From NCBI GenBank assembly GCA_017940575.1, contig JAGAYJ010000008.1, positions 350-64,349 on the forward strand: a stretch of DNA of 64,000 nucleotides. The letters run 5' to 3'. The notes under the pieces are model-generated. The model was not told where the DNA came from and searched no databases. It worked only from the letters and a program-made list of their open reading frames with translations. Both the position numbers and the translations under genes were made by a program. Shown here piece by piece: positions 1-64,000 of this stretch. Origin of the DNA: Bacilli bacterium (GTDB lineage Bacteria > Bacillota_I > Bacilli_A > RF39 > UBA660). Numbering within the stretch: position 1 is the stretch's first letter; each line of letters begins with the position of its first letter.

Positions 1-37
1 AAATAAAAATTTTTATATTTTTTTATATTAAAAACTA

Positions 38-59
38 TAATGTTTCACGTGAAACATTA
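38..59. promoter_or_regulatory. parS site 1 (16-bp core TGTTTCACGTGAAACA at 41-56; 22-bp perfect palindrome)
   Basis: Read directly: TAATGTTTCACGTGAAACATTA. Exact match to the Firmicute parS consensus TGTTNCACGTGAAACA. Overlaps the stop codon of the 57-350 ORF. Confidence 0.85.
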
Positions 60-350
60 GTTTAATATTTTAATTTTATCATTTGATATTTCATTATTTT
101 TTAACATTAAAGTTATATTTTTAAGCTGATTAAAAACATTACCTAATTTAATATTATTCTCCATAAAATCTTTTGTATAATCTATTCCTAGTTTATTAAA
201 TTGTTTATTTATTAAAACTTTATTCATTTCTTGATAACAATCTTTCAATTCATAAAGATATTTAGCTTTTTTTATAATATTAAAAGGTAAAATACGTTTC
301 CAATCAGGATTAAACTCTGTCATATATTCTTCAAAAGTTTTTTTATCCAT
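57..350 (-). CDS. hypothetical small protein (97 aa from MDKKTF...)
   Basis: ORF track 57..365. I prefer the ATG at 350, preceded by AAAGGGGAAATC (SD). No recognisable family. Bracketed by parS sites. Confidence 0.55.
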   Translation of the reverse strand: MDKKTFEEYMTEFNPDWKRILPFNIIKKAKYLYELKDCYQEMNKVLINKQFNKLGIDYTKDFMENNIKLGNVFNQLKNITLMLKNNEISNDKIKILN

Positions 351-404
351 GATTTCCCCTTTCAATTCTTCTTAATTATACAATAATTAATTATTTAAAA
401 TAAA

Positions 405-426
405 GAATGTTTCACGTGAAACATTC
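405..426. promoter_or_regulatory. parS site 2 (core 408-423; 22-bp palindrome GAATGTTTCACGTGAAACATTC)
   Basis: Exact parS core read directly; intergenic. Confidence 0.85.
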
Positions 427-501
427 GATTTGACATAAAAAGTATATTTACTTTACACTTTTAACAAATTAATTTATTTTTTAGAATTTTTATATATTTT
501 C

Positions 502-527
502 ATCAATGTTTCACGTGAAACATTGAT
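502..527. promoter_or_regulatory. parS site 3 (core 507-522; 26-bp palindrome ATCAATGTTTCACGTGAAACATTGAT)
   Basis: Exact parS core read directly; intergenic. Confidence 0.85.
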
Positions 528-542
528 TAACTTGTTTTTTTA

Positions 543-562
543 TATGTTTCACGTGAAACATA
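543..562. promoter_or_regulatory. parS site 4 (core 545-560; 20-bp palindrome TATGTTTCACGTGAAACATA)
   Basis: Exact parS core read directly; 20 nt downstream of the gyrA stop. Confidence 0.85.
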
Positions 563-581
563 AATTTAAAAAGAGACTTAA

Positions 582-3032
582 TTAAGCCTCTTCTTTATCA
601 GTCTCATTTTCTGATTCTTCATCTTTATTAATTAAAGAAACAGTACCAACTAATTGATCATCTTTTAAATTAATTAATTTAACACCTTGTGCAACACGAC
701 CAGTTGTTGAAATTTGTTCAATTGGTAGTCTAATAATCATACCACTATTAGTTATAATCATTAAGTCTTCATTACCATTAATTACTTTAAATGAAACTAT
801 GTTACCATTTTTTTCAGTTACATTAAGTGCTTTAACACCTTTACTTCCTCTATGAGTTTGACGATATTCTTCAATTGGTGTTTGTTTACCATATCCTTTT
901 TCTGTTACAACTAGCACATTTTGATTATCTTCAGCAATTTCACATCCAACACATGTACCATCTTCAACATTAATACCTTTAACACCACTTGCAGTTCTTC
1001 CTAATACTCTAATTTCATCTTCATTGAATCTAACCATTCTACCTGTAGATGATCCTATTAAAATATTATTATTACCATTAGTCTTTTTAACTGATATTAA
1101 TTTATCATCATCTTTTAGAGTTATAGCAATCTTACCATTTTTTCTAATACTATCAAATTCTTCTATTGCAGTTTTCTTAATCAAACCACTTTGTGTACAG
1201 AATACGATATATTTATTTTCTTCTTCATTTTCAATAGAAAGCATTGCTGTAACGTTTTCATCTTTTTCAATTGGAAGTAAGTTTATAATTGGAAGTCCTT
1301 TTGATTGTCTACTAAATTCAGGAACTTCATAACCCTTAATACGATATACTTTACCCTTATCAGTAAAGAATAAGATATAGTCATGAGTTGTCATTGAAAT
1401 TAAATATTCAACAAAGTCTTCTTCATTTGTAGTCATACCTTTAATTCCTACACCACCACGGTTTTGTGTTTTATAAACATCATGATTCATACGTTTAATA
1501 TAACCGTTTTTAGTAAGTGTTAGAATAATGCTTTCAACAGGAATAAGTGATTCATCTTCAATAAAGTCAATTGCTGTCATATCGATAGATGTTCTTCTCT
1601 CATCACCATATTTGTTTTTAATTTCAAGCATTTCTTCTTTAATAATACCTAAAACTTTTGCTTCACTAGCTAAAATTGATCTTAATTCTTCAATTCTCGC
1701 AAGTAAATCTTTAAGTTCATTTTCAATCTTATCTCTTTCAAGTCCAGTTAATCTTCTTAACTTCATTTCTAGAATTGCATCTGATTGAGCTTCAGTTAAA
1801 CCAAATTTACTCATTAAGCCAGCTTTTGCTTCTTCATCAGTTTTAGCGCCTCTAATTAATTTAATAACTTCATCAATATTATCAAGAGCTATTTTTAAAC
1901 CTTCTAAAATATGAACTCTTTTTTCACATTTATCTAAGTCAAATCTAGTTCTTCTAATAATAACTTCTTTTTGGAAATCAATATATTTAGAAATTATATC
2001 TTTTAAACCAAGTGTTTTTGGAACACCTTGATCTAGCATTAATAATGAAATACCAAATGTTGTTTGAAATTGTGTATGTTTATATAAATTATTTAAAACA
2101 ACTTGTGGATTTGCGTTATTTTTAAGAGTAATTGTAATTTTTACACCATCTTGTTGTAAATCAGTATGATAGTCAGCTATTCCCTCAATTGTTTTATTGT
2201 GAACTAATTCTGCTACCTTATTTTTTAAGTCTGATGTATTAACTCCATATGGAACTTCATCAACAATTATATAATGTTTTCCTTTTTCTTCTTCAATATG
2301 AGCACGTGATCTAATAGTAATTGAACCTTTTCCTGTCTCATATGCTTTTTTAATACCACTATTACCTAAGATTATACCACCTGTTGGAAAATCAGGCCCT
2401 TTAATATATTGCATAAGTCCTAAAGTATCAATATCAGGATTATCAATATATGCAATACATCCATCTATTACTTCACCTAAGTTATGAGGTGGAATATTTG
2501 TTGCCATACCAACAGCAATACCCATAGTACCATTTACTAAGATATTTGGAAATCTTGAAGGTAATACTTTTGGTTCTTTTTCAGTTTCATCAAAGTTTGG
2601 GTCAAAATCAATTGTATCTTTGTTGATATCTCTTAAAAGTTCTAGAGAAATCTTAGAAAGACGTGACTCTGTATAACGCATTGCGGCAGCGCCATCACCA
2701 TCGATGTTACCAAAGTTTCCGTGTCCATCTACAAGTGGTGTTCTATAACTAAATCCTTGAGCCATACGAACCATAGCTTCATATATAGAAGAATCACCAT
2801 GTGGATGGTATTTACCCATAACGTCACCTACTATACGAGCAGATTTACGATGTGGTTTATCAAAATTATAACCTGACTCATACATTGACCATAAAATACG
2901 TCTATGTACAGGTTTAAGTCCATCTCTTAAGTCAGGAAGTGCACGAGATACAATAACACTCATTGAGTAATCTATAAATGATTTTTCAATCTCTGCTACT
3001 ATATCATTTTCTTTCATTTGATCTGTATTCAT
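582..3032 (-). CDS. gyrA: DNA gyrase subunit A
   Basis: 816 aa. Motifs [32 protein letters not shown] (catalytic Tyr) and C-terminal beta-pinwheel repeats. Lies directly downstream of gyrB. Confidence 0.97.
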
Positions 3033-3045
3033 AAATTACCCCCTC

Positions 3046-6088
<3,043 letters not shown>

Positions 6089-6203
6089 TACTCACCTTCT
6101 TTTTTAAAAAAATGGCCTAAATTTAAAAATTTAGTAATTCGAGGTATCCCACTACCTATATATAATTATACCAAAAAATCACCAAAAAAAGAAGAGATTT
6201 TCT

Positions 6204-6647
6204 TTATTTTCTTCTTTTTCTTACTATTGAATCAAGCATTGTAGATCTATAAATTTGATTTTCTAGTGAACCATATGAAATATCTAAATTAAGCTCATAT
6301 CCATTTTTAAATTTTACTCTAGATGATTTATCATTTTTCATATATTTTTCTATTTGATTTAAGAATATCCAACAACATTTTTCATCTCTTGGAGTAAGTG
6401 TTGGAAATGTTATTATATTTTGTGTCTCTTCTACTAAAATAGGAGTTTTATAAGAAATTCCAAGCATACTTATAGTTCCAATATGTCTTCCCTCATAAGA
6501 TGAACCAAAATATCTACAACTTTTATCCACAATATCAAATGAATTTTGATTAATAAAAAAATCATCATCCTCTTCTATTATGTGACTAACTCTATCTGTT
6601 ATAGGTATGATAGCCATAGTTTTACTGTTAATTTCATAGTTTTCCAT
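6204..6647 (-). CDS. comK: ComK-family competence transcription factor homologue (short, 147 aa)
   Basis: Collinear with B. subtilis ComK from memory: YEIN..TMAIIP, IVDKSCRYFGSSYEGR, KTPILVE...FPTLTPR, ISYGSLENQIYRS. Lacks the C-terminal ~45 aa of the Bacillus protein. Confidence 0.75.
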   Translation of the reverse strand: MENYEINSKTMAIIPITDRVSHIIEEDDDFFINQNSFDIVDKSCRYFGSSYEGRHIGTISMLGISYKTPILVEETQNIITFPTLTPRDEKCCWIFLNQIEKYMKNDKSSRVKFKNGYELNLDISYGSLENQIYRSTMLDSIVRKRRK

Positions 6648-6756
6648 ATTTTTCCTCTTTTCTTTAAATTTAATGGCTCCTACTTTACACTATAGTCTTG
6701 TCGAAATTTGTTTTTTATTGTGGAAAAGTATAAAAAAAATAGGATTTTTCCTATTT

Positions 6757-7878
6757 TTAGTAAGTTTTAACTGGAACAATTAATTGAATAATATCATCAT
6801 TCTCAGGATTTGTTATTAAAATTGGTTTTTCTTCACCATTAAAGTTTAAACATACTTCATTAGAATCAAATGATTTTAATGCATCTAACATATATTTAGA
6901 TGAGAAAGCTACTTTAAATCTTGATTCATTATTAGTTAAACAACTAACAGTCTCTTCTACATGTCCAATCTCAGGTATATTTGATGAAATATTAATAGTA
7001 GATCCCTCAAAATTTAATTTAATAGTATTTTTATCAAATTCACTAGTTAAAAGTGATGCTCTATCTATTGCTTGATAAAAATCAGCTAAATTTAGAGTTA
7101 AAATGCTTTCAAATTCACTAGGAATTAATTTATTAGTATCTGGATAATTACCATTAATAAGTCTTGACATCATTAAAATATTATCAAATTTAAATATTAT
7201 TTTATTATTAAATATGTGGATTTCTATTAATTCATCACTATCATTTAACATTCTCTCTAACTCAATTAAGTTTTTAGATGGAACAATTATATTAATAGAT
7301 TCAGATAAAGAATCATTTAATTTAACAGTTTTCTTAGCTAATCTATAAGAATCTGTTGTAGTACACTCTAATATATTATTATTTATTTTAAAGTTAATAC
7401 CGGTAAATTCTGGTCTATTTTCTTGAGTTGATGCTGCAAATGAAGTTTGTTTAATAATATTTTTAAAATCACTTCTCATCATATGAATTGGAGTTTTACT
7501 ATCGTCTAAGTTTAACTCTGGAAATTCATTTACATTATTACAATTTAAGCTAAATGAAGAATTAGATGTGGAAATGTTTATTTGATTATCAATAACTTCT
7601 TCTATTTTAATAATATCATTTGGAAGTTTTCTTATAATTTCATAAATATATCTACCAGATATTACAACTTCACCTAAGTTATTAACTCGCTCAATATCAC
7701 TAGATGGTATAAATGTTTTAATAGCACCTTCATTATCAGTACTTGTCATATATAATCCTTCATTTGTAAGTTCAAATTTTATACAGTTTAATATTGGAAT
7801 AATATTCTTATTAGATATTCCTTTAATAGCATAATTTAAATTATTTAATAAAATACTTTGTTTAATTTCTAAATTCAT
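6757..7878 (-). CDS. dnaN: DNA polymerase III beta sliding clamp
   Basis: 373 aa. Position directly after dnaA; typical N-terminus (LNYAIKGISNKNIIPILNCIKF) and C-terminus (PILI...IQLIVPVKTY). Confidence 0.95.
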   Translation of the reverse strand: MNLEIKQSILLNNLNYAIKGISNKNIIPILNCIKFELTNEGLYMTSTDNEGAIKTFIPSSDIERVNNLGEVVISGRYIYEIIRKLPNDIIKIEEVIDNQINISTSNSSFSLNCNNVNEFPELNLDDSKTPIHMMRSDFKNIIKQTSFAASTQENRPEFTGINFKINNNILECTTTDSYRLAKKTVKLNDSLSESINIIVPSKNLIELERMLNDSDELIEIHIFNNKIIFKFDNILMMSRLINGNYPDTNKLIPSEFESILTLNLADFYQAIDRASLLTSEFDKNTIKLNFEGSTINISSNIPEIGHVEETVSCLTNNESRFKVAFSSKYMLDALKSFDSNEVCLNFNGEEKPILITNPENDDIIQLIVPVKTY

Positions 7879-8026
7879 ATAAACCCTCCTAATTTTTATT
7901 ATTTATAGTATTTATTATTATTATAGAGGTGGAAAAGTGTGGAAAAATAAGTAAAGTCCTTATTTTTCAAGGCTAAACCACCATTTTTACATGTTAATAA
8001 AGTGTTAATAAAATTGTAAATATCCA
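7879..8026 (-). other. oriC part 2 (dnaA-dnaN intergenic): tandem DnaA boxes GGTGGAAAA 7928-7936 and TGTGGAAAA 7938-7946, next to an AT-rich candidate unwinding tract 7893-7925
   Basis: Boxes are 1-2 mismatches from TGTGGATAA (reverse complement of TTATCCACA). The adjacent 33 nt read on the minus strand as 11 consecutive NAN triplets. Confidence 0.7.
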
Positions 8027-9382
8027 CTATACTAACTTGTTAATTATTTTTTCAATCTCATCTTTTAAATCTGGTTGTTTTTTAATTTCTTTTTTAATCT
8101 TATCAACAGAGTGCATAACTGTTGTATGGTCTTTTCCACCAAATTCACTACCAATTTTAGGAAATGACTCTTCAAGATATGTTCTACATATATACATAGC
8201 AACTTGCCTTGGAAAAGCAACAGTAGCTACCCTTCTCTTACTTTTTAAGTCTTCCACAGTAATATTATAGTTTTTAGCAACTAATTGTTGAACTTGCTCT
8301 ACTTTATTTTTAGATACCACAGTATTTACAAAATATCCTTTTAAAGCTTCATTTGCAAGGTCAAGATCAATATCACAACCATTCATCATAGCAGCATATG
8401 CTATAACTCTTGTTATTGCACCTTCTATTTTTCTAACATCACTTGTACAGTTACTTGCAATAAACTCTTGTACATCTTTAGGAAAAGGCGTATTTAACAT
8501 ATGACCTTCTAGTTTTTTTTCTATAATATTTAGTCTTAGTTCAAATTCAGGTGGTTCAATTGGTATTGTAATACCCCAGTTAAACCTAGTTCTTAGTCTA
8601 TCTTCAAGCAATTTTAAATCATCTGGTGATCTATCTGAAGATATAATAATTTGTTTATTTTTATCATATAATTCATTGAAAGTGTTAAAAAATTCTTGTT
8701 GTGTTTTTACACCATTACCAAGATATTGAATATCATCTATTATTAAGATATCCACATCTCTATATTTTTTCTTGAATAAATCCACACTATCAAAGTTATT
8801 TCCGTCTTGATTTCTTTTATTTATGTTGATAAAGTCATCAACAAATTTTTCACTTGTAACATAAAGTACTCTACTTTTATTGTTTTTAAGTGCATAATTA
8901 CCAACAGCATGCATTAAATGTGTCTTACCTAACCCACTATTTCCATAAATAAACAGTGGATTATACATCTGTCCTGGTTTTTCCGCAACAGCAAATGCTG
9001 TAAGTTTAGCAAACTTATTACTATTACCTACTATAAAGTTATCAAATGTATAATTTGGATTTAGGTTTGATTCAAATTGAGATATAGCAGGAACACCTAT
9101 ATTTTCTGTTTTTATATTTATATTTGAATTTTCTATTTCATCTTCAGTTAGATATTCAAATTTAAAGTTAGATCCTGATACTTCTGTAAATATCTCCTCT
9201 ATTATCTCATTATAGTTTTCACTAAGCATTTTTTTATGTACATGCATTGGAACTGATAATGTGACAATATTATCCTTTATTCTAGCTATTTTTGTTTCAG
9301 CAAACCATGTGTCAAATGTTATTGGGGATAATTCACCTTTTATTCTTTCTAAAAAAGAATTCCATAGTTTTGAATTGTCCAT
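8027..9382 (-). CDS. dnaA: chromosomal replication initiator DnaA
   Basis: 451 aa. Motifs YTFDNFIVGNSN, GNSGLGKTHL (Walker A), LIIDDIQ, and C-terminal box-binding helix GGKDHTTVMHS. Confidence 0.97.
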   Translation of the reverse strand: MDNSKLWNSFLERIKGELSPITFDTWFAETKIARIKDNIVTLSVPMHVHKKMLSENYNEIIEEIFTEVSGSNFKFEYLTEDEIENSNINIKTENIGVPAISQFESNLNPNYTFDNFIVGNSNKFAKLTAFAVAEKPGQMYNPLFIYGNSGLGKTHLMHAVGNYALKNNKSRVLYVTSEKFVDDFININKRNQDGNNFDSVDLFKKKYRDVDILIIDDIQYLGNGVKTQQEFFNTFNELYDKNKQIIISSDRSPDDLKLLEDRLRTRFNWGITIPIEPPEFELRLNIIEKKLEGHMLNTPFPKDVQEFIASNCTSDVRKIEGAITRVIAYAAMMNGCDIDLDLANEALKGYFVNTVVSKNKVEQVQQLVAKNYNITVEDLKSKRRVATVAFPRQVAMYICRTYLEESFPKIGSEFGGKDHTTVMHSVDKIKKEIKKQPDLKDEIEKIINKLV

Positions 9383-9719
9383 AAAGTCACCTCCAATACA
9401 TCTTTATCACTATTTTACAATATTTTTACATAAAAAAAAACAAAAAATGTGGAAAAATAGCAAAAAAATACTTATAAACAGCGAATTCCACAATTAAATC
9501 TCTTTGATTTTAAATGTAAACTTTACTTGTCAACACTTTTTGTGGAAAAAATTTAAATTTTTAATTCACATGTGATTATTTTTTTATCAACATACTGTTA
9601 ATTAAAGTGGAAAAAACTTTAAGACATTTAAATATAATGTAAAAAAACATTTGACAAATTGTGGATTTATCTATATAATTGATAAAGCAAAGAGAAATTA
9701 GATAGTACGGAGGTGGATT
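9383..9719. other. oriC part 1 (dnaA-rpmH intergenic): DnaA-box cluster at 9448-9456, 9484-9492 (weak), 9541-9549, 9606-9614, 9660-9668
   Basis: Repeated TGTGGAAAA / AGTGGAAAA / TGTGGATTT and an inverted AATTCCACA, read directly between the divergent dnaA and rpmH. Confidence 0.75.
9651..9679 (+). promoter_or_regulatory. sigma-A type promoter of rpmH (TTGACA-17-TATAAT) with a DnaA box in the spacer
   Basis: TTGACA 9651-9656, TATAAT 9674-9679, exact 17-nt spacer containing TGTGGATTT (9660-9668). Confidence 0.7.
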
Positions 9720-9842
9720 ATGAAAAGAACATTTCAACCTAATAATAGAAAAAGAGCTAAAAAACACGGTTTCTTCGCTCGTATGAAAACTAATATAATT
9801 AATAAGAGAAGAAAAAAAGGTCGTAAAGTTTTATCTCATTAA
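9720..9842 (+). CDS. rpmH: 50S ribosomal protein L34 (40 aa; below the ORF-track cut-off)
   Basis: Translated by hand: [50 protein letters not shown] lies 4 nt upstream. Confidence 0.93.
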
Positions 9843-9843
9843 T

Positions 9844-9864
9844 AAACACCAATGGTGTTTTTTA
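9844..9864 (+). terminator. short hairpin plus T-run after rpmH
   Basis: AACACC-AAT-GGTGTT followed by TTTTT. Confidence 0.45.
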
Positions 9865-9983
9865 TTATATATAAAGATTATATTATATAATGTATTAAAT
9901 ACACAAATAATATTTTTACTTAATTTATATATTTTAATTGCGATTTTAACCCTTAATATAGTATAATTATAAATGGAAATGAT

Positions 9984-10325
9984 GTGGTCATTTTGAAAAA
10001 AATAAATATTGTTAAAAATAATTATGATTTTGATCGAATAATTAAAAATAATAGAGCATTTAAATATAAGCACTTTTTAATTTACAAAGAGGATATGAAA
10101 GGTTTATATCATTTTGGTATATCGGTGTCAAAACATATTTGTAATGCTGTTGGAAGAAATAAATATAAAAGACAGATCAGAGACATAATTGATGATTATG
10201 AATTTAAAGATAACTTTAATTGTATTATAATAGTTAGAAAGAGTATTTTAAATTCAAATTATAATGAAATGAAAGAACAATTAGATTTTTGTTTTAAAAA
10301 AATAGGTATATTAAAGGAGCAATAA
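9984..10325 (+). CDS. rnpA: RNase P protein component
   Basis: 113 aa, basic, downstream of rpmH and upstream of yidC. Motif VSKHICNAVGRNKYKRQIR. Exact start uncertain (GTG 9984 or TTG 9993). Confidence 0.85.
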   Translation: MVILKKINIVKNNYDFDRIIKNNRAFKYKHFLIYKEDMKGLYHFGISVSKHICNAVGRNKYKRQIRDIIDDYEFKDNFNCIIIVRKSILNSNYNEMKEQLDFCFKKIGILKEQ

Positions 10326-10326
10326 A

Positions 10327-11280
10327 ATGAAAAAAACAATTAAATTATTTATAGTTATATCTTTAATGCTGACATTAACTGGATGTACTAAATATATGAA
10401 AGATTCAACTGGTAAGATTTTACAAAATGAATCAACTGGACAAAATTTACCATCAAATATTTTATGTAAACCTACAGATAGTGAGACTTTAGAAATTTAT
10501 AAAAATTATAATGAAAAAAATAAAAAAAATAAAATAGATATTGATTCATTACCTGAATGTGAGGATATGTCTATTGTATCTAAAAATTATGATGGATTAT
10601 GGGTTACTATTTTTGTTCAACCTTTAGCTTGGATAATTATAAAAATAGGATTACTTGTTAAAAATTATGGTCTAGCTATTATTTTATGTACTTTATTAAT
10701 TAGAGGATTAGTATTCCCACTTACTAAAAAAACTGCTATGCAATCTGAAAATATGAAGAAAGCACAAGGTAAACTTAGTAAAATAGAAAAGAAATATCAA
10801 AATAGAAATGATCAAGCAAGTATGATGCAAAAAGCTCAGGAAATTCAAATGATTTATAAAGAATATAATATAAATCCACTATCAAGTTGTTTAGTAATGT
10901 TTATTCAAATACCTTTATTCTTTGCTTTCTATGAAGCAATTACAAGAATACCTGCAATATTTGAAGAATCATTCTTAGGACTTAACTTAGAAACAAGTCC
11001 AAGTGTAGGACTTTTAAAACAAGGTAATATTTTATATTTAATATTAATTATTTTAGTAGTACTTGCTACATACTTGTCATTTAAAATGTCATCAAGAGAT
11101 GTAATGAGTGAAGAACAAGCTCAACAAATGAAGACTATGACATATTTTATGGTAGTAATGATGTCTATTACAGCATTCTCAATATCATCAGGTATTGCTG
11201 TTTATTGGGTAACATCAAATATATTTACAATACTACAAAATATAGCTGTTAAAAGGAGCGTAAAAAATGGTAGAAATTAG
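10327..11280 (+). CDS. yidC: membrane protein insertase YidC/SpoIIIJ (lipoprotein form)
   Basis: 317 aa. Lipobox LTLTGC. Motifs LAIILCTLLIRGLVFPLTKK and IAVYWVTSNIFTILQ. Confidence 0.93.
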   Translation: MKKTIKLFIVISLMLTLTGCTKYMKDSTGKILQNESTGQNLPSNILCKPTDSETLEIYKNYNEKNKKNKIDIDSLPECEDMSIVSKNYDGLWVTIFVQPLAWIIIKIGLLVKNYGLAIILCTLLIRGLVFPLTKKTAMQSENMKKAQGKLSKIEKKYQNRNDQASMMQKAQEIQMIYKEYNINPLSSCLVMFIQIPLFFAFYEAITRIPAIFEESFLGLNLETSPSVGLLKQGNILYLILIILVVLATYLSFKMSSRDVMSEEQAQQMKTMTYFMVVMMSITAFSISSGIAVYWVTSNIFTILQNIAVKRSVKNGRN

Positions 11281-11881
11281 AAAGTTTGAAGCAAAAACTA
11301 AAGAAGAAGCATTAGAAAATGCCGTAAAAGAGTTAAATGTTAGAGTTGAAGATTTATTTTATAAAGATGAATTTATTGAAGGAAAACTATTTAAACCTTC
11401 TAAATATATTGTTTCAATTATTAATAAAGAAGATATAAAAAAATATATAGCTGAATTTTTTGAGAAAATTGCTGAATATATGAATATCAATATAGAAACT
11501 GAAATAATAGAAGCTGAAAATATATTTAATGTATTACTTGTATCCAGTAATAATGCAATATTAATTGGAAAAGAAGGAAAAACATTAAATACACTACAAA
11601 CGTTAATTAGACAAGCTATTAAGAATAATACCGGATTATCTATTAGACTTAATTTAGATGTATCTAATTATAAAATTAAAAAATTAAAAAATATAGAGAG
11701 ACTTGTTAGAGGAGTTGCTGCAGATGTAGAAGCATCACATTTAACTATCTCACTAGATCCTATGAACTCTTATGAGAGAAGATTAGTTCACACAATTATA
11801 TCTGAATATCCTGCTTTAATTACTGAAAGTGTTGGAGAAGGAAAAGATAGACACGTAACAATTAAATATAAAGAATCTTAA
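11267..11881 (+). CDS. jag: Jag/KhpB RNA-binding protein (Jag_N, KH, R3H)
   Basis: 204 aa. Motifs LIGKEGKTLNTLQTL (KH) and MNSYERRLVHT (R3H). Conserved position after yidC. Confidence 0.9.
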   Translation: MVEIRKFEAKTKEEALENAVKELNVRVEDLFYKDEFIEGKLFKPSKYIVSIINKEDIKKYIAEFFEKIAEYMNINIETEIIEAENIFNVLLVSSNNAILIGKEGKTLNTLQTLIRQAIKNNTGLSIRLNLDVSNYKIKKLKNIERLVRGVAADVEASHLTISLDPMNSYERRLVHTIISEYPALITESVGEGKDRHVTIKYKES

Positions 11882-11922
11882 ATATAATCTCATGATTATA
11901 TTTTTTCGTAAGGAGAATGTTT

Positions 11923-12417
11923 ATGAGTATATTATGGAGAGTAGAGTATTATAAAATTGTAAAAGAAATACTAGAACATCCTGAATTCATAAAAAGAAAA
12001 AATTTTAAACATCATTCTAATATATCTGTATATGATCATTGTCTAGCTGTATCTAAGCTTTCATATAAACTTGCTCGTCGTATGCATTTAGACTATAAAA
12101 GTGCAGCAATTGGGGGATTACTTCATGATTTTTATACTAAGCCTTGGCAAGAATGTACAGAAAAGAAGAAATTATTAGAACAACATGGCTTTACTCATGC
12201 AAAAGATGCATTAATGAATGCTCATAAATATTTTCCAAATCTAATGAATGAAAAAATTGATGATATAATACTTAGACATATGTTTCCACTTAATAAAATT
12301 CCTCCTAAATATAAAGAGGGATGGATTGTTACAACAGTAGATAAATATATATCATTAGAAGTATTTAAAAATCCTAAGTTTTTACCAAAACTAGTAGGAC
12401 TAGGAAAGAAGGGATAA
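11923..12417 (+). CDS. HD-domain phosphohydrolase family protein
   Basis: ORF track 11917..12417. The second ATG (11923) is better spaced from SD AGGAGA. Motifs HCLAVS and GGLLHDF (HD motif). Confidence 0.75.
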   Translation: MSILWRVEYYKIVKEILEHPEFIKRKNFKHHSNISVYDHCLAVSKLSYKLARRMHLDYKSAAIGGLLHDFYTKPWQECTEKKKLLEQHGFTHAKDALMNAHKYFPNLMNEKIDDIILRHMFPLNKIPPKYKEGWIVTTVDKYISLEVFKNPKFLPKLVGLGKKG

Positions 12418-12418
12418 T

Positions 12419-13771
12419 ATGGAAGATACAATAGTTGCTATTTCAACAGCTCTTGGTGTTGGTGCTATATCAATTGTAAGAGTAAGTGGAACTGATGCTA
12501 TATCTATCGTAAATAGTGTATTTAATGGAAAAAATCTAGAAGAAGTTCCAACTCATACTATAAATTATGGTAAAATAGTTGATAATAAAGATGAAATAGA
12601 TGAAGTTTTGATAAGTATTATGAGAGCTCCTCGTACTTTTACACGCGAGGATGTTGTTGAAATTAACTGTCATGGCGGTATTATGACTACTCAAAAAGTA
12701 CTAGAACTATTAATTAGAAAAGGATGTAGACTTGCAGAACCTGGTGAATTTACAAAAAGAGCCTTCTTAAATGGAAGAATAGATTTAACAGAAGCTGAAG
12801 GTATTATGGACTTAATAGATGCTAAAACTGAAAATATGAGAAAAATGGCCATGAATAAAGTTAATGGTAGAGTATCTGGTATGATTAAGAATCTACGTGA
12901 TTCTCTTGCTCAAATTATATCTAACATTGAAGTTAATATAGATTATCCTGAATATGATGATATAGAAGAAATGACTGTTGATATGATAAGAGATAGAGTT
13001 TCAAATATTGAAAATGAGATATCTAAGATTCTAAAAGAAAGTGAATCAGGTAAGATTTTAAAAGAAGGTATTAAAACATCTATAATAGGAAGACCTAATG
13101 TTGGAAAAAGTAGCTTACTTAATTTACTTTTAGATGAAGATAAAGCAATAGTTACCGATATTGAAGGTACAACTAGAGATATTGTAGAAGGTACACTAAA
13201 TTTAGATGGTATTGTTTTAAATATGATAGATACTGCTGGAATTAGAAAAACTGATAATATAGTAGAACAAATAGGTGTTAATAAAAGTATTGATTTAATA
13301 GAAAAATCTGATTTAATTTTATTTGTTTTAAATAATAATGAAGAAATTACTGAAGATGAAATAAAGTTATATGAACAAGTAAAAAATAAAAATCATATTA
13401 TTATAATAAATAAAATAGATCTAGAAAATAAATTAAAATTACCATTTGATGATGAAAATATCATAAAGATGAGTACACTTAATAATACAGGTTTAGATGA
13501 TTTAAAAGAAATAATTAAAAAATTATTTAAATTAGAAAATATAGAAACTTCAGATTTTACATATATAACAAATTCTAAAGATATTGCTATATTAAAAGAT
13601 TGCCTAGATTCAATAAACGATATAAAAGAGTCATTAAAACATGATATTTCTATTGATATGATAGAAATAGATATTAAAAATATATGGAATAAATTAGGTG
13701 AAATTATAGGTTTAACTTATGAAGATGAGTTAATTGACTATATGTTTAGTCATTTTTGCTTAGGAAAATAG
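12419..13771 (+). CDS. mnmE: tRNA modification GTPase MnmE
   Basis: 450 aa. Motifs GAISIVRVSG, GRPNVGKSSLLN, DTAGIR and C-terminal FCLGK. Confidence 0.96.
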   Translation: MEDTIVAISTALGVGAISIVRVSGTDAISIVNSVFNGKNLEEVPTHTINYGKIVDNKDEIDEVLISIMRAPRTFTREDVVEINCHGGIMTTQKVLELLIRKGCRLAEPGEFTKRAFLNGRIDLTEAEGIMDLIDAKTENMRKMAMNKVNGRVSGMIKNLRDSLAQIISNIEVNIDYPEYDDIEEMTVDMIRDRVSNIENEISKILKESESGKILKEGIKTSIIGRPNVGKSSLLNLLLDEDKAIVTDIEGTTRDIVEGTLNLDGIVLNMIDTAGIRKTDNIVEQIGVNKSIDLIEKSDLILFVLNNNEEITEDEIKLYEQVKNKNHIIIINKIDLENKLKLPFDDENIIKMSTLNNTGLDDLKEIIKKLFKLENIETSDFTYITNSKDIAILKDCLDSINDIKESLKHDISIDMIEIDIKNIWNKLGEIIGLTYEDELIDYMFSHFCLGK

Positions 13772-13832
13772 TCATAAGACTATTTTTTTTTAACAATTTA
13801 GAGTATAATATTAAAAGTTTGGATGTGATTTT

Positions 13833-15728
13833 ATGAAATATGAAATTATTGTTGTTGGTGGAGGACATGCTGGATGTGAAGCATCGCTTGCGGCATCTCG
13901 TATAGGACATAAAACTTTACTTGTTACAGGTAATATTAAAAATATAGGAGATATGCCATGTAACCCATCTATTGGTGGTTCTGCTAAAGGTATTGTAGTT
14001 AGAGAAATTGATGCCTTAGGTGGTGAAATGGGTAAGAATGCAGATAAGTCTCAGATACAAATGAAAATGCTAAATTATAAAAAGGGACCTGCAATTCGTG
14101 CCTTAAGAGCGCAAGCTGATAAAGTGACTTATCCACAGAATATGTGGAAAACTATTCAAAATCAGGCTAATTTAGACGTAAAAGAGGGCCTTGTAGAGGA
14201 CTTAATTGTTGAAAACAATAAAATAATGGGTGTTATCTTAGAAGATGGTGAAAAAATATTTGCTGATGCTGTAATACTTACAACAGGAACTTACCTAAAA
14301 GCTGATATATTAGTAGGAGATACTAGAAGAAGAGAAGGACCACATGGAGAGAGACCATCTAATCATTTAAGTGATAATCTAAGAAGATTAGGATTTGAAA
14401 TTAAAAGACTTAAGACAGGTACTCCACAAAGAATTGATGTAAATACAATTGATTTTTCAAAAACAAGAGAAGAAAAAGGATCAGATATTCCTTTAACATT
14501 CTCATTTGATGATAAACCAAATTATAAAATGGAAGATCAAATACCATGTCATTTAATTTATACAACAGAGGAAACTCATAAAATAATAAGAGATAACTTA
14601 ACTAAATCAAGTATGTATGGTGGACTAGATGATATAGAGGGAATTGGACCTAGATATTGTCCATCAATAGAAGATAAAGTAGTTAGATTTGCTGATAAAG
14701 AAAGACATCAATTATTCTTAGAACCTGAAAGTATTATAAAAGATAATGAAACATATGGTAATACTATATACCTTCAAGGTTTCTCAACAAGTATGCCTTA
14801 TGATATACAAGAGCGTATGGTACATAGTCTACCAGGTTTAGAAAATGCTAAAATATTAAAGTATGCATATGCAATAGAGTATGATTCAATTAATCCACTA
14901 CAACTTAAACAATCTTTAGAAACTAAAAAAGTAGAAGGTTTATTTACAGCAGGACAAATAAATGGTACAAGTGGATATGAAGAAGCTGCATGTCAAGGAT
15001 TAATGGCGGGTATTAATGCCGCTTTAAAATTAGAAGGAAAAGAACCATTAATCTTAAAGAGAAATGAAGCATATATTGGTGTTTTAATAGATGACTTAGT
15101 AACTAAAGGAATAAGAGATCCTTATAGATTACTTACATCACGTGCTGAATATAGATTACTTCTTAGAAGTGATAATGCTGATCTTAGACTTAGAGAACAT
15201 GGATATGAAGTAGGTTTAATTAGTGAAGAAAGACACAATAATCTATTAAATAAGAAGAAAAATATTAATGAATTAATGGAATATTTAAAAAGTGTCAAAA
15301 TTACACCAAATAAAGAAAACCTTGAAAAATTAAGCAAAATTGATACTACACCTCTAAAAGATGGTATAAGTGCACTTGATTTTATAAGAAGACCAGAAGT
15401 AACTATAAAAGAGTTAAAAGAACTTGGCTTAATTAATATCGATTATAGTGATGATATTATTGAACAAGTAGAGATAAATGTTAAATATGAAGGTTATATT
15501 AATAAAGAAATCAGAGAAGCATCTAAAATGTTAAAATTAGAAGATAAAAAAATACCAGATGATATTGATTATGATGATGTATCTAATATTGCAAGTGAAG
15601 CAAGACAAAAATTAAAAGAAGTAAAACCAACATCAATCGGTCAAGCAATAAGAATTAGTGGAGTAAATCCTGCCGATATATCAATTTTAATGGTTTACTT
15701 AAGAAAGTATTATAATGAATCAAAATAG
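13833..15728 (+). CDS. mnmG: tRNA uridine 5-carboxymethylaminomethyl modification enzyme MnmG
   Basis: 631 aa. Motifs VVGGGHAGCEA, GPRYCPSIEDK, FTAGQINGTSGYEEAA. Confidence 0.96.
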   Translation: MKYEIIVVGGGHAGCEASLAASRIGHKTLLVTGNIKNIGDMPCNPSIGGSAKGIVVREIDALGGEMGKNADKSQIQMKMLNYKKGPAIRALRAQADKVTYPQNMWKTIQNQANLDVKEGLVEDLIVENNKIMGVILEDGEKIFADAVILTTGTYLKADILVGDTRRREGPHGERPSNHLSDNLRRLGFEIKRLKTGTPQRIDVNTIDFSKTREEKGSDIPLTFSFDDKPNYKMEDQIPCHLIYTTEETHKIIRDNLTKSSMYGGLDDIEGIGPRYCPSIEDKVVRFADKERHQLFLEPESIIKDNETYGNTIYLQGFSTSMPYDIQERMVHSLPGLENAKILKYAYAIEYDSINPLQLKQSLETKKVEGLFTAGQINGTSGYEEAACQGLMAGINAALKLEGKEPLILKRNEAYIGVLIDDLVTKGIRDPYRLLTSRAEYRLLLRSDNADLRLREHGYEVGLISEERHNNLLNKKKNINELMEYLKSVKITPNKENLEKLSKIDTTPLKDGISALDFIRRPEVTIKELKELGLINIDYSDDIIEQVEINVKYEGYINKEIREASKMLKLEDKKIPDDIDYDDVSNIASEARQKLKEVKPTSIGQAIRISGVNPADISILMVYLRKYYNESK

Positions 15729-16416
15729 ATTTATTGAAGAATTAAATAAATTAGGAATTAATTTATCTGATACTCAACTTAATCAATTAGATAAATATTA
15801 TTGCTTACTTGTTGAATATAACAAAGTAATGAACTTAACTGGTATAACAGAGCATGATGAAGTTTATTTAAAACACTTCTATGATTCTATTACTATAATA
15901 AAAACAATTGATTTAAAAAGTATTAATACACTATGTGATATAGGAACAGGTGCTGGATTTCCAGGATTGGTTTTAAAAATAGTGTTTCCAAACCTTGCAG
16001 TAACACTCCTAGACTCTTTAAATAAAAGAATTAATTTCTTAAATACAGTTATAAAGGAGTTAAATCTTCAAAATATTGAAGCAATACATGCTAGAGCAGA
16101 AGAATATGCTACTCTTAATAGAAATAAATTTGATGTAACTACATCAAGAGCAGTAGCTCATCTTTCTAACTTGCTTGAATATGCTATTCCAATGACTAAA
16201 GAAAATGGATATTTTATAGCTTTAAAAGGAAACCTAGATGAAGAGTTAAATGAAGCATCTAATGCTATAAAACTTTTAAATGTAGAATTAACTGATAAAC
16301 AAGAATTTAAACTTCCAATAGAAGATAGTAATAGAACAATTGTTAAATTTAAAAAAAATAAAGATAATAAAAAATATCCAAGAAAGTATAGCGAAATAAA
16401 AAAAAATAGGTTATAA
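15715..16416 (+). CDS. rsmG: 16S rRNA m7G527 methyltransferase RsmG
   Basis: 233 aa. Motifs DIGTGAGFPGLVLKI and SRAVA. Overlaps the mnmG end. Confidence 0.93.
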   Translation: MNQNRFIEELNKLGINLSDTQLNQLDKYYCLLVEYNKVMNLTGITEHDEVYLKHFYDSITIIKTIDLKSINTLCDIGTGAGFPGLVLKIVFPNLAVTLLDSLNKRINFLNTVIKELNLQNIEAIHARAEEYATLNRNKFDVTTSRAVAHLSNLLEYAIPMTKENGYFIALKGNLDEELNEASNAIKLLNVELTDKQEFKLPIEDSNRTIVKFKKNKDNKKYPRKYSEIKKNRL

Positions 16417-16428
16417 ACCTATTTTTTT
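16398..16428 (+). terminator. intrinsic terminator of rsmG (stop codon in the loop)
   Basis: AATAGGTT-ATA-AACCTATT followed by TTTTT. Confidence 0.6.
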
Positions 16429-16504
16429 ATTATATTTCCCAAAATTAATTGCATTATTTCCCAAAGTATTGTATTATAATTATAAGAGTAGGAAGAGGGA
16501 TAAT

Positions 16505-18157
16505 ATGGAAGAGGAAAGAAAAGTTGTTACACTAAATATTGATGATATTTTGCCCAATCGTTTTCAACCAAGAATTCAATTTAATGAACAAGCAATAAAT
16601 GAACTTGCTGAATCAATTAAATTACATGGTGTAATACAACCAATTGTTGTAAGAAAAATAAGTGACAAATATGAAATTATAGCTGGTGAGAGAAGATATA
16701 AAGCAAGTATTATGGCAGGTAAAACTACAATTCCTGCAATTGTAACATCATTAGATGACAGAAATAGTGCTGAAGTTGCTTTAATTGAAAATGTACAAAG
16801 ACAAGATTTAACTCCAATAGAAGAAGCTATATCTTATAAAAAAATACTTGATATGGGATATATTAATCAAGAAGAGTTAGGATCTAAATTAGGTAAAAAA
16901 CAATCTACTATTGCCAATAAACTTAGACTTCTTAATCTATCAGATGAAGTACAAGAAGCTTTAATGGAAAATAAAATATCAGAAAGACATGCAAGATCGT
17001 TATTAAAATTAAACGAAAATGATCAATTATTAATGTTAAATAGAATTATAAGTGAAAGATTAACTGTTAGAAAAACAGATGAAGAAATAGCAAAATTACT
17101 AGAAAACAACGGTGGTAGTCAAAAAGAAATAAATGATGAAAAGGGAGAACAAAAAATGAACAATGATATCTTAAGAGATTTTAACATACCTACAGAACCT
17201 ATTATTAACGATACTGTAGAAAATAAAACAGAACCAATGGTTGAACAACCAATACAACCTATTATTGATGATAACAAAGAAGAAATTAATCCAGTTACTA
17301 ATGTTGAAAAAGAAGAAACAATTAATCCTGGATTTATGGATATTGATAAAATTGAACAAATGGCTGAAGATATTAATAAACCTGAAGTTAAAATGCCTAC
17401 AGAAGATTTATTAAAACCAGCAGAACCAGTAGCACCACAACCAAGTTATGATGAAGTAGCTCAACCAACACATGAAGAACCTATACAACAAAGTATGCCT
17501 CAAGGTGGTAAATTCTTTAATATGTTTAATTTTAGTGAACCAGAAAAAGATGAATCATTTATAGAAGATATTGAAGAAGGTCAAGTTAATATGGATTTTG
17601 GTGATAATTTAAATAATCCAAGTCCTTTTAATCCAATAATTGAACCTGTTCAACCAGAACCAATTGTTGAAGATATTAAAGAAGAAAAATCTACAGAACC
17701 TGTAAATGATCCATTTTCATTTGGTGAATCTGTTTCATTTGATAATGAAATTAAACCTGTAGAACCAATATCATATGAGGAAAAAGAAGAAGAATTAGTA
17801 AATCCAACTCCAGCACCTACTGATGTAAACCCATTTAATGAGACTGTTCAACCTTTCTCACTTACTGACGATGGTTTTAGTACAACTAATACTCAACCTC
17901 AAACTAGTTATGAACAACCTGCATTTGAACGTCCATATATGATGAATAGTGATGTTAACTTTGATGAAGAAGGAGAAATAGAAGTAAAACTTCCAAATTA
18001 TAATGAACCAGAAATTAAAGTTGATATGAAAACAGTTATTAATACTATTAGAGAATGTGCAGCTCAAATTGAAAAATATGGTTATAAAGTAGATACTGAT
18101 GAAATTGATTTAGCTGATACATATGAAGTAACATTTAGAATTAATAAAAATGATTAA
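16505..18157 (+). CDS. noc: ParB-family protein, Noc-like, with a ~300-aa acidic low-complexity insertion
   Basis: ORF track 16469..18157. The ATG at 16505 follows SD GGAAGAGGGA. Motifs ILPNRFQPR, IIAGERRYKAS (CTP-binding GERR), QSTIANKLRLLNL and ISERHARSLL match Noc better than Spo0J. C-terminus INTIRE...YEVTFRINK resembles the Noc C-terminal domain. Confidence 0.8.
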   Translation: MEEERKVVTLNIDDILPNRFQPRIQFNEQAINELAESIKLHGVIQPIVVRKISDKYEIIAGERRYKASIMAGKTTIPAIVTSLDDRNSAEVALIENVQRQDLTPIEEAISYKKILDMGYINQEELGSKLGKKQSTIANKLRLLNLSDEVQEALMENKISERHARSLLKLNENDQLLMLNRIISERLTVRKTDEEIAKLLENNGGSQKEINDEKGEQKMNNDILRDFNIPTEPIINDTVENKTEPMVEQPIQPIIDDNKEEINPVTNVEKEETINPGFMDIDKIEQMAEDINKPEVKMPTEDLLKPAEPVAPQPSYDEVAQPTHEEPIQQSMPQGGKFFNMFNFSEPEKDESFIEDIEEGQVNMDFGDNLNNPSPFNPIIEPVQPEPIVEDIKEEKSTEPVNDPFSFGESVSFDNEIKPVEPISYEEKEEELVNPTPAPTDVNPFNETVQPFSLTDDGFSTTNTQPQTSYEQPAFERPYMMNSDVNFDEEGEIEVKLPNYNEPEIKVDMKTVINTIRECAAQIEKYGYKVDTDEIDLADTYEVTFRINKND

Positions 18158-18222
18158 ATATAATACCTTTAAAGCTATAATAAAACTTTAAAGGTTTTTT
18201 AAAAATTAAAGGAGAATAGAAT

Positions 18223-19293
18223 ATGAATAATAAAGATTTTCAAAATGAATTTAGTTTAGAAAATAAAGAATATCATCATAATACACTTTTATTTTTAATT
18301 TTAGAAGTGTTTATATCAGCTATATTAAGTTTAATTATAGTAGCACAAATACCAAACATATCACTTAAATCCATTTTTCTAATATATATTACAGTTCTTT
18401 TGTTTATAGTACTAATTACACTAAAAAATCGTCTTCTGATTTTTTTTAAAGACTTTAGTGTATTATTTTTAAAAAAACTTACATATAAGCAAACAAAAAA
18501 TTTTGTAAGAAAAGAAAAACTTGAAAAAATAGATTTTAAAAATGATCATAATTATTATCGTGATATTATAAAAAAATATAGTCCAGCGGAACTATTATAT
18601 ATTGATGAATTTCGAACAAATGAAAATTATAAAATATATTTGATGACACTTTTAAATCTTGAATTAAAAAAATATATTTTAATAAAAGAAAATCTTATTA
18701 ATGTAATTAATTCTGATGATAGTAATTTAAAATTATCAGAAAAATATGTTATGTCCTGTATAAAAAATGGAAAATTACATGTAAATACAAAAGAAGATAA
18801 AATATATGAGTATGTAAAAGAAGAGGCAATTAAAGATAATTTAATTAAAGAAGAAGATAAAAATTTAAAACCTTTGATTTCGAACAAGAAATTTTTAATT
18901 TTAAATCTTTTCTTACTATTAAATACTTTATTTACGCCAATTTGGTTTGTATATATTCAGAATAAAATATTATTAAGTATATTACTAATTATTTTTATTA
19001 TTTCTTTCCTTTTACTTGTTGTATTTTTTCCTTTATCTTTATATTATTATGAAAAGTATTATGAATTGAATCATAAATTAAATAATTATGTTAGAACAGA
19101 AGAAGGAAGTCGTATAAATTATAAGTTAAATGGTTTAAAAAATTATATAAAAGATTTTAGTAATTTAGATGAAAAAGATAAAGAAAATATTAATCTTTGG
19201 GAGGATTATTTAATTTATTCAATTATGTTTAATATAAATAATAATGTTTTAAATGAAATGGTTGGTTTAATTGAAATAAGAGCAAATGTATAA
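18223..19293 (+). CDS. multi-pass membrane protein, unknown function (C-terminal part reminiscent of DUF2207)
   Basis: 356 aa with several hydrophobic segments. SD AAAGGAGAA upstream. No confident family assignment. Confidence 0.65.
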   Translation: MNNKDFQNEFSLENKEYHHNTLLFLILEVFISAILSLIIVAQIPNISLKSIFLIYITVLLFIVLITLKNRLLIFFKDFSVLFLKKLTYKQTKNFVRKEKLEKIDFKNDHNYYRDIIKKYSPAELLYIDEFRTNENYKIYLMTLLNLELKKYILIKENLINVINSDDSNLKLSEKYVMSCIKNGKLHVNTKEDKIYEYVKEEAIKDNLIKEEDKNLKPLISNKKFLILNLFLLLNTLFTPIWFVYIQNKILLSILLIIFIISFLLLVVFFPLSLYYYEKYYELNHKLNNYVRTEEGSRINYKLNGLKNYIKDFSNLDEKDKENINLWEDYLIYSIMFNINNNVLNEMVGLIEIRANV

Positions 19294-19348
19294 TTTAAAT
19301 AGTATTTACTTTTGTTGTAAAAAGATATAGAATGAAAAAGGTGATAAT

Positions 19349-20026
19349 ATGAAAAAAATAATATTTATACTAACTATGTTATTAATTCCATTTAGTGTAA
19401 TGGCATCAGAATATAAACTATCTGATATGAATATTAATGTTTCTGATGATTGGTATACATTTACTAAAGATAACATAAGAAATAATCAAGATTTAAAATT
19501 ACTTGGTGTTAGTGAAGAATACATGAATAATTTATTTGCAAGTGATTTATATAGACTTGATGCTATTAAATTTGAAAATGATGAGGTTATTGAATTATTC
19601 GTTATAACTAAAGATGTTAATACACTTAATACTATTGATATGACAGATGATGAGTTGAATGAAGTTAAAGATTATTATAAAAAATTAATTTTAAATGGAA
19701 ATACAGAAGTATTTAAAACAGACAATAATAATTATATAAAAGCTATTTATAGTGATAAAAATTTAAACATCATTGATTATTATGCAACATATAACAATGT
19801 TGGATATACAGTAAAAATTCAAAGAAAATCAGCATTTAGTCAAGAAGAAATTAATAAATTTGATGAAATGGTTAAAAATATAACATTTGGTAATAAAACT
19901 AATGATGTAGAACCTGTAATTGATACTAAAGAAGATGGAAATAGTATTTTAACTGGAGCTATTATAGGTGCTATTATTGGTAGTATAATTGGTCTAATTG
20001 GATATATAATAAAAAATAGAAAATAA
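19349..20026 (+). CDS. secreted/anchored hypothetical protein (signal peptide plus C-terminal TM)
   Basis: 225 aa. N-terminus MKKIIFILTMLLIPFSVMA, C-terminus GAIIGAIIGSIIGLIGYIIKNRK. SD GGTGATAAT upstream. Confidence 0.7.
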   Translation: MKKIIFILTMLLIPFSVMASEYKLSDMNINVSDDWYTFTKDNIRNNQDLKLLGVSEEYMNNLFASDLYRLDAIKFENDEVIELFVITKDVNTLNTIDMTDDELNEVKDYYKKLILNGNTEVFKTDNNNYIKAIYSDKNLNIIDYYATYNNVGYTVKIQRKSAFSQEEINKFDEMVKNITFGNKTNDVEPVIDTKEDGNSILTGAIIGAIIGSIIGLIGYIIKNRK

Positions 20027-20090
20027 ACTCTTTATAGAGTTTTTTTTTAGATGTTTTTATGTTAATATATATTTGATTTGAGGTGATAAT

Positions 20091-22049
20091 ATGAATAAAT
20101 TTAAAATTCATTCGAAATATAAACCAAGTGGAGATCAACCTAATGCAATTGAGAAATTATCGACGGGTATTATGAATGGTGATAAATGGCAAGTATTATT
20201 AGGAGCAACTGGAACTGGTAAAACATTTACAATTGCTAATGTAATTGAAAAAGTAAATAAACCAACACTAGTACTTGCTCATAATAAAACACTTGCTGGA
20301 CAATTATATTCAGAACTTAAAGAATTATTTCCTGAAAATAGAGTTGAATATTTTGTTTCATATTATGATTATTATCAACCGGAAGCATATGTGGCTAAAA
20401 CAGATACATATATTGAAAAAGATGCGTCCATTAATGATGAGATAGATGAACTTAGACACGCAGCAACATCAGCTCTTTTAACACGTTCTGATACAATAGT
20501 AGTTGCTAGTGTATCTTGTATTTACGGTATTGGAGAAGTTGATGACTATAAGGGTAAAATGTTTACACTAAATGTCGGTGATACAATCTCAAGAGATGAA
20601 GTTATGGAGCATTTAATAGATATGTTCTATGAAAGAAATAATTTAGATTTAAAAAGAGGTACATTTAGAGTTAGAGGAGATATATTAGAACTTGTACCTA
20701 TATCATGGCATGAAAAAGGAATAAGAATTGAGTTTTTTGGAGATGAAATTGATAAAATAGTTGAATTTGATTTAATAACAGGTACTATTACAGCAAATAA
20801 AAATAGTGAAACATTATTTGCAGCTTCTCACTTTGTAACAAGTAAAGAAAAATTAGATAAAGCGATTATTAATATAGAAGATGAATTAGATACTAGACTT
20901 AAATATTTTAAAGAACATGATAAATTACTTGAATACCAAAGATTAAAAGAAAGAACTAATTATGACTTAGAAATGCTTAGAGAAACTGGAACTTGTAGAG
21001 GTGTCGAAAACTATTCAAGACATATGGCTTTAAGAGGACCAGGAGAGACTCCAACTACTTTAATTGATTTCTTTCCGAAAGATTTTTTAATGATAGTAGA
21101 TGAATCACATGTAACACTTCCTCAAGTTAGAGGAATGTTTAATGGTGATCAAGCAAGAAAAGATGTGCTTGTAGAATATGGGTTTAGACTTCCAAGTGCA
21201 AAAGATAATAGACCTTTAAAATTTGATGAATTTGAAAAGAAAATTAATCAAATAATATGTGTATCAGCAACACCAGGTGATTTTGAACTAAAAAAAGCTT
21301 GTAAAAATGTTGTTGAACAAATAATTAGACCTACAGGATTACTTGATCCAACAATAGAGGTTAAACCTACAAATGGTCAAATAGATGATTTGATTTCTAA
21401 TATTAATGATCGAATTAAGAACAATGAGAGAGTTTTAATTACAACGTTAACTATAAGAATGGCTGAAGAACTAACTGAGTATTTAAAAAAATTAGATATA
21501 AAAGTAGCTTATCTTCACAGTGAAATTAAAACATTAGAAAGACTTCAAATAATAAAAGATTTAAGAACTGGAAAATATGATTGTTTAGTTGGAATAAACT
21601 TACTTAGAGAAGGACTTGATATACCAGAGGTTAGTTTAATAGCTATAATGGATGCTGATAAACAAGGATTCCTTAGAAGTGATAGAAGTTTAATTCAAAC
21701 AATAGGTCGTGCTGCACGTAATAGCAAAGGTCATGTTATTATGTATGCTGATACTATAAGTGATTCTATGTCTAAAGCAATAACTGAGACTAAACGTAGA
21801 AGAACAATTCAAGAAGAGTATAATAAGGAACATAATATTGTTCCTACAACAATAAAAAAAGAGATAAGAGAAGTTATTTCAAATTACAAAGAAATAGAAG
21901 ATAAAAAACCTGAAAAGATGTCTAAAGAAGAAACTATTGATTTAATTAATAAAATTGAAATGGAAATGAATGAAGCAGCACGTAATCTTGAATTTGAAAG
22001 AGCTACAGAGTTAAGAGATATTTTATTTGAACTTAAAGAGAAAATTTAA
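20091..22049 (+). CDS. uvrB: excinuclease ABC subunit B
   Basis: 652 aa. Motifs [24 protein letters not shown] and C-terminal UVR motif FERATELRD. No uvrA follows. Confidence 0.96.
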
Positions 22050-22096
22050 CTTTTTCTCTTTTTTATGATATACTAACTAAAGTAGGAGGCGTATTT

Positions 22097-22504
22097 ATGA
22101 ATAAGAATAATATTAATAATATTATTGAGTGTTTGATTTATATCATGGGATATGCTCTTATTCTAAATATTGTTGCGCTCATATTTAAAAACACAATACA
22201 AATTGATAATAGTTATTATGGAATATGGGGAATAATTGCATCAACAGTAATATATGTTTTAAATAAAACAATAAAACCAATAATTGTTAGATTTACCATT
22301 CCAATAACTGCTTTAACACTTGGAATATTTTATCCTTTTATTAATGTAATTATACTTAAAATAGTAGATTTACTTCTTCTTAGTCATTTTACAATAAATG
22401 GTATAATATTTGCATGTTTAGCTGCAATATTAATTTCTGTATTAAATATTATATTAGATGATAAAATAATAAAACCAATTATTAGAAAGGGTGATAATAA
22501 ATGA
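22097..22504 (+). CDS. phage-holin-4-like (YvlD/PF04020-type) small membrane protein
   Basis: 135 aa, 4 hydrophobic helices. KPIIVRFTIPITALTLGIF resembles the family core. From memory only. Confidence 0.6.
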   Translation: MNKNNINNIIECLIYIMGYALILNIVALIFKNTIQIDNSYYGIWGIIASTVIYVLNKTIKPIIVRFTIPITALTLGIFYPFINVIILKIVDLLLLSHFTINGIIFACLAAILISVLNIILDDKIIKPIIRKGDNK

Positions 22505-23316
22505 ATCCAATTTTGGTTGATTTAGGATTTATACAAATTTATTGGTATTCTTTTATATTATTTTTAGCTTTTTTTATAGGTGGCATACTAGCAATTCATG
22601 AAGCAAAAAAATGGAATATTCCAGAAGATTTTATGATAAACTTATTTTTCTATATCATTATTTTTTCGCTTATAGGAGCTAGATTATATTATGTTTTATT
22701 TAATCTTGATTATTATAAAATGTATCCAATGGAGATTATTAAAGTATGGCAAGGTGGTCTTGCTATTCATGGAGGTTTAATTGCCGCATTATTAGTAGTT
22801 TTAATTTATTCTAAAAAATATAAAGTTAAGACACTAAGATTACTTGATATTTTGGTTGTTAGTTTAATACTAGGTCAAGCAATAGGTAGATGGGGAAACT
22901 TCATGAATGGTGAAGCACATGGTATTGAAACAACCATAGAACATTTAAAAAATCTTCATATACCTGATTTTATAATTAATGGAATGAATATAGATGGAAT
23001 ATATTATATTCCAACATTCTTCTATGAATCAATTTTATGTTTTATAGGCTTTATAATTTTATTTATATTTAGAAAACTTAAATATACAAAAATAGGACAA
23101 ACAACATCTTTATACTTGATTTGGTACGGAATTGTAAGATTTATTATAGAAGGAATGCGTACTGATAGTTTAATGTATATGAATTTTAGAGTTGCTCAAG
23201 TAGTATCAGTTATAATGGTTATAATAGGTCTTATAATGTTTATAAAATTAAAGGCAGGATCTTTATTTGAAAATAGATATAATGACCCAGAAAATGTAGA
23301 AAACATAAGATTTTAA
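22501..23316 (+). CDS. lgt: prolipoprotein diacylglyceryl transferase
   Basis: 271 aa. Motifs IYWYSF, GGLAIHGG, GRWGNFMNGEAHG. Confidence 0.93.
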   Translation: MNPILVDLGFIQIYWYSFILFLAFFIGGILAIHEAKKWNIPEDFMINLFFYIIIFSLIGARLYYVLFNLDYYKMYPMEIIKVWQGGLAIHGGLIAALLVVLIYSKKYKVKTLRLLDILVVSLILGQAIGRWGNFMNGEAHGIETTIEHLKNLHIPDFIINGMNIDGIYYIPTFFYESILCFIGFIILFIFRKLKYTKIGQTTSLYLIWYGIVRFIIEGMRTDSLMYMNFRVAQVVSVIMVIIGLIMFIKLKAGSLFENRYNDPENVENIRF

Positions 23317-23369
23317 AAAGATACTTTCATATGTATCTTTTTTTTAGTATAATATATTTGGTGATTTAT

Positions 23370-24275
23370 ATGTCTTTTACAACTATTGTTAAAAATGAAA
23401 TAAGTAAATTAGAAACAAAACAAGTTGAAAATATTACAGAATTATCTGCTATTTTAAGAAACATAGGTGTTATTAATAATATAATTAAAGTTCAAACTGA
23501 AAATGCTAGTGTTGCAAGAAGAATCTATACTCTTTTAAAAGATACATTTAATATAAGTCCTAGAATAGTTGTAAGACGTGGTTTTAACTTTAATAAAAAT
23601 TATATTTATATTATTGAAATAGATAAAAAAATTCAAAATATAATAGATTCATTAGAACTTAAAACTAGTATTCCTAAAGAATATATTTATTCTGATGAAT
23701 ACTTAGTAAGAGCTTATTTAAGAGGACTATTTTTAAGTGTTGGTAGTATAAATGATCCTAAAAAATCAAGATATCACCTAGAATTTATGGTATCAAGTAA
23801 AGAATATGCTGATTTTGTATCTGAATTACTTAATAAATTTGAATTAAATAGTAAAGTTTTAAAAAGAGAAAACAGATATATGATTTATGTAAAAGAAGCA
23901 GAAAAGATTGGCGATTTTTTAAGACTTATGAGAGCTATGAATGCTGTATTTTATTATGAAGATATTAGAATATATAGAGATCATAAAAATATGACTAATA
24001 GACTTAATAATTGTGAACAAGCAAATGTTGATAAAATAATAGATTCTGCTAATAAACAATTAAAAGACATAGAAAAAATAGAATCGATTGATGCATTAGA
24101 ATTACTTGATGATAAAACGAAAGAAGCTGCAATTTACAGAAAAAAATATCCAGAAGTATCACTTGCTGAATTAAGTGAAATAATTTCACTTGAAACAGGA
24201 AATAAAATAACAAAATCAGGTTTATATCATAGATTTAACAAAATAAAAGAAATGGCAAATAAAATAAAAAAGTGA
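23370..24275 (+). CDS. whiA: sporulation/cell-division regulator WhiA
   Basis: ORF track 23331..24275. That extension runs through the lgt terminator and a TATAAT (23348-23353); the ATG at 23370 follows GGTGA. Starts MSFTTIVKNEI; has LAGLIDADG-like repeats and a C-terminal HTH. Confidence 0.9.
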   Translation: MSFTTIVKNEISKLETKQVENITELSAILRNIGVINNIIKVQTENASVARRIYTLLKDTFNISPRIVVRRGFNFNKNYIYIIEIDKKIQNIIDSLELKTSIPKEYIYSDEYLVRAYLRGLFLSVGSINDPKKSRYHLEFMVSSKEYADFVSELLNKFELNSKVLKRENRYMIYVKEAEKIGDFLRLMRAMNAVFYYEDIRIYRDHKNMTNRLNNCEQANVDKIIDSANKQLKDIEKIESIDALELLDDKTKEAAIYRKKYPEVSLAELSEIISLETGNKITKSGLYHRFNKIKEMANKIKK

Positions 24276-24290
24276 ATAATTCACTCTTTT

Positions 24291-24593
24291 TTAAAATAAT
24301 TCACTATGACTGCCAATTCCAACTAAAAGTAAAACAATCTTTTGATTTTGATATTGATAAATTAGTAACCAATCAGGTTCTATATGACATTCATAACAAT
24401 CTTTATAATATTTATCATTTATTAATTGGTGATTTTTATATTTCTCTTCTAATTCTTCACCATTTGCAAGTTTCTCTAATACATAAATAAATTTTTTAAT
24501 ATTTTTACCTTGTTTAATTATTTTTTTATATTGTTTTTTGAAGCTTGAAGTCATGTCTACAGCATACTTCGTCTTTAAATCTAATTTATTCAT
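24291..24593 (-). CDS. yafQ: type II toxin, YafQ/RelE-family mRNA interferase
   Basis: 100 aa. Motifs FKKQYKK, ...CHIEPDWLLIY... and GSHSELF at the C-terminus. Overlaps the antitoxin by 8 nt. Confidence 0.85.
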   Translation of the reverse strand: MNKLDLKTKYAVDMTSSFKKQYKKIIKQGKNIKKFIYVLEKLANGEELEEKYKNHQLINDKYYKDCYECHIEPDWLLIYQYQNQKIVLLLVGIGSHSELF

Positions 24594-24870
24594 TTAAAGC
24601 ATCAATTACTTCGTTAATTGTATTATATCCTGTTCTTTCAGGATTATTTCTTATTGACTCTGCTTCTTTTAATGCTTTTTTTAACTCTTTACTTGGTTTA
24701 GGTGCAACTACACTAGGTGTGAAAATTAATTTTTGTTCTTGAACACTTTGCTTTAAAAACATATTTAAAGCAACACTTGTATTCATACCAAGTGCTTTAA
24801 ATAATTTATCTGCTTCTTTTTTTAAGTTTTTATCAACTCTAAAGCTCATATTAATTGCTTCACTAGCCAT
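24586..24870 (-). CDS. dinJ: type II antitoxin, RelB/DinJ family
   Basis: 94 aa. N-terminal ribbon-helix-helix INMSFRVDKNLKKEADKLFKALGMNTSVALNMFLKQ. Confidence 0.85.
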   Translation of the reverse strand: MASEAINMSFRVDKNLKKEADKLFKALGMNTSVALNMFLKQSVQEQKLIFTPSVVAPKPSKELKKALKEAESIRNNPERTGYNTINEVIDALNE

Positions 24871-24903
24871 AAAATCATCTCCTTTATATAATATATAGCA
24901 AAT

Positions 24904-24924
24904 TCAATATATTGTCAATATATT
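24904..24924 (-). promoter_or_regulatory. candidate TA operator: tandem TCAATATATT repeats (11-bp period)
   Basis: TCAATATATT-G-TCAATATATT read directly, 34-54 nt upstream of the dinJ start. Each unit contains the palindrome AATATATT. Confidence 0.35.
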
Positions 24925-25026
24925 ATATATATATTTTTACTGTTAAAATTTATGAAATTTTATTTTATTAGAAGACATTGACTTAATTTTATAGTATAAT
25001 ATATTAAGAGAAAAAGGTGGGATATT

Positions 25027-25470
25027 ATGAAAGTAATTTTTCTAACTGACGTAAAAGGCCAGGGCAAAAAAAATGAAATAAAAGAAGTTAAAGATGGATA
25101 TGCTCAAAACTTCTTAATAAAAAAAGGCCTTGCTATAAAAGCAACTGAAAATAATATTGGAAAAGTTAGTAAGAAAGTTAATGAAGAAGCATTAGAAGAA
25201 TCATTACTAATAAAAGAGTTAACTAGTGTTGCAAAAAAACTTGAAAAAGAAAAGTTTGAATTTAAATTAAAAACTGGAGAACAAGATAGAGTTTTTGGAA
25301 CAGTTTCTATAAAACAAATAAAAGAAGCAATTAATAATCTAGGATATCATGTTGAAAAACAAAATATAAAACTTGATCATCCTATTGATACGCTTGGAGT
25401 TCATGATGTATTAATAGAACTTCATAAAAAAGTAATAGCAACTATAAAAGTAAAAGTATCTAAAAAGTAG
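25027..25470 (+). CDS. rplI: 50S ribosomal protein L9
   Basis: 147 aa. Starts [36 protein letters not shown]. Confidence 0.95.
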
Positions 25471-25478
25471 GTGATGAT

Positions 25479-26825
25479 ATGAAAGATAAAAAAATACCAC
25501 AAAATATTGAAGCAGAACAAGCCGTTTTAGCATCTATGTTTTTATCTAAATATGCTTTAGAAAAATGCGTGGATGAATTATCAAAAGATTTGTTTTACCT
25601 TGATAATCATGGTATTCTTTTTGATGTTTTAAAAGAACTTCATGAAAGTAATAGAGCTATTGATATAACAACAGTTACTGATACTTTAGAAAAAAAAGAT
25701 TTACTTACTAAAATAGGTGGAGTTGAATATTTAGGAGAAATAATAAATAGTATTGCATCACCATCTAATATTGATGAATATATAAATATAGTTGAAGAAA
25801 AGGCAATAAGAAGACGATTAATAGAAACATCAATTGAAATAGAAAATGATGGATATAATTCTGATGATTCATTAAATGATTTACTTGATAATGCTGAAAA
25901 AAGAATGCTTAATGTAGTAAAAACAAGAAAAGGAACTGAATTTAGAAGCATTCAAGATGTTATTACAAAAGCTCAAAGTAATCTAGAACAATTATCAGAA
26001 TTAGGAGGAAATGTTACAGGATTAATTACTGGTTTTGATGAAATTGATAATTTAACAAGTGGACTTCATAGTAGTGAACTTATAATTATAGCTGCTCGTC
26101 CTGCTATGGGTAAAACTGCTTTTGCTCTTAACCTAGCTACTAATGTTGCAATAAAAAATAATAAAACGGTTGCCGTATTTAATATGGAAATGCCTGCTGA
26201 ACAATTAGCTAATCGTATGTTTGCTGCAGAAGGACAAATAGAAGGATATAAACTATCAACAGGTAATTTACTTAAAAGTGATTGGAATAAATTAGATGAG
26301 GCTATATCTAGACTATCTGATGCTAAAATTTATATAGATGATACTCCAGGTATGACTATTTCTGAGATTAAAGCAAAATGTAGAAGACTTGCATCATCAA
26401 CAGGTGATTTAGGTATGGTTGTAATCGATTACTTACAACTTATTACAGGTTCTGCTAAATACGCTGGTAATAGACAACAAGAAATAGCTGAAATATCAAG
26501 AGCACTTAAAACACTTGCTATGGAATTATCTATTCCAATTGTTGCTCTTGCACAATTATCTCGTAGTGTAGAATCTAGAGAAGATAAACGACCTCTTTTA
26601 AGTGATTTAAGAGAATCTGGTTCTATTGAACAAGATGCTGATATCGTAGCATTTCTTTATAGAGATGATTATTATACTAAGAAAGTTGACTATGAAGATG
26701 GATCAAGTAAGAGTGAATTTATTGTTGCAAAACATCGTAATGGTGCTACTAAAACAATACCTTTACTATTTAGAAAAAATATTTCTAAATTTGAAAGTTT
26801 CTTGGAAGAAAATGGTGAATTATGA
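25479..26825 (+). CDS. dnaB: replicative DNA helicase (DnaB family; DnaC in Bacillus nomenclature)
   Basis: 448 aa. Motifs PQNIEAEQAVL, ARPAMGKTAF, VIDYLQL, SRALK, QLSR. Confidence 0.96.
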   Translation: MKDKKIPQNIEAEQAVLASMFLSKYALEKCVDELSKDLFYLDNHGILFDVLKELHESNRAIDITTVTDTLEKKDLLTKIGGVEYLGEIINSIASPSNIDEYINIVEEKAIRRRLIETSIEIENDGYNSDDSLNDLLDNAEKRMLNVVKTRKGTEFRSIQDVITKAQSNLEQLSELGGNVTGLITGFDEIDNLTSGLHSSELIIIAARPAMGKTAFALNLATNVAIKNNKTVAVFNMEMPAEQLANRMFAAEGQIEGYKLSTGNLLKSDWNKLDEAISRLSDAKIYIDDTPGMTISEIKAKCRRLASSTGDLGMVVIDYLQLITGSAKYAGNRQQEIAEISRALKTLAMELSIPIVALAQLSRSVESREDKRPLLSDLRESGSIEQDADIVAFLYRDDYYTKKVDYEDGSSKSEFIVAKHRNGATKTIPLLFRKNISKFESFLEENGEL

Positions 26826-28291
26826 AAAGATTTTTAACAATTTTTATATGTTCTTTTTTAACAATTTTTATTACTCTTTTAGCTTTTAATTATAAAGTTA
26901 ATTCAAATCCTAATATATTTTATCAAGTATATTTAAATGGTAAAGTATTAGGTGTAATAGAGTCAAAAAGTGAACTAGAAAATTACATTGATAATAAAAA
27001 TAAACAATATAAAGATAAATTTAATGTAAAAAAAATCTATGCTCCAAATGGTCTTCAAATAAAAAAAATAGAAACTTATAAAGGTAATACTTCATCTGTA
27101 AAAGATATATATAATAAAATAGCATCAACAGATCCTTTTACAATTAAAGGATATCAATTCATTTTAAAGAAAAAAGATGAACAAGAAAATGATAAAGATG
27201 TTATTATTTATACACTTTCAAAAGATATTTTTAATAAAGCTGTTGAAAGTACTATTTCAACATTTGTTGGTAGTGATAATTATAAAAATTATGTAGACAA
27301 AACACAAACAGAAATTAGTGAGACAGGAACAATTATTGAAAATATATATATAGATGATGATATAACAGTTAAAAGTATTAATATACCTGTTACAGAAAAC
27401 ATCTATTCTGATTCACAAAATTTAGCTAAATTTTTAGTGTTTGGTAATAATATTGAGACTAAAGAGTATACGGTAAAAGTTGGAGATACTATTGAAGATG
27501 TTGCTTTTGCTAATCAAATAAGTGTTGAAGAATTCTTAATATCAAACCCAAACTTTTCAAGTGCAAAAAATTTACTTTTTCCAGGTCAAGTTGTTAATAT
27601 TGGTATAACTGATCCACAAATAACAGTTGTTAAAGAAGAATACTCTGTAAAAGATCAAGAAAAAGCATTTTCAACAGAACTTAAATATGATAGTAATAAA
27701 GTTATAGGTGATGATGATGTAGTACAAGAGGGTGAAAATGGATTAGAGAGAATCACTCAAAGAGTAAGATATACTAATGGACAAATTAGTTATGTAGAGC
27801 CTATTAGTAATGTAGAATTAAAACCTACAATTAATAGAATTATTATTAAGGGTGAAAAATATATTCCTAATGTTGGTAGTACTAAAAACTGGTTATGGCC
27901 AACCAGAAGTGGTTATACAATTTCATCTGATTATATTTATCGTATTAATCCTATTACAGGTGGACGTGAACTTCATGCAGCAATAGATATATCAGGAACA
28001 GGTTATGGATCTCCTATTTATGCTGTAACTAATGGAGTTGTATCTGAAGTTTCTTATAGATATCAAGATGGTAACTATGTTTGTATTAATCATAATAATG
28101 GATATTATACATGTTATGCCCATATGTCAAGACAAGCTGTTAAAGTAGGTGAGACTGTAGAACGTGGACATATAATTGGTTATGTTGGACAATCAGGTTG
28201 GGCAACAGGACCTCATTTACACTTTGAGGTATGGGTAGGAAAACCTTGGAATGGTGGATACAGAATTAACCCTTGGAGTATGTATAGATGA
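26822..28291 (+). CDS. M23 (LytM) peptidoglycan endopeptidase with LysM and G5-like modules
   Basis: 489 aa with an N-terminal TM. LysM YTVKVGDTIEDVA...; G5-like EGENGLERITQRVRYTNG; catalytic HAAIDI and GPHLHFEV. Confidence 0.88.
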   Translation: MKRFLTIFICSFLTIFITLLAFNYKVNSNPNIFYQVYLNGKVLGVIESKSELENYIDNKNKQYKDKFNVKKIYAPNGLQIKKIETYKGNTSSVKDIYNKIASTDPFTIKGYQFILKKKDEQENDKDVIIYTLSKDIFNKAVESTISTFVGSDNYKNYVDKTQTEISETGTIIENIYIDDDITVKSINIPVTENIYSDSQNLAKFLVFGNNIETKEYTVKVGDTIEDVAFANQISVEEFLISNPNFSSAKNLLFPGQVVNIGITDPQITVVKEEYSVKDQEKAFSTELKYDSNKVIGDDDVVQEGENGLERITQRVRYTNGQISYVEPISNVELKPTINRIIIKGEKYIPNVGSTKNWLWPTRSGYTISSDYIYRINPITGGRELHAAIDISGTGYGSPIYAVTNGVVSEVSYRYQDGNYVCINHNNGYYTCYAHMSRQAVKVGETVERGHIIGYVGQSGWATGPHLHFEVWVGKPWNGGYRINPWSMYR

Positions 28292-29052
28292 TAGTGTGTA
28301 CTTTAGCTAGCGGATCAAAAGGCAACTCAACATATGTTGCCTCTTCTTCTGTTAAATTACTATTAGATTTAGGTACTACTAGTATGTATGTTGAAAAAAA
28401 ATTAAAAAGTATTGATGTTGATCCAAATGAAATAACAGGAATACTTATATCTCATACCCATTCCGATCATATAAATGGATTAAAAGTATTTATAAAAAAA
28501 TACAATCCAACTTTATTTTTAACAGAAAAAATGCTAAATGATTTAAAAGAACAATTTAATGTTACTAATTATGTTTTAATTGATGATGATTTTACAGTTG
28601 GTGATATTAATGTAAGTGTTATTAAAACATCTCACGATGCAAGTGATTCTAATGGATATATATTAGAATCAAATGGTAAATCAGTTGTATATGTAACAGA
28701 TACAGGTTATATTAATCAAAAAAATCATAAAAAATTAATGAATAAAAATGTTTATGTATTTGAAAGCAATCATGATGTAGAAATGCTTATGAATGGTAAT
28801 TATCCTTATTATTTAAAACAAAGAATATTAGGAGATAAGGGACATTTATCAAATAAGGATTCTGCCTATTATCTATCAAAATTTATTGGTAATAATACTA
28901 AATATGTAGTATTAGCGCATTTATCTCATGAGAATAATGATCCTGTAATAGCGCTTAATACGCTTAAAGATAAGTTAAAAGAAGAAGATATTAAATTTGA
29001 TAATATAATTGTTTCTACTCAAGAAGATAGAACTGAGTTGATTAGTATATGA
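28288..29052 (+). CDS. MBL-fold metallo-hydrolase (YycJ/WalJ-like)
   Basis: 254 aa. Motif ISHTHSDH. Position just before rlmH, as in Bacillus yycJ-rlmH. Confidence 0.85.
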   Translation: MIVCTLASGSKGNSTYVASSSVKLLLDLGTTSMYVEKKLKSIDVDPNEITGILISHTHSDHINGLKVFIKKYNPTLFLTEKMLNDLKEQFNVTNYVLIDDDFTVGDINVSVIKTSHDASDSNGYILESNGKSVVYVTDTGYINQKNHKKLMNKNVYVFESNHDVEMLMNGNYPYYLKQRILGDKGHLSNKDSAYYLSKFIGNNTKYVVLAHLSHENNDPVIALNTLKDKLKEEDIKFDNIIVSTQEDRTELISI

Positions 29053-29486
29053 TAAAAATATTATGTGTTGGAAAAATAAAAGAAAAGTTTTTTAAAGACG
29101 CAATAGAAGAATATAAAAAAAGATTATCTAAATATACTAAATTAGAGATAATTGAGGTAAGTGATAATGAATCTATTGATAAAGAAAAGGAGTCATTACT
29201 TAAATATATTAATGAAAAAGATTATATAATTACTTTAGAAATTGAAGGTAAAGAATTAACATCGATAGAATTATCAAAGAAAATTGAAGATATTTTAATG
29301 ATTAATTCTAATATTACTTTTATAATAGGAAGTTCAAATGGACTTCATGATGATATAAAAAAATTAAGTAATTTTAAATTATCTTTTTCTAAAATGACTT
29401 TTCCACATCAATTGTTTAGAGTTATTTTACTTGAACAAATATATAGAGCATTTAAAATAACAAATAATGAGTCATATCATAAATAA
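29049..29486 (+). CDS. rlmH: 23S rRNA (pseudouridine1915-N3)-methyltransferase RlmH
   Basis: 145 aa. Motifs GKIKEKFFKDAIEEYKKRL and FSKMTFPHQLFRVILLEQIYRA. Confidence 0.9.
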   Translation: MIKILCVGKIKEKFFKDAIEEYKKRLSKYTKLEIIEVSDNESIDKEKESLLKYINEKDYIITLEIEGKELTSIELSKKIEDILMINSNITFIIGSSNGLHDDIKKLSNFKLSFSKMTFPHQLFRVILLEQIYRAFKITNNESYHK

Positions 29487-29490
29487 AAGG

Positions 29491-29718
29491 TTAAAGTTGA
29501 ACTTTAACCTTTTTATATGCTTTTTTATTATTTGTTAATCCCAATATATAATCGGTACTTGTATTGTAGAATAGAGCAAATTTAATCAAAAGATCAATAG
29601 GTATATTAATTTTACCTAATTCATATTTACTGTAATTTGTTTGAGTTAAATGAAATATTCGCGCTATGTCTTTTTGAAGTAAATCTTTATCTTCTCTTAA
29701 ATCCTTTAGTCTATTCAT
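29491..29718 (-). CDS. XRE-family helix-turn-helix transcriptional regulator
   Basis: 75 aa. Motif LRED.DLLQKDIARIFHLTQTNYSKYELGK. Divergent from the giant pilin gene. Confidence 0.85.
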   Translation of the reverse strand: MNRLKDLREDKDLLQKDIARIFHLTQTNYSKYELGKINIPIDLLIKFALFYNTSTDYILGLTNNKKAYKKVKVQL

Positions 29719-29912
29719 AAAATTTCACCATATTCATTATATTAAAGTTATTTTATGACTATTGACAAATAGTTATATTTTGACTACGTTTTAAATACTA
29801 TGCAAAAAATTATAAAAGTGATTTTTAATTTTTATCATAATAAATTTTCATTTATTTACATTAAAGTATAAATATTATATAATAAAAATAGTTATAATAA
29901 GAGGGTGATAAT

Positions 29913-32900
29913 ATGAAGAAGGGATTTACACTAGTAGAGTTACTTGGGACAATTGTACTTATATCTATTTTAGCAGTTATTACTATACCAGTTGTTACTA
30001 AAATTGTAGATTATGTTAGAAAAGAAGCAGTTAAAAATAGTGTATATAGCTTATTTAAATCAGCTTATATTTATTATGCAGAAAATGAAATTGAAAATAA
30101 AAACGATAAAATAATATTTACGTGTGACGGAAATAAATGTATGACAGCTAAAGGAGGAAGATTATCTTTTAAAGGGTCTGCTCCAACAGGTGGTCAAATT
30201 ATTACAGATGTAGATGGTAAAGCAGAAGCATATTATTTAAGAATTGGTGAATGGTGTATACTTGGTACAAAAAGTTATTTGGATATTAATAAGGATTGTA
30301 CTAAGTTAGATGCAACAAGTGCAGAAGTTACTTTAAAACAGGTTGCTGTTACATCTAAAAGCATAACTGTACAAGTAAATGCAACAGATAATGAATCAAG
30401 TATTAAAAAAATCATTTATGACTTTGATGGAAAAACTTATGAAGAAGACTATAATAATGGAGTAGTTAATACAACAAGATCATTTTCCAATTTAAAAGCA
30501 GGTCAGGAATATAATATTAAAGTTAAAGTAATAAATGGAAATGATTTAGAGCAAAATGAGCAAATAAATATTTCTACATTAGATTTAGGTACTTTAATTG
30601 TTAAGTTTAATAATACTCCTGCTACTAGTCAAAATGGTTATTTAAAAAGTCAAACAGCTTATTTAGATTATAGTTCTAATGATGCAGAAGGATATTATAT
30701 AAAGAGCTTAAGAGATGCAAAAAGTGATATAAATAGTAAAAAAGTATGTACAGGAGATACAGTACCTGATGAATGCACAAATAGTGAAACTTTAAATATT
30801 GAAGCAAATAAATGGTATTATTTTGAAGACTCTCCAAATTTAACTTATAATGAGACAAATAGTACTGATGCAGTATTATATGCAAGAGTTACAAATGGTA
30901 TATCAATTACATCTAATTCTTCTGGAACAATATCTAAGATAGATCAAGATAAACCAATATTAGAACTTGATACTTCTACTGCAACAAGTAAGAATATAAT
31001 AATTCCATTTACAACAACAGATGAACATTCGGGATTAAATACACAAACTTGTAAATATTCAACTACAGATGGTTCATATACATCATCAGCAACAGTTGAA
31101 GATAGTACATGTTTAATAAATAACGTTAATCATAATACAACATATTATTATCAAATATGTTCAACAGATTTAGTTGGAAATAAAAAATGTGAAACTGGAT
31201 CTAACAAAACATTAAAATTATCTGTTACACTTAAATCAACAAATACACCAAGTAATGCTCAAAATGAATATTTAAAAACACAAGTATGGAATTTAGATAC
31301 AACAGGTAGTCCTACTGGATATTATATTAAATCAACAAGAGCAGCAACAAGTAGCGTTAATTTAACAAAGAGTTGTGGATCTGATACTGATCCTACAACA
31401 TGTACTGATATAACATCTACAAAGAATATGGATGCAAATATATGGTATTATACAGAATCAAAACCATCTATTACATATGATAAAACGGCAACGCAAACAG
31501 ATACACTTTTAGCAAGAATAACAGATGGTAAGAATACTACTGTTAATGCATCAGCTACTGTATCTAAGATAGATATTACAAGTCCAACCGTAACATTGGG
31601 TACTGCAACAGTTACAAGTAATAGTGTAAGTATTCCAATAACTAGTAGTGATGCCCATTCAGGACTAAATACAGTAACATGTAAGTATTCAACTACATCT
31701 GGAAGTTATACAGAAGATGCAAGTAGTGCAACAACAAGTAATTGTTTAATCAGTAATGCTGGTAGTAATAGTACATACTATTATCAAGTATGTATAAATG
31801 ATTTAGTAGGTAATGAATCAACATGTAAAACAGGAAGTGCAAAAACAACACAACTTTCAGTAACACTTAAATCAACGAATACACCTACTACTGCTGTAAA
31901 TGGCTATTTAACAAAACAAGTATGGAATTTAACAACTACAGGAAATCCAACTGGATATTGGATTAAGAGTACAAGAGCAGCAACAAGTAGTGTTAATTTA
32001 ACTCAAAGTTGTGGAACAGATGATAGTCCAGGTACTTGTACAACCATAACAGCAACAAAGAGTATGACTGCAAATACATGGTACTATACAACTTCAAAGC
32101 CAAGTATTACATACAGTTCAACTTCTACAACAACAGCAACATTATATGCAAAAATAACAGATGGATATAATACAACATTATATAACAGTGCAACAGTAAG
32201 TAAAATAGAAAATTGTTCATATAGTGCTAATAAACAATGGAGTTATGGGTATAAAGGTAATTATCAAACATTTACAACACCTTGTACAGGTAATTATAAA
32301 ATTGAATTATGGGGTGCACAAGGTGGAAATACAACAGCAACAGGTGGAAAAGGTGCATATACTTCTGGAACTATTACATTAACGCATTCACAAAAATTGT
32401 ATGTATATGTTGGAGGTGCAGGTTCTTCAACAGAAGCAGGTGTTCAGCAAACAATTTCTGGTGGTTATAATGGCGGAGGTTCAACTGGAGGACAAGATTG
32501 TTGTAATCGAAAATTTGGTTCAGGTGGAGGAGCAACGGATATTAGAATAACTTCTGGTACTTGGAACAATGCAACAAGCTTAGCGTCAAGAATTATGGTT
32601 GCTGCTGGAGGTGGCGGATCTTATTCTGGCACTAATGATGTAGAAGCTGCAAACAATGGTGGTGCTGGTGGTACACTTATTGGAAAAAATGGTACGCAAA
32701 GTGGAGGTACAGAACATACTTATTGCTACGGATTAGGTGGAACACAACTTGCTGGAGGATTAGTAACTACAGATTGTTATTATAAGGCAAGTTTTACCAG
32801 TGTTAAATTAAGTTCATTTGGTAAAGGCGGTGGTGATACAGGCGCTAGAACAGGTGGCGGAGGAGGATATTATGGAGGATCTTCATCTGGTCATATAGCA

Positions 32901-33176
32901 AGTGCTGGAGGAGGCTCATCATATATATCAGGTCATAAAGGTTCAATAGCTATAACATCCGCTTCAAATTTATCACCAAGAAAGAATTCTAGCAATGCTA
33001 CTTGTGCATCTGGAACTACGGATATAACTTGTAGTTATCACTATTCAAATAATATTTTTAAATCAACATCTATGATAGATGGAAATAGTTCAATGCCAAA
33101 TAAATCGGGTAGTGGTAATACTACTGGTAATACTGGTAATGGTTATGCTAAAATTACATATTTAGGATTTAATTAA
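29913..33176 (+). CDS. giant modular type IV pilin-like protein: prepilin N-terminus, Ig-like module, 2.5 tandem ~210-aa repeats, C-terminal ALK/LTK-like glycine-rich domain
   Basis: 1087 aa. MKKG|FTLVELLGTIVLISILAVITIPVV is a class III signal peptide (G-1, F+1, E+5). The C-terminal ~310 aa carry YKIELWGAQGG, GGKGAYTSG, LYVYVGGAG, GSGGGATDIRI, IMVAAGGGGSYSG, GGGGGYYGG and AGGGSSYISG, collinear with the ALK glycine-rich region as I recall it. Confidence 0.85.
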   Translation: MKKGFTLVELLGTIVLISILAVITIPVVTKIVDYVRKEAVKNSVYSLFKSAYIYYAENEIENKNDKIIFTCDGNKCMTAKGGRLSFKGSAPTGGQIITDVDGKAEAYYLRIGEWCILGTKSYLDINKDCTKLDATSAEVTLKQVAVTSKSITVQVNATDNESSIKKIIYDFDGKTYEEDYNNGVVNTTRSFSNLKAGQEYNIKVKVINGNDLEQNEQINISTLDLGTLIVKFNNTPATSQNGYLKSQTAYLDYSSNDAEGYYIKSLRDAKSDINSKKVCTGDTVPDECTNSETLNIEANKWYYFEDSPNLTYNETNSTDAVLYARVTNGISITSNSSGTISKIDQDKPILELDTSTATSKNIIIPFTTTDEHSGLNTQTCKYSTTDGSYTSSATVEDSTCLINNVNHNTTYYYQICSTDLVGNKKCETGSNKTLKLSVTLKSTNTPSNAQNEYLKTQVWNLDTTGSPTGYYIKSTRAATSSVNLTKSCGSDTDPTTCTDITSTKNMDANIWYYTESKPSITYDKTATQTDTLLARITDGKNTTVNASATVSKIDITSPTVTLGTATVTSNSVSIPITSSDAHSGLNTVTCKYSTTSGSYTEDASSATTSNCLISNAGSNSTYYYQVCINDLVGNESTCKTGSAKTTQLSVTLKSTNTPTTAVNGYLTKQVWNLTTTGNPTGYWIKSTRAATSSVNLTQSCGTDDSPGTCTTITATKSMTANTWYYTTSKPSITYSSTSTTTATLYAKITDGYNTTLYNSATVSKIENCSYSANKQWSYGYKGNYQTFTTPCTGNYKIELWGAQGGNTTATGGKGAYTSGTITLTHSQKLYVYVGGAGSSTEAGVQQTISGGYNGGGSTGGQDCCNRKFGSGGGATDIRITSGTWNNATSLASRIMVAAGGGGSYSGTNDVEAANNGGAGGTLIGKNGTQSGGTEHTYCYGLGGTQLAGGLVTTDCYYKASFTSVKLSSFGKGGGDTGARTGGGGGYYGGSSSGHIASAGGGSSYISGHKGSIAITSASNLSPRKNSSNATCASGTTDITCSYHYSNNIFKSTSMIDGNSSMPNKSGSGNTTGNTGNGYAKITYLGFN
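30585..32210 (+). repeat. tandem intragenic repeats in the pilin gene (units about 30585-31211, 31212-31847, partial 31848-32210)
   Basis: Protein units aa 225-433, 434-645 and 646-766 align throughout (e.g. LSVTLKSTNTP, IKSTRAATSSVNLT.SCG, WYYT.SKPSITY, SKID, SGLNT.TCKYSTT, YYYQ.C). Units 2 and 3 are the most similar. Confidence 0.85.
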
Positions 33177-33186
33177 AACACATATT

Positions 33187-33220
33187 AAAAAATGTATCAT
33201 ATTATTGATACATTTTTTTG
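33187..33220 (+). terminator. intrinsic terminator of the pilin gene
   Basis: AATGTATCA-TATTAT-TGATACATT followed by TTTTT, flanked upstream by an A-run. Confidence 0.75.
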
Positions 33221-33263
33221 TATAAAACTAAAAACAATAACCACTATATAATAGGTGATATAA

Positions 33264-33779
33264 ATGAAAAAAATATGTGTTATTTTATTAATAGTTATTA
33301 TGTTTATCTCAAATACCAAAGCTAGTTCTAAGTTAATTCCTGATGAAGCAATAAGATTTAGAGTAATTGCCAATAGTGATAGTGAGTACGACCAAAAAAT
33401 CAAACTGATTGTTAAAGAAAATGTTGAAAAAGAACTTTATACTTTACTCAAAAATACTAGAGGAATTGACAATGCTAGAGAAATAATTAAATCAAATGTC
33501 GGTATTATAGATAGTATAATTAATAAAACATTAATAGAAAATAATTACGATAAATCATACAGTGTAAACTATGGAATGAACTATTTTCCAAAAAAGGAAT
33601 ATAAAGGTGTTACTTATAGTGAAGGATACTATGAATCATTAGTAGTTACATTAGGCGAAGGTAAGGGTAAAAACTGGTGGTGTGTTTTATTTCCACCACT
33701 ATGTTTAGTAGAAGCAGAAGAATCAAATAAAGTTGAATATAAATTTTTTATAAAAGAGTTAATTGATAAATATTTATAA
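33264..33779 (+). CDS. spoIIR: stage II sporulation protein R
   Basis: 171 aa with a signal peptide. Motifs IRFRVIANSDSEYDQKIKLIVKENV and WWCVLFPPLC. Confidence 0.9.
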   Translation: MKKICVILLIVIMFISNTKASSKLIPDEAIRFRVIANSDSEYDQKIKLIVKENVEKELYTLLKNTRGIDNAREIIKSNVGIIDSIINKTLIENNYDKSYSVNYGMNYFPKKEYKGVTYSEGYYESLVVTLGEGKGKNWWCVLFPPLCLVEAEESNKVEYKFFIKELIDKYL

Positions 33780-33788
33780 GCATAAAAT

Positions 33789-33825
33789 AAAGCTTCCTAA
33801 AGTATTATAAATTAGGAGGCTTTTT
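33789..33825 (+). terminator. spoIIR terminator hairpin whose 3' arm contains the mntP Shine-Dalgarno
   Basis: 12-bp stem, 33789-33800 with 33812-33823 (one G-U pair), 11-nt loop, then a T-run. AGGAGG at 33814-33819; mntP ATG at 33828. Confidence 0.6.
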
Positions 33826-33827
33826 AT

Positions 33828-34358
33828 ATGTCATTAATATTAGTTATATTAGTTGCAGTATCTTTAAGTATGGATGCATTTTCACTCTCACTTGCATATG
33901 GAACACTTGGTATGAAAAAAACTGAAATAAATATATTATCTATTATAGTTGGTATATATCATTTTATAATGCCTTTAATAGGTGAAAGTGTTGGAAGTAC
34001 AATTATAAATATACTTCCAATAACACCCAATACGCTTGTATTTATGGTATTATTTTTAATAGGATTTGAGATGATTATTGAATCATTTAAAGATAATAAT
34101 TCTATTTCTAAATTAAGTATTATAGGTATGCTTATATTTGGTTTTGCTGTATCAATAGATAGTTTTACATTAGGACTAGGTTTAAATGTTTTATATAAAT
34201 ATAAAATAGTATCAGCACTTATTTTTTCACTAACCAGTTTTATATTTACATATATAGGTCTTAATATAGGAAAATTTATAAATAATAAAGTAGGTAAGAT
34301 ATCAACACTTTTTGGTGGATTAATGTTAATAATTCTAGGCATATTTTATATCATTTAA
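33828..34358 (+). CDS. mntP: manganese efflux pump MntP
   Basis: 176 aa, 6 TM. Duplicated motif VSLSMDAFSLSLAYG / FAVSIDSFTLGLGL. Confidence 0.88.
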   Translation: MSLILVILVAVSLSMDAFSLSLAYGTLGMKKTEINILSIIVGIYHFIMPLIGESVGSTIINILPITPNTLVFMVLFLIGFEMIIESFKDNNSISKLSIIGMLIFGFAVSIDSFTLGLGLNVLYKYKIVSALIFSLTSFIFTYIGLNIGKFINNKVGKISTLFGGLMLIILGIFYII

Positions 34359-34419
34359 TTTACAATTTTTAAAATATTTACTATAATATATATAGAACAT
34401 ACTCAATACGGAGGTTTTT

Positions 34420-35673
34420 ATGAAACAAATAAAAATAGAAGGTAATAATATACTAACCGGAGAAATAAAAATAAGTGGTGCGAAAAATAGTGCTGTCGCA
34501 CTTATTCCAGCATCTCTTTTATCAGATGGAATAGTAAAAATAGATAATGTTCCAAATATATCAGATATAGATGCATTAGATGAAATATTAACATATTTAG
34601 GTGCAACTGTAAAAAGAACAGATAGTACTATAGAAATAGATAGTTCAAAAATTGAAAACAAAGAAATTCCTGAATCTATTTCAAAAAAACTAAGAGCATC
34701 ATATTATTTTATGTCAGCATTACTTGCTAAATATAAAAAAGTAGAAATGTACTTTCCAGGAGGATGTAATATAGGATCACGTCCAATAGATCAAACATTA
34801 AAAGCTTTTAGATTGTTAGGCGCAACTGTAATTGAAGAAAATAATAAATATACAATTACAGCAGAAGAATTAATAGGAAATAATATATATTTAGATATGC
34901 CAAGCGTTGGTGCTACTATAAATGCTATGTTAGTAGCAACTCGTGCAAAAGGAAAAACATATATATATAATGCAGCAAAAGAACCTGAAATAGTATCTAT
35001 AGCCACATTTTTAAATCAAATGGGTGCAAAAATATTAGGAGCAGGAACAAATCATATAGAAATAACTGGTGTTGATAAATTAAATAGTTGTTTTACAGAA
35101 GTTATTCCAGATAGAATAGAAGCAGGAACATATATAATAGCAGGTGCACTTGTAGGAGATAATTTAAAGATAACAAATATTATTCCAGAACACATAGAAT
35201 CACTAACAACTAAGATGAAAGAAATGGGATGTAATATTAAAATAGGTGAAGATTATGTAATAGTATCAAAAAAAGATAATCTAAAACCTATTAAAGTACA
35301 AACACTTGGTTATCCAGGATTTCCAACTGATCTACAACAACCTTTAACAGCTCTTCTAACACAAGCAAACGGCCTTTCTATATTAGAAGAAACAATTTAT
35401 GAGAATAGATTTAATAATGTAAAATATTTAAATAAAATGGGTGCATTTATTACAATAGAAGGTAAAAAGATATTTGTAAATGGACCAAGTAATTTAAAAG
35501 GAAAAGTTGTAGAAGCAACAGATTTAAGAGCAGGAGCATGTATGGTTCTTGCAGCCTTAAAAGCGAGTGGTACAACAACAATTACTCAAATAGAACATGT
35601 TTTAAGAGGATATGAAAATATTGTGGAAAAACTAAGTAATGTTGGTGCTAAAATTACCTTGGAAGATATATAA
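34420..35673 (+). CDS. murA: UDP-N-acetylglucosamine 1-carboxyvinyltransferase
   Basis: 417 aa. Motifs ISGAKNSAVALIPA, FPGGCNIGSRPID (catalytic Cys), TDLRAGA. Confidence 0.96.
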   Translation: MKQIKIEGNNILTGEIKISGAKNSAVALIPASLLSDGIVKIDNVPNISDIDALDEILTYLGATVKRTDSTIEIDSSKIENKEIPESISKKLRASYYFMSALLAKYKKVEMYFPGGCNIGSRPIDQTLKAFRLLGATVIEENNKYTITAEELIGNNIYLDMPSVGATINAMLVATRAKGKTYIYNAAKEPEIVSIATFLNQMGAKILGAGTNHIEITGVDKLNSCFTEVIPDRIEAGTYIIAGALVGDNLKITNIIPEHIESLTTKMKEMGCNIKIGEDYVIVSKKDNLKPIKVQTLGYPGFPTDLQQPLTALLTQANGLSILEETIYENRFNNVKYLNKMGAFITIEGKKIFVNGPSNLKGKVVEATDLRAGACMVLAALKASGTTTITQIEHVLRGYENIVEKLSNVGAKITLEDI

Positions 35674-35713
35674 TTAAATAGAGTAAATACTCTATTTTTT
35701 TTGAGGTGAGATA

Positions 35714-36328
35714 GTGAAATTTAAGTCATTTATTGTATTTATATTAATTACTTTAATAATATTTTTGATTTATATATTTAATATTGATAAGAAAATATAC
35801 TATGTAAATATAACAGAAGAAGATGTGAAGTATAATAATTATATTAAAAATAAATTAAATGACTCATCAAAATTAGAAAAATACATTAACTATAATAATA
35901 AGAATTATCGTGTAACAGACTTAATAAATGATATAAATAATAATAAAAAAATAGATAATATAAATATACAAAATGCTTTAATAAAAGCTGATTTACTCAC
36001 AATAAAAATAGGTGCAAATGAACTTAATTATAAAGCAAATAGTACTAATTTAACAAAACTATATGAATATACAGATGAATTTATAAAGGATATAGAACAA
36101 TTATTTACTTTACTTAGAAAATACGATAAAGAAAAAATATTTTTTATAGGTATATATAATTCAAATTCAACTTACTTAGATGAAGTATATAAATATATTA
36201 ACTTAAAGATTCAAGATTTATGTATGGAATATGATATATATTATATTGAAAATAATAATTTAAAACATGATAGAGAAAATCTAAAAGTAGGAGAAAAAGT
36301 ATTAAAATACTTGCATTTAAAGATATAA
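35714..36328 (+). CDS. membrane-anchored hypothetical protein, possibly a degenerate SGNH/GDSL-like fold
   Basis: 204 aa, GTG start after SD GAGGTGA, N-terminal TM. LLTIKIGANEL resembles SGNH block III, but no GDS block is present. Confidence 0.6.
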   Translation: MKFKSFIVFILITLIIFLIYIFNIDKKIYYVNITEEDVKYNNYIKNKLNDSSKLEKYINYNNKNYRVTDLINDINNNKKIDNINIQNALIKADLLTIKIGANELNYKANSTNLTKLYEYTDEFIKDIEQLFTLLRKYDKEKIFFIGIYNSNSTYLDEVYKYINLKIQDLCMEYDIYYIENNNLKHDRENLKVGEKVLKYLHLKI

Positions 36329-36396
36329 CTTGCTATAATATAGGAGCAATAAATTTCTATGGCATGAATTTGTCATGGCGGAAGGAGTGCTAAATT

Positions 36397-36606
36397 ATGA
36401 AGAAAAACATTCATCCTAATTATATGGAAACAAAAGTAACTTGTGCTTGTGGAAACACTTTTACAGTTAAATCAAACGTTCCAGAATTACACTTAGAAAC
36501 TTGTAATAAATGTCATCCATTCTATACAGGTGTTCAAGGTGCAGTATCTAAAACTGGACGTATTGAAATGTTTAATCGTAAATTTGGATTAAAAGAAGAA
36601 AAATAA
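36397..36606 (+). CDS. rpmE: 50S ribosomal protein L31 (Cys-containing, zinc-binding type)
   Basis: 69 aa. Motifs MKKNIHPNY, CACGNTF, CNKCHPFYTG. Confidence 0.95.
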   Translation: MKKNIHPNYMETKVTCACGNTFTVKSNVPELHLETCNKCHPFYTGVQGAVSKTGRIEMFNRKFGLKEEK

Positions 36607-36630
36607 TATCACTTTAAGTGATATTTTTTT
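36606..36630 (+). terminator. rpmE intrinsic terminator
   Basis: ATATCACT-TTA-AGTGATAT followed by TTTTTT. Confidence 0.7.
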
Positions 36631-36633
36631 ATA

Positions 36634-36657
36634 CAAAAAAGCACATTTTAGTGCTTT
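36634..36657 (-). terminator. terminator of the minus-strand fem/flippase operon
   Basis: AAAGCAC-N6-GTGCTTT. On the minus strand it is followed by TTTTTT. Overlaps the fem stop codon. Confidence 0.6.
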
Positions 36658-37910
36658 ATTTTTCTATAAATAGGTATTAATCTCTTGTATACAAAATACA
36701 TAAATTTATTAGTAATTAAATCAAATTCACCAATAAATTCAGTATATTCGCCACCTAACCTTTTTTTGAAATTGTGAATGCCGAATGTAGGGTTTGTCTT
36801 ATCTGGATTAGCTTCACCACTACATCCAAAGAAATCAATTAATTTATATCCTTCTTTATGAGCATCTTCAATTATTTTTAAATATAAAAGATAATTAGAA
36901 TTTAACTCTCTAAGTAAAGTAGAATTCCCACCATGTATAGTCCATACCTTATCTTTATATTTTGCTGTCATAATAGAGGATAAAATAATCTCATTTTTAT
37001 CTATTTTTTTAATATCTTCTAATTCTTTTTTAGCTTTATCTAATTGATTAGTTAAATCTTTAAGTAAATTATCTCTTTTCTTTTGATTTTGAAGATTTTT
37101 AGTATCTTCAATATTCTTCTCAATAAAACTTACTTTATCGCTATAAGATTTAACTAAATCAGATATTTTAACACTTACAACATATAAATCAGACATATTA
37201 TGTTTATTTAATATTTCATAATAGTTTTTAAAGTATTCTATAGGAAGAACTTTTTTCATAGACTCTCTATCAGCTGTTTCTAACATTGTTTGATAAAATT
37301 TATCAATATCCGAAATATCACCTTTATACATATTTAAATTATATTGATTGCCTTTATTTAATATTTTTCTAGTTGTTGGATGCATTCCATTATAGATTTC
37401 TTCCCATGGTCTATCTAAATTAAGCCTAAATGTATATCTAGGTTGTTCCCCATGATTTCCTACAAAACTCTTAAAAAATCCCATATGTTTATAGCCAATT
37501 TTACCTAAAAAATTAAGTAATTCAAAATTATTATTATCTCCAACTACATTCCCATCTAAATCTAAGTCATGAAGTTTTAAATCAGGATCAATTTTAACAA
37601 ATATTCCTTTATTTTTCTTAGCATAACTGTATATATATTTTGTAAAAGTTTTAATTAATTCATAATTCTTATAATCAATTACATATCCTCTTGGAACATA
37701 ATAGTAACAGTATTTACCAAGTAGTTTTTTTTGAAGCATCAATGCGCTCGCAACAATTTTATTATTCTCTTTTAAAACAACATAATGTGGTATAAAGTTT
37801 TTATAACGCATTACATCTGCCCAATATCTACTTTGCATGAAATGAGCATTTGAATAATTAGATACATATTCTTCATATTCATCTAAGTTGTTTATCTCTT
37901 CAAATATCAT
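36648..37910 (-). CDS. FemAB-family peptidoglycan interpeptide-bridge aminoacyltransferase (paralogue 1)
   Basis: 420 aa. Motifs FMQSRYWA, YYYVPRGYVIDY, a coiled-coil insertion (aa ~245-305), and GGNS...FGIHNFKKRLGG. Confidence 0.88.
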   Translation of the reverse strand: MIFEEINNLDEYEEYVSNYSNAHFMQSRYWADVMRYKNFIPHYVVLKENNKIVASALMLQKKLLGKYCYYYVPRGYVIDYKNYELIKTFTKYIYSYAKKNKGIFVKIDPDLKLHDLDLDGNVVGDNNNFELLNFLGKIGYKHMGFFKSFVGNHGEQPRYTFRLNLDRPWEEIYNGMHPTTRKILNKGNQYNLNMYKGDISDIDKFYQTMLETADRESMKKVLPIEYFKNYYEILNKHNMSDLYVVSVKISDLVKSYSDKVSFIEKNIEDTKNLQNQKKRDNLLKDLTNQLDKAKKELEDIKKIDKNEIILSSIMTAKYKDKVWTIHGGNSTLLRELNSNYLLYLKIIEDAHKEGYKLIDFFGCSGEANPDKTNPTFGIHNFKKRLGGEYTEFIGEFDLITNKFMYFVYKRLIPIYRKIKH

Positions 37911-39469
37911 ATTTTCATCCCTTTTCTAAATAGTTTTTTAAAAATATTTGATATCTTTTCATAGAAATACTTAAATTCTTCAGTTCTTCTAAATAATAGT
38001 ATAATTATTAAGTTATATAAAATAAATGTAATGATTGCTGTAAATAACCAAATTAGTATGTGAGTAGTATTAAAGAATGTTGATAAATAATATAAAATAC
38101 CACATGAACTTAAAAATATTATTAAATAATAAATATATCTTCTATAATACTCAAATACATTTGCTTTAAATCCATACTTATAAATAACAAGTGGATCTAA
38201 CCAAGCAATTGTAAGAAGTCTTGATACTATAGTACCAATAAGTACACCAGCAATACCCATTGGCTTAACAAGTATAACAGATACTACAATATTTATAATA
38301 ACCATTACAATTGGTCTAAATTTAGCTTTATAAAATAATCCGTATGCTGATCTAAAAGAATTTGTAACCGCACCCATACCAGTTAAATAAAAGTTAAATG
38401 CTAGTAAAAAAGCTACTGTAGTACTTAATACATAATCATGATTTAGCCATATTTCAATAAATGGGTTAATAAGTATAAATAAACATACACTAAATAATGA
38501 ATAAATATAAAAATTAAAGAATGATAAATTCTCATAAATACTTTTACTTCTTTCATTATTGGTAGCTACTAAATTACCAATTGATGAAGTGATAGAATTA
38601 AAAAGTTGATTTAAAACATTATTAAGTGAATTAGTTATTAAAATATAGTTTGAGTAAATACCAACAGGTATAAGTCCCATAAACTTAGAAATAACTATAT
38701 TATCAGTACCAAGTGTTACAACAGAACCAATTTTATAAATAAGTAAAGCCTTAACATTAGTAATGATTTCATCTTTATCTTCCTTAGATATAACATCTTC
38801 TGTCTTATCTTTAATAAATGGATACATTTTATCTGCTTTAATTGAAATCCATATATTTTGAATTAAGACAAATACTATTGAACAAAATAAATATATAATA
38901 AAGTTTTTAGTTAAAATAAGTAAAATAACACGTGTTATATTAAGAAAAAATGAAGAAATAAATGTAATATTTGATGTAATATATCCCTTTTGATCTGAAT
39001 CAATTAAGAATTTCTTATATACAAAAAAGTAAGTCAAAGCAGAATGTATTACAAATAAGTCATATATAAAATAAATTCCTTTTATATTAGGCATATCTTT
39101 AATAATATGGCTTAAAAAAGGCGTTAAAGATAAACCAATTACTAAAACAACACATCCAATTATATTATATACATTTCTATAAAATTTCATTAAAACTCTT
39201 ATTTTTTTAGTATCCTTATCAGCAAGTGGTTTATATAAACTATAAGGTATTGCAACTCCTATTCCTAAATCGGCTAGCGATAATAGAGTAATAATATTAG
39301 AAAAAAGTCCATTAATTCCTAAATACTCTTTTCCTAAGATAAATATAAAAATTGTTTTAACAACAAAATCCATAATAATTGTTAAAACTTGCGTAATAAT
39401 AGAAATAGAAGAATTTCTAATTGAGTTTTTAGTTCTTGAATCTGTATTCATAAGCCACTCCTTATCCAA
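37907..39469 (-). CDS. MOP-superfamily (Wzx/polysaccharide-biosynthesis type) flippase
   Basis: 520 aa, about 14 TM. N-terminus SIRNSSISIITQVLTIIMDFVVKTIFIFILGKEYLGINGLFSNI is typical of oligosaccharide flippases. Confidence 0.82.
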   Translation of the reverse strand: MDKEWLMNTDSRTKNSIRNSSISIITQVLTIIMDFVVKTIFIFILGKEYLGINGLFSNIITLLSLADLGIGVAIPYSLYKPLADKDTKKIRVLMKFYRNVYNIIGCVVLVIGLSLTPFLSHIIKDMPNIKGIYFIYDLFVIHSALTYFFVYKKFLIDSDQKGYITSNITFISSFFLNITRVILLILTKNFIIYLFCSIVFVLIQNIWISIKADKMYPFIKDKTEDVISKEDKDEIITNVKALLIYKIGSVVTLGTDNIVISKFMGLIPVGIYSNYILITNSLNNVLNQLFNSITSSIGNLVATNNERSKSIYENLSFFNFYIYSLFSVCLFILINPFIEIWLNHDYVLSTTVAFLLAFNFYLTGMGAVTNSFRSAYGLFYKAKFRPIVMVIINIVVSVILVKPMGIAGVLIGTIVSRLLTIAWLDPLVIYKYGFKANVFEYYRRYIYYLIIFLSSCGILYYLSTFFNTTHILIWLFTAIITFILYNLIIILLFRRTEEFKYFYEKISNIFKKLFRKGMKI

Positions 39470-39539
39470 TATACATTATATCATATTTAATGACATTATA
39501 AAAAAAATATAGTATAATATTTAAAGTGAGAGTGATAAT

Positions 39540-40802
39540 ATGTTAGTAGAATTAACTAGTGATGAATTTAATGAATATAGTAAACATCATAAAAGTAGTA
39601 TCTTTTTTGAGAGCTCTTATTGGGGTGAACTAAAAGCAAGTACTGGTTGGATTTCATATTATGTTGGATATAAAGAGAATAGTATTAAATGTGCCACTCT
39701 TCTACTTGCAAAAAAAATACCAGTTATAAATAAATATATATTTTATTCACCAAGAGGCTTTTTAATAGACTATCAAAATAAAGAATTAGTTAAAAAATTT
39801 ACAGAAGAAATATTTAAATTTGTAAAAAATAAAAAAGGAATATTCTTTAAAATAAATCCAATGTTAATATATCAAGAGAGAGATATAAATGGTGATATAG
39901 TTGAAGGTGGAATTAATAATAAGGATGTAGTTGATTATTTAAAAGAAATAGGTTATCAACATGTTGGCTTAACTAATGACTATGGAAAAGATATTGAACC
40001 TCGTTGGATATCAGTACTTGACTTAAAAGATAAAACATATGATGATATATATAATGGTTATAACAAACTTAAAAAACGTCATATGAAAAGTATATCTAAA
40101 CTTAATTTTAAACTAGTTGAGATAGATAAATCCAGAATGGATGAATATAAAAAAATGATGTCTAAAACATCCGTAAGAAGAGGATTCATTGATAGACCAC
40201 TATCATATTATAATAAAATGTATGATGTATTTAAACCAAACGATATTATAAAAGTTATGTTTGTAGAAATAAACTTCCAAGAAAAATTAGAACAAGATAT
40301 AGCAAGATTAAATGAATTAAATAGTAAAATTGAATCAGAAAAAAATAAAAATAAAGTAAATGAAAATTTAATTAATGAACTTGTAAGACAAACAGAATCA
40401 ATTAATAAAACAATTAAAGAAGATAAAGATTACATTGAAGAATATGGTTCAAAAGATATACCTATATCATCCGGATTATTTATGTGTTTTGGACCTGAAG
40501 TTGTATATTTATTTGGTGCGAATTATGAAGAGTTCATGAATTTAAATGGTGCAACTTACCTAATGGATCAAATGATTAAATATGCAATAGATAATAAGTT
40601 TGAAAGATATAACTTCTATGGTATTACAGGACACTTTGAGTCTAGTCATCCAATGTATGGATTATTTGATTTTAAAAGAGGCTTTGGAGCAAATGTAGAA
40701 GAACTTATAGGTGAATTTACATATGTAACAAATAAGTTTTATTATTATATATATAAAATAATGAAAAAATGTTATAGTTTAATGAAGAAGGTGAAAAGAT
40801 GA
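39540..40802 (+). CDS. FemAB-family peptidoglycan interpeptide-bridge aminoacyltransferase (paralogue 2)
   Basis: 420 aa. Motifs FFESSYWG, FYSPRGFLIDY, a coiled-coil insertion, and FDFKRGFGA. Roughly one-third identical to paralogue 1 by eye. Confidence 0.88.
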   Translation: MLVELTSDEFNEYSKHHKSSIFFESSYWGELKASTGWISYYVGYKENSIKCATLLLAKKIPVINKYIFYSPRGFLIDYQNKELVKKFTEEIFKFVKNKKGIFFKINPMLIYQERDINGDIVEGGINNKDVVDYLKEIGYQHVGLTNDYGKDIEPRWISVLDLKDKTYDDIYNGYNKLKKRHMKSISKLNFKLVEIDKSRMDEYKKMMSKTSVRRGFIDRPLSYYNKMYDVFKPNDIIKVMFVEINFQEKLEQDIARLNELNSKIESEKNKNKVNENLINELVRQTESINKTIKEDKDYIEEYGSKDIPISSGLFMCFGPEVVYLFGANYEEFMNLNGATYLMDQMIKYAIDNKFERYNFYGITGHFESSHPMYGLFDFKRGFGANVEELIGEFTYVTNKFYYYIYKIMKKCYSLMKKVKR

Positions 40803-41233
40803 TAGGAATAGCAAGTGATCATGGGGGATATGAATTAAAAGAAAAAATTAAAGCTGAATTAAAAGAATTTAACTTTAAGGATTTTGGAACAACATCAACT
40901 GAATCTGTAGATTATCCACTTTATGCATTTAAAGTAGGAGAAGCTGTATCTAAAGGTGAAGTAAAACTTGGTATTGTTATATGTACAACAGGAATAGGTA
41001 TTTCTATTGCTTGTAATAAAGTAAAAGGAGTAAGATGCGCTAAAGTAGCAGATATAAAAGAAGCGGAAATGTCTAGACTTCATAATAATGCTAATGTAGT
41101 AGCACTAAACTCTAAAGTAGCAAATCCAATTGAAATTGTAAGAACTTTTTTAACAACAGATTTCTTAAATGAAGAACGTCATATTAGAAGAATCAATCAA
41201 ATAAAACATTATGAGGAGACAAATGAGTATTAA
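40799..41233 (+). CDS. rpiB: ribose-5-phosphate isomerase B (RpiB/LacAB family)
   Basis: 144 aa. Motifs IGIASDHGGYELKE, GIVICTTGIGISIACNK, HNNANV. Confidence 0.9.
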   Translation: MIGIASDHGGYELKEKIKAELKEFNFKDFGTTSTESVDYPLYAFKVGEAVSKGEVKLGIVICTTGIGISIACNKVKGVRCAKVADIKEAEMSRLHNNANVVALNSKVANPIEIVRTFLTTDFLNEERHIRRINQIKHYEETNEY

Positions 41234-41417
41234 AGCAATACTTTATATAATAATTACTCCCTTTGTTATTTGGTCACTAGATTCCATAAATATAGAAGGG
41301 AAATTTAAAAAGAATAGAATATATCAAGCAAGATTTCTAGCTCTTTTTATAAGTTTTTCCATATCTTATCTTGTAGTTAATTACTTTTATGATTTCTTTA
41401 TAAATGTTAAATTTTAA
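41211..41417 (+). CDS. small membrane protein (DUF1146/YwzB-like)
   Basis: 68 aa, two TM helices. Position between rpiB and spoIID echoes Bacillus ywzB near spoIID. Family call is from memory. Confidence 0.6.
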   Translation: MRRQMSIKAILYIIITPFVIWSLDSINIEGKFKKNRIYQARFLALFISFSISYLVVNYFYDFFINVKF

Positions 41418-41499
41418 TATAAACACTGTTCTAAAAAGAATTGTGTTTTTTTTGACAAAATTTATATATAAATAATTATAAAATATATATGGTGATTGT

Positions 41500-42420
41500 A
41501 TGAAAAAACTTTTTTTATTTATATTAATAATAATACTTATTCCTTTTTTAATAGTTACATATTTAAATAAAGACGATAAATTTTTGGTTAAATTTAAAGA
41601 TAAAAAGGAATATTTAGTAAAAGTAAAATATGAAGATGGAAAAATTATAGAAGTTCCTTTTGAAGAGTATATTTTAGGTGTAGTTGCAGCTGAGATGCCT
41701 GCTGAATTTGAAGTTGATGCACTAAAAGCACAAGCAGTAGCATCACGTAGTTATGTTTTAAAAAAAATAGAACAAAATAAAACTAATGATTATGATATTT
41801 TAGCCTCAATTATGAATCAAGTATATATTGATAATGCTAGTTTAAAAGAAAAATGGAAAGATAAATACAACAATTATTATAAAAAAATAAAATCTGCAGT
41901 TTTAAATACTAAGGGTGAATATTTAACTTATCAAGGTAAAGTAATAGAAGCGTTCTTTTTCTCAACAAGTAGCGGTATGACGGAAAACTCAGAAGATGTA
42001 TTTATAAGTGCTCTTCCATATTTAAGAAGCGTTGAATCATCATACGATAATATGTCACCTGTATTTAAAAGTACTAATACATTCTCACTTAAAGAATTCT
42101 ATACTAATTTAAATTTGGATTATAAAGATAAACCAATTATTAAAATACTTGAAAAATCAAATGCTGGTCATATAAAAAAGATAAGTATTGATGGTAATAT
42201 GTTTAAAGGAACAGAATTTAGAAAACTTTTAAATTTAAAATCAACATACTTTGACATAAAAGTAGATAATGATAAAGTAATAATTAATACTCTCGGTAAT
42301 GGACATGGCGTTGGTATGAGTCAATATGGCGCAAACTATATGGCAAAAGAAGGTAAAACTTATAAAGAAATATTAAAGCATTTCTATAAAGATGTAGAAA
42401 TTTCAAAATTAAATGTATAA
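41500..42420 (+). CDS. spoIID: stage II sporulation protein D (lytic transglycosylase)
   Basis: 306 aa. Motifs YILGVVAAEMPAEF, EALKAQAVASRSY, FFSTSSGMTENSEDVF, GHGVGMSQYGA. Confidence 0.93.
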   Translation: MKKLFLFILIIILIPFLIVTYLNKDDKFLVKFKDKKEYLVKVKYEDGKIIEVPFEEYILGVVAAEMPAEFEVDALKAQAVASRSYVLKKIEQNKTNDYDILASIMNQVYIDNASLKEKWKDKYNNYYKKIKSAVLNTKGEYLTYQGKVIEAFFFSTSSGMTENSEDVFISALPYLRSVESSYDNMSPVFKSTNTFSLKEFYTNLNLDYKDKPIIKILEKSNAGHIKKISIDGNMFKGTEFRKLLNLKSTYFDIKVDNDKVIINTLGNGHGVGMSQYGANYMAKEGKTYKEILKHFYKDVEISKLNV

Positions 42421-42460
42421 AAAAACAATTTTTGCCTAATTTAAAAATGAGGTGAAAAAA

Positions 42461-43093
42461 ATGGAAAATAGAAAACTAAGAAAGTCTACAATTTATTTAC
42501 TTTATAGTGTTGGATTTGTATTACTTGTTGGAATCGCTTATTTAATCGAAGGAACATTTACAACTCGTCATTTAGATGATACTACATATGTAGGAGATAC
42601 TATTATTAAAGATAAAGTAAAACCTGTTGTTGCCGAAGAAGATAAAATCTTAAGACCATTTACTGATAATGAAGTAAAGGTTTTGAGAGATTATTATGAT
42701 TATCAAGGAAATGAAGAGTCACAAGAAAAATCAATTATAGAGTACAACAAAACATATATGCAAAACAGTGGTATATGTTATGGTGGAAAAGATGACTTTG
42801 ATGTAGTTAGTATCTTAGATGGTAAAGTTATAGATATAAAAGATGATGACTTGCTTGGTACAACAGTACAAATAGAACATGCTAATAACATTATAAGTGT
42901 TTATCAGAGTTTAAAAGAAGTTAATGTTAAAGTAAATGATCAAGTTAAAGCAGGAGATAAAATAGCTAAAGCAGGTACCAATAATTTAAATAAAGATTTA
43001 GGTACGCATTTATACTTTGAAATAATTGCTGATGGAACTAATTTAAATCCAGAAAAAGTATATGATAAAACAATAAAAGAAATTAAGGGGTAA
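42461..43093 (+). CDS. spoIIQ: membrane-anchored degenerate LytM/M23 protein, SpoIIQ-like
   Basis: ORF track 42452..43093 (its GTG lies inside the SD). The ATG at 42461 follows GAGGTGA. N-terminal TM; M23 core with THLYFEI instead of HxH. Sits between spoIID and mreB as in clostridial loci. Confidence 0.7.
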   Translation: MENRKLRKSTIYLLYSVGFVLLVGIAYLIEGTFTTRHLDDTTYVGDTIIKDKVKPVVAEEDKILRPFTDNEVKVLRDYYDYQGNEESQEKSIIEYNKTYMQNSGICYGGKDDFDVVSILDGKVIDIKDDDLLGTTVQIEHANNIISVYQSLKEVNVKVNDQVKAGDKIAKAGTNNLNKDLGTHLYFEIIADGTNLNPEKVYDKTIKEIKG

Positions 43094-43127
43094 TGCCTCT
43101 TTTTAAAGTATAGAAAGAAGGTATATT

Positions 43128-44123
43128 TTGTTTAATCATGATATAGGAATAGATTTGGGTACTGCAAATGTACTAATTTATCTAAAAGGTGAAGGTGTTG
43201 TTCTCAATGAACCAAGTGTTGTTGCAATAGATTCAAATACAAGAAAGCCACTTGCTGTTGGATCTGATGCTAGAGGAATGTTAGGCAGAACTCCAGGAAA
43301 AGTAGTAGCTATTAAGCCACTTAAGGACGGGGTTATAGCTGACTTTGATACAACAGGTATAATGCTTGATCATTTTATAAAAAAAGCAGGTGGTAAATCT
43401 TTTTTTAGAAAGCCAAGAATATTAATTTGTTGTCCTTCAAATATAACAGCAGTTGAGAAACAAGCTATTAAAGATGCAGCAATTCAAACAGGGGCAAGAA
43501 AAGTATTTATCGAAGAAGAACCAAAAGTTGCTGCAATAGGAGCAGGTATAGATATATCAGAGGCAAATGGTAATATGATTATTGATATAGGTGGTGGTAC
43601 TACCGATATTGCAGTATTATCACTTGGTGGAATTGTAACTAGTGAATCAATTAAAGTTGCTGGTAATACTTTTGATGCTGATATAATGAAATATGTTAAA
43701 GATAAATATAAATTATTAATAGGAGATATGACTGCTGAAAATATAAAACTTTCTATTGGAACAGTTTTTCCAGTAAAAAAAGATGAAGAGACAATATTAG
43801 TAAAAGGAAGAGATTTAAATACAGGTCTACCTAATTCCATAGTGCTATCTTCTAATGAAATAGCAGAGGCACTAAAGGATAGTTCAGATATTATTATTCA
43901 TACAGCTAAATCTGTTTTAGAAAAAACACCACCAGAACTTGCGGCTGATATAGTTGAAAATGGAGTTACTCTAACAGGTGGAGGAGCACTTATAAAAGGT
44001 TTTGATAAGTTAATACATAAAGAGTTAAAAATTCCGGTTAGAGTTGCTGATACACCACTTGAGTGTGTTGCCCTAGGTACAGGTATAATGCTTGAAAATA
44101 TAAACCTAATTGATAATGTGTAA
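43128..44123 (+). CDS. mreB: rod-shape determining actin homologue MreB/Mbl
   Basis: 331 aa, TTG start. Motifs IGIDLGTANV, KPLKDGVIADFD, IDIGGGTTD, LTGGGA. Confidence 0.95.
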   Translation: MFNHDIGIDLGTANVLIYLKGEGVVLNEPSVVAIDSNTRKPLAVGSDARGMLGRTPGKVVAIKPLKDGVIADFDTTGIMLDHFIKKAGGKSFFRKPRILICCPSNITAVEKQAIKDAAIQTGARKVFIEEEPKVAAIGAGIDISEANGNMIIDIGGGTTDIAVLSLGGIVTSESIKVAGNTFDADIMKYVKDKYKLLIGDMTAENIKLSIGTVFPVKKDEETILVKGRDLNTGLPNSIVLSSNEIAEALKDSSDIIIHTAKSVLEKTPPELAADIVENGVTLTGGGALIKGFDKLIHKELKIPVRVADTPLECVALGTGIMLENINLIDNV

Positions 44124-44185
44124 AGAAAAGTAAACAATTATTGACTAAAAAAATTCAAAATGCTAAAATCTAATTAGGTGATATT

Positions 44186-44524
44186 ATGGATAATATAGAA
44201 ATTCCAAGTTTTGTAAATGATAGATATAATCAAAAAAAACAAGAGGAATATAAACCAACACATGAAAAAAAATCAGGAATAAAAAATTTAAAAGTCTATA
44301 AAAGAGCAATTCAACTTATAGCATTTGGTGCTGTTTTAACTGTTGCTTCTACAAATCCTAATATAAAGGAAACAGTAATAGATAGTGTTCAAGTTGTTGT
44401 AAATAAAATAGCTGATCATGATAATAAGTATTTTAATGATAGAGGTGAATACTTAAGACAAGAGGTAATTGACTTAACAGGTTCAACTCCTGAAGAAATT
44501 ACTGAAAGAGGAATGTCTAGATAA
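44186..44524 (+). CDS. hypothetical single-pass membrane protein
   Basis: 112 aa. SD GGTGAT upstream; one TM (LIAFGAVLTVAST). No family recognised. Confidence 0.6.
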   Translation: MDNIEIPSFVNDRYNQKKQEEYKPTHEKKSGIKNLKVYKRAIQLIAFGAVLTVASTNPNIKETVIDSVQVVVNKIADHDNKYFNDRGEYLRQEVIDLTGSTPEEITERGMSR

Positions 44525-44595
44525 ACTATTCAAAGGAATAGTTTTTTTAATAGACATTAAAAAAACTTAATGTTATAATTGTTTTAGGTGATATT

Positions 44596-45672
44596 ATGAT
44601 TTTCGACTATGAATCTTTTTCAAAAATATTGATAATGATATTGCTTCCATTCATATTTGTGGTAGCTATTATACCATTTGTTAAAAAACTTGCTAAAAGA
44701 GTTAATGCAATAGATATACCTAGAGGAAGACATATGCATAAAAATCCAACTCCTAAATTAGGCGGACTTGCAATATTTTTAGGTTTCTTGCTAGGCTATA
44801 TGTTTTTTGGAACTCCAAGTAGTTCTATGAATGCTATACTAATTGGTAGTTTTATAATAATACTTACAGGTGTTATTGATGATATAACAGAACTTGGTGC
44901 CTTCGCAAAGTTTATAGGTCAGCTAATAGCTGCATGTGTAATTGTGTTTTATGGTCAAATCTTAATTCAAGATGTAACTGCATTTGGACTATATATAAAC
45001 TTTAGTTTTTTATCATATCCACTTACTATATTCTTTATACTAGGATGTGTTAATTGCATTAATTTAATCGATGGATTAGATGGTCTATCTGGTGGAATTA
45101 GTTCAATATATTATTTGACAACAGGTATTATTGCTACTATTCAAGGAAAAACAGGACTAGACTTTGTAATGGCATTTACAATGCTTGGCGCAACACTTGG
45201 ATTTTTGGTATATAATATACATCCTGCAACTATATTTGCAGGAGACTCTGGTTCAATGTTTATGGGTTTCATGATATCTATAATAGCTTTATTTGGGTTT
45301 AAAAATGTTACAATGACATCTTTAATTATTCCACTTCTTATATTAGCTATTCCAATTCTTGATACATTATTTGCAATACTTAGAAGACTTCTAAAAGGTG
45401 AAAATCCAGCTAAAGGAGATAGACTTCATATACATCATCAATTATTGAATAGGAATTTATCACAAGGAAAAACAGTTGCAATTATACTATTTATTAATGC
45501 TTTATTTGCAGCCGCATCAATACTTTATATTTTAAAAGATCAAACATTAGGTTATATAGTATATGGTGTTTTACTTGTTATAGTATTTACCTTTATAATG
45601 ACAACAAATGTTGTATTTGATAGAAAAGAAATAAAAAAAAGATATAAAAAACTATTTAAAGAAAAGCAATGA
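44596..45672 (+). CDS. glycosyltransferase family 4 polyprenyl-phosphate HexNAc-1-phosphate transferase (TagO/WecA/MraY family)
   Basis: 358 aa. Motifs KLGGLAIF, IIDDITEL, NCINLIDGLDGL, IFAGDSGS. Confidence 0.9.
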   Translation: MIFDYESFSKILIMILLPFIFVVAIIPFVKKLAKRVNAIDIPRGRHMHKNPTPKLGGLAIFLGFLLGYMFFGTPSSSMNAILIGSFIIILTGVIDDITELGAFAKFIGQLIAACVIVFYGQILIQDVTAFGLYINFSFLSYPLTIFFILGCVNCINLIDGLDGLSGGISSIYYLTTGIIATIQGKTGLDFVMAFTMLGATLGFLVYNIHPATIFAGDSGSMFMGFMISIIALFGFKNVTMTSLIIPLLILAIPILDTLFAILRRLLKGENPAKGDRLHIHHQLLNRNLSQGKTVAIILFINALFAAASILYILKDQTLGYIVYGVLLVIVFTFIMTTNVVFDRKEIKKRYKKLFKEKQ

Positions 45673-45673
45673 T

Positions 45674-46261
45674 TTATTTCATTGCTTTTTTATATATTTT
45701 GATTATTTTATTGGTTGTTTTTTTGTTAGGCTTAAATATAAGTATAATGATAATTATTATTATAAAACAAATTATTTCATATATTATGCTATTGTCTGTA
45801 GTATTACTCCATATATTTAATTTATGTTCCTTAGCATATTCTTCTGCTTCATTTAGTTGATCTAAATATAAATAGTCTCCATATATATATTTAACTTCAG
45901 CTAAACCTTCTTTTAATATATCTGATTGAAGTAGTTTATCATCAATAAATACCCATACTAAATGTCTATTATATTTATCAGTTTTATCAGAATTCGCATC
46001 ATATTCAATTTCAATTTTTTTAGAACTTTTAAGTTTGCTACAAGTATAATTGCTAGCTTCTTTACCATATTCTTCTATTTTAGTTGTAGATTCAGGTGTA
46101 TCAATACCTAAAAAACGTGTTTTAATTATTTTATTATTTAGATTAAACCAGGCAGTATCACCATCAACGCATTTGTTAAGTGTAACTTCATACCTTTCAG
46201 CTGCATTTATATCAATTATAAGTGTGCAAAAACAAATGATTATCAAAAATATTTTCTTCAT
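45674..46261 (-). CDS. thermonuclease (SNase) family nuclease with signal peptide and C-terminal TM anchor
   Basis: 195 aa. Motifs RFLGIDTPES, YGKEAS, DKYNRHLVWVFID. C-terminus ICFIIIIIIILIF followed by a basic tail. Confidence 0.88.
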   Translation of the reverse strand: MKKIFLIIICFCTLIIDINAAERYEVTLNKCVDGDTAWFNLNNKIIKTRFLGIDTPESTTKIEEYGKEASNYTCSKLKSSKKIEIEYDANSDKTDKYNRHLVWVFIDDKLLQSDILKEGLAEVKYIYGDYLYLDQLNEAEEYAKEHKLNIWSNTTDNSIIYEIICFIIIIIIILIFKPNKKTTNKIIKIYKKAMK

Positions 46262-46373
46262 ATTATTACCTCTATTTAATTATATATTAAAATTTATGTT
46301 TTTTAAAGAAAAAATGAAAATTTGACAAATAGTAAAATAGTGATATTATATAGGACATTCAGGGGGGATTTAT

Positions 46374-46544
46374 ATGTTTAAACTTAAAAATTATAGATAT
46401 CTATTAAATAATAATAAATGTTTAAAATTATTTGTTAAACCATTTAAATCAGAAGATATTAAAGAGAAGCTAGATGTGATATTCAATTCACACGATTCTA
46501 AAGTGGATTGGTCAAATGAACCAGTACATTTAGTTATAAAATAA
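46374..46544 (+). CDS. unannotated small ORF (56 aa)
   Basis: Hand translation MFKLKNYRYLLNNNKCLKLFVKPFKSEDIKEKLDVIFNSHDSKVDWSNEPVHLVIK. Strong SD AGGGGGGA 6 nt upstream; TTGACA at 46322 with TG-extended TATTAT; a hairpin with T-run follows (about 46562-46588). Confidence 0.55.
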   Translation: MFKLKNYRYLLNNNKCLKLFVKPFKSEDIKEKLDVIFNSHDSKVDWSNEPVHLVIK

Positions 46545-46645
46545 TAAAAAGGGGTTTGAAAAAACGATATTAAATTTATCGTTTTTTCTTTACTTTAAGA
46601 ATATATATATGTTATAATACCAAAGGTTAAAAAGGAAGTGAACTT

Positions 46646-48454
46646 ATGAAAAAGAGAAATATAGCTATTATTGCCCATGTAGACCATGGTAAAACTACAT
46701 TAGTTGACCAATTGCTTAAATATTCAGGAACATTTAGAGATAATGAAGAAGTAGAAGTTAGAGCAATGGATTCAAATGATATTGAAAGAGAAAGAGGTAT
46801 TACAATACTAGCTAAACCAACAGCAATTGATTATAACGGATATAGAATTAATATTCTAGATACTCCAGGACATGCTGACTTTGGTGGAGAAGTTGAAAGA
46901 ATCATGAACATGGTTGATGGAGTATTACTTGTAGTAGATGCATATGAAGGTACAATGCCACAAACAAGATTTGTTCTTAAAAAAGCATTAGAAGCTGGAG
47001 TAACTCCAATAGTTGTAGTAAATAAAATAGATAAACCAACAGCAAGACCAAGTGAAGTAATAGATGAAGTATTAGATTTATTTATAGAGTTAGGCGCTGA
47101 TGAAGATCAATTAGAATTCCCAGTTATATATACATCTGCTATTAATGGTACTTCAAGTTTAGATGCAGACCCATCTACTCAAACTGAAGGAATGAACCCT
47201 GTACTTGATAGCATCATTAAATATATTCCTGAGGCTCATACTGATGTAGATGGATCACTTCAATTCCAACCAGCTTTACTAGATTATAATGATTTCGTAG
47301 GTAGAATTGGTGTAGGTGTTGTAAGACGTGGTAAAATCAAAACTAATGAAATGGTTTCATGTGTAAGATTAGACGGTTCAATTAAACAATTTAGAATTGC
47401 TAAAATGTTTGGTTATATTGGACTTAAAAGAGTTGAAATAAATGAAGCAGAAGCCGGAGATATAATTGCAATTTCTGGTTTACCTGATATTTCAGTAGGT
47501 GAAACTGTATGTGAAGTAGGTAAAGAAGATGCACTACCTAAACTTAGAATTGATGAGCCAACTCTTCAAATGACATTTGGTGTAAATACTTCACCATTTG
47601 TAGGAAGAGATGGTAAAATAGTTACTGCTCGTAAAATTGAAGAAAGACTTCTTAAAGAAACTGAAAGAGACGTATCATTAAAAATAGCTCCAAATGACTC
47701 TGAATCATTTATAGTATCAGGTCGTGGTGAGTTACACTTATCAATATTAATTGAAAATATGCGTCGTGAAGGATTCGAGCTTCAAGTATCAAAACCAGAA
47801 GTAATTATTAAAGAAATTGACGGCGTTAAATGTGAACCATATGAAGATGTTCAAATAGATGTACCAGATGAATATGTTGGTAACGTAATTGAAGCTTTAG
47901 GTAATCGTGAAGGTAAAATGGAAAACATGACAACAGCTGAAAATCAAACAAGACTTTTATATACAATACCTTCTCGTGGATTAATTGGATTCTCAACAGA
48001 ATTCATGACTATGACAAAAGGTTATGGTATTATAAACCATTCATTTAAAGAATATGCACCACTTGCAGGAGGAACTGTAGGTGAGAGAAAACTAGGTGTT
48101 TTAGTTTCTATGGAAAATGGTAAATCAACTGCATATGCTTTAGGTGGACTTGAAGATAGAGGTATCATGTTTGTTGAACCTGGTGAAGATATTTATGAAG
48201 GTATGATTGTTGGTGAACATACTCATGAAAACGATTTAGCAGTTAACGTTGTTAAAGGTAAAAACTTAACAAATACAAGAAGTGCTGGTAAAGATCATAC
48301 AGTAGTTCTAAAAAGACCTAGACTTTTATCTCTTGAATATTGTCTAGACTATATTAATAGTGATGAATATGTAGAAGTAACACCTAATCATTTAAGACTT
48401 CGTAAGAAAATTTTAAATACAAATGAAAGAAAAAAAGCAGATAGTAGAAAATAA
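46646..48454 (+). CDS. typA: translational GTPase TypA/BipA
   Basis: 602 aa. Motifs RNIAIIAHVDHGKTTLVD, DTPGHADFGGEVER, NKIDK. Confidence 0.96.
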   Translation: MKKRNIAIIAHVDHGKTTLVDQLLKYSGTFRDNEEVEVRAMDSNDIERERGITILAKPTAIDYNGYRINILDTPGHADFGGEVERIMNMVDGVLLVVDAYEGTMPQTRFVLKKALEAGVTPIVVVNKIDKPTARPSEVIDEVLDLFIELGADEDQLEFPVIYTSAINGTSSLDADPSTQTEGMNPVLDSIIKYIPEAHTDVDGSLQFQPALLDYNDFVGRIGVGVVRRGKIKTNEMVSCVRLDGSIKQFRIAKMFGYIGLKRVEINEAEAGDIIAISGLPDISVGETVCEVGKEDALPKLRIDEPTLQMTFGVNTSPFVGRDGKIVTARKIEERLLKETERDVSLKIAPNDSESFIVSGRGELHLSILIENMRREGFELQVSKPEVIIKEIDGVKCEPYEDVQIDVPDEYVGNVIEALGNREGKMENMTTAENQTRLLYTIPSRGLIGFSTEFMTMTKGYGIINHSFKEYAPLAGGTVGERKLGVLVSMENGKSTAYALGGLEDRGIMFVEPGEDIYEGMIVGEHTHENDLAVNVVKGKNLTNTRSAGKDHTVVLKRPRLLSLEYCLDYINSDEYVEVTPNHLRLRKKILNTNERKKADSRK

Positions 48455-48506
48455 AACTTATTCATTTGAATAAGTTTTTATAGGAAATTATGGGGGAGGA
48501 AATAAT

Positions 48507-48713
48507 ATGTACGAAACAAATGAATTAAAAAATTTAAGAGCTGAAAACAAATATACAATTTATGATATGGCAAATATGCTAAATATTTCATCATCTCATT
48601 ATAGTTTACTTGAAAATAAAAAAAGAAACCTATCTTATGAAATGGCTATTAAAATTGCTAAAATATTTAAAACAAAACCAGACGAAATATTCCTAAAGAA
48701 AAACACTATTTAA
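48507..48713 (+). CDS. XRE-family helix-turn-helix protein
   Basis: 68 aa. Motif LRAENKYTIYDMANMLNISSSHYSLLENKKR. Confidence 0.8.
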   Translation: MYETNELKNLRAENKYTIYDMANMLNISSSHYSLLENKKRNLSYEMAIKIAKIFKTKPDEIFLKKNTI

Positions 48714-49279
48714 GTGTTTTTTTGTATTTTATTGTCTAAATAATAATTCCTTAATTCTTTAAATCTTTGATAGTGAATAATCTCTCTTTGTCTTAAAAAA
48801 GCAAGTGGTCTTAGGATATCTTCATCATTTGTTAAATCCATTAAATGTTCATAAACAGCTCTTGCTCTTTGTTCAGCAGCCATATCGCTTTCAATATCTG
48901 CTATAAAATCACCTGTTGTTTCAATATAGGCAGTTGTAAAAGGTACACCTTCTGGATTAACTGGAAATAAACCTGAATCATGTTCTGCAAAATAACCGCC
49001 TAAACCTGCTTCTTTAATCTCTTCAATAGTAGCATCTTTCATAAGTCCAAATATCATTGATGCAATAATTTCAAGATGAGCTAACTCTTCAGTTCCAATA
49101 TCAGTAAGTAATGATTTTCCTTTATCATCTGGCATTGTGTATCTTTGATTTAAATATCTTAAAGCAGCACTCATCTCAGAATCAGGTCCAGCGTATTGGC
49201 TCATTAAGTATTTAGCCATTTTCAAATTCTTCTTTTTTATATTTACTGGATATTGTAATTTTTTACTATATAGCCACAT
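48710..49279 (-). CDS. cotJC: spore coat protein CotJC (manganese catalase family)
   Basis: 189 aa. Motifs YAGPDSEMSAALRYLNQRY and EELAHLEII. Confidence 0.92.
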   Translation of the reverse strand: MWLYSKKLQYPVNIKKKNLKMAKYLMSQYAGPDSEMSAALRYLNQRYTMPDDKGKSLLTDIGTEELAHLEIIASMIFGLMKDATIEEIKEAGLGGYFAEHDSGLFPVNPEGVPFTTAYIETTGDFIADIESDMAAEQRARAVYEHLMDLTNDEDILRPLAFLRQREIIHYQRFKELRNYYLDNKIQKNT

Positions 49280-49280
49280 A

Positions 49281-49730
49281 CTAGTTACCCCTTTCCCATG
49301 GCCATGGTGATTTATTCCAACTCCATGGATATTTATTTGTTTCTTTACTACTTACTAGAATTGGACCATATTTTTCTTCATATTTATCCCTCATATTATT
49401 AGCTTCATTTTTATAAGAGTTAAAAAGAGCTAACATATCTTTATCTTCAGGATGTAAATCTAGATATAAATGAATATCGTGAGCAGCAAAATCAAGAGCA
49501 CTTAATGTAGTTAACATTCTTGCTTGTTCGCTAGATGGATTAATGTCTAATGCTTTAACATTATATCCATTGTAAAGACTTGGAAACATATTTCCTCTAA
49601 TAAATCCTTGGTAAGGATCATATAATTTTTTAGAATTAGAGTTTTCTTCATATAATGGTTGATTGTAATTGTTATTTATATAATTGTATTTATCTAATCT
49701 ATAATCATTAAAATTTTGTTCATAAAACAT
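49281..49730 (-). CDS. cotJB: spore coat protein CotJB (clostridial long form)
   Basis: ORF track 49281..49745 (its TTG lies inside the SD). The ATG at 49730 follows GGGAGGA. Motifs LSALDFAAHDIHLYLDLHPED and N-terminal GFIRGNMFPSLY. Confidence 0.85.
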   Translation of the reverse strand: MFYEQNFNDYRLDKYNYINNNYNQPLYEENSNSKKLYDPYQGFIRGNMFPSLYNGYNVKALDINPSSEQARMLTTLSALDFAAHDIHLYLDLHPEDKDMLALFNSYKNEANNMRDKYEEKYGPILVSSKETNKYPWSWNKSPWPWERGN

Positions 49731-49818
49731 ACTTTTTCCTCCCAATTTTATATTACGTTTTTTTCCATATTTGTACTGGGCTTTTATCTAAATAATGATA
49801 AAAGTTTATAAAAAGCAC

Positions 49819-49847
49819 TTGTCAAATCTCTAATTTATATGTATAAT
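49819..49847 (+). promoter_or_regulatory. sigma-A type promoter of tRNA-His (TTGTCA-17-TATAAT)
   Basis: TTGTCA 49819-49824, TATAAT 49842-49847, 17-nt spacer. The tRNA starts 16 nt downstream. Confidence 0.6.
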
Positions 49848-49862
49848 ATCTATGTATTACAT

Positions 49863-49939
49863 GGCGTGATTGGTGAAGTGGTTAACACGGCGGATTGTGG
49901 TTCCGTTATGCAAGGGTTCGATCCCCTTATCGCGCCCCA
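49863..49939 (+). tRNA. tRNA-His (anticodon GTG) with encoded G-1 and encoded CCA
   Basis: Folded by hand: acceptor GCGTGAT/ATCGCGC with extra 5' G, anticodon stem GCGGA/TCCGT, loop TTGTGGT, T-arm AAGGG-TTCGATC-CCCTT, 3' CCCA. Confidence 0.9.
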
Positions 49940-49950
49940 TTTAAATAATA

Positions 49951-49974
49951 AACTCACTAGAAATAGTGAGTTTT
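49951..49974 (+). terminator. terminator after tRNA-His
   Basis: AACTCACT-AGAAAT-AGTGAGTT followed by TT. Confidence 0.65.
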
Positions 49975-50040
49975 CAATTTGACATTTTTGTATAGAATGT
50001 TTACAATATATCATATATTTTAAAGAAGGAGAAGATTAAT

Positions 50041-50826
50041 ATGTTTAATTCTATGCAACAACAAAAAATATATGAAATACTTCAAAAATATAATAATGAT
50101 GATGAATATAGACAAGAAATTGAAAGTAATTATTATAATGACATAATTAGTTTAAGTATCTATGAAATATATGTGCTTGAAGAACTGGTAAGATATGGCA
50201 GTAAAAATTATTATAATGCTTTACTTAATGCTAAGCAAAGTGATAAGCAAAATATTTTTGATGAGTATGATATTCTATTAAAATTATATAAAAATAATGA
50301 ACAGTTTTTTGATAATGATTATCAAAAATATACTCAAAATGATGAACAATTATCGGAAATTCAAAAATTTGTTATTACATTAATGAAAAATACTAAGAAA
50401 GAAAAAAATAGAGAAAACTACGAATATGATGAATTTGTACCAATGAAATATAATAGTGATCGTGAAATTAAAGATACGTTGTTAAATATTTTGCTAGGTA
50501 ATTTTATAGGCGATTTATTTAATAATGATGAAATTCTTAAATTATATCCAAATTTAATTGATATTAAATCACATCAAAAACAACCAGGAATGATAGCAAC
50601 ATGTGATAAAGATGTATTAATAACTTTAATACAGAATAATATTCCAGATGTTACTTTACTTGAGACAAAAGTTGATGAAATGTATGCAAAAGTAAAAATT
50701 GATTTACTATTCAAAAATTCAGGTGAAAAATCTTTTGAACAATTTATTGTGCAAAGAACAAATATAAGTAATGACGAAGTTGGATTTGATTTATATAAGA
50801 ATCCTTTTACAAAAAATTATTTTTAA
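50041..50826 (+). CDS. hypothetical protein (261 aa, N/Y/E/K-rich, no TM)
   Basis: Long ORF with SD GAAGGAGAAG upstream and a terminator downstream. No family recognised. Confidence 0.65.
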   Translation: MFNSMQQQKIYEILQKYNNDDEYRQEIESNYYNDIISLSIYEIYVLEELVRYGSKNYYNALLNAKQSDKQNIFDEYDILLKLYKNNEQFFDNDYQKYTQNDEQLSEIQKFVITLMKNTKKEKNRENYEYDEFVPMKYNSDREIKDTLLNILLGNFIGDLFNNDEILKLYPNLIDIKSHQKQPGMIATCDKDVLITLIQNNIPDVTLLETKVDEMYAKVKIDLLFKNSGEKSFEQFIVQRTNISNDEVGFDLYKNPFTKNYF

Positions 50827-50832
50827 AACTAT

Positions 50833-50856
50833 AAAAGCACTAATTATAGTGCTTTT
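50833..50856. terminator. bidirectional terminator hairpin between convergent ORFs
   Basis: AAAAGCAC-TAATTATA-GTGCTTTT, with A/T runs on both sides. Confidence 0.65.
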
Positions 50857-51034
50857 ATAGTTGCTTTTTAATATTATTAAAAATTTCTTCTATCTTAGAA
50901 TCTTCAATTTTATCATTTTTAGAAAGAATACCTTTTTTAATTAATGCTTGCATTAATAATTCATTAGGTTGTTCTTTTTCTTCTAGTTCTTTAATTTTTT
51001 TGTCTATTAATTTGATTAAGTCTTCTTCTTTCAT
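50855..51034 (-). CDS. unannotated small ORF (59 aa, charged helical)
   Basis: Hand translation MKEEDLIKLIDKKIKELEEKEQPNELLMQALIKKGILSKNDKIEDSKIEEIFNNIKKQL. SD AAGAGGAAAT 5 nt upstream of the ATG at 51034. Confidence 0.5.
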   Translation of the reverse strand: MKEEDLIKLIDKKIKELEEKEQPNELLMQALIKKGILSKNDKIEDSKIEEIFNNIKKQL

Positions 51035-51173
51035 ATATTTCCTCTTAAATAATTATACATCTTATTTAAGATTAATTCAAATAATAAACTTGAAATATAC
51101 TGGTATTTAATATATAATTAAAACGATTAGAACATTATAGTTCGTAACTTGTATTAAATACGCCCCATTTAAA

Positions 51174-51206
51174 AAAATAAAACTCAACATTTGTTGAGTT
51201 TTTTTG
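51174..51206 (+). terminator. strong intrinsic terminator with no upstream plus-strand CDS
   Basis: AACTCAAC-ATTT-GTTGAGTT followed by TTTTT. A consensus promoter (TTGAAA 51090-51095, 17 nt, TATAAT 51113-51118) lies ~60 nt upstream. Confidence 0.7.
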
Positions 51207-51263
51207 TTCTTGTTTAATAATCATAAAAGTGATAAAATTGAATAGTAATTATAGGAGGTATAT

Positions 51264-52214
51264 ATGTTTTTACAAATTATTTTATTAGTATTAGGATTTG
51301 TTGTTTTAATAAAGGGCGCTGATATATTTGTAGATGGAGCATCAAGTGTAGCTGGAAACTTTAAAGTATCAAAAATACTTATTGGACTTACTATTGTTGC
51401 TTTTGGTACATCTGCTCCAGAGTTTGCTGTTTCAGTAAAATCAATTATTTCAGGCAATCATGATATTGTATTTGGTAATGTTATTGGTAGTAATATATTA
51501 AATATTTTATTAATACTTGGAGTTAGCTCATTGTTCCACTCACTTACTGTTAAAAGTAATACTGTAAAAAAAGAGTTACCAATTACAATGTTGATAACTA
51601 CTTTATTTGCTGTATTATTATCAGACAGTCTATTTGATAATGTAAATAATGCCTTTACAAGAGGAGATGGAATTATACTTATACTGTTCTTCTTAGTTTT
51701 TATATATTATTTAATCTCAATAGCAAGAAATAAAATAGATGAAAATCAAACAGAAGAATATATGTCATTAACTAAATCATTTGCATTTACCATAGTTGGT
51801 ATTATATCAATAGTACTTGGTAGTAATCTTGTTGTAGATAGTGCATCAAAAATAGCTTTAACTATGGGTGTTAGTCAAAAATTAATAAGTTTGACAATAA
51901 TAGCTCTTGGTACATCACTTCCTGAATTAGTTACAAGTGTAACGGCTACCAAGAAAGGTGAATATGATATAGCAATTGGAAATGTTGTTGGAAGTAATAT
52001 ATTTAATATTGGTCTAGTAATAGGACTTCCAGTAGCAATTTATGGTGGAGTAAGTCAAATAAACTTTAATATTGTTGATTTAGTTGTAATGTTAATAAGT
52101 GCAGTACTATTATTTGTCTTTTCATTTAAAAACTATAAAATAACAAAAAAGGAAGGACTAGTATTTTTAATCTTATTTGTTATATATTATAGCTATGTAA
52201 TATATATGGGATAA
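51264..52214 (+). CDS. CaCA-family sodium/calcium antiporter (YrbG-like)
   Basis: 316 aa. Duplicated alpha-repeats GTSAPEF...GNVIGSNILNILLILG and GTSLPEL...GNVVGSNIFNIGLVIG. Confidence 0.9.
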   Translation: MFLQIILLVLGFVVLIKGADIFVDGASSVAGNFKVSKILIGLTIVAFGTSAPEFAVSVKSIISGNHDIVFGNVIGSNILNILLILGVSSLFHSLTVKSNTVKKELPITMLITTLFAVLLSDSLFDNVNNAFTRGDGIILILFFLVFIYYLISIARNKIDENQTEEYMSLTKSFAFTIVGIISIVLGSNLVVDSASKIALTMGVSQKLISLTIIALGTSLPELVTSVTATKKGEYDIAIGNVVGSNIFNIGLVIGLPVAIYGGVSQINFNIVDLVVMLISAVLLFVFSFKNYKITKKEGLVFLILFVIYYSYVIYMG

Positions 52215-52351
52215 AATTTATCCTTTTTTTTATAAAAAACTTACACAAAATATTTTTTTATGCTATAATTATGACTGTTACGCAGTAAAAAGGTATAATT
52301 GGAAACTTCAGAACAACACTTTTTATGCTTTAAAGAAAGGAGTTTAAAATT

Positions 52352-52807
52352 ATGCCAAAAACTAAAAGTCAAGAAATAATTTTTTCAATAATGATGGTTA
52401 TTGTTATGGTATATGGTATGGTAACTTATAATGTAGCTATTAATATGGGAGGACTATCAAATAAAGTATTTTTAATTGCTCTAATGGAACTTCCAATTAT
52501 GGGTGTTATTGCATTTCTAGTAGAAGGATTATTTGTATCTAAAATTGCACATAATAAAGCATCAAAAATAGTAAATTTAAAAAAAGAAAATCCTTTTATG
52601 ATGATTGTTATGATGTCTATTATAACAGTATGTTTAATGTGCCCAATAATGAGTTTTATAGCAACTATTATGCATCATGGTGTAAATGTTAATTTTATAG
52701 CTAATTGGTTTCAAGCAATTATTTTTAACTTTCCAATGGCACTTTGTTATCAATTATTCTATGCTGGACCATTTGTTAGATTTATTTTTTCTAAAATATT
52801 TAATTAA
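52352..52807 (+). CDS. DUF2798-family membrane protein
   Basis: 151 aa, 4 TM. The N-terminus KSQEIIFSIMMVIVMVYGMVTYNV fits the family as remembered. Confidence 0.7.
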   Translation: MPKTKSQEIIFSIMMVIVMVYGMVTYNVAINMGGLSNKVFLIALMELPIMGVIAFLVEGLFVSKIAHNKASKIVNLKKENPFMMIVMMSIITVCLMCPIMSFIATIMHHGVNVNFIANWFQAIIFNFPMALCYQLFYAGPFVRFIFSKIFN

Positions 52808-52832
52808 AAAAGAGCTTTATAATGCTCTTTTT

Positions 52833-53897
52833 TTAATGTACTACTTTATTTCTACCATTATTTTTAGCTTTATATAAGTTCATATCTGCATCATTAATCG
52901 CTTTTTTTATCAATGAATTAGCTGTATATTTAGAAACACCAATTGATACAGTAAGATTTATATTATCATTATTATTTTTGAATTTATATTTTTCAACTAA
53001 TTCTCTAAATGAATTCAAAATATCAACAAACTCCTTTTTGCTCATAGAAGTAGGCCCAAGTATTAAAAATTCTTCTCCTCCCCATCTAGAACTAATAATA
53101 TCTTTATATTCCATTGTTTTAAGAAGAGAAGCTAAATCTCTAAGAACAATATCGCCCACATTATGTCCATAAGTGTCATTTATACTTTTAAATAAATCAA
53201 TATCTAAAATAGCAAGAGGAAATGATTTTTCTCCGTTATCAATTCTATTATCGATTATTTGATTCATAGCATTTCTATTTCTAAGTCCTGTAAGTAAATC
53301 AAAATCAGCTTTATATTTTAGAATATCTATACTCATTTTTTCTCTTGTTGTATAAAAGAATGTAAATGCCATAATTGTCATAAATGTTAAAAATGAGTTA
53401 ATAGAAAATAACACTCTATTTTCAACATTAGATATATGATATATAGTTTTTACATATCCACCATTAACGAGTGTTGCCAAAATATAGAATATAAGAACAT
53501 AGAACAAACCCATATATATAGGCCTTTTAACAGGTTTAGAATTAATGTTACTAAATGATGGCAAGAAAAAGGCACATACTAATGCATAAAGCCATTGATA
53601 GAATCCTGGTTTCCATCCAAGAAGAATAGTTGCCAAAATAGTATGCGTTAGTATTAAAATATAAGTTTGAATACCAAATTTAATTGAATTTTTTATACCA
53701 TTTATTGAATAATATAAGTAAAGAAGTATAGAAGCTAAATCAATTAAAACTAAAGGTATAAACATATTATATAAATAATAACCTAAATATATAAGATGCA
53801 TTAATAAAAGAGTAATGTTTGCTAAATAAGTTACAAATTTAACTTTCCCCTCAAATGTATCACTGTTCTTTTTTAGGTTTATAATTTTACTGAACAT
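52833..53897 (-). CDS. membrane-bound diguanylate cyclase (GGDEF)
   Basis: ORF track 52833..53906 (its GTG lies inside the SD AGGTGA); ATG at 53897. About 6 TM at the N-terminus. Motifs DLLTGLRNRNA and RWGGEEF. No RxxD I-site five residues upstream of GGEEF. Confidence 0.9.
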   Translation of the reverse strand: MFSKIINLKKNSDTFEGKVKFVTYLANITLLLMHLIYLGYYLYNMFIPLVLIDLASILLYLYYSINGIKNSIKFGIQTYILILTHTILATILLGWKPGFYQWLYALVCAFFLPSFSNINSKPVKRPIYMGLFYVLIFYILATLVNGGYVKTIYHISNVENRVLFSINSFLTFMTIMAFTFFYTTREKMSIDILKYKADFDLLTGLRNRNAMNQIIDNRIDNGEKSFPLAILDIDLFKSINDTYGHNVGDIVLRDLASLLKTMEYKDIISSRWGGEEFLILGPTSMSKKEFVDILNSFRELVEKYKFKNNNDNINLTVSIGVSKYTANSLIKKAINDADMNLYKAKNNGRNKVVH

Positions 53898-54092
53898 AAT
53901 AATCACCTACGTCTAATTATATCATAAATAGTTAATAATTTATACATTTTTTAAAATTGTGGAAAAAATTGGATAGATTTTAAAAAATAAGTAGTCCAAT
54001 TTCTAAAATTGGTTAAATTTAGACCTTTAATTTGTAAAAATATATATTTGCTATTTTTGCTAATACTATTATAATCATTTTTGGTGATTATT

Positions 54093-55517
54093 ATGACAGT
54101 TGGTAAATATAAGCTAGATAAAAGTCAAGAAGCAATAGCAAAAGATAACGCAGAATGTATTTTAGTAATTGCAGGAGCAGGATCAGGTAAAACATTGACT
54201 ATCTTGGGTAAAATAAAACATATAATAGATATAGGTATCAAAGAAAATGAAGTTATATGTATTTCATTTACTAAAGCTTCATCTTTATCCTTAAAAGAAA
54301 AAATAAGGGATGAACTTGGTTTAAATATAAATGTTTATACATTTCATAAACTAGCTTTAAATATACTTAATAATAAATATAGAATTGCAGATAGTAAAAC
54401 TTTAAATTATATAGTTGATGAGTTTTTTAATGAAGATATAAAAAAACATAAACTATATAAAAAAATATTAAAATATAGTGAAGATGAGTTATATCATTTA
54501 AAACAATTAATAGAAACATTTATTCATCTATTTAAAACTAACAATTATACTTTACAAGACTTTAATAAAATTTATAAGAAAGTTAATAGATTATTTAATA
54601 GAAGTAAAAAATTTGAAAAGGAATTTTTAATACTTACCTTAAATATATATTTAAAATATCAAAAATATTTAAAAGATAACAATGAAATTGATTTTGATGA
54701 TATGCTTATATATGCAACAAAAAAAGTAAATGAAAGTTTTGATAAAAAAATAAAATATATAATTATTGATGAATATCAAGACACATCATTAGTTAGGTTT
54801 AATTTAATAAAAAGTATTATAGATAAAACAAATTCAAAATTGCTTGTTGTAGGAGATGATTTTCAGTCTATATATAGATTTACAGGATGTGATATAAATT
54901 TGTTTTTAAATTTTAAAAAAATATTTAAAAAAGCAAAAATTATGTATATTGAAAATACATATAGAAATTCTCAAGAACTAATTGATATAGCAGGATCATT
55001 TGTAATGAAAAATAAACATCAACTAAAGAAGAACTTAAAATCAAATAAACACTTAAAAGATCCAGTAGAAATTATATATTATAAAGATAAATTAGAGTTT
55101 AAAAAGTTATTAGATAGTATAGATATGAATGATTTACTGGTTTTGGGAAGAAATAATAATGATATAAATGACTTTATAGATGATAGTTTTAAATATAAAA
55201 ATTATATATATAGTTATAAAGATAATAAATTTAAATATATGACTGTTCATAAGTCAAAGGGATTGGAAAGTAATAATGTTGTTATTTTGAATATGAGTAA
55301 TAATATTCTTGGATTTCCATCACAAATTAAAGAAGAAAAAATACTTAAATATATTACTAAATATGAAAAATATCCCTTTAGTGAAGAGAGAAGACTTTTT
55401 TATGTAGCTCTAACTCGTTCTAAAAATAAAGTATATTTATTTACGCCTATTAATAATGAATCAATATTTATTAAAGAACTAAAGGAAAAATATAAAGTAA
55501 AATCAAGAATTATATAA
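54093..55517 (+). CDS. compact UvrD/Rep-family SF1 helicase, helicase IV-like
   Basis: ORF track 54081..55517; the ATG at 54093 follows GGTGA. Motifs AGAGSGKT, FTKAS, TFHKLA, IIDEYQDTS, VVGDDFQSIYRFTG, TYRNSQ, VHKSKGLE, ILGFPS, RRLFYVALTRSK. Confidence 0.85.
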   Translation: MTVGKYKLDKSQEAIAKDNAECILVIAGAGSGKTLTILGKIKHIIDIGIKENEVICISFTKASSLSLKEKIRDELGLNINVYTFHKLALNILNNKYRIADSKTLNYIVDEFFNEDIKKHKLYKKILKYSEDELYHLKQLIETFIHLFKTNNYTLQDFNKIYKKVNRLFNRSKKFEKEFLILTLNIYLKYQKYLKDNNEIDFDDMLIYATKKVNESFDKKIKYIIIDEYQDTSLVRFNLIKSIIDKTNSKLLVVGDDFQSIYRFTGCDINLFLNFKKIFKKAKIMYIENTYRNSQELIDIAGSFVMKNKHQLKKNLKSNKHLKDPVEIIYYKDKLEFKKLLDSIDMNDLLVLGRNNNDINDFIDDSFKYKNYIYSYKDNKFKYMTVHKSKGLESNNVVILNMSNNILGFPSQIKEEKILKYITKYEKYPFSEERRLFYVALTRSKNKVYLFTPINNESIFIKELKEKYKVKSRII

Positions 55518-55553
55518 ATTTTCTTGATTTTTTTTTAAAATAATGTATAATGA

Positions 55554-55574
55554 ATATGAAAATGATTTTCATAT
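55554..55574. promoter_or_regulatory. Fur-family operator: perfect 10-1-10 inverted repeat ATATGAAAAT-G-ATTTTCATAT (7-1-7 core TGAAAAT-G-ATTTTCA)
   Basis: Read directly. Starts 3 nt after a TATAAT (55546-55551) and ends 12 nt before the fur-family ATG. Confidence 0.7.
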
Positions 55575-55586
55575 TGAGGTGATTAT

Positions 55587-55985
55587 ATGTCAAGAGGAGA
55601 GTTTTATAATACAAAGCAAAAAGATATTATCTTTAATGAAATAAAGAACAAAGTAGATAAGTTTACGGTTAAAGATATATATAATGAATTAAATGGTTCA
55701 ATTGGTCTTACAACTATATATCGATTTATAGATAAACTAGCAAGCGATAATATACTTACTAAATCTGTTGATAATAAAAATACTGTTTATTATCAATATG
55801 TTGAAAAGTGTAATTGCGAAAATCACTTCTACTTAAAATGTGATAAATGTGGAATTTTAAAACATATACACTGTGAATGTATAAAGGAAATTACTAATCA
55901 TATCTTTAATGAACATAATTTTAAATCAAGTGAAAAAGGTATTATTATAAATGGCATTTGCGAAAAATGCGGAAAGGATGATTAA
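55587..55985 (+). CDS. Fur-family metalloregulator (Zur/Fur/PerR-type; specificity unknown)
   Basis: 132 aa. Winged-helix N-terminus, then NHFYLKCDKCG...H.H.....GICEKCG (two CxxC pairs). Confidence 0.85.
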   Translation: MSRGEFYNTKQKDIIFNEIKNKVDKFTVKDIYNELNGSIGLTTIYRFIDKLASDNILTKSVDNKNTVYYQYVEKCNCENHFYLKCDKCGILKHIHCECIKEITNHIFNEHNFKSSEKGIIINGICEKCGKDD

Positions 55986-55986
55986 A

Positions 55987-56826
55987 ATGATAGATAGCTT
56001 AATGGATGCATTAATTGATACTTTAAAATTATTACCATACTTATTAATTACTTTTATAGTTCTTGAATTTATTGAACATAAAATGTCTCATAAGAATGAA
56101 GAAATACTTAGAGATAATAAAAAGTTTGGACCTGTACTAGGTGGATTATTAGGGGCAATTCCACAATGTGGTTTTTCAGTAGTTGCTTCTAATCTTTATT
56201 CTGGAAGAGTTATTACTATAGGTACATTAATAGCTGTATTTTTATCAACAAGTGATGAGATGTTACCTATAATGTTAAGTCATAGTACAGACATTTCTAC
56301 TTTATTTGGTATTCTAATATTTAAAGTAATAGTAGGTGTTGTAGTTGGTTTATTAGTTGATTTATTCTTAAGTAAAAAAATTGATAAACATGAACATATT
56401 CATGAATTATGCGCTGATGAACATTGTAGCTGTGATGAACATGGTATTATATTATCAAGTATTGTTCATACATTAAAAACTGGTTTCTTTATTTTAGTTG
56501 CTAATTTATTAATCAATTTTGTTATTTTTAAAGTAGGTGAAGATAATCTATCTAATTTAATGCTTAATAATAATATTTTGACTTATTTTATAGCAAGTTT
56601 AATAGGTCTAATTCCAAATTGTGCTAGTTCTGTTATTATTACTGAAGTGTATTTATCAGGTTTAATTTCAATAGGTACACTTTTATCAGGATTACTTACG
56701 GGTAGTGGACTTGGTATTCTATTATTATTTAAAGCTAATAAAAATATAAAAGAGAATATTAAAATATTATCAATAGTTTATTTTACAGGCGTATTTGTAG
56801 GTTTAATAGTTGATATAGTTTTATAG
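55987..56826 (+). CDS. putative metal-ion permease (ArsP_2 / 10-TM family-like) with a His/Cys-rich loop
   Basis: ORF track 55951..56826 overlaps the fur gene; the ATG at 55987 gives MIDSLMDAL... Motif GAIPQCGFSV and loop HEHIHELCADEHCSCDEHG. Family call is from memory. Confidence 0.7.
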   Translation: MIDSLMDALIDTLKLLPYLLITFIVLEFIEHKMSHKNEEILRDNKKFGPVLGGLLGAIPQCGFSVVASNLYSGRVITIGTLIAVFLSTSDEMLPIMLSHSTDISTLFGILIFKVIVGVVVGLLVDLFLSKKIDKHEHIHELCADEHCSCDEHGIILSSIVHTLKTGFFILVANLLINFVIFKVGEDNLSNLMLNNNILTYFIASLIGLIPNCASSVIITEVYLSGLISIGTLLSGLLTGSGLGILLLFKANKNIKENIKILSIVYFTGVFVGLIVDIVL

Positions 56827-56834
56827 GAGGACTT

Positions 56835-57710
56835 ATGGATATAATAAAGAATGTTTCAATAATATTTACATCTATATTTTTGGAAAGCCTTCCTTTTTTA
56901 TTGCTTGGATCCATTATATCTTCTATTATAGAAGAATATGTGTCAGATGAGACTATTGCAAAAATTATACCTAAGAATAAATTATTTGGTTCAATTGTTG
57001 GTGTTTTTTTAGGATTTTTTATACCTGCTTGTGATTGTGCTGTTATACCTGTTACTAAAAGGTTAATTAAAAAGAAAATACCTATTAATGTAGCAGTTTC
57101 ATTTATGTTAGCATCTCCAATAATTAATCCTGTTGTATTATTATCAACATATTATGCATTTTATAAAACGAATCCAGAAATATTCTTTTGCAGGTTAATA
57201 TTTGGTATTATAATTGCTTTATTTATAGGCATTCTTTTAGGTATTTTATTTGATGGAGAAGATATTACACTTGATAGTACTTGTGAACATTGTCATATTC
57301 ATTCAAATAATAAATTTTTATCAATTATAAAGCACACAGGAAATGACTTATATGATGTAGTTAAATATTTAATGTTTGGAGCTTTAATTGCTAGCATTGT
57401 TCAAGTACTACTTCCAAGAAATATTTTAGATATGTTTAATAGTAATGAAGCTTTATCAATTATTACTTTAATGCTTTTTGCATACTTTATATCATTATGT
57501 TCTACATCTGATTCATTTGTTGGTAAATCATTACTTTCTAATTTCTCGAAAGGATCTATAATAGCATACTTATTACTAGGACCGATGATAGATATAAAAA
57601 ATACTCTTGTTTTGATGGGCAATTATAAAAAGAGTTTTGTTCTTACACTAATTACATTTATATTTGTTGTAACATTTATATTTAGTTATTTGGTGGTGAG
57701 GTTAATATGA
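56835..57710 (+). CDS. COG0701/ArsP_1-type predicted permease
   Basis: 291 aa, about 8 TM. The motif FFIPACDCAVIPV matches the family CxC(x)2-3P signature. CEHCHIH loop. Confidence 0.78.
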   Translation: MDIIKNVSIIFTSIFLESLPFLLLGSIISSIIEEYVSDETIAKIIPKNKLFGSIVGVFLGFFIPACDCAVIPVTKRLIKKKIPINVAVSFMLASPIINPVVLLSTYYAFYKTNPEIFFCRLIFGIIIALFIGILLGILFDGEDITLDSTCEHCHIHSNNKFLSIIKHTGNDLYDVVKYLMFGALIASIVQVLLPRNILDMFNSNEALSIITLMLFAYFISLCSTSDSFVGKSLLSNFSKGSIIAYLLLGPMIDIKNTLVLMGNYKKSFVLTLITFIFVVTFIFSYLVVRLI

Positions 57711-58489
57711 AGCGTAGATTTTTAGGAATTATATCTTTATTATATGTTCTAATAATATTATATTTATGGTGTTCTAATAACTTAGTAAATATACTTGCAC
57801 CTCAAATGCAGGTATATGTTAAGTTATCACTAATCCCACTTTTATTAATAGGTTTAGTATTTTTACTTAACAACAATATTAAATATAAATTTAAAGTAAG
57901 TGATTTAGTGTTATTGCTTCCTCTTATAATGATTATTCTATCAGGAGATTTTAGACTTACTTCGAAATTAGCAACTAATAGAGATACATTAATTACTAAA
58001 GAGGATAGTAAAATAGATGATAATTATAAAGAAGACGAGATAGATATTACAAAATATAATTTTGAAAGTGTTGATTTTGATGTCATTGATCCATCTTATG
58101 GTGGTATATCAGACTATTTAATGTATACAACTGATCCTGATTATTATATAGGTAAAACTATAAGATTTAGAGGATTATCTTTAAAGAATAGTAAAATAGT
58201 AAGTGGTAATTACTTTATAATTGGAAAATATCTAATTACTTGCTGTGCTGCAGATGCTGGTTTTGTTGGATTTGTTGTGAACTATGATGTAAATGAAATT
58301 AAAGATAATACATGGTATGAAGTAGAAGGTGTTTTAAAGAAAGTTAGACTAAAAGATGGAACATATGTAGTTGGTGTTAAAGTGGTTAATATTAAAGAAA
58401 TAGATTCTAAGTCAGAAAATCAATATGTGTATCCTTGTTATACATATAGTGATGTATGTGAAGAGATATCTAAATATAATTTAAAGTAA
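57707..58489 (+). CDS. TIGR03943/DUF1980-family protein (partner subunit of COG0701 permeases)
   Basis: 260 aa, N-terminal TMs. C-terminal domain with LITCCAADAGFVGF. Overlaps the upstream gene (ATGA). Confidence 0.78.
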   Translation: MKRRFLGIISLLYVLIILYLWCSNNLVNILAPQMQVYVKLSLIPLLLIGLVFLLNNNIKYKFKVSDLVLLLPLIMIILSGDFRLTSKLATNRDTLITKEDSKIDDNYKEDEIDITKYNFESVDFDVIDPSYGGISDYLMYTTDPDYYIGKTIRFRGLSLKNSKIVSGNYFIIGKYLITCCAADAGFVGFVVNYDVNEIKDNTWYEVEGVLKKVRLKDGTYVVGVKVVNIKEIDSKSENQYVYPCYTYSDVCEEISKYNLK

Positions 58490-58613
58490 GTTTAAACTTA
58501 CTTTTTTTGTCAACAAAATGTCATATTTTAAAGAAATTTAAAAAAATTCTTTTTAAGAAATATATTATTTGGTATAATTGAAAAGATGTGTCAAAAAAAG
58601 GAGTGATATTTTA

Positions 58614-59282
58614 GTGAACAAGAAAAAGGCATCATTGTTATTTAACGTATTGATTGTTCTATTTGAGATAATAGGAATTATAGAAACATTAAAAATAAAC
58701 AATAAAATTAGTTTTGAATATTATACAGAGGATAGTAATATACTAGCCTTAATAAGTTCAACTCTATTTGTAATATATTTGATAAGAAATAAAAAAATTC
58801 CAAGATGGTTACAAATATTTAAGTATGCAACAACCATATGTTTATCAATTACTTTTATAGTTGTTTTATTTGTACTTGGACCAATGTATAACTTTAATTA
58901 TAGCTTTTTACTTTTTGATAGAGCATTATTCTTTCAACACCTAGTTTGTCCAATATTATGCTTTATAACATTTATTTTATTTGACTATATTAAGCCATTA
59001 GATATTGTAGATAACTTTATTGGTTTAATATTTACTTTAATTTATAGTTTAATACTTATTATATTGAATTTACTAGAAGTAGTTACAGGACCATATCCAT
59101 TTTTAATGGTAAAAGAACAATCGATTAGTATGTCTATCGCATGGTCAATTAGTTTATTCGTATTATCTTATATGATAGCTTTATCTTTAAGAGTGCTAAT
59201 TAAAAAACATTATGACAAAATTAAAAAAATAAAAGATAAGACAAAAGAAATATTAAAAAGAGGTAAAGAATCTAATAATTAG
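58614..59282 (+). CDS. multi-pass membrane protein, unknown function
   Basis: ORF track 58578..59282, but its TTG sits in a TATAAT (58573-58578). The GTG at 58614 follows AAAGGAGTGA. About 6 TM. Confidence 0.65.
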   Translation: MNKKKASLLFNVLIVLFEIIGIIETLKINNKISFEYYTEDSNILALISSTLFVIYLIRNKKIPRWLQIFKYATTICLSITFIVVLFVLGPMYNFNYSFLLFDRALFFQHLVCPILCFITFILFDYIKPLDIVDNFIGLIFTLIYSLILIILNLLEVVTGPYPFLMVKEQSISMSIAWSISLFVLSYMIALSLRVLIKKHYDKIKKIKDKTKEILKRGKESNN

Positions 59283-59357
59283 ATTCTTTTTTACTTGCTT
59301 AGAGCATATAATTATGATATAATGTACATCGCCACTTCAATATAGAAAGGATAAGAT

Positions 59358-59990
59358 ATGGATAATTTAAGTATAGAAGAACAAAATAAGATAGATGAAA
59401 TATATATAAAAAACGGCTTCGCACTAAAGATGTTAGAAACTGAGTTAGATATTTTACTTAAAAGTTATGCTTATGAAAAAAAGTACAATCCAGTAGAACA
59501 TATGAAATCTAGACTTAAAACAAAGGAAAGTGCCTTTGATAAATTAAAGAAAAAAGGTTATAGTGTTAATTCATATAATTTACTTAAACATGTTCATGAT
59601 ATGATTGGTATAAGGATTGTCTGCTCTTTCTTATCAGATGTATATGAAGTTGTTGATTTAATAAAGACCTCAGGGCAATATAAAATTAAAGAAGAAAAAG
59701 ACTACATAGGAAATCCAAAAGACACTGGATATATAAGTTATCATATAATAATTACATTACCTCTTTATTTGACTGATAGAGTTGAATATGTAGATGCTGA
59801 GATACAAGTTAGAACGATTGCTATGGACTTTTGGGCTAGTTTAGATCATAAACTACAATATAAAGTGGATAATATATCAACTGATGTCGAAGATGAAATA
59901 TATAATTGTTCTCTTGATATAAAAGCTTTGGATGAGAAAATGAATAGACTTTATAAAAAGACATTAAAAAATAATCAAGAAGAAAAGTGA
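59358..59990 (+). CDS. small alarmone synthetase (RelP/RelQ-type GTP pyrophosphokinase)
   Basis: 210 aa. Motifs GIRIVCSF, GYISYHIII, EIQVRTIAMDFWASLDHKLQYK. Confidence 0.9.
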   Translation: MDNLSIEEQNKIDEIYIKNGFALKMLETELDILLKSYAYEKKYNPVEHMKSRLKTKESAFDKLKKKGYSVNSYNLLKHVHDMIGIRIVCSFLSDVYEVVDLIKTSGQYKIKEEKDYIGNPKDTGYISYHIIITLPLYLTDRVEYVDAEIQVRTIAMDFWASLDHKLQYKVDNISTDVEDEIYNCSLDIKALDEKMNRLYKKTLKNNQEEK

Positions 59991-60014
59991 ATCTATTAAT
60001 TGATTCACTTTTTT
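59986..60014 (+). terminator. terminator of the alarmone synthetase gene (stop codon in the stem)
   Basis: AGTGAATC-N8-GATTCACT followed by TTTTT. Confidence 0.7.
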
Positions 60015-60038
60015 GTTATAATAAGTAAAGGTGATAAT

Positions 60039-62315
60039 ATGGACAATTTAAAAAATTTTGACATTATAATTACAAATGATAAAAACGAAATACTTAATTA
60101 TTTAAATGAAGAAAAAAAACTATTAAATATTAAAATTATGAGTAAAAAAGAATTTATTGATGCTTATTTTGGCTGCCTAAATAGTGAAGCATTATATTAT
60201 TTAGTGAAAAAGTATAATTACAGTTATGAAGTTGCTAATATGTATTTAAATAATTTCTTATATATAGATAGCTTATATAAAGAATTAAGTGAAAAAAAAT
60301 TAATAAGGCTTGAACCATTATTTAAAAACTCATTTAAAAGAATTATTCTTAAGAATATTAAATTAGATCCATATATTATAAATAAATTATCTAACTATGA
60401 AATTGTTACAATAGAAACTAATAATTCTAACTATACACCAAAACTTTATGAATATAAAACTATTGAAGATGAAGTAAATGGTGTCGCACTTTCTATATTA
60501 TCTGATATTAAAAGTGTAAACATAGATAAAATTCATTTAGTAAATGTCGGTGATGATTATAAAAAGCATATAAAAAGAATATTTTCATTTTATAATATTC
60601 CTGTAAATTTAAATGATAAAATATCATTATATGGACTTCCTATAATAAAAGAATTTATAGAAAAATTAGATGAATCATTAGATAGTGCCATCTCCATTTT
60701 AGAAAACTTTGAATATAAAAAACATGTAATTGATGTTATAAATAAATATGCGTTCACATCTTTTGATGAAACTGTTAAATATTTAATAAAAGAAGAGTTA
60801 AAAACAAAAAAAATAAACTCAAAAAAAATAAGTAATGCAATTGATATAATAGATATTGAAAAAATAAATAATAGTGATTTTTATTATGTACTTAACTGTA
60901 ATCAAGGAGTATTCCCAAAAACTTATAAAGATGAAGATTATTTATCTGATATAGAAAAAAAGAATATTGGTCTATTTACATCACTTGATAAAAATAAAGA
61001 GGAAAAAATAAAAACATTAAATATTATATCAAGTTATCCTAATATAAAATTATCTTATATAACAAGTTCTAAAGGAGAAGAGTTATATAGATCTTCTATT
61101 TTAAAAGACTTAGAGTTAGAAGAAAATATAAATGACTTATTTAACAGTTCAAATATATATAATAAATTAAGATTATCATATATGTTAGATGATTATATTA
61201 AGTTTAATATACATAATAAAGATTTAGATAAATTATATTATAACTATAAAGATATAAATTATCTAACTTATGACAACGCTTATAAAAAAGTAGATGAAAA
61301 TTTATTTAATAAATATATAGATAATAAATTAAATTTATCTTATTCAAGTTTAAATAATTTTTATAAGTGCAAATTTAGATTCTTCTTAAATGATATATTA
61401 AAACTAAATGAATTTGAGGAAACGTTTCATACAATAATAGGTAATTTATTTCATCATGTCTTAGAATGTGCTTTTAAACCTAATTTTGATTTTGATAAAG
61501 AGTTTAATAATTTCTTAATTGATAAGGAACTAAACTATAAAGAAAAATTCTTCATTAATAAATTAAAAGAAGATTTAAAGTTTATAATTGATGTTATAAA
61601 TGAACAAGATAGTGAATCATCTTTAAATAAAGCTTATTATGAAAAGAAATTTGCTGTTAATAAAGATAATTCAATAAAAGTAACATTTAAAGGATTCATT
61701 GATAAGATAAAATATAGTGAATTTAATGGTAAGACAGTAGTTGCTATAATAGACTATAAAACAGGAAATCCTGATATAAACTTAGATAAAGTATATTATG
61801 GAATTGATATGCAACTACCTATATATATATACTTAGTTAAAAATTCAGAACTAATAAATGTAGAAATTGCCGGATTCTATCTTCAACACCTTCTTCCACC
61901 AATTGACAATTATCAAGAAGGAAAAGATTACTATACTGAAAGAAGAAGCAAATATAAATTAACTGGTTACTCTAATTCAAATAGAGATATATTAGAACTC
62001 TTTGATAAAAACTATGTTAAATCAAATATGATAAAAAGTATGAGTGTTACTTTAAAAGATGAATTTTCTTCTAATGCTAAAGTGTTAACTGATGAACAAA
62101 TGGATAAATTAGTTAAACATGTTGACTTTAAAATAGATGAAGCAATAAAGGATATAGAATCTAGAGACTTCTCAATTAACCCTAAACAAATTGGAGACTA
62201 TAGTGGTTGTGAGCACTGTCGTTTCAAAGATATATGTTATAAAAAAGAAGAAGATATTGTAAGATTAAAAGAAATAGATTATAAAGAATTCTTAGGAGGT
62301 GGGGATAATGCCTAA
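60039..62315 (+). CDS. addB: AddB/RexB-type helicase-nuclease subunit B, unusually short (758 aa)
   Basis: ORF track 60000..62315 runs through the upstream terminator; the ATG at 60039 follows GGTGATAAT. C-terminal RecB-type nuclease IDYKTG and Fe-S cysteines (YKCKF; GCEHCRFKDIC). Overlaps the addA start. Confidence 0.85.
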   Translation: MDNLKNFDIIITNDKNEILNYLNEEKKLLNIKIMSKKEFIDAYFGCLNSEALYYLVKKYNYSYEVANMYLNNFLYIDSLYKELSEKKLIRLEPLFKNSFKRIILKNIKLDPYIINKLSNYEIVTIETNNSNYTPKLYEYKTIEDEVNGVALSILSDIKSVNIDKIHLVNVGDDYKKHIKRIFSFYNIPVNLNDKISLYGLPIIKEFIEKLDESLDSAISILENFEYKKHVIDVINKYAFTSFDETVKYLIKEELKTKKINSKKISNAIDIIDIEKINNSDFYYVLNCNQGVFPKTYKDEDYLSDIEKKNIGLFTSLDKNKEEKIKTLNIISSYPNIKLSYITSSKGEELYRSSILKDLELEENINDLFNSSNIYNKLRLSYMLDDYIKFNIHNKDLDKLYYNYKDINYLTYDNAYKKVDENLFNKYIDNKLNLSYSSLNNFYKCKFRFFLNDILKLNEFEETFHTIIGNLFHHVLECAFKPNFDFDKEFNNFLIDKELNYKEKFFINKLKEDLKFIIDVINEQDSESSLNKAYYEKKFAVNKDNSIKVTFKGFIDKIKYSEFNGKTVVAIIDYKTGNPDINLDKVYYGIDMQLPIYIYLVKNSELINVEIAGFYLQHLLPPIDNYQEGKDYYTERRSKYKLTGYSNSNRDILELFDKNYVKSNMIKSMSVTLKDEFSSNAKVLTDEQMDKLVKHVDFKIDEAIKDIESRDFSINPKQIGDYSGCEHCRFKDICYKKEEDIVRLKEIDYKEFLGGGDNA

Positions 62316-64000
62316 ATGGACTGATGAACAACTAGATGCAATAACTCACGATAATTCTAATATAATTGTATCTGCAGGTGCAGGCTCTGGTAAAACTGCT
62401 GTATTATCTGAAAGAGTATTAGAAAAACTTAAAAAAGGTGTTAATATAGATGAGCTGTTAATACTTACATTTACTAATGCTGCTGCTCATGAAATGAAAG
62501 AAAGAATTAGAAGTAAAATATCTGAACATGATGAGTTAAAAGAACAACTTGATAAAATAGATTCAGCTTATATCACTACATTTGATTCATTTGCTTTATC
62601 AATCGTTAAAAAATACAACTATTTACTTAATGTAGGTAAGAATATATCTATAATAGATTCAAGTGTTATAGCTATTAAAAAAGACGAATTTATAGATGAA
62701 ATATTTGAAAAATTATATAAGACTAATGATCCTGATTTCACTAAACTTATAAGTGATTTATATCTAAAAGATGATACTGAATTTAAAAAATCCATCTTAA
62801 GAATAAATGATAAATTAGATTTACTTTATAATAAAAAAGAATACTTAGATAGTTATTTAAATAATTTTTTTAGTGATGATTTCATAAACAATTCTATTAA
62901 AGAATATGAAAATTTATTATTTAAAAAAGTAGGTAAAATAAGTCTTATATATAATGAACTAGAGGAATACTTAGATAGTGATTTATATTCTAAATTAGAA
63001 AGTGTAATTGAACCTATTATTAACTCAAAAGATTATGATGAATTAAAAGAAAACATTAATGCTAAACTTCCAACTTTTAGAGGTTTAGATGAAGATGCTA
63101 AAAAGATTAAAGAAAATTTAAGTGAAACTATAAAAGAAGTTAAAAAAATGATGTCTTATGAGTCTTGTGATAAAATAAAAGAAGTTATAAAAGAATCATC
63201 CACATATATAAAAGCAATTATAAAAATAATTAATGAATTAGATAATTTAGTATCTAATTATAAATTAGATATAAACTATTATGAATTTAATGATATAGCT
63301 AAAATGGCTATAAAAGTATTAGATGAAAATGAAATAGTTAGAGAAAATTTAAAGAATTCACTTAAAGAAATAATGATAGATGAATATCAAGATACATCTG
63401 ACTTACAAGACTTATTTATATCATATATAGAAAATAATAATGTTTATATGGTAGGGGATATAAAACAATCAATCTATAGATTTAGAAATGCTAACCCTAT
63501 GTTATTTAAAGATAAATATGATAGTTATTCTAAAAAAATAGATGGTTATAAAATAGATTTAACTAAAAACTTTAGATCAAGAGAAGAAGTATTAAATAAT
63601 ATAAATCTTATATTTGAACTTATCATGAATGATAATATAGGTGGTGCTGAATATAAAGTATCTCATAAAATGAACTTTGGTAATCCGATGTACTTAAATA
63701 AGCTAGATAAACCTCAAGATAATAACTTAAATATTTTAAAATATAATTATGATACTAAAGAATATAAAAAACAAGAAATAGAAGCTTTTATAGTGCTTAG
63801 AGATATAGAGTCTAAAATAAAAAATAAATATCAAATATGGGATAAAGATCATTATAGAGACTGTATATATAGTGACTTTGCTATATTAATAGATAAATCA
63901 ACTTCATTTGATTTATATAAAAAAATATTTGAATATAATGATATACCACTTCAAGTAGTAGCTGACATAACTCTTAATGATTCCGTAGATTTATATATAA
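62308..64000 (+). CDS. addA: AddA/RexA helicase-nuclease subunit A (5' part; runs off the window)
   Basis: Not in the ORF track because there is no stop in the window. Hand translation MPKWTDEQLDAITHDNSNIIVSAGAGSGKTAVLSERV..., later MIDEYQDTS and GDIKQSIYRFRNA. SD GGAGGTGGGG upstream. Confidence 0.9.
   Translation, partial: MPKWTDEQLDAITHDNSNIIVSAGAGSGKTAVLSERVLEKLKKGVNIDELLILTFTNAAAHEMKERIRSKISEHDELKEQLDKIDSAYITTFDSFALSIVKKYNYLLNVGKNISIIDSSVIAIKKDEFIDEIFEKLYKTNDPDFTKLISDLYLKDDTEFKKSILRINDKLDLLYNKKEYLDSYLNNFFSDDFINNSIKEYENLLFKKVGKISLIYNELEEYLDSDLYSKLESVIEPIINSKDYDELKENINAKLPTFRGLDEDAKKIKENLSETIKEVKKMMSYESCDKIKEVIKESSTYIKAIIKIINELDNLVSNYKLDINYYEFNDIAKMAIKVLDENEIVRENLKNSLKEIMIDEYQDTSDLQDLFISYIENNNVYMVGDIKQSIYRFRNANPMLFKDKYDSYSKKIDGYKIDLTKNFRSREEVLNNINLIFELIMNDNIGGAEYKVSHKMNFGNPMYLNKLDKPQDNNLNILKYNYDTKEYKKQEIEAFIVLRDIESKIKNKYQIWDKDHYRDCIYSDFAILIDKSTSFDLYKKIFEYNDIPLQVVADITLNDSVDLYI

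Follow-up and report, generated by a model that had tools for sequence, protein, structure and literature searches.

The ParABS field has yet to settle why parS sites cluster (review PMC7333895), and the DNA beside gyrA described here raises it in a compact form: what are several perfect parS palindromes doing in one short spacer, which protein reads them, and how did the symmetric arms that extend past their cores come about? The stretch that we analyzed, referred to below as the window, is 64,000 nucleotides long and covers positions 350 to 64349 of contig C31 in a 1.02-Mb assembly of 40 contigs (25.8% GC, 89% complete); genes were read under table 11. A first-pass annotation of the window had reported four perfect sites with co-varying arms around a small orphan ORF, and had proposed that they form a strong ParB-CTP loading and SMC recruitment hub whose palindromes are themselves under selection.

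RESULTS

Six perfect parS sites lie between gyrA and the SRP RNA gene

The 16-bp core TGTTTCACGTGAAACA is present in the window at positions 41 to 56, 408 to 423, 507 to 522, and 545 to 560, which we number sites 1 to 4; sites 5 and 6 lie further left. Counting from gyrA, site 4 is the nearest, site 3 the second, site 2 the third, and site 1 the fourth. Dinucleotide shuffles of the 64-kb window gave an expectation of 0.01 copies against the 4 found, and a search of the whole window that allowed up to 2 mismatches returned no extra copies. As the first-pass annotation had recognized, sites 1 to 4 match the Firmicute parS consensus, the 16-bp inverted repeat TGTTNCACGTGAAACA, exactly. Their half-sites have G at position 2 and A at position 7, which is the form of parS and not that of the Noc-binding site (NBS). 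All four are intergenic, as first described, and sit in an AT-rich spacer around a 97-aa ORF. No DnaA boxes were found within the array.

One edge of the array is formed by gyrA (positions 582 to 3032, minus strand), which was called from its ORF and translation and by tblastn synteny across 28 loci, and which serves as the conserved left-hand anchor of the array in all relatives. The gene has its own intrinsic terminator, found by a terminator scan as a minus-strand hairpin of 12 pairs with a T5 tail (positions 595 to 568; L003 944 to 917) that overlaps the gyrA stop codon. To the left, a fifth perfect site lies within the 349 bp of contig outside the window (site 5, C31:64-79). The whole array is carried by a 95-kb metagenome contig from the same strain (L047/L052), whose GyrA protein is 100% identical to that of the window. 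The four sites first counted belong to a larger array on this contig, six perfect parS sites in 886 bp running from gyrA to the SRP RNA gene (ffs; RF00169, 58.6 bits), with tadA and then dnaX beyond it. On L052 the sites are at 8969, 9007, 9106, 9473, 9799, and 9839, giving spacings of 38, 99, 367, 326, and 40 bp.

Site 6 is missing from the assembly, having been lost where the contig folds back on itself. Positions 1 to 142 of C31 form a perfect fold-back centered on site 5, and this is an assembly artifact, seeded by a real palindrome. The symmetry is genuine and perfect over 40 bp at site 5 and over 34 bp at site 6, which accounts for the folding back of the contig. The same six perfect sites are present in a second sample (L053) and in the sister species G003, on contigs that run straight through the fold-back point. 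Since parS palindromes break or fold back short-read assemblies in this way, the number of parS sites read from such an assembly is a minimum.

The motif does not recur at similar density along the chromosome. Across the 1.02-Mb assembly there were 5 perfect parS sites, and all 5 were in the gyrA cluster, although at 89% completeness a distant site could be missing; no site with 1 or 2 mismatches was found anywhere in that same assembly.

The array is close to the origin

We placed the origin at dnaA (positions 8027 to 9382, minus strand), our reference point, since the GC skew changes sign at about 8 to 10 kb of the window, where dnaA lies; this puts the sites some 8 to 9 kb from the origin. 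Sites 1 to 4 are 7.5 to 9.3 kb from dnaA, in agreement with the first estimate of about 9 kb, and the array as a whole lies on the dnaA-to-gyrA replichore, at about 9 kb from oriC, in the small genome (about 1.1 Mb) of an uncultured bacterium of Firmicute type (Mollicutes/Erysipelotrichia-like). Reading away from the array, the gene order is gyrA, gyrB, recF, a ComK-family gene, dnaN, and dnaA, followed on the opposite strand by rnpA, yidC, jag, mnmE, mnmG, rsmG, and a ParB-family gene. The ComK-family protein (positions 6204 to 6647, minus strand; PF06338, 1.3e-44) is encoded between dnaN and recF, a slot kept in most relatives. For the corresponding contig of the sister species (L046 of G003), the 24 to 28% GC, the dnaA-dnaN-recF-gyrBA order, ComK, and Noc likewise point to a lineage of this type.

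The parS cores and their address are conserved

Between the strain and G003, the six 16-bp cores are identical at 96 of 96 positions, compared with 453 of 552 (82%) for the other noncoding columns of the spacer, which also contain 51 gap columns (Fisher p=4e-8). By this comparison the parS cores are under strong purifying selection.

When the region downstream of gyrA was compared among related genomes, a parS array was found directly 3' of gyrA in each of the 22 family genomes examined, as well as in six more families of the class. The family arrays contain 2 to 9 perfect sites each, with spacings down to 36 bp, and some relatives have them as strict tandem repeats, the period being 36, 42, or 74 bp. 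Of the 301 genomes sampled from the class, 38 belong to the family, and 23 of these had at least three perfect parS sites; none of the approximately 263 genomes from other families had more than three. Tight multisite parS arrays are the norm in this family and are not peculiar to this genome.

These comparisons also bear on whether the repeats could be nonfunctional, either as an assembly artifact or as a recently spread mobile repeat that resembles parS by chance. Such an explanation could draw on the artifactual fold-back at the contig end and on the frequent position of the array at contig ends in related metagenome-assembled genomes. We regard it as hardly credible: the same six-site array appears in independent assemblies from different samples, the repetition is confined to the cores and does not extend to the flanks, conservation is specific to the cores, synteny holds across the family, and there are zero copies elsewhere in the assembly.

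The Spo0J orthologue is the probable reader of the array

The genome encodes two ParB-family proteins of interest here. On contig C26, a parB gene (C26:5125-6000) lies directly downstream of soj and upstream of ychF, rpsF, and ssb, as in Bacillus. Pfam recognizes ParB_N and HTH_ParB in its product, which also has the CTP-binding motif GERRFRA, an LGRGL motif in its N-terminal part, and GKSR...MAHAR, and whose top PDB match is Spo0J of B. subtilis (6sdk, E=1.9e-66). Genes for SMC, ScpA, and ScpB are also present. The second protein, a 562-aa paralogue with the same two Pfam domains, is encoded in the window at positions 16505 to 18157 (plus strand), and its best NCBIfam and PDB matches are to Noc. 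An acidic, proline-rich, low-complexity stretch of about 300 aa follows its HTH domain, and no obvious N-terminal amphipathic helix was found in it. The soj-spo0J pair is on another contig and not downstream of the Noc-type gene.

Residues that govern ParB and Noc specificity can be mapped relative to the conserved anchors Q162, G170, K171, N178, and R204, and the Noc-type residues Q173, K179, and R201 make NBS rather than parS the preferred site (Jalal et al. 2020, PMC7383237). Placing the specificity positions by the spacing of these anchors, we found R173, which is parS type, together with I179, R184, and A201 in the C26 protein, and the Noc-type set Q173, K179, N184, and R201 in the 562-aa paralogue. 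Because of this difference and the paralogue's matches to Noc, we assign the array to the Spo0J orthologue, which is probably its reader, and the 562-aa protein probably is not.

The alternative is that the array is read mainly, or in addition, by the Noc-like protein encoded beside rsmG. Its gene is the ParB-family gene nearest to the array, about 16 kb away, and relatives have mixed arrays, with Noc sites interspersed among the parS sites. Against this stand the residues of its recognition helix, which are those that turn a parS binder into an NBS binder (PMC7383237), the parS-type R173 of the Spo0J orthologue, and the presence in the strain of candidate targets of the paralogue's own, namely, a perfect NBS well away from the array and a pair of half-NBS repeats upstream of its gene. 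We judge the alternative very unlikely. The half-NBS repeats are two direct copies of TATTTCCCAAA, 22 bp apart, at positions 16433 to 16465 of the window, just upstream of the Noc-type gene, and may serve in its autoregulation.

Most Noc-binding sites checked in the family are inside or near the array

We searched for the NBS palindrome ATTTCCCGGGAAAT. None was found in the assembly with 0 or 1 mismatch, because the rsmI region that holds the strain's NBS is absent from it. The only perfect NBS found in the strain, TATTTCCCGGGAAATA, is at L052:16132-16147, inside rsmI and 6.3 kb beyond the array. Between gyrA and ffs in L052, no NBS was found even with up to 3 mismatches. A single NBS is also present in 7 of 9 genomes of the genus, about 6.2 kb beyond the array wherever contigs allow the distance to be read.

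Across the family, ATTTCCCGGGAAAT occurs only 1 to 6 times per genome, and, among copies whose contigs permit a check, most are inside the parS array or within about 7 kb of it, a clustering with the array that differs from the many scattered sites of B. subtilis. Interleaved parS/NBS arrays occupy the gyrA-ffs spacer in the relatives G008, G014, and G019-G024. In two of these a perfect NBS alternates with the parS variant AGTTTCACGTG(A/G)AACA in strict tandem repeats, with a period of 62 bp at G008:C27:1-300 and of 66 bp at G014:C24:15930-16106. G008 also has a second, divergent dnaX-rsmI copy (C71), which suggests a mixed bin. We found no published description of composite parS/NBS arrays; the literature that we met concerned Noc of B. 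subtilis and S. aureus and ParABS systems in general.

Palindromic arms co-vary around the parS sites sampled and not around the Noc sites

In every one of sites 1 to 4 the dyad symmetry extends past the core. Sites 1 and 2 are 22-bp palindromes with arm extensions of 3 bp (positions 38 to 59 and 405 to 426), site 3 is a 26-bp palindrome with an extension of 5 bp (502 to 527), and site 4 is a 20-bp palindrome with an extension of 2 bp (543 to 562). The pairs at offset 11 are T/A, G/C, and C/G at sites 1, 2, and 3, and an A/A mismatch at site 4. These extents and the three complementary pairs are as first reported, and the pairs were the evidence on which covariation had originally been claimed.

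A larger sample bears the covariation out. We used 76 to 77 nonredundant sites from 30 to 39 loci and permutations that kept the position-specific composition. Arm complementarity at offsets 9 to 15 was 320, against an expectation of 240.5±10.4 (n=77); the excess was found at offsets 10 to 15, with chance level beyond offset 16. Arms of at least 7 bp were present at 15 of 76 sites (0.48 expected), and the distribution of arm lengths was bimodal, with none at 6 bp and a second mode at 7 to 9 bp. At offset 9 the left arm has A and the right arm T in 70 to 71 of the 76 sites; offset 11 is mostly C/G or T/A. The Noc sites of the same loci showed no excess complementarity in a small sample of 28 nonredundant sites (90, against 86.8±5.9 expected), and 2 of the 28 had 10-bp arms.

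Comparison of orthologous sites between strains revealed two compensatory double changes. At offset 13 of site 5, the A/T pair of this strain is replaced by G/C in G003, and at offset 12 of site 3, the second from gyrA, its T/A pair is replaced by A/T in L071. Site 2 keeps its G/C pair at offset 11 in every compared strain that has the site. Between close strains, arm length at orthologous sites nevertheless differs (12 versus 7 bp in one case, and 5 versus 6 versus 4 bp in another), and some changes are uncompensated. Predicted single-strand DNA hairpins ranged from -6.5 to -15.1 kcal/mol, with -7.4 for site 1, -15.1 for site 5, and -11.5 for site 6.

As read from these comparisons, the extended-arm covariation is real at the level of the lineage and specific to parS in our data set. 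We found no earlier description of co-varying arms around parS in the literature. The further claim of the first-pass annotation, that the palindrome is selected for extended protein contacts or cruciform formation, is not established; a mutational origin of the arms, by template switching on a quasi-palindrome, would also be possible, and so would terminator duty for some sites.

Selection at the DNA level could act on the arms in two ways, by favoring a longer symmetric ParB site or by favoring cruciforms that aid ParB nucleation or SMC loading, the latter through extrusion in the supercoiled origin DNA beside the gyrase genes. The near-fixed A/T pair at offset 9 indicates an effective site of at least 18 bp; the preference at offset 11, the excess at parS sites and not at Noc sites of the same arrays, and the hairpin energies of sites 5 and 6 all point the same way. 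Offsets 11 to 15, however, have no fixed sequence, which argues against base-specific contacts, and the variable arm lengths and uncompensated changes at orthologous sites imply weak constraint per position. We know of no ParB that needs a cruciform. On balance this explanation seems unlikely.

Our leading reading is that the arms have a hairpin-templated origin and are reused in part as terminators. They would arise and be renewed by hairpin-templated copying, either through template switching on a quasi-palindrome or through inverted duplication at the birth of a site, and some would then be used as terminator hairpins for the small ORFs and gyrA. Two observations count against it. A generic mutational process should also affect the equally long Noc-site palindromes, and these show no excess (n=28); with the same control, small as it is, we set aside a generic palindrome effect as the cause of the arms. 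In addition, T-rich tails are barely commoner at long-armed sites than at others (40% versus 28%).

Some parS sites have the shape of terminators

The tail counts bear directly on a dual-use explanation, in which these are parS sites whose long-armed members are also selected as RNA hairpins, partly as bidirectional intrinsic terminators. In a genome with few GC-containing hairpins, they would shield gyrA, the small ORFs, and ffs against read-through. Several sites look the part. Site 1 starts directly after the stop codon of the 97-aa ORF, with a T5 run behind it on the minus strand, and in two other strains, which have an intact paralogue of that ORF, a parS site lies 0 to 3 nt after each small-ORF stop. 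Site 5, with its A7 arm, core, and T7 arm, is built like a bidirectional terminator. The first parS site of G004 and of G006 begins 4 to 18 bp after gyrA and has 7- to 8-bp arms and a T run. A simple terminator scan returned 9 terminator-like hits, with 0.1 expected; sites 1 and 5 are terminator shaped for the small ORFs, and sites 2 and 3 were flagged by the scan, site 2 on the minus strand.

Other features do not fit. Here gyrA already has a separate terminator of its own, at many long-armed sites the T tail is absent or the T run is at the wrong end, and the association of tail with arm length is weak across the 77 sites. Terminator duty also leaves the conservation of the exact 16-bp core unexplained. 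We rejected a terminator role for all long arms on the weak T-tail association, and we regard the dual-use explanation as possible but doubtful.

The array encloses a small ORF

The orphan ORF within the array occupies positions 57 to 350 on the minus strand and encodes 97 aa. Its true start is the ATG at position 350, since an upstream TTG extension is out of frame in G003. It had zero Pfam or NCBIfam matches, and a homologue search found only near-identical proteins in very close relatives; between the strain and G003 there were 9 synonymous and 4 nonsynonymous codon differences. An AlphaFold model is a helical hairpin (pLDDT 87), for which a fold search gave no PDB match at E<0.5. G003 and L065 have an intact paralogue with 41 to 43% identity, and a degraded paralogue is present in this strain at about C31:100-325, left of the window. 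The unit of ORF plus parS appears to have been tandemly duplicated. The first-pass annotation had placed the ORF inside a ParB nucleoprotein domain, and on our reading of the array it would lie within the ParB spreading zone.

DISCUSSION

On sequence grounds, the spacer between gyrA and the SRP RNA gene is a genuine parS centromere array, at which ParB would bind and spread and SMC would be loaded. We consider it very probable that the spacer is the chromosomal centromere and acts as a ParB loading hub; for the arms, hairpin-templated copying is our leading reading. The original proposal of a strong ParB-CTP and SMC loading hub stands in the identity of the parS sites, their uniqueness in the genome, their closeness to the origin, the partner genes, and the conservation of the cores and, across the family, of their position; binding and loading themselves we infer from established ParABS biology.

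In this mechanism, dimers of the canonical ParB, the Spo0J orthologue of C26, would nucleate on each core, bind CTP, close into clamps, and slide onto the flanking DNA. The sliding zone would include gyrBA, the 97-aa ORF, ffs, tadA, and dnaX. A single partition complex would form, moved by ParA/Soj and loading SMC-ScpAB, and six loading sites in less than 1 kb would multiply the loading rate at one chromosomal address. In model species a single parS site is enough for loading, and the benefit of having six is therefore our inference.

A different view of the clade is that its parS sites are kept as extrudable palindromes of 30 to 40 bp with a role as DNA or RNA structures, either as cruciform-assisted ParB/SMC loading sites or as a combined centromere and terminator, and that the origin centromere is a two-protein system of ParB and an anchorless Noc. 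Were this so, the Noc site would in this genus have been displaced from the array by 6.3 kb. We give this view little credence and prefer the loading hub with hairpin-templated arms.

The array belongs to a known kind. Clustered, origin-proximal parS sites are cited in reviews for several phyla, including 20 to 23 origin-proximal sites in Streptomyces coelicolor and Listeria innocua (PMC7333895), and chromosomal clusters are described in Caulobacter (PMC5815017) and Corynebacterium glutamicum (PMC7083940). As in these centromeres, several sites near oriC would act together as one loading zone. Here, however, they are much tighter, with 6 sites in 886 bp at spacings of 38 to 367 bp, their address between gyrA and ffs is fixed across the family, and many are perfect palindromes of 30 to 40 bp.

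The likeness to the Spo0J-parS system of B. subtilis is close in its components: the 16-bp consensus TGTTNCACGTGAAACA is identical, the sites are origin proximal, the ParB is a Spo0J orthologue, and the genome also encodes Soj, SMC, ScpA, and ScpB. In B. subtilis the sites are single, mostly intragenic, and spread over the origin-proximal 20% or so of the chromosome, whereas here all of them are in one dedicated noncoding spacer of less than 1 kb, and soj-spo0J is not next to noc and rsmG. The composite parS/NBS arrays of the clade occupy the same slot (gyrA to ffs/tadA), with the same parS core and the same pairing of Spo0J with a Noc-type protein, but in this genome, as in its genus, the array consists almost entirely of parS sites. 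Plasmid and phage centromere arrays bound by ParB or ParR also consist of closely spaced, iterated sites in a short noncoding stretch, and the strict tandem repeats of 36 to 74 bp in some relatives recall them; in contrast to these, the present array has the chromosomal consensus, is located in a conserved core-genome spacer, and has no par operon adjacent to it.

Three features thus stand out as unusual: the confinement of all sites to a single conserved spacer of less than 1 kb, the pairing in this clade of a parS array with Noc sites, of which the only one found for this genome is 6.3 kb away, and the co-varying arms, which surround parS sites and not Noc sites in our data set.

What sets the number of parS sites is also an open question in the field (PMC7333895). 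The family provides a natural series of tight arrays that share one fixed address; they have 2 to 9 perfect sites, some with Noc sites interleaved and some not, and the genomes are about 1 Mb in size. Such a series could guide in vitro work on multisite ParB-CTP loading and clamp collisions, and the restriction of arm covariation to parS points either to a structural role of these palindromes or to a mutational process specific to them.

Follow-up and report, generated by a model that had tools for sequence, protein, structure and literature searches.

Which member of the ParB family lies directly behind rsmG in this genome of a Bacilli bacterium, and how could it work with some 300 disordered residues between its folded domains and no soj or spo0J beside it? 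We studied the gene in a stretch of 64,000 nucleotides, hereafter the window, which also carries a cluster of parS sites. A preliminary description had read the product as Noc-like rather than Spo0J-like, and had hinted that it nevertheless serves parS. The gene and the main parts of its product, the window protein, are as follows.

16505 to 18157, plus strand: ParB-family (Noc-like) gene for the window protein, 550 aa plus stop.
16491 to 16500, plus strand: Shine-Dalgarno sequence AGGAAGAGGG, 4 nt before the ATG at 16505, from direct reading of the sequence.
16505 to 17113, plus strand: folded ParB/Noc core, aa 1-203, from Pfam ParB_N and HTH_ParB, pLDDT and PDB matches.
16553 to 16573, plus strand: box I, PNRFQPR, of the CTP-binding N-terminal domain.
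16685 to 16705, plus strand: box II, GERRYKA, of the same domain.
16784 to 16801, plus strand: box III, IENVQR, of the same domain.
17114 to 18016, plus strand: acidic Pro/Asn-rich disordered linker, aa 204-504, from composition and pLDDT.
18017 to 18157, plus strand: Noc-type C-terminal dimerisation domain, aa 505-550 plus stop, from HMM alignment and a pLDDT of about 90.

Pfam placed ParB_N at aa 6-98 (E = 1.6e-32) and HTH_ParB at aa 100-198, and the residues of boxes I-III were invariant in 80 aligned family members. AlphaFold2 predicted two folded modules with a disordered linker between them. The pLDDT was 82-95 at aa 5-203, below 50 across most of the linker, and about 90 at aa 505-548, where a helix (508-524) and two strands were modelled. 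The linker of 301 aa contains 24% D+E, 12% P and 9% N and has a net charge of -53. The acidic low-complexity insertion of about 300 aa that had been proposed between the two domains was thus recovered both in composition and in predicted disorder, and the motifs quoted for the protein (PNRFQPR, QSTIANKLRLLNL, ISERHARSLL and INTIRE...YEVTFRINK) were all found in it. Two origins of the linker were considered and rejected. Tandem-repeat expansion within the window protein was one, and TRF run on the window gave nothing meaningful in this linker. The other was a fusion of noc to the 3' end of spo0J, or remnants of soj, which we rejected because the C-terminal domain is of the Noc type and tblastn detected no Soj or Spo0J remnants.

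The N-terminus of the window protein is short. The open reading frame runs from 16469 to 18157 on the plus strand, and the ATG at 16505, with AGGAAGAGGG ahead of it, is the supported start. The earliest in-frame start, a TTG at 16469, would add only 12 codons reading MYYNYKSRKRDN, and because the frame offers nothing else upstream, an N-terminal amphipathic helix is impossible in this protein, in agreement with the preliminary description. There are 16 residues ahead of PNRFQPR, compared with 39 in Noc of B. subtilis. Accordingly, the window protein differs from known Noc proteins in lacking the module of about 26 residues that comprises the membrane helix α1, helix α2 and the α2-β1 loop. This module is specific to Noc and is required for Noc function (PMC8429893, PMC4331003). 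In Noc, CTP-induced closure of the N-terminal domain acts as a switch that releases α1/α2 from this domain and frees the N-terminal amphipathic helix (PMC8429893). Since α1/α2 are missing here, CTP regulation, if any, must differ in the window protein.

In spite of this loss, the comparisons of sequence and fold lead us to regard the window protein as an orthologue of Noc, not of Spo0J, and as the Noc of a large uncultured clade of low-GC gut Bacilli. The best family for the protein was nucleoid_noc (NCBIfam TIGR04285), with 288.7 bits for the native protein and 303.9 bits after deletion of the linker, the latter alignment covering model positions 1-255 of 255; both scores lie just under the curated cut-off of 315 bits. 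In the same search, Noc of B. subtilis scored 373.3 bits, and Spo0J of B. subtilis scored 256.6 bits and was aligned just to position 214. In a PDB sequence search, the Noc structures 7NG0/7NFU scored 204 bits compared with 171 and 158 bits for Spo0J, and the top sequence and fold matches of the core were Noc 7NFU, 7NG0 and 7OL9; a fold search with the window protein likewise placed Noc structures first. When the DNA-binding domain was superposed on Noc-NBS 6Y93, the TM score was 0.88-0.92 and the rmsd 1.3-1.9 Å, compared with 6-8 Å on ParB-parS 6S6H. The C-terminal domain points in the same direction. In tblastn, residues 20-218 (the core) of B. subtilis Spo0J were aligned and nothing further, whereas the C-terminal domain of B. 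subtilis Noc gave a hit in a relative (L004). A C-terminal domain of the Spo0J type is absent from the window protein, whose C-terminal domain fits the Noc model instead. Finally, rsmG (15715-16416) lies directly upstream, which is the canonical rsmG-noc position, and the order mnmG-rsmG-window gene-...-uvrB is kept in about 20 genomes. The Noc-like reading is therefore borne out by the HMM, the PDB matches, the C-terminal domain and the adjacency to rsmG.

The residues that read DNA support the same assignment.

16901 to 16903, 16919 to 16921, 16934 to 16936 and 16985 to 16987, plus strand: DNA-specificity residues Q133, K139, N144 and R161.

These residues correspond to positions 173, 179, 184 and 201 of Caulobacter ParB, and three of the four are of the Noc type, as had been noted from the sequence; the combination Q, K, N, R is invariant in 119/119 family members. 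According to mutational scanning, parS-specific variants always have Arg at 173, Q173 reads adenine 1 of NBS, R201 reads cytosine 6, and NBS is still read when just one of the positions 179 and 184 is Lys (PMC7383237). In place of the Arg at 173 and the small residue (G/S/T/C) at 201 by which parS is read, the window protein has the invariant Gln133 and Arg161. With Q173 kept and one of the two Lys present, Asn instead of Lys at 184 does not weaken the assignment to Noc. The exact QKNR variant did not appear in the supplement text of PMC7383237 that was searched, and the NBS specificity of the window protein therefore follows from the general rules of that study.

If the window protein reads NBS, such sites are expected in the same genome. 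The preliminary description had stated that the window carries four perfect parS sites rather than NBS. The parS count was confirmed, and no NBS with up to three mismatches occurs in the 64-kb window, but the same contig holds a perfect NBS, GTATTTCCCGGGAAATAT, inside rsmI (L025:19637), some 7 kb to the left of the window. It is the only perfect NBS in the roughly 82 kb of this contig that were read. The perfect GTATTTCCCGGGAAATAT stands at rsmI codon 190 in four genomes (L025, L028, L029 and L030). It uses the codon TCC, which makes up 1.7% of Ser codons, and the codon CGG, which was found in 0/351 Arg codons, while the synonymous sites that flank it vary. In 534 kb of DNA from the lineage, CCCGGG occurs five times in total, and four of these are the rsmI NBS. 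This pattern shows that selection preserves the rsmI NBS as a stretch of DNA, and the site provides a clean case of binding-site selection within a coding sequence, in otherwise unused codons. A second class of candidates was rejected. In many relatives, an NBS-like AAATTTCCTAGGAAATAT with two mismatches is found about 140 nt upstream of the gene. It lies inside rsmG and encodes the conserved KKFPRKY, and we discounted these matches as evidence for NBS.

Half-sites of NBS were also found at the gene itself.

16433 to 16466, plus strand: promoter region with two direct copies of TATTTCCCAAA (NBS half-site tATTTCCC), at 16433 and 16455.

The two copies flank TTGCAT, a -35-like hexamer, and TATTTCCC occurs just twice in the 64 kb, counting both strands, both times in this promoter region. 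The arrangement upstream of the gene is kept in the relatives L001-L019, three of which (L004, L005 and L008) have a near-complete NBS palindrome as one of the copies. A promoter scan did not flag the conserved TTGCAT...TATAAT-like element, and consensus matches were fewer than in shuffled sequences, so that the assignment as a promoter comes from cross-species conservation alone. Because half-NBS sites sit in the gene's own promoter, they may constitute an autoregulatory operator through which the protein represses itself.

The architecture is not confined to this genome. It was found in more than 150 clusters (50% identity) from uncultured gut "Bacilli/Mycoplasmatota" genomes, and 118 full-length homologue clusters of 513-600 aa carry the insertion. 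The best 150 representatives (50% identity) are 406-834 aa long; all of them have the insertion and none (0/150) has an N-terminal extension, PNRFQPR being located 15-34 residues from the start, compared with residue 40 in B. subtilis Noc. NCBI lists members of this clade as "Bacilli bacterium" or within Mycoplasmatota incertae sedis, Ca. Faecisoma being one example. The linker evolves fast in this family and yet retains short motifs, which in the window protein are located as follows.

17156 to 17206, plus strand: motif 1, MNNDILRDFNIPTEPII, aa 218-234, from conservation, with a short predicted helix at 220-225.
17321 to 17374, plus strand: motif 2, INPGFMDIDKIEQMAEDI, aa 273-290, with an amphipathic helix predicted at 280-286 (AlphaFold2).
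17504 to 17533, plus strand: motif 3, GGKFFNMFNF, aa 334-343, followed by the acidic SEPEKDE; candidate membrane-targeting sequence.
17558 to 17602, plus strand: motif 4, FIEDIEEGQVNMDFG, aa 352-366, with N362 and F365 invariant and E357 and D364 at 90% or more.
17834 to 17878, plus strand: motif 5, FNETVQPFSLTDDGF, aa 444-458, with F444, L453, D455 and F458 at 90% or more.

The PGF[MV]D of motif 2 is present in 94/150 representatives, motif 5 is a weakly predicted hairpin with strands at 452-459 (AlphaFold2), and P232 and P275 are also invariant in the linker. Motif 3 (aa 346-355 in the numbering of the ORF track) belongs to the best conserved elements of the linker and is the most suggestive in terms of membrane targeting. 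In 119/119 members G335, F337 and F338 are invariant and Lys or Arg is present at 336, with M340 and F341 conserved in more than 97%. Among the representatives, 124/150 have [KR]FF, in the context G-[KR]-F-F-[NTSD]-Φ-Φ-acidic. The hydrophobic moment and mean hydrophobicity of motif 3 are 0.42/0.13, compared with 0.43/0.09 for the membrane-targeting sequence (MTS) of Noc and 0.40/0.13 for that of MinD, and AlphaFold2 gave a 4-residue helix of low confidence there. Like the N-terminus of Noc, MKHSFSRFFGLG, motif 3 has a basic residue, Phe-Phe and further hydrophobic residues, and then an acidic run. The C-terminus of MinD and the N-terminus of SepF, MSMKNKLKNFFSMEDEE, are further Firmicute membrane-targeting sequences comparable to it. 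On the other hand, these Firmicute sequences are terminal, whereas motif 3 lies inside the chain, with about 130 residues separating it from the DNA-binding domain and about 160 separating it from the C-terminal domain, and is placed within a highly acidic disordered region. Conservation as strict as that of motif 3 is seen more often in protein-binding motifs than in generic amphipathic helices, which is a point against an anchor.

Given that motif 3 is strictly conserved and that its hydrophobic moment and hydrophobicity resemble those of the Noc and MinD anchors, it is plausibly a relocated membrane anchor. This idea had been raised in the preliminary description and is a reasonable proposal in view of the conservation and the MTS-like properties. 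In known Noc, the helix is needed for function and an unrelated amphipathic helix can substitute for it, and its weak affinity is offset by clustering (PMC4331003).

Our preferred model combines these results. The CTP-binding domain, the NBS-reading HTH (Q133, R161 and the permissive K139), the Noc-type C-terminal domain and the rsmG-noc position have been retained. By analogy with Noc of B. subtilis, the window protein would nucleate at NBS, and would then close into a CTP-dependent sliding clamp and spread. We consider with moderate confidence that the linker, as a tether, carries the effector function, and with the same confidence that G-[KR]-F-F-N-Φ-Φ together with the acidic residues would form a weak in-plane membrane anchor. 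Such an anchor would be effective only once many clamps gather around NBS. The other Phe-centred motifs might serve membrane binding, partner binding or regulation of the anchor, and the parS sites near gyrA would be served by a separate canonical ParB. We lean modestly towards this model as a whole, in which an NBS-binding Noc clamp has lost its N-terminal module, bears anchor or effector motifs on a tether, and exists beside a parS-reading ParB. Points against it are the family score under the curated cut-off, the presence of just one perfect NBS in about 82 kb, with none in the 64 kb of the window, and the failure to find the second ParB in the 82 kb around oriC.

A different use of the tether has to be weighed against the anchor. 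The tether could be a multivalent recruitment platform whose Phe motifs, G[KR]FFNΦΦ among them, bind proteins of division or segregation, for instance FtsA, SepF, FtsZ, EzrA or MinD-type partners, without direct contact with the membrane. In this case, the partners would be sequestered or used as indirect membrane anchors, and nucleoid occlusion would operate by partner capture. The invariance of G335, F337, F338, N362, F365, P232 and P275, in five or six separate conserved islands of a fast-evolving linker, would fit such a platform. So would the linkers of relatives, which are built of repeats: L016 has about 12 copies of MPEFNFDVP, L011 has ...DIPSFDVP... and P0303 has AMPSFETPVE, and this tandem amplification of aromatic-acidic-Pro units suggests multivalent binding. 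The DIP-x-F units resemble the C-terminal peptide of FtsZ (...LDIPTFLR in B. subtilis). The acidity of the tether argues in the same sense, because a motif in a tether of net charge -53 should be repelled by anionic membranes. However, the window protein itself is without repeats, its IPTE motif is without the Phe of the FtsZ peptide, and the physical properties of the FF motif equal those of known membrane anchors. Moreover, no conserved partner is encoded next door. Two downstream genes were tried as partners, one for a DUF2207_C membrane protein (18223-19293) and one for a 225-aa protein, and both were rejected because relatives do not consistently have them beside the gene; L001 and others have no DUF2207 membrane protein there. 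We therefore consider recruitment without membrane contact a possible but doubtful account of the tether. Anchor and recruitment could also be joined in one clade-wide rewiring, which we put forward only as a tentative idea. Contact with the membrane or the divisome would have moved from the CTP-gated helix to the tether motifs, that is, the G[KR]FFNΦΦ anchor and multivalent Phe-acidic-Pro motifs, part of them similar to the C-terminal peptide of FtsZ. The DNA-bound clamps would then reach the membrane, or capture FtsZ anchors (FtsA or SepF), from a distance and without the known autoinhibitory switch, and in the strongest form of this idea the window protein would be the sole ParB-family protein of these reduced genomes.

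Our preferred model includes a separate reader of parS, and the parS sites themselves bear on this point.

41 to 56, 408 to 423, 507 to 522 and 545 to 560 (span 41 to 560), strand not assigned: four perfect parS sites, TGTTTCACGTGAAACA, listed as context and not as predicted targets of the window protein.

The four perfect sites in the window compare with 0.11 expected. Two more, at L025 13303 and 13343, stand immediately to the left of the window and complete a six-site cluster downstream of gyrA, and the cluster after gyrA is conserved in three relatives (L028-L030). As had been claimed, no soj or spo0J follows the gene; tblastn detected neither soj nor a second parB in the window. The wider search for a second ParB and for ParA/Soj covered the part of the contig that was read, an 82-kb stretch around oriC (contig positions 10342-91913 of 95062), and found neither ParA nor ParB there. 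Likewise, in 22 relatives tblastn found no soj or spo0J up to 10 kb on either side of the gene, and ParA and ParB were absent from the gyrA regions of three relatives. Because the parS cluster itself is conserved alongside NBS, a separate canonical ParB, encoded away from oriC without adjacent soj, probably reads the cluster. This would resemble S. aureus, in which noc adjoins rsmG and parB is located elsewhere, with no known soj.

It might be argued instead that the window protein is the sole ParB-family protein, a segregation ParB that loads at the six parS sites (perhaps at NBS too) and only looks like Noc. The missing soj and spo0J at the canonical position, around oriC and near the gene in relatives, the dense and conserved parS cluster, and Asn at position 184, where typical Noc has Lys, would be consistent with this. 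The specificity residues speak against it and against the hint that the protein serves parS, since the Gln at 173 is invariant and parS-specific variants always carry Arg there, and Arg 201 is an NBS-reading residue (PMC7383237). In addition, a canonical NBS under DNA-level selection in the same genomes indicates a dedicated NBS reader, and since the sequences of parS and of NBS are each identical to the consensus in B. subtilis, two distinct readers are implied. Together with the Noc-type C-terminal domain and the precedent of S. aureus, these points make a sole segregation ParB very improbable. The weakest reading, namely that the insertion is an assembly or frameshift artefact or a product of pseudogene decay with a functionless linker, could draw on an in-frame stop at codon 106 in strain L001 and on a fast-evolving, indel-tolerant linker (55% identical with indels between the window protein and L001), but it is effectively refuted and has a negligible chance of being correct, because hundreds of independent assemblies (ENA, NCBI, JGI, Logan) show the architecture without interruption, the motifs inside the linker are invariant, the Noc-type C-terminal domain follows in frame in all members, and the core and C-terminal domain are strongly constrained (95% and 89% identity to L001, compared with 94-99% for neighbouring genes).

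Compared with Noc (B. subtilis, Geobacillus thermoleovorans and S. aureus; TIGR04285; 7NFU, 7NG0, 7OL9 and 6Y93), the window protein shares boxes I-III of the CTP domain, the Q and R at the NBS-reading positions, the permissive Lys, the C-terminal domain, the gene position right after rsmG (gidB) and a consensus NBS, ATTTCCCGGGAAAT, in the genome. It differs in that the basic interdomain linker of about 20 residues is replaced with an acidic disordered tether of 200-600 residues with conserved motifs. With chromosomal ParB/Spo0J (6SDK, 1VZ0, 4UMK and 6T1F), it has in common the N-terminal domain, the HTH fold, the CTP boxes and a parS cluster near oriC, whereas it has Gln instead of Arg at 173, Arg instead of Gly at 201, another C-terminal domain, no ParA-stimulating peptide at its N-terminus (MEEERK) and no adjacent parA/soj. 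KorB of plasmid RK2 (8QA8, 8QA9) and other ParB-family clamps are comparable in that regions outside the core give a function other than segregation, but the resemblance to KorB is distant (50 bits), and KorB differs in its operator and in having KorA as a partner. Our literature search on Noc or ParB with a long disordered linker, and on Noc in Mollicutes-like lineages, retrieved nothing relevant.

In summary, the Noc core, the NBS reading and the C-terminal domain of this protein are known features; the loss of the N-terminal helix and the insertion of a long acidic tether set it apart. The organisms concerned are abundant, uncultured, genome-reduced gut Bacilli, and we know of nothing on their cell cycle. 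Their Noc family has kept the CTP domain, the NBS reading and the dimerisation domain, while the helix has been deleted and an anchor-like motif is found in the disordered tether. Should the motifs be binding sites for divisome proteins, the family would provide a Noc that works by capturing proteins directly, a mode for which, to our knowledge, there has been a long search without success. Should the tether motif bind the membrane, the family would be a natural experiment on whether Noc depends on where its helix is placed and on the autoinhibition of this helix, and it would test at which distance between DNA and membrane division can still be blocked.

We have found that the protein encoded directly 3' of rsmG is a Noc orthologue, not a Spo0J. 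Its CTP-binding boxes are intact, its recognition residues are of the NBS type and its dimerisation domain is of the Noc type. The ORF runs from TTG 16469 to 18157 (plus strand); its start is likely ATG 16505, four bases ahead of which AGGAAGAGGG ends, giving 550 aa. Pfam assigned ParB_N (aa 6-98) and HTH_ParB (aa 100-198) and no other domain. An AlphaFold2 model built on an 80-sequence alignment showed two confident modules (aa 5-203, pLDDT 82-95; aa 505-548, about 90), joined by aa 204-504, where pLDDT stays under 50 for the most part and three very short helices are predicted (220-225, 280-286 and 338-341). This 301-residue linker contains 24% Asp plus Glu and 12% Pro, and carries a net charge of -53, against about -3 for each folded part.

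The top NCBIfam model was nucleoid_noc (288.7 bits), just below its curated cut-off of 315 bits. To calibrate this score, the linker was deleted in silico, which gave 303.9 bits over positions 1-255 of 255. B. subtilis Noc scored 373 bits and B. subtilis Spo0J 257 bits, the Spo0J alignment ending at model position 214, indicating that its C-terminal domain is unmatched. The nucleoid_noc score exceeded the generic parB_part score by 127 for the Noc variant (Noc, 154; Spo0J, 30). Noc also ranked first among PDB sequences (204 bits; Spo0J, 171 and 158), the closest folds were those of Noc (7NFU, 7OL9 and 7NG0), and the DNA-binding domain overlaid with an rmsd of 1.3-1.9 Å on Noc-NBS (6Y93) and 6-8 Å on ParB-parS (6S6H). 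The order mnmG-rsmG-gene-...-uvrB is kept in about 20 relatives. The string rnpA-yidC-jag-mnmE-mnmG-rsmG is canonical except that jag/khpB and mnmE are separated by a gene for a small HD-domain protein (window 11917-12417, plus strand), which also occurs in two relatives (L029 and L030).

The preliminary description had called the protein Noc-like rather than Spo0J-like, with an acidic disordered insertion of about 300 aa and no N-terminal membrane helix. The model scores, the PDB and fold rankings and the adjacency to rsmG bear out the assignment, the motifs and ORF that it quoted were all correct on re-reading, and both peculiarities of the protein are shared by a large family. Among 5.8 billion proteins searched, 118 clusters of full-length homologues (513-600 aa) were recovered, with identity down to 47%, and the best 150 profile matches among 1.84 billion representatives were all 406-834 aa long and aligned from residue 1. 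Accordingly, the linker architecture defines a large family, and the suspicion of an assembly or frameshift artefact can be set aside. The species-representative carriers are uncultured gut or rumen MAGs with a GC content of 23-30%, labelled 'Bacilli bacterium', 'Tenericutes bacterium' or Candidatus Faecisoma merdavium, the genus of the last being placed by NCBI in Mycoplasmatota incertae sedis. In the closest species-representative genome (L001:2487-4133), codon 106 is an in-frame TAA (TPI*EAIS), to be explained either by an error in the MAG consensus or by the gene being a pseudogene in that strain. Our literature search found no paper on a Noc or ParB with such a long-linker architecture, or on Noc in these lineages.

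In Noc, the autoinhibited state has the helices α1/α2 packed against the N-terminal domain, and their release is thought to be due to CTP binding (PMC8429893). NocNΔ10 is non-functional (Adams et al. 2015, PMC4331003), function is restored by an unrelated amphipathic helix, and the weak binding of the Noc helix is compensated by clustering (PMC4331003). PNRFQPR begins at residue 40 in B. subtilis Noc, which has this helix, whereas, of the 147 representatives where it was found, 145 have it starting at residues 15-22; the remaining two, with starts at residues 26 and 34, carry non-amphipathic extensions. Because the motif stands so near the start, the defining N-terminal helix of Noc is absent here; in the window gene, the sole in-frame upstream start adds only MYYNYKSRKRDN, leaving no room for it.

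Over the 119 sequences compared, little of the linker is conserved outside a few islands.

Conserved islands in the linker of the Noc variant
aa 218-234, MNxDI[LF]K[ED]FNIPTEPI
aa 273-290, NPGFMD[IV]DKIxxxAxDI
aa 334-343, GG[KR]FF[NT]MF[NA]F (the FF motif, G[KR]FFNΦΦ)
aa 352-366, [FY]VxD[IV]ExxxVNMDF
aa 450-458, PFSLxDDxF
aa 486-494, FDxxGEIEV

G335, F337 and F338 of the FF motif do not vary. A linker [KR]FF is found in 124 of the 150 distant representatives, set within [PTG]-G-[KR]-F-F-[NTSD]-Φ-Φ and a following stretch of five or six residues, mostly acidic; PGF[MVIL][DN] is found in 94. The helical hydrophobic moment (0.42) and mean hydrophobicity (0.13) of PQGGKFFNMFN are near those of the B. 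subtilis Noc helix (0.43 and 0.09) and a MinD anchor (0.40 and 0.13). The N-terminal anchor of SepF has the sequence ..KLKNFFSMEDEE, which we take to resemble the FF motif. With moderate confidence, we consider that the effector function may have been relocated into the tether, where the FF motif would be a weak membrane anchor working through avidity.

The main alternative is that the linker motifs bind proteins such as divisome components, so that occlusion would occur by capture or by indirect anchoring. The strict residue identities within the motifs, their acidic context and the multivalent repeats of relatives favour it. In a close strain (MnmG 99%, RsmG 94% and UvrB 94% identical to those of the window), the Noc core is 95% and the C-terminal domain 89% identical, and the linker only 55% with many indels, with the motifs intact. 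In distant members of up to 834 aa, the linkers are built of tandem aromatic-acidic-Pro repeats, with VPQFNPF also among the units; some units resemble the FtsZ C-terminal peptide. No tandem repeats of this kind were found in the linker of the window gene.

Repeat-built linkers in distant members
L016:9989-11875, MPEFNFDVP about 12 times
L011:10001-12427, units containing DIPSFDVP (...DIPSFDVPAM...)
P0303 (protein), AMPSFETPVE units
L017:7244-8842 and P0278 (protein), also repeat-built

The membrane-anchor and protein-binding readings are not mutually exclusive.

Regarding DNA specificity, Jalal et al. 2020 (PMC7383237) defined four positions that switch ParB to Noc specificity, at which Q133, K139, N144 and R161 are invariant in 119/119 family members. 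The preliminary description had counted three of these four as Noc-type, and Q133, K139 and R161 are indeed so, with N144 the exception. Q173 (Caulobacter ParB numbering) reads adenine 1 of the NBS and R201 reads cytosine 6, R at position 173 is invariable among parS-specific variants, and one Lys, at 179 or 184, suffices for Noc specificity (PMC7383237); therefore, the Asn does not weaken the assignment. The exact QKNR combination did not appear in those supplements of PMC7383237 that were searched. From these residues, the Noc variant is predicted to read NBS, not parS.

Binding sites considered here (L025 is the window's own contig, extended left by way of its GyrA; L028-L030 are gyrA regions of relatives with about 80% GyrA identity)
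L025:19637-19650, NBS ATTTCCCGGGAAAT in rsmI at codon 190, motif I-S-R-E-I-S-K; also at L028:12764, L029:18873 and L030:18921
window 41-560, continuing left of the window (L025:12473-13358), parS, six perfect 16-bp copies between gyrA and tadA that span about 890 bp
window 16433-16466, TATTTCCCAAA (NBS half-site) as a pair of direct repeats in the Noc-variant gene's promoter

The four perfect parS sites reported in the window were recovered (0.11 expected), and a site scan of its 64 kb confirmed that NBS is absent from it. Beyond the window, this contrast does not hold, since the extended contig carries a perfect GTATTTCCCGGGAAATAT within rsmI (TP_methylase) at L025:19637, some 7 kb to the left of where the window starts, and in L028-L030 the same site occupies the same codon. 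It encodes I-S-R-E by ATT TCC CGG GAA; in 18 large window ORFs, TCC accounts for 11 of 633 Ser codons and CGG for none of 351 Arg codons. Synonymous positions on either side vary across the four genomes, and CCCGGG occurs five times in 534 kb of lineage DNA, four of them being this NBS. The site is under selection at the level of the DNA sequence itself, indicating that an NBS reader exists.

Five of the six parS sites have the extended form AATGTTTCACGTGAAACATT, and L028-L030 keep three or four in the same place after gyrA. The parS and NBS consensus sequences are both identical to those of B. subtilis and both conserved, suggesting that there are two readers, one being this Noc and the other a canonical ParB. 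No ParA or ParB was found in the window, at positions 10342-91913 of the 95-kb ENA metagenome scaffold that matches the window, within 10 kb on either side of the gene in 22 relatives or in the gyrA regions of L028-L030, in agreement with the reported lack of soj/spo0J partners; a canonical ParB is presumably encoded elsewhere in the genome. This layout resembles that of S. aureus, where noc follows rsmG, parB lies elsewhere and there is no soj. Thus, the oddity of four parS sites without NBS stands for the window itself, and is mostly explained by the NBS outside it and a ParB presumably elsewhere. That the Noc variant is the sole ParB and acts on parS is unlikely, given that Gln133 never varies and that the NBS is conserved.

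Several other features lie in this region. The parS sites bracket a 97-aa ORF without a Pfam match (window 57-350, minus strand) and an apparent degenerate second copy of it; the ORF is absent from the relatives that keep three or four parS sites after gyrA. A small SRP RNA-like sequence (ggtcaggattggaagatagcagcc...) lies at L025:13400-13470 between the parS cluster and tadA/dnaX, an arrangement that we take to correspond to scr-dnaX of B. subtilis. A ComK-family gene (Pfam ComK, E = 1e-44; window 6204-6647, minus strand) lies between dnaN and recF in the oriC region, at the same position in L025 and L028-L030, which is unusual for a competence regulator of a genome-reduced lineage.

Over both strands of the window, the half-site TATTTCCC occurs just twice, at 16433 and 16455, each time in the promoter region of the Noc-variant gene. 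The pair flanks a TTGCAT/TTGAAA hexamer and is kept upstream of the gene in L001-L019, and three genomes have one of the two copies as an almost complete palindrome (ATTTCCCAGGAAAT, ATTTCCCGGAAAAT or ATTTCCTGGAAAAT). It may be a candidate autoregulatory operator. With high confidence, we infer that the Noc variant would nucleate at NBS and then spread as a CTP-dependent clamp. In this family, the identity as Noc is clear, and the defining functional element is lost and replaced by another element of putative function.

Follow-up and report, generated by a model that had tools for sequence, protein, structure and literature searches.

Analysis of a 64,000-nucleotide stretch of DNA (the window) revealed that the open reading frame at 29913..33176 on the plus strand encodes a multi-modular prepilin-type protein of 1087 amino acids (aa) plus a stop codon, with an ATG start (NCBI MBP3765829.1), in which a pilin module is joined through a long stalk to a C-terminal glycine-rich domain (GRD) homologous to that of ALK and LTK. 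By analogy with PilB and PilC of Streptococcus sanguinis and with CofB of enterotoxigenic Escherichia coli (ETEC), from which the mechanism considered below was drawn, we hold with moderate confidence that this protein is a minor type IV pilin that shows a binding module at the tip of the filament. The GRD is, again by analogy, most probably an adhesion module that binds a ligand or a receptor.

The N-terminus of the protein, MKKG/FTLVELLGTIVLISILAVITIPVV, carries the signal MKKG/FTLVE (the slash marks the predicted cleavage site), which belongs to class III (prepilin), as a short basic leader ending in glycine is followed by a hydrophobic residue at +1 and a glutamate at +5. The leader peptide MKKG (29913..29924, plus strand) is predicted to be cleaved by a prepilin peptidase after G4. 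It is followed by the alpha-1 helix of the pilin module (29925..30083, plus strand; mature F1, E5 and P22), which AlphaFold predicted at aa 7-57 and which matches mature residues 1-51 of the S. sanguinis pilin PilE1, and by a small pilin head (30084..30308, plus strand) with four cysteines (71, 76, 115 and 129). The predicted strands of the head lie at aa 67-71, 93-98, 104-111, 114-119 and 123-126 (pLDDT 80-90), and the helix together with the beta-sheet head (aa 67-126) had a mean pLDDT of 90.7. The model agrees with the small Cys-containing head proposed by an earlier, sequence-only reading of this DNA and predicts a long alpha-1 helix on a small beta-sheet head, as in type IV pilins. In addition, the ComGC, GspG and PilA models matched aa 2-57.

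The segment that follows (aa 133-766) is best read as three pairs of an fn3-like domain and a domain of ~115 aa, here termed X, that is, as six beta-sandwich domains. The first fn3-like beta-sandwich (aa 133-224; 30309..30584, plus strand) had a weak Pfam fn3 match at aa 144-211 and a predicted sandwich at aa 138-221, which supports the Ig-like module suggested previously for this interval, and its Foldseek matches were tandem FnIII arrays and the adhesin SiiE. X domain 1 (aa 229-344; 30597..30944, plus strand) is all-beta, contains two cysteines and belongs to no Pfam family. Fn3-like beta-sandwich 2 (aa 345-440; 30945..31232, plus strand) contains four cysteines. A blastp comparison of the protein with itself returned the diagonal only, and the repeats emerged once the segments were masked one after another. 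In this way the unit at aa 229-440 was found to be 51% identical (E = 3.5e-60) to that at aa 441-652, which consists of X domain 2 (aa 441-553; 31233..31571, plus strand) and fn3-like beta-sandwich 3 (aa 554-652; 31572..31868, plus strand). The last segment, X domain 3 (aa 653-766; 31869..32210, plus strand), was 72% identical to aa 441-554, i.e. to X domain 2. The second half of each repeat unit, fn3-like beta-sandwich 3 included, was ~29% identical to aa 131-216, and therefore the three pairs describe the repeats better than the 2.5 tandem units of ~210 aa that had been counted earlier; the repeats are real, and it is their number that had to be revised.

The GRD occupies aa 771-1087 (32223..33173, plus strand). 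The Pfam family PF12810 (ALK_LTK_GRD), which had been expected here, matched aa 792-1084 (E = 2.8e-48; 165.5 bits, cut-off 24.5), the alignment spanning positions 7-243 of the 243 in the model, and all the glycine motifs listed by the sequence-only reading were present. A phmmer search of PDB with the single GRD sequence gave no match, whereas a profile built from 86 sequences of the GRD family found SCD-2 (E = 2.8e-12) and human ALK (E = 1.6e-9), the ALK, LTK and SCD-2 matches spanning 2.8e-12 to 5.5e-9; besides these the same profile detected nothing significant in PDB apart from pilins. The AlphaFold model of the domain (pLDDT 96.3, pTM 0.94) led to the same family, as the top 21 PDB matches in Foldseek were all ALK/LTK (probability 1.00, E = 1e-7 to 2e-5). 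The predicted GRD thus shares the fold of the solved ALK/LTK TG/GRD domain. However, the TM-scores to the ALK/LTK crystal structures were only 0.34-0.40 and the rmsd was 9-13 A, and therefore the likeness is one of core topology and not of close superposition. In the solved ALK/LTK domain, polyglycine-II helices form a hexagonal lattice that sits on a TNF-like beta-sandwich. In our model the glycine-rich segments were neither helix nor strand at pLDDT above 90, and the sheet part was built from strands of both ends of the domain, which supports such an arrangement only indirectly. Within the family the glycine positions are conserved (mean 0.78) and the intervening segments variable (0.47), the pattern to be expected if a fixed scaffold bears variable loops.

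Human ALK, LTK and C. elegans SCD-2 (PDB 7LRZ, 7LS0, 7N00, 7NWZ, 7NX1, 7LIR) belong to the same Pfam family and have collinear glycine motifs, and apart from them no PDB fold matched the GRD significantly. At the same time, identity to them was ~17-20% with a TM-score of ~0.4, and the bacterial domain has a conserved C-terminal extension of ~80 aa (SYHYS...GNGYAKIT). ALK-family receptors continue beyond the GRD with an EGF-like domain, a transmembrane helix and a kinase, and they bind ALKAL cytokines. To our knowledge, ligands of the ALKAL type are not to be expected in bacteria. The protein described here ends with its GRD, and none of the further parts of these receptors was found in it, so that it has only the one domain in common with the ALK-family receptor tyrosine kinases. 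The glycine-rich region of ALK contains polyglycine-II helices (PMC11364801).

The combination of a pilin signal with a GRD, which the sequence-only reading had implied to be unique, turned out to be recurrent. A canonical class III signal was present in 31 of the 120 closest GRD proteins and a degenerate one in 9 more (about a third), as well as in 21 of 135 further representatives of 50%-identity clusters; a tandem array of at least 10 GRD genes was found on one related contig, and six of these genes had a prepilin (PF07963) match as well. The architecture IPR012902-PF12810 is moreover listed, uncommented, in Dataset S1 of Raynaud et al. 2021 (PMC8179133) for two proteins and for one with three PF12810 matches, and Dataset S2 contains one PilY1 with PF12810. 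Two thirds of the closest GRD proteins begin with an ordinary signal or membrane anchor, and therefore the GRD does not need a pilus. The domain as such is widespread, with 6556 cluster representatives, among them a Clostridioides difficile phage protein of the tail-fibre module, and up to 12 copies in some proteins.

When relatives of the whole protein were compared, the pilin module and the stalk were found to be held in common while the number of repeats varies, and the precomputed Pfam matches of these relatives differ from the GRD (TSP1, Flg_new, LRR_5, Big and others), showing that the tip is shuffled on the same stalk throughout the family. One such relative, P0002 (MBP3766457.1), which probably comes from the same genome as the pilin, has the same stalk and no PF12810 match. 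Conversely, the closest GRD (74% identity) is found in P0043, a two-module pilin of 442 aa. Like the protein studied here, short metagenomic two-module pilin-GRD proteins such as P0043, P0045, P0090 and P0162 combine a class III signal with one GRD; in contrast to it, they are 420-460 aa long, lack the stalk and often lie in tandem arrays. A search of genome contigs with the full protein matched two distant relatives only, one in an uncultured Tenericutes MAG and one in an uncultured Bacilli MAG.

In the mechanism that we propose, a prepilin peptidase whose gene lies at another place in the genome would cut after G4 and methylate F1, and the hydrophobic alpha-1N helix (E5, P22) would dock the small pilin module into the filament of a competence (Com) or other type IV pilus. 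A ComK gene is present in the window (E = 2.7e-44), which makes it plausible that the host has a competence regulon and, with it, a Com pilus. Because ~950 aa of bulky beta domains follow the pilin module, the tip would be the sole possible position of such a subunit. The six beta-sandwich domains would make up a stalk some tens of nanometres long and hold out the C-terminal ALK-type GRD as the effector.

The protein combines the IPR012902 motif with one or more domains that are not peculiar to pilus biology, as modular pilins do by definition, and it departs from the two-module design with a short linker in that six beta-sandwich domains (aa 133-766) intervene; multi-domain modular pilins exist besides that design (PMC8179133). 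S. sanguinis PilB (vWA module) and PilC (lectin module) resemble it in the monoderm host, the class III signal and the small pilin module preceding a non-pilin effector, and their effector modules are thought to be displayed at the filament tip (PMC8179133; PMC9934059). Unlike in PilB and PilC, the effector here is an ALK-type GRD, ~640 aa of six beta-sandwich domains replace the short linker, and the gene, known from sequence alone, lies outside any pil cluster. CofB, the tip minor pilin of ETEC type IVb pili, likewise carries additional beta-rich domains, attached through a linker, after its pilin module, whereas it differs in having a beta-repeat and one beta-sandwich, in forming a trimer and in being encoded in the cof operon (PMC8179133); we detected no sequence relationship between the two.

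A stalk so long in comparison with the linkers of PilB and PilC could also serve a pilin-anchored surface display, in which the class III signal would be used for membrane insertion and processing only, alpha-1N would keep the protein unpolymerised in the cytoplasmic membrane, and the six domains would span the thick Gram-positive wall and expose the GRD. This possibility, which we regard as unlikely and still worth serious attention, is favoured by the interchange of prepilin-like and ordinary membrane-anchor N-termini among the GRD relatives and by the large tandem arrays of paralogues, since arrays of at least 10 resemble sets of variable surface proteins more closely than they do the classical minor pilins. 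Furthermore, pilus machinery never adjoined such genes in the loci seen: T2SSE, T2SSF and Peptidase_A24 were absent from the Pfam-annotated genes of the window (~330-62,800), for which the designation of the gene as an orphan therefore holds, and from ~10 kb beyond its left edge, and no pilus machinery was found beside four related genes. On the other hand, E5 and P22 of pilins are tied to filament assembly and not to membrane anchoring alone, and these are the very residues that are preserved here. G4, T6, L7 and E9 (mature G-1, T2, L3 and E5) were invariant in 34 family members, in which mature F1 and P22 (P26 of the precursor) were at least 90% conserved, P22 at ~90%. In addition, stalkless two-module pilin-GRD proteins are common, and these could not cross the wall unless borne by a filament. 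We prefer the minor type IV pilin.

The same conservation makes it very improbable that the prepilin-like N-terminus is a chance resemblance and the protein an ordinary Sec-exported, N-terminally anchored wall protein. What speaks for such a resemblance is the Pfam N_methyl family (PF07963), which was located at the N-terminus as the sequence-only reading had predicted and reached 21.0 bits, 0.2 bits short of the gathering score of 21.2. The NCBIfam model TIGR02532 however scored 21 bits against a cut-off of 16.3, and the best PDB sequence match of the N-terminus was PilE1 (8pfb_G, E = 1.5e-4), aligned in register with F5 at mature residue 1, so that the earlier assignment of a prepilin signal to this 1087-aa frame is upheld. 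A class III signal was also present in 38 of 42 full-length relatives, and a six-frame scan of the 64 kb for a second prepilin motif found none.

The GRD is also a domain of phages, which favours the binding role suggested for it above. It was found in 71 viral proteins (E ≤ 1e-3), two of which are annotated as 'virion structural protein' and one as 'phage tail collar', and it matched PHROGs 5811, 1589 and 7388 with E = 1e-40 to 1e-36. In Clostridium phage phiCD119, ORF31 (YP_529582.1; PF12810 E = 8e-52) comes directly after the pair of tail-fibre genes, with the holin a short distance further on, a position of extracellular host contact. The GRD of the pilin also matched many viral models, with TMq values of up to 0.67 to those of gut siphoviruses. 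The phage proteins share the domain with the pilin and differ from it in having the GRD at the N-terminus, no pilin signal and no annotated function. Despite these matches, it is hardly credible that the pilin gene sits in a prophage remnant and that its product is a receptor-binding or tail-fibre-like protein of phage origin, or else part of a bacteriocin. The gene lies close to the replication origin among genes for housekeeping and sporulation, none of its neighbours is a phage gene, its GC3 (0.09) equals that of the neighbouring genes, and the PHROG matches of the N-terminal 770 aa were no more than marginal and fell on the pilin signal (E ≥ 5e-4). Recent horizontal transfer was rejected along with prophage origin on the same grounds of GC3 and absent phage genes.

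The novelty of the gene had been overstated, given that NCBI already names MBP3765829.1 a prepilin-type protein and that the domain combination stands in a published table, and our result is mostly confirmatory. What it adds is a well-defined, long-stalked modular pilin with a tip module whose only studied relatives are the ALK/LTK receptors. Modular pilins explain how simple filaments gain many functions. The GRD is very common in bacteria and phages yet unstudied there, and the literature open to searching yielded no function or ligand described for a bacterial or phage GRD. Being compact (317 aa) and confidently modelled, the present domain offers a good entry to a prokaryotic structure and ligand, which would bear on the origin of the ALK ligand-binding domain. 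As a speculation that we consider doubtful in its full extent, GRD-tipped pilins may constitute a large unstudied class of type IV pilus tip adhesins of gut and rumen Firmicutes that share the receptor-binding module of phage tail fibres, and that module, with its thousands of families, may be the evolutionary source of the metazoan ALK/LTK ligand-binding domain, which otherwise stands isolated.

The pilin gene would be transcribed as a single-gene unit with a promoter and a terminator of its own. A sigma-70-like promoter, TTTACA-17-TATAAT (29855..29883, plus strand), lies 30 nt 5' of the ATG, fits the consensus at 11 of 12 positions and was the top score in the scan, but it is suggestive only because promoter-like sites taken together (32, with 27.8 expected) show no enrichment in this AT-rich region. 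A Shine-Dalgarno sequence, GAGGGTG (29901..29907, plus strand), was read 5 nt before the ATG. Downstream, an AT-rich intrinsic terminator (33187..33219, plus strand) comprises a perfect 13-bp stem, a 6-nt loop and a U run (-14.8 kcal/mol, z = -4.8), and none of 200 shuffles folded equally well. The neighbours rlmH, an XRE regulator and spoIIR were confirmed as named before. The divergent XRE-family HTH gene (29491..29718, minus strand; 75 aa; HTH_3 E = 7.6e-11) is separated from the pilin gene by 194 nt of common intergenic DNA and is a candidate local regulator. The host is best explained as an uncultured, low-GC (25% GC), gut-type spore-forming Firmicute known from metagenomes only, to which the gene is native. 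Database records place the identical protein on 6-7 contigs. The 23-kb stretch around the gene was 100% identical between the window and an ENA scaffold; in dnaA the two differ in length by 162 bp through a local replacement of 262 nt (window) by 100 nt (scaffold), probably a scaffold gap.

The pilin gene (29913-33176, +) opens with an ATG codon and encodes a 1087-aa product, MBP3765829.1, which is named 'MAG: prepilin-type N-terminal cleavage/methylation domain-containing protein [Bacilli bacterium]' in NCBI. Identical copies of this protein are recorded on 6-7 contigs as well as in NCBI, and the 23 kb surrounding the gene are 100% identical in an independent ENA scaffold, which indicates that the gene is not an assembly artefact. 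It is preceded by a near-consensus promoter-like site (TTTACA-17-TATAAT, 29855-29883) and a Shine-Dalgarno sequence (GAGGGTG), and followed by an AT-rich terminator hairpin of 13 bp (33187-33219; -14.8 kcal/mol, z = -4.8). Thus, it appears to be transcribed on its own, as a single-gene unit, and the gene of a 75-aa XRE regulator is divergent from it.

The sequence-only reading had proposed that the protein ends in a glycine-rich domain (GRD) of the ALK/LTK type, and this was borne out by both sequence and structure comparisons. The GRD (aa 771-1087) matched PF12810 (ALK_LTK_GRD), covering positions 7-243 of the 243-position model (E=2.8e-48). The PDB matches of a profile of 86 homologues were confined to SCD-2 from C. 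elegans (E=2.8e-12) and human ALK (E=1.6e-9 to 5.5e-9), the glycine motifs being collinear with both. When the AlphaFold model of the domain (pLDDT 96.3, pTM 0.94) was compared with the PDB by Foldseek, the top 21 matches were ALK or LTK GRD/TG domains (probability 1.00), at TM-scores of only 0.34-0.40. Glycine positions were more conserved across the GRD homologues (mean 0.78) than the stretches between them (0.47). The GRD is all that MBP3765829.1 has in common with ALK-family receptors, and the protein is not such a receptor.

The GRD is preceded by a stalk (aa 133-766), which had been described as a lone Ig module followed by 2.5 repeats. The repetition was evident in segment-masked blastp, where units 229-440 and 441-652 were 51% identical and segment 653-766 was 72% identical to 441-554. 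However, the second half of each unit also showed ~29% identity to aa 131-216, and the stalk is therefore made up of three pairs of an fn3-like sandwich and a ~115-aa X domain. No Pfam family was found for the X domain. The stalk model was all-beta, and its Foldseek matches were tandem FnIII arrays and the SiiE adhesin.

The frame for modular pilins is given by S. sanguinis PilB and PilC and by ETEC CofB (PMC8179133). The idea that no modular pilin with a GRD was known had to be abandoned: Dataset S1 of PMC8179133 contains the IPR012902-PF12810 architecture in two proteins and in one with three PF12810 matches, and Dataset S2 holds one PilY1 with PF12810; the text of the paper is silent on these entries. 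Moreover, the closest GRD relative among the 8000 candidates scored was a two-module pilin of 442 aa (74% identity). As the architecture is already present in Dataset S1, MBP3765829.1 adds to a known kind, and what is unusual in it is the long repeated stalk.

The GRD-only search retrieved 3579 proteins among these 8000 candidates. A canonical class III signal was present in 31 of the top 120 GRD relatives and a degenerate one in 9, the rest having an ordinary membrane anchor or signal. An exhaustive HMMER search yielded 6556 cluster representatives at E<=1e-3 (709 at E<=1e-30), some of them longer than 7000 aa and with as many as 12 GRD copies, and 21 of 135 further representatives started with a class III signal. 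Such giants (homologues P0183-P0186 and others; ~7000-7660 aa, 10-12 copies) occur in public metagenomes or genomes. In ENA ERZ28653423 scaffold_110 (1-17467), at least 10 consecutive same-strand PF12810 genes encode proteins of 420-739 aa, six with a PF07963 match; this run, from a related sample, represents GRD and pilin-GRD paralogues arranged in tandem. Another related contig carries two GRD genes side by side.

Searching with the full-length protein gave 42 relatives, and the same class III signal was present in 38. Pilin module and [fn3-X] stalk are common to these relatives, the number of repeats varying; unlike the GRD of the subject protein, their precomputed Pfam matches are TSP1 repeats, Flg_new, LRR_5, Big domains and others. 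One of them, MBP3766457.1 (1394 aa; contig L002, 10001-14185), has the same pilin module and stalk at 58% identity, no PF12810 match, and only sub-threshold Ig-like matches in its last ~210 aa. Its accession is only 628 away from MBP3765829.1, and thus the two proteins probably come from one MAG. In two different genomes (L002, 7622-9865; contig L004, 5042-7341), ftsY and ylxM are followed by a gene for a ~580-aa DUF87/HerA-type ATPase and a small ORF lacking significant Pfam matches. The giant pilin gene of L002 comes directly after this pair, and in L004 the pilin-GRD gene is preceded by ffh and a GRD-only gene; the arrangement may reflect either linkage or mere shared synteny.

The window covers the region around the replication origin in a spore-former of 25% GC and contains gyrA, gyrB, recF, comK, dnaN, dnaA, rpmH, rnpA, yidC, mnmE, mnmG, rsmG, parB, uvrB, rplI, dnaB and rlmH, after which come the XRE gene, the pilin gene, spoIIR, mntP, murA, femAB, spoIID and mreB. 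The neighbours rlmH, the XRE regulator and spoIIR had been named correctly, and the term 'orphan' is apt for this stretch: the genes with a Pfam annotation in window ~330-62,800 and ~10 kb past its left edge included no secretion ATPase, platform protein or prepilin peptidase, and no second prepilin motif occurs in the six frames of the window. A ComK competence regulator gene (6204-6647, -; PF06338, E=2.7e-44) lies between dnaN and recF, an unusual location in the origin region. It suggests that the organism has a competence regulon and may be naturally competent. Competence regulons of Firmicutes usually extend to the ComC peptidase and a Com pilus, and both may be present here. The window also holds a pair of YafQ/ParE-type toxin and RelB-type antitoxin genes between whiA and rplI (24291-24870, -), a 562-aa ParB homologue (16469-18157, +) with ParB domain matches only in its first ~210 aa and no Pfam match in its ~350-aa C-terminal extension, and, within 36648-40802, a 520-aa ORF (37907-39469, -) with no Pfam match between two FemAB-family genes.

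The pilin module (aa 1-132) begins with MKKG/FTLVE. The best PDB sequence match of the first 136 aa was the S. sanguinis pilin PilE1 (E=1.5e-4), with F5 opposite mature residue 1. In the AlphaFold model of aa 1-450 (34-sequence alignment; mean pLDDT 90.7), a helix (7-57) is followed by a five-stranded sheet up to ~aa 126, and the head has four Cys, in agreement with the small Cys-containing head proposed earlier. G-1, T2, L3 and E5 were invariant in the family alignment, and F1 and P22 were at least 90% conserved. We consider it fairly probable that MBP3765829.1 is a minor pilin of the multi-modular type: its cleavage after G4 would fall to a prepilin peptidase whose gene lies elsewhere, the pilin module would enter the tip of a type IV filament, either a Com pilus or another one, and the stalk of six beta-sandwiches would extend outward and present the GRD as a binding module. 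The main alternative, which appears doubtful to us, is that the pilin N-terminus is a membrane anchor only and that the stalk, with the protein left unpolymerised, carries the GRD through the cell wall. The interchangeable N-terminal anchors of GRD proteins and the paralogue arrays lacking linkage to machinery are consistent with it, and no pilus machinery was found beside the related genes at the four related loci examined. However, the invariance of E5, the conservation of P22 (~90%) and the common occurrence of stalk-less pilin-GRD proteins argue against a mere anchor. A pilin-like motif arisen by chance is unlikely; the PF07963 (N_methyl) match looked for at the N-terminus fell 0.2 bits under its cut-off, whereas NCBIfam TIGR02532 passed (21 bits vs 16.3), which along with the in-register PilE1 alignment upheld the prepilin (class III) N-terminus.

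The GRD also occurs in phages. It matched PHROGs 5811, 1589 and 7388, all of unknown function (E=1e-40 to 1e-36), and 71 viral models in BFVD at E<=1e-3 (TMq up to 0.67, gut siphoviruses), of which two are annotated as 'virion structural protein' and one as 'phage tail collar'. A prophage origin of the pilin-GRD gene itself is unlikely; its GC3 (0.09) is the same as that of the adjoining genes, which indicates that it is no recent import. Our literature search turned up nothing on what bacterial or phage GRDs do, and this prokaryotic and viral family, a very large one that is homologous to the ALK ligand-binding domain and as yet uncharacterised, is of more interest than the single pilin gene. 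In the C. difficile phage phiCD119, ORF31 (YP_529582.1, 423 aa, 'hypothetical protein'; 6743-8014 of L013) contains a full ALK_LTK_GRD domain (PF12810, E=8e-52) and lies directly after two tail-fibre genes, with a holin gene shortly downstream. This location suggests that the prokaryotic GRD serves in host contact or receptor binding and makes ORF31 a candidate receptor-binding protein of the phage.
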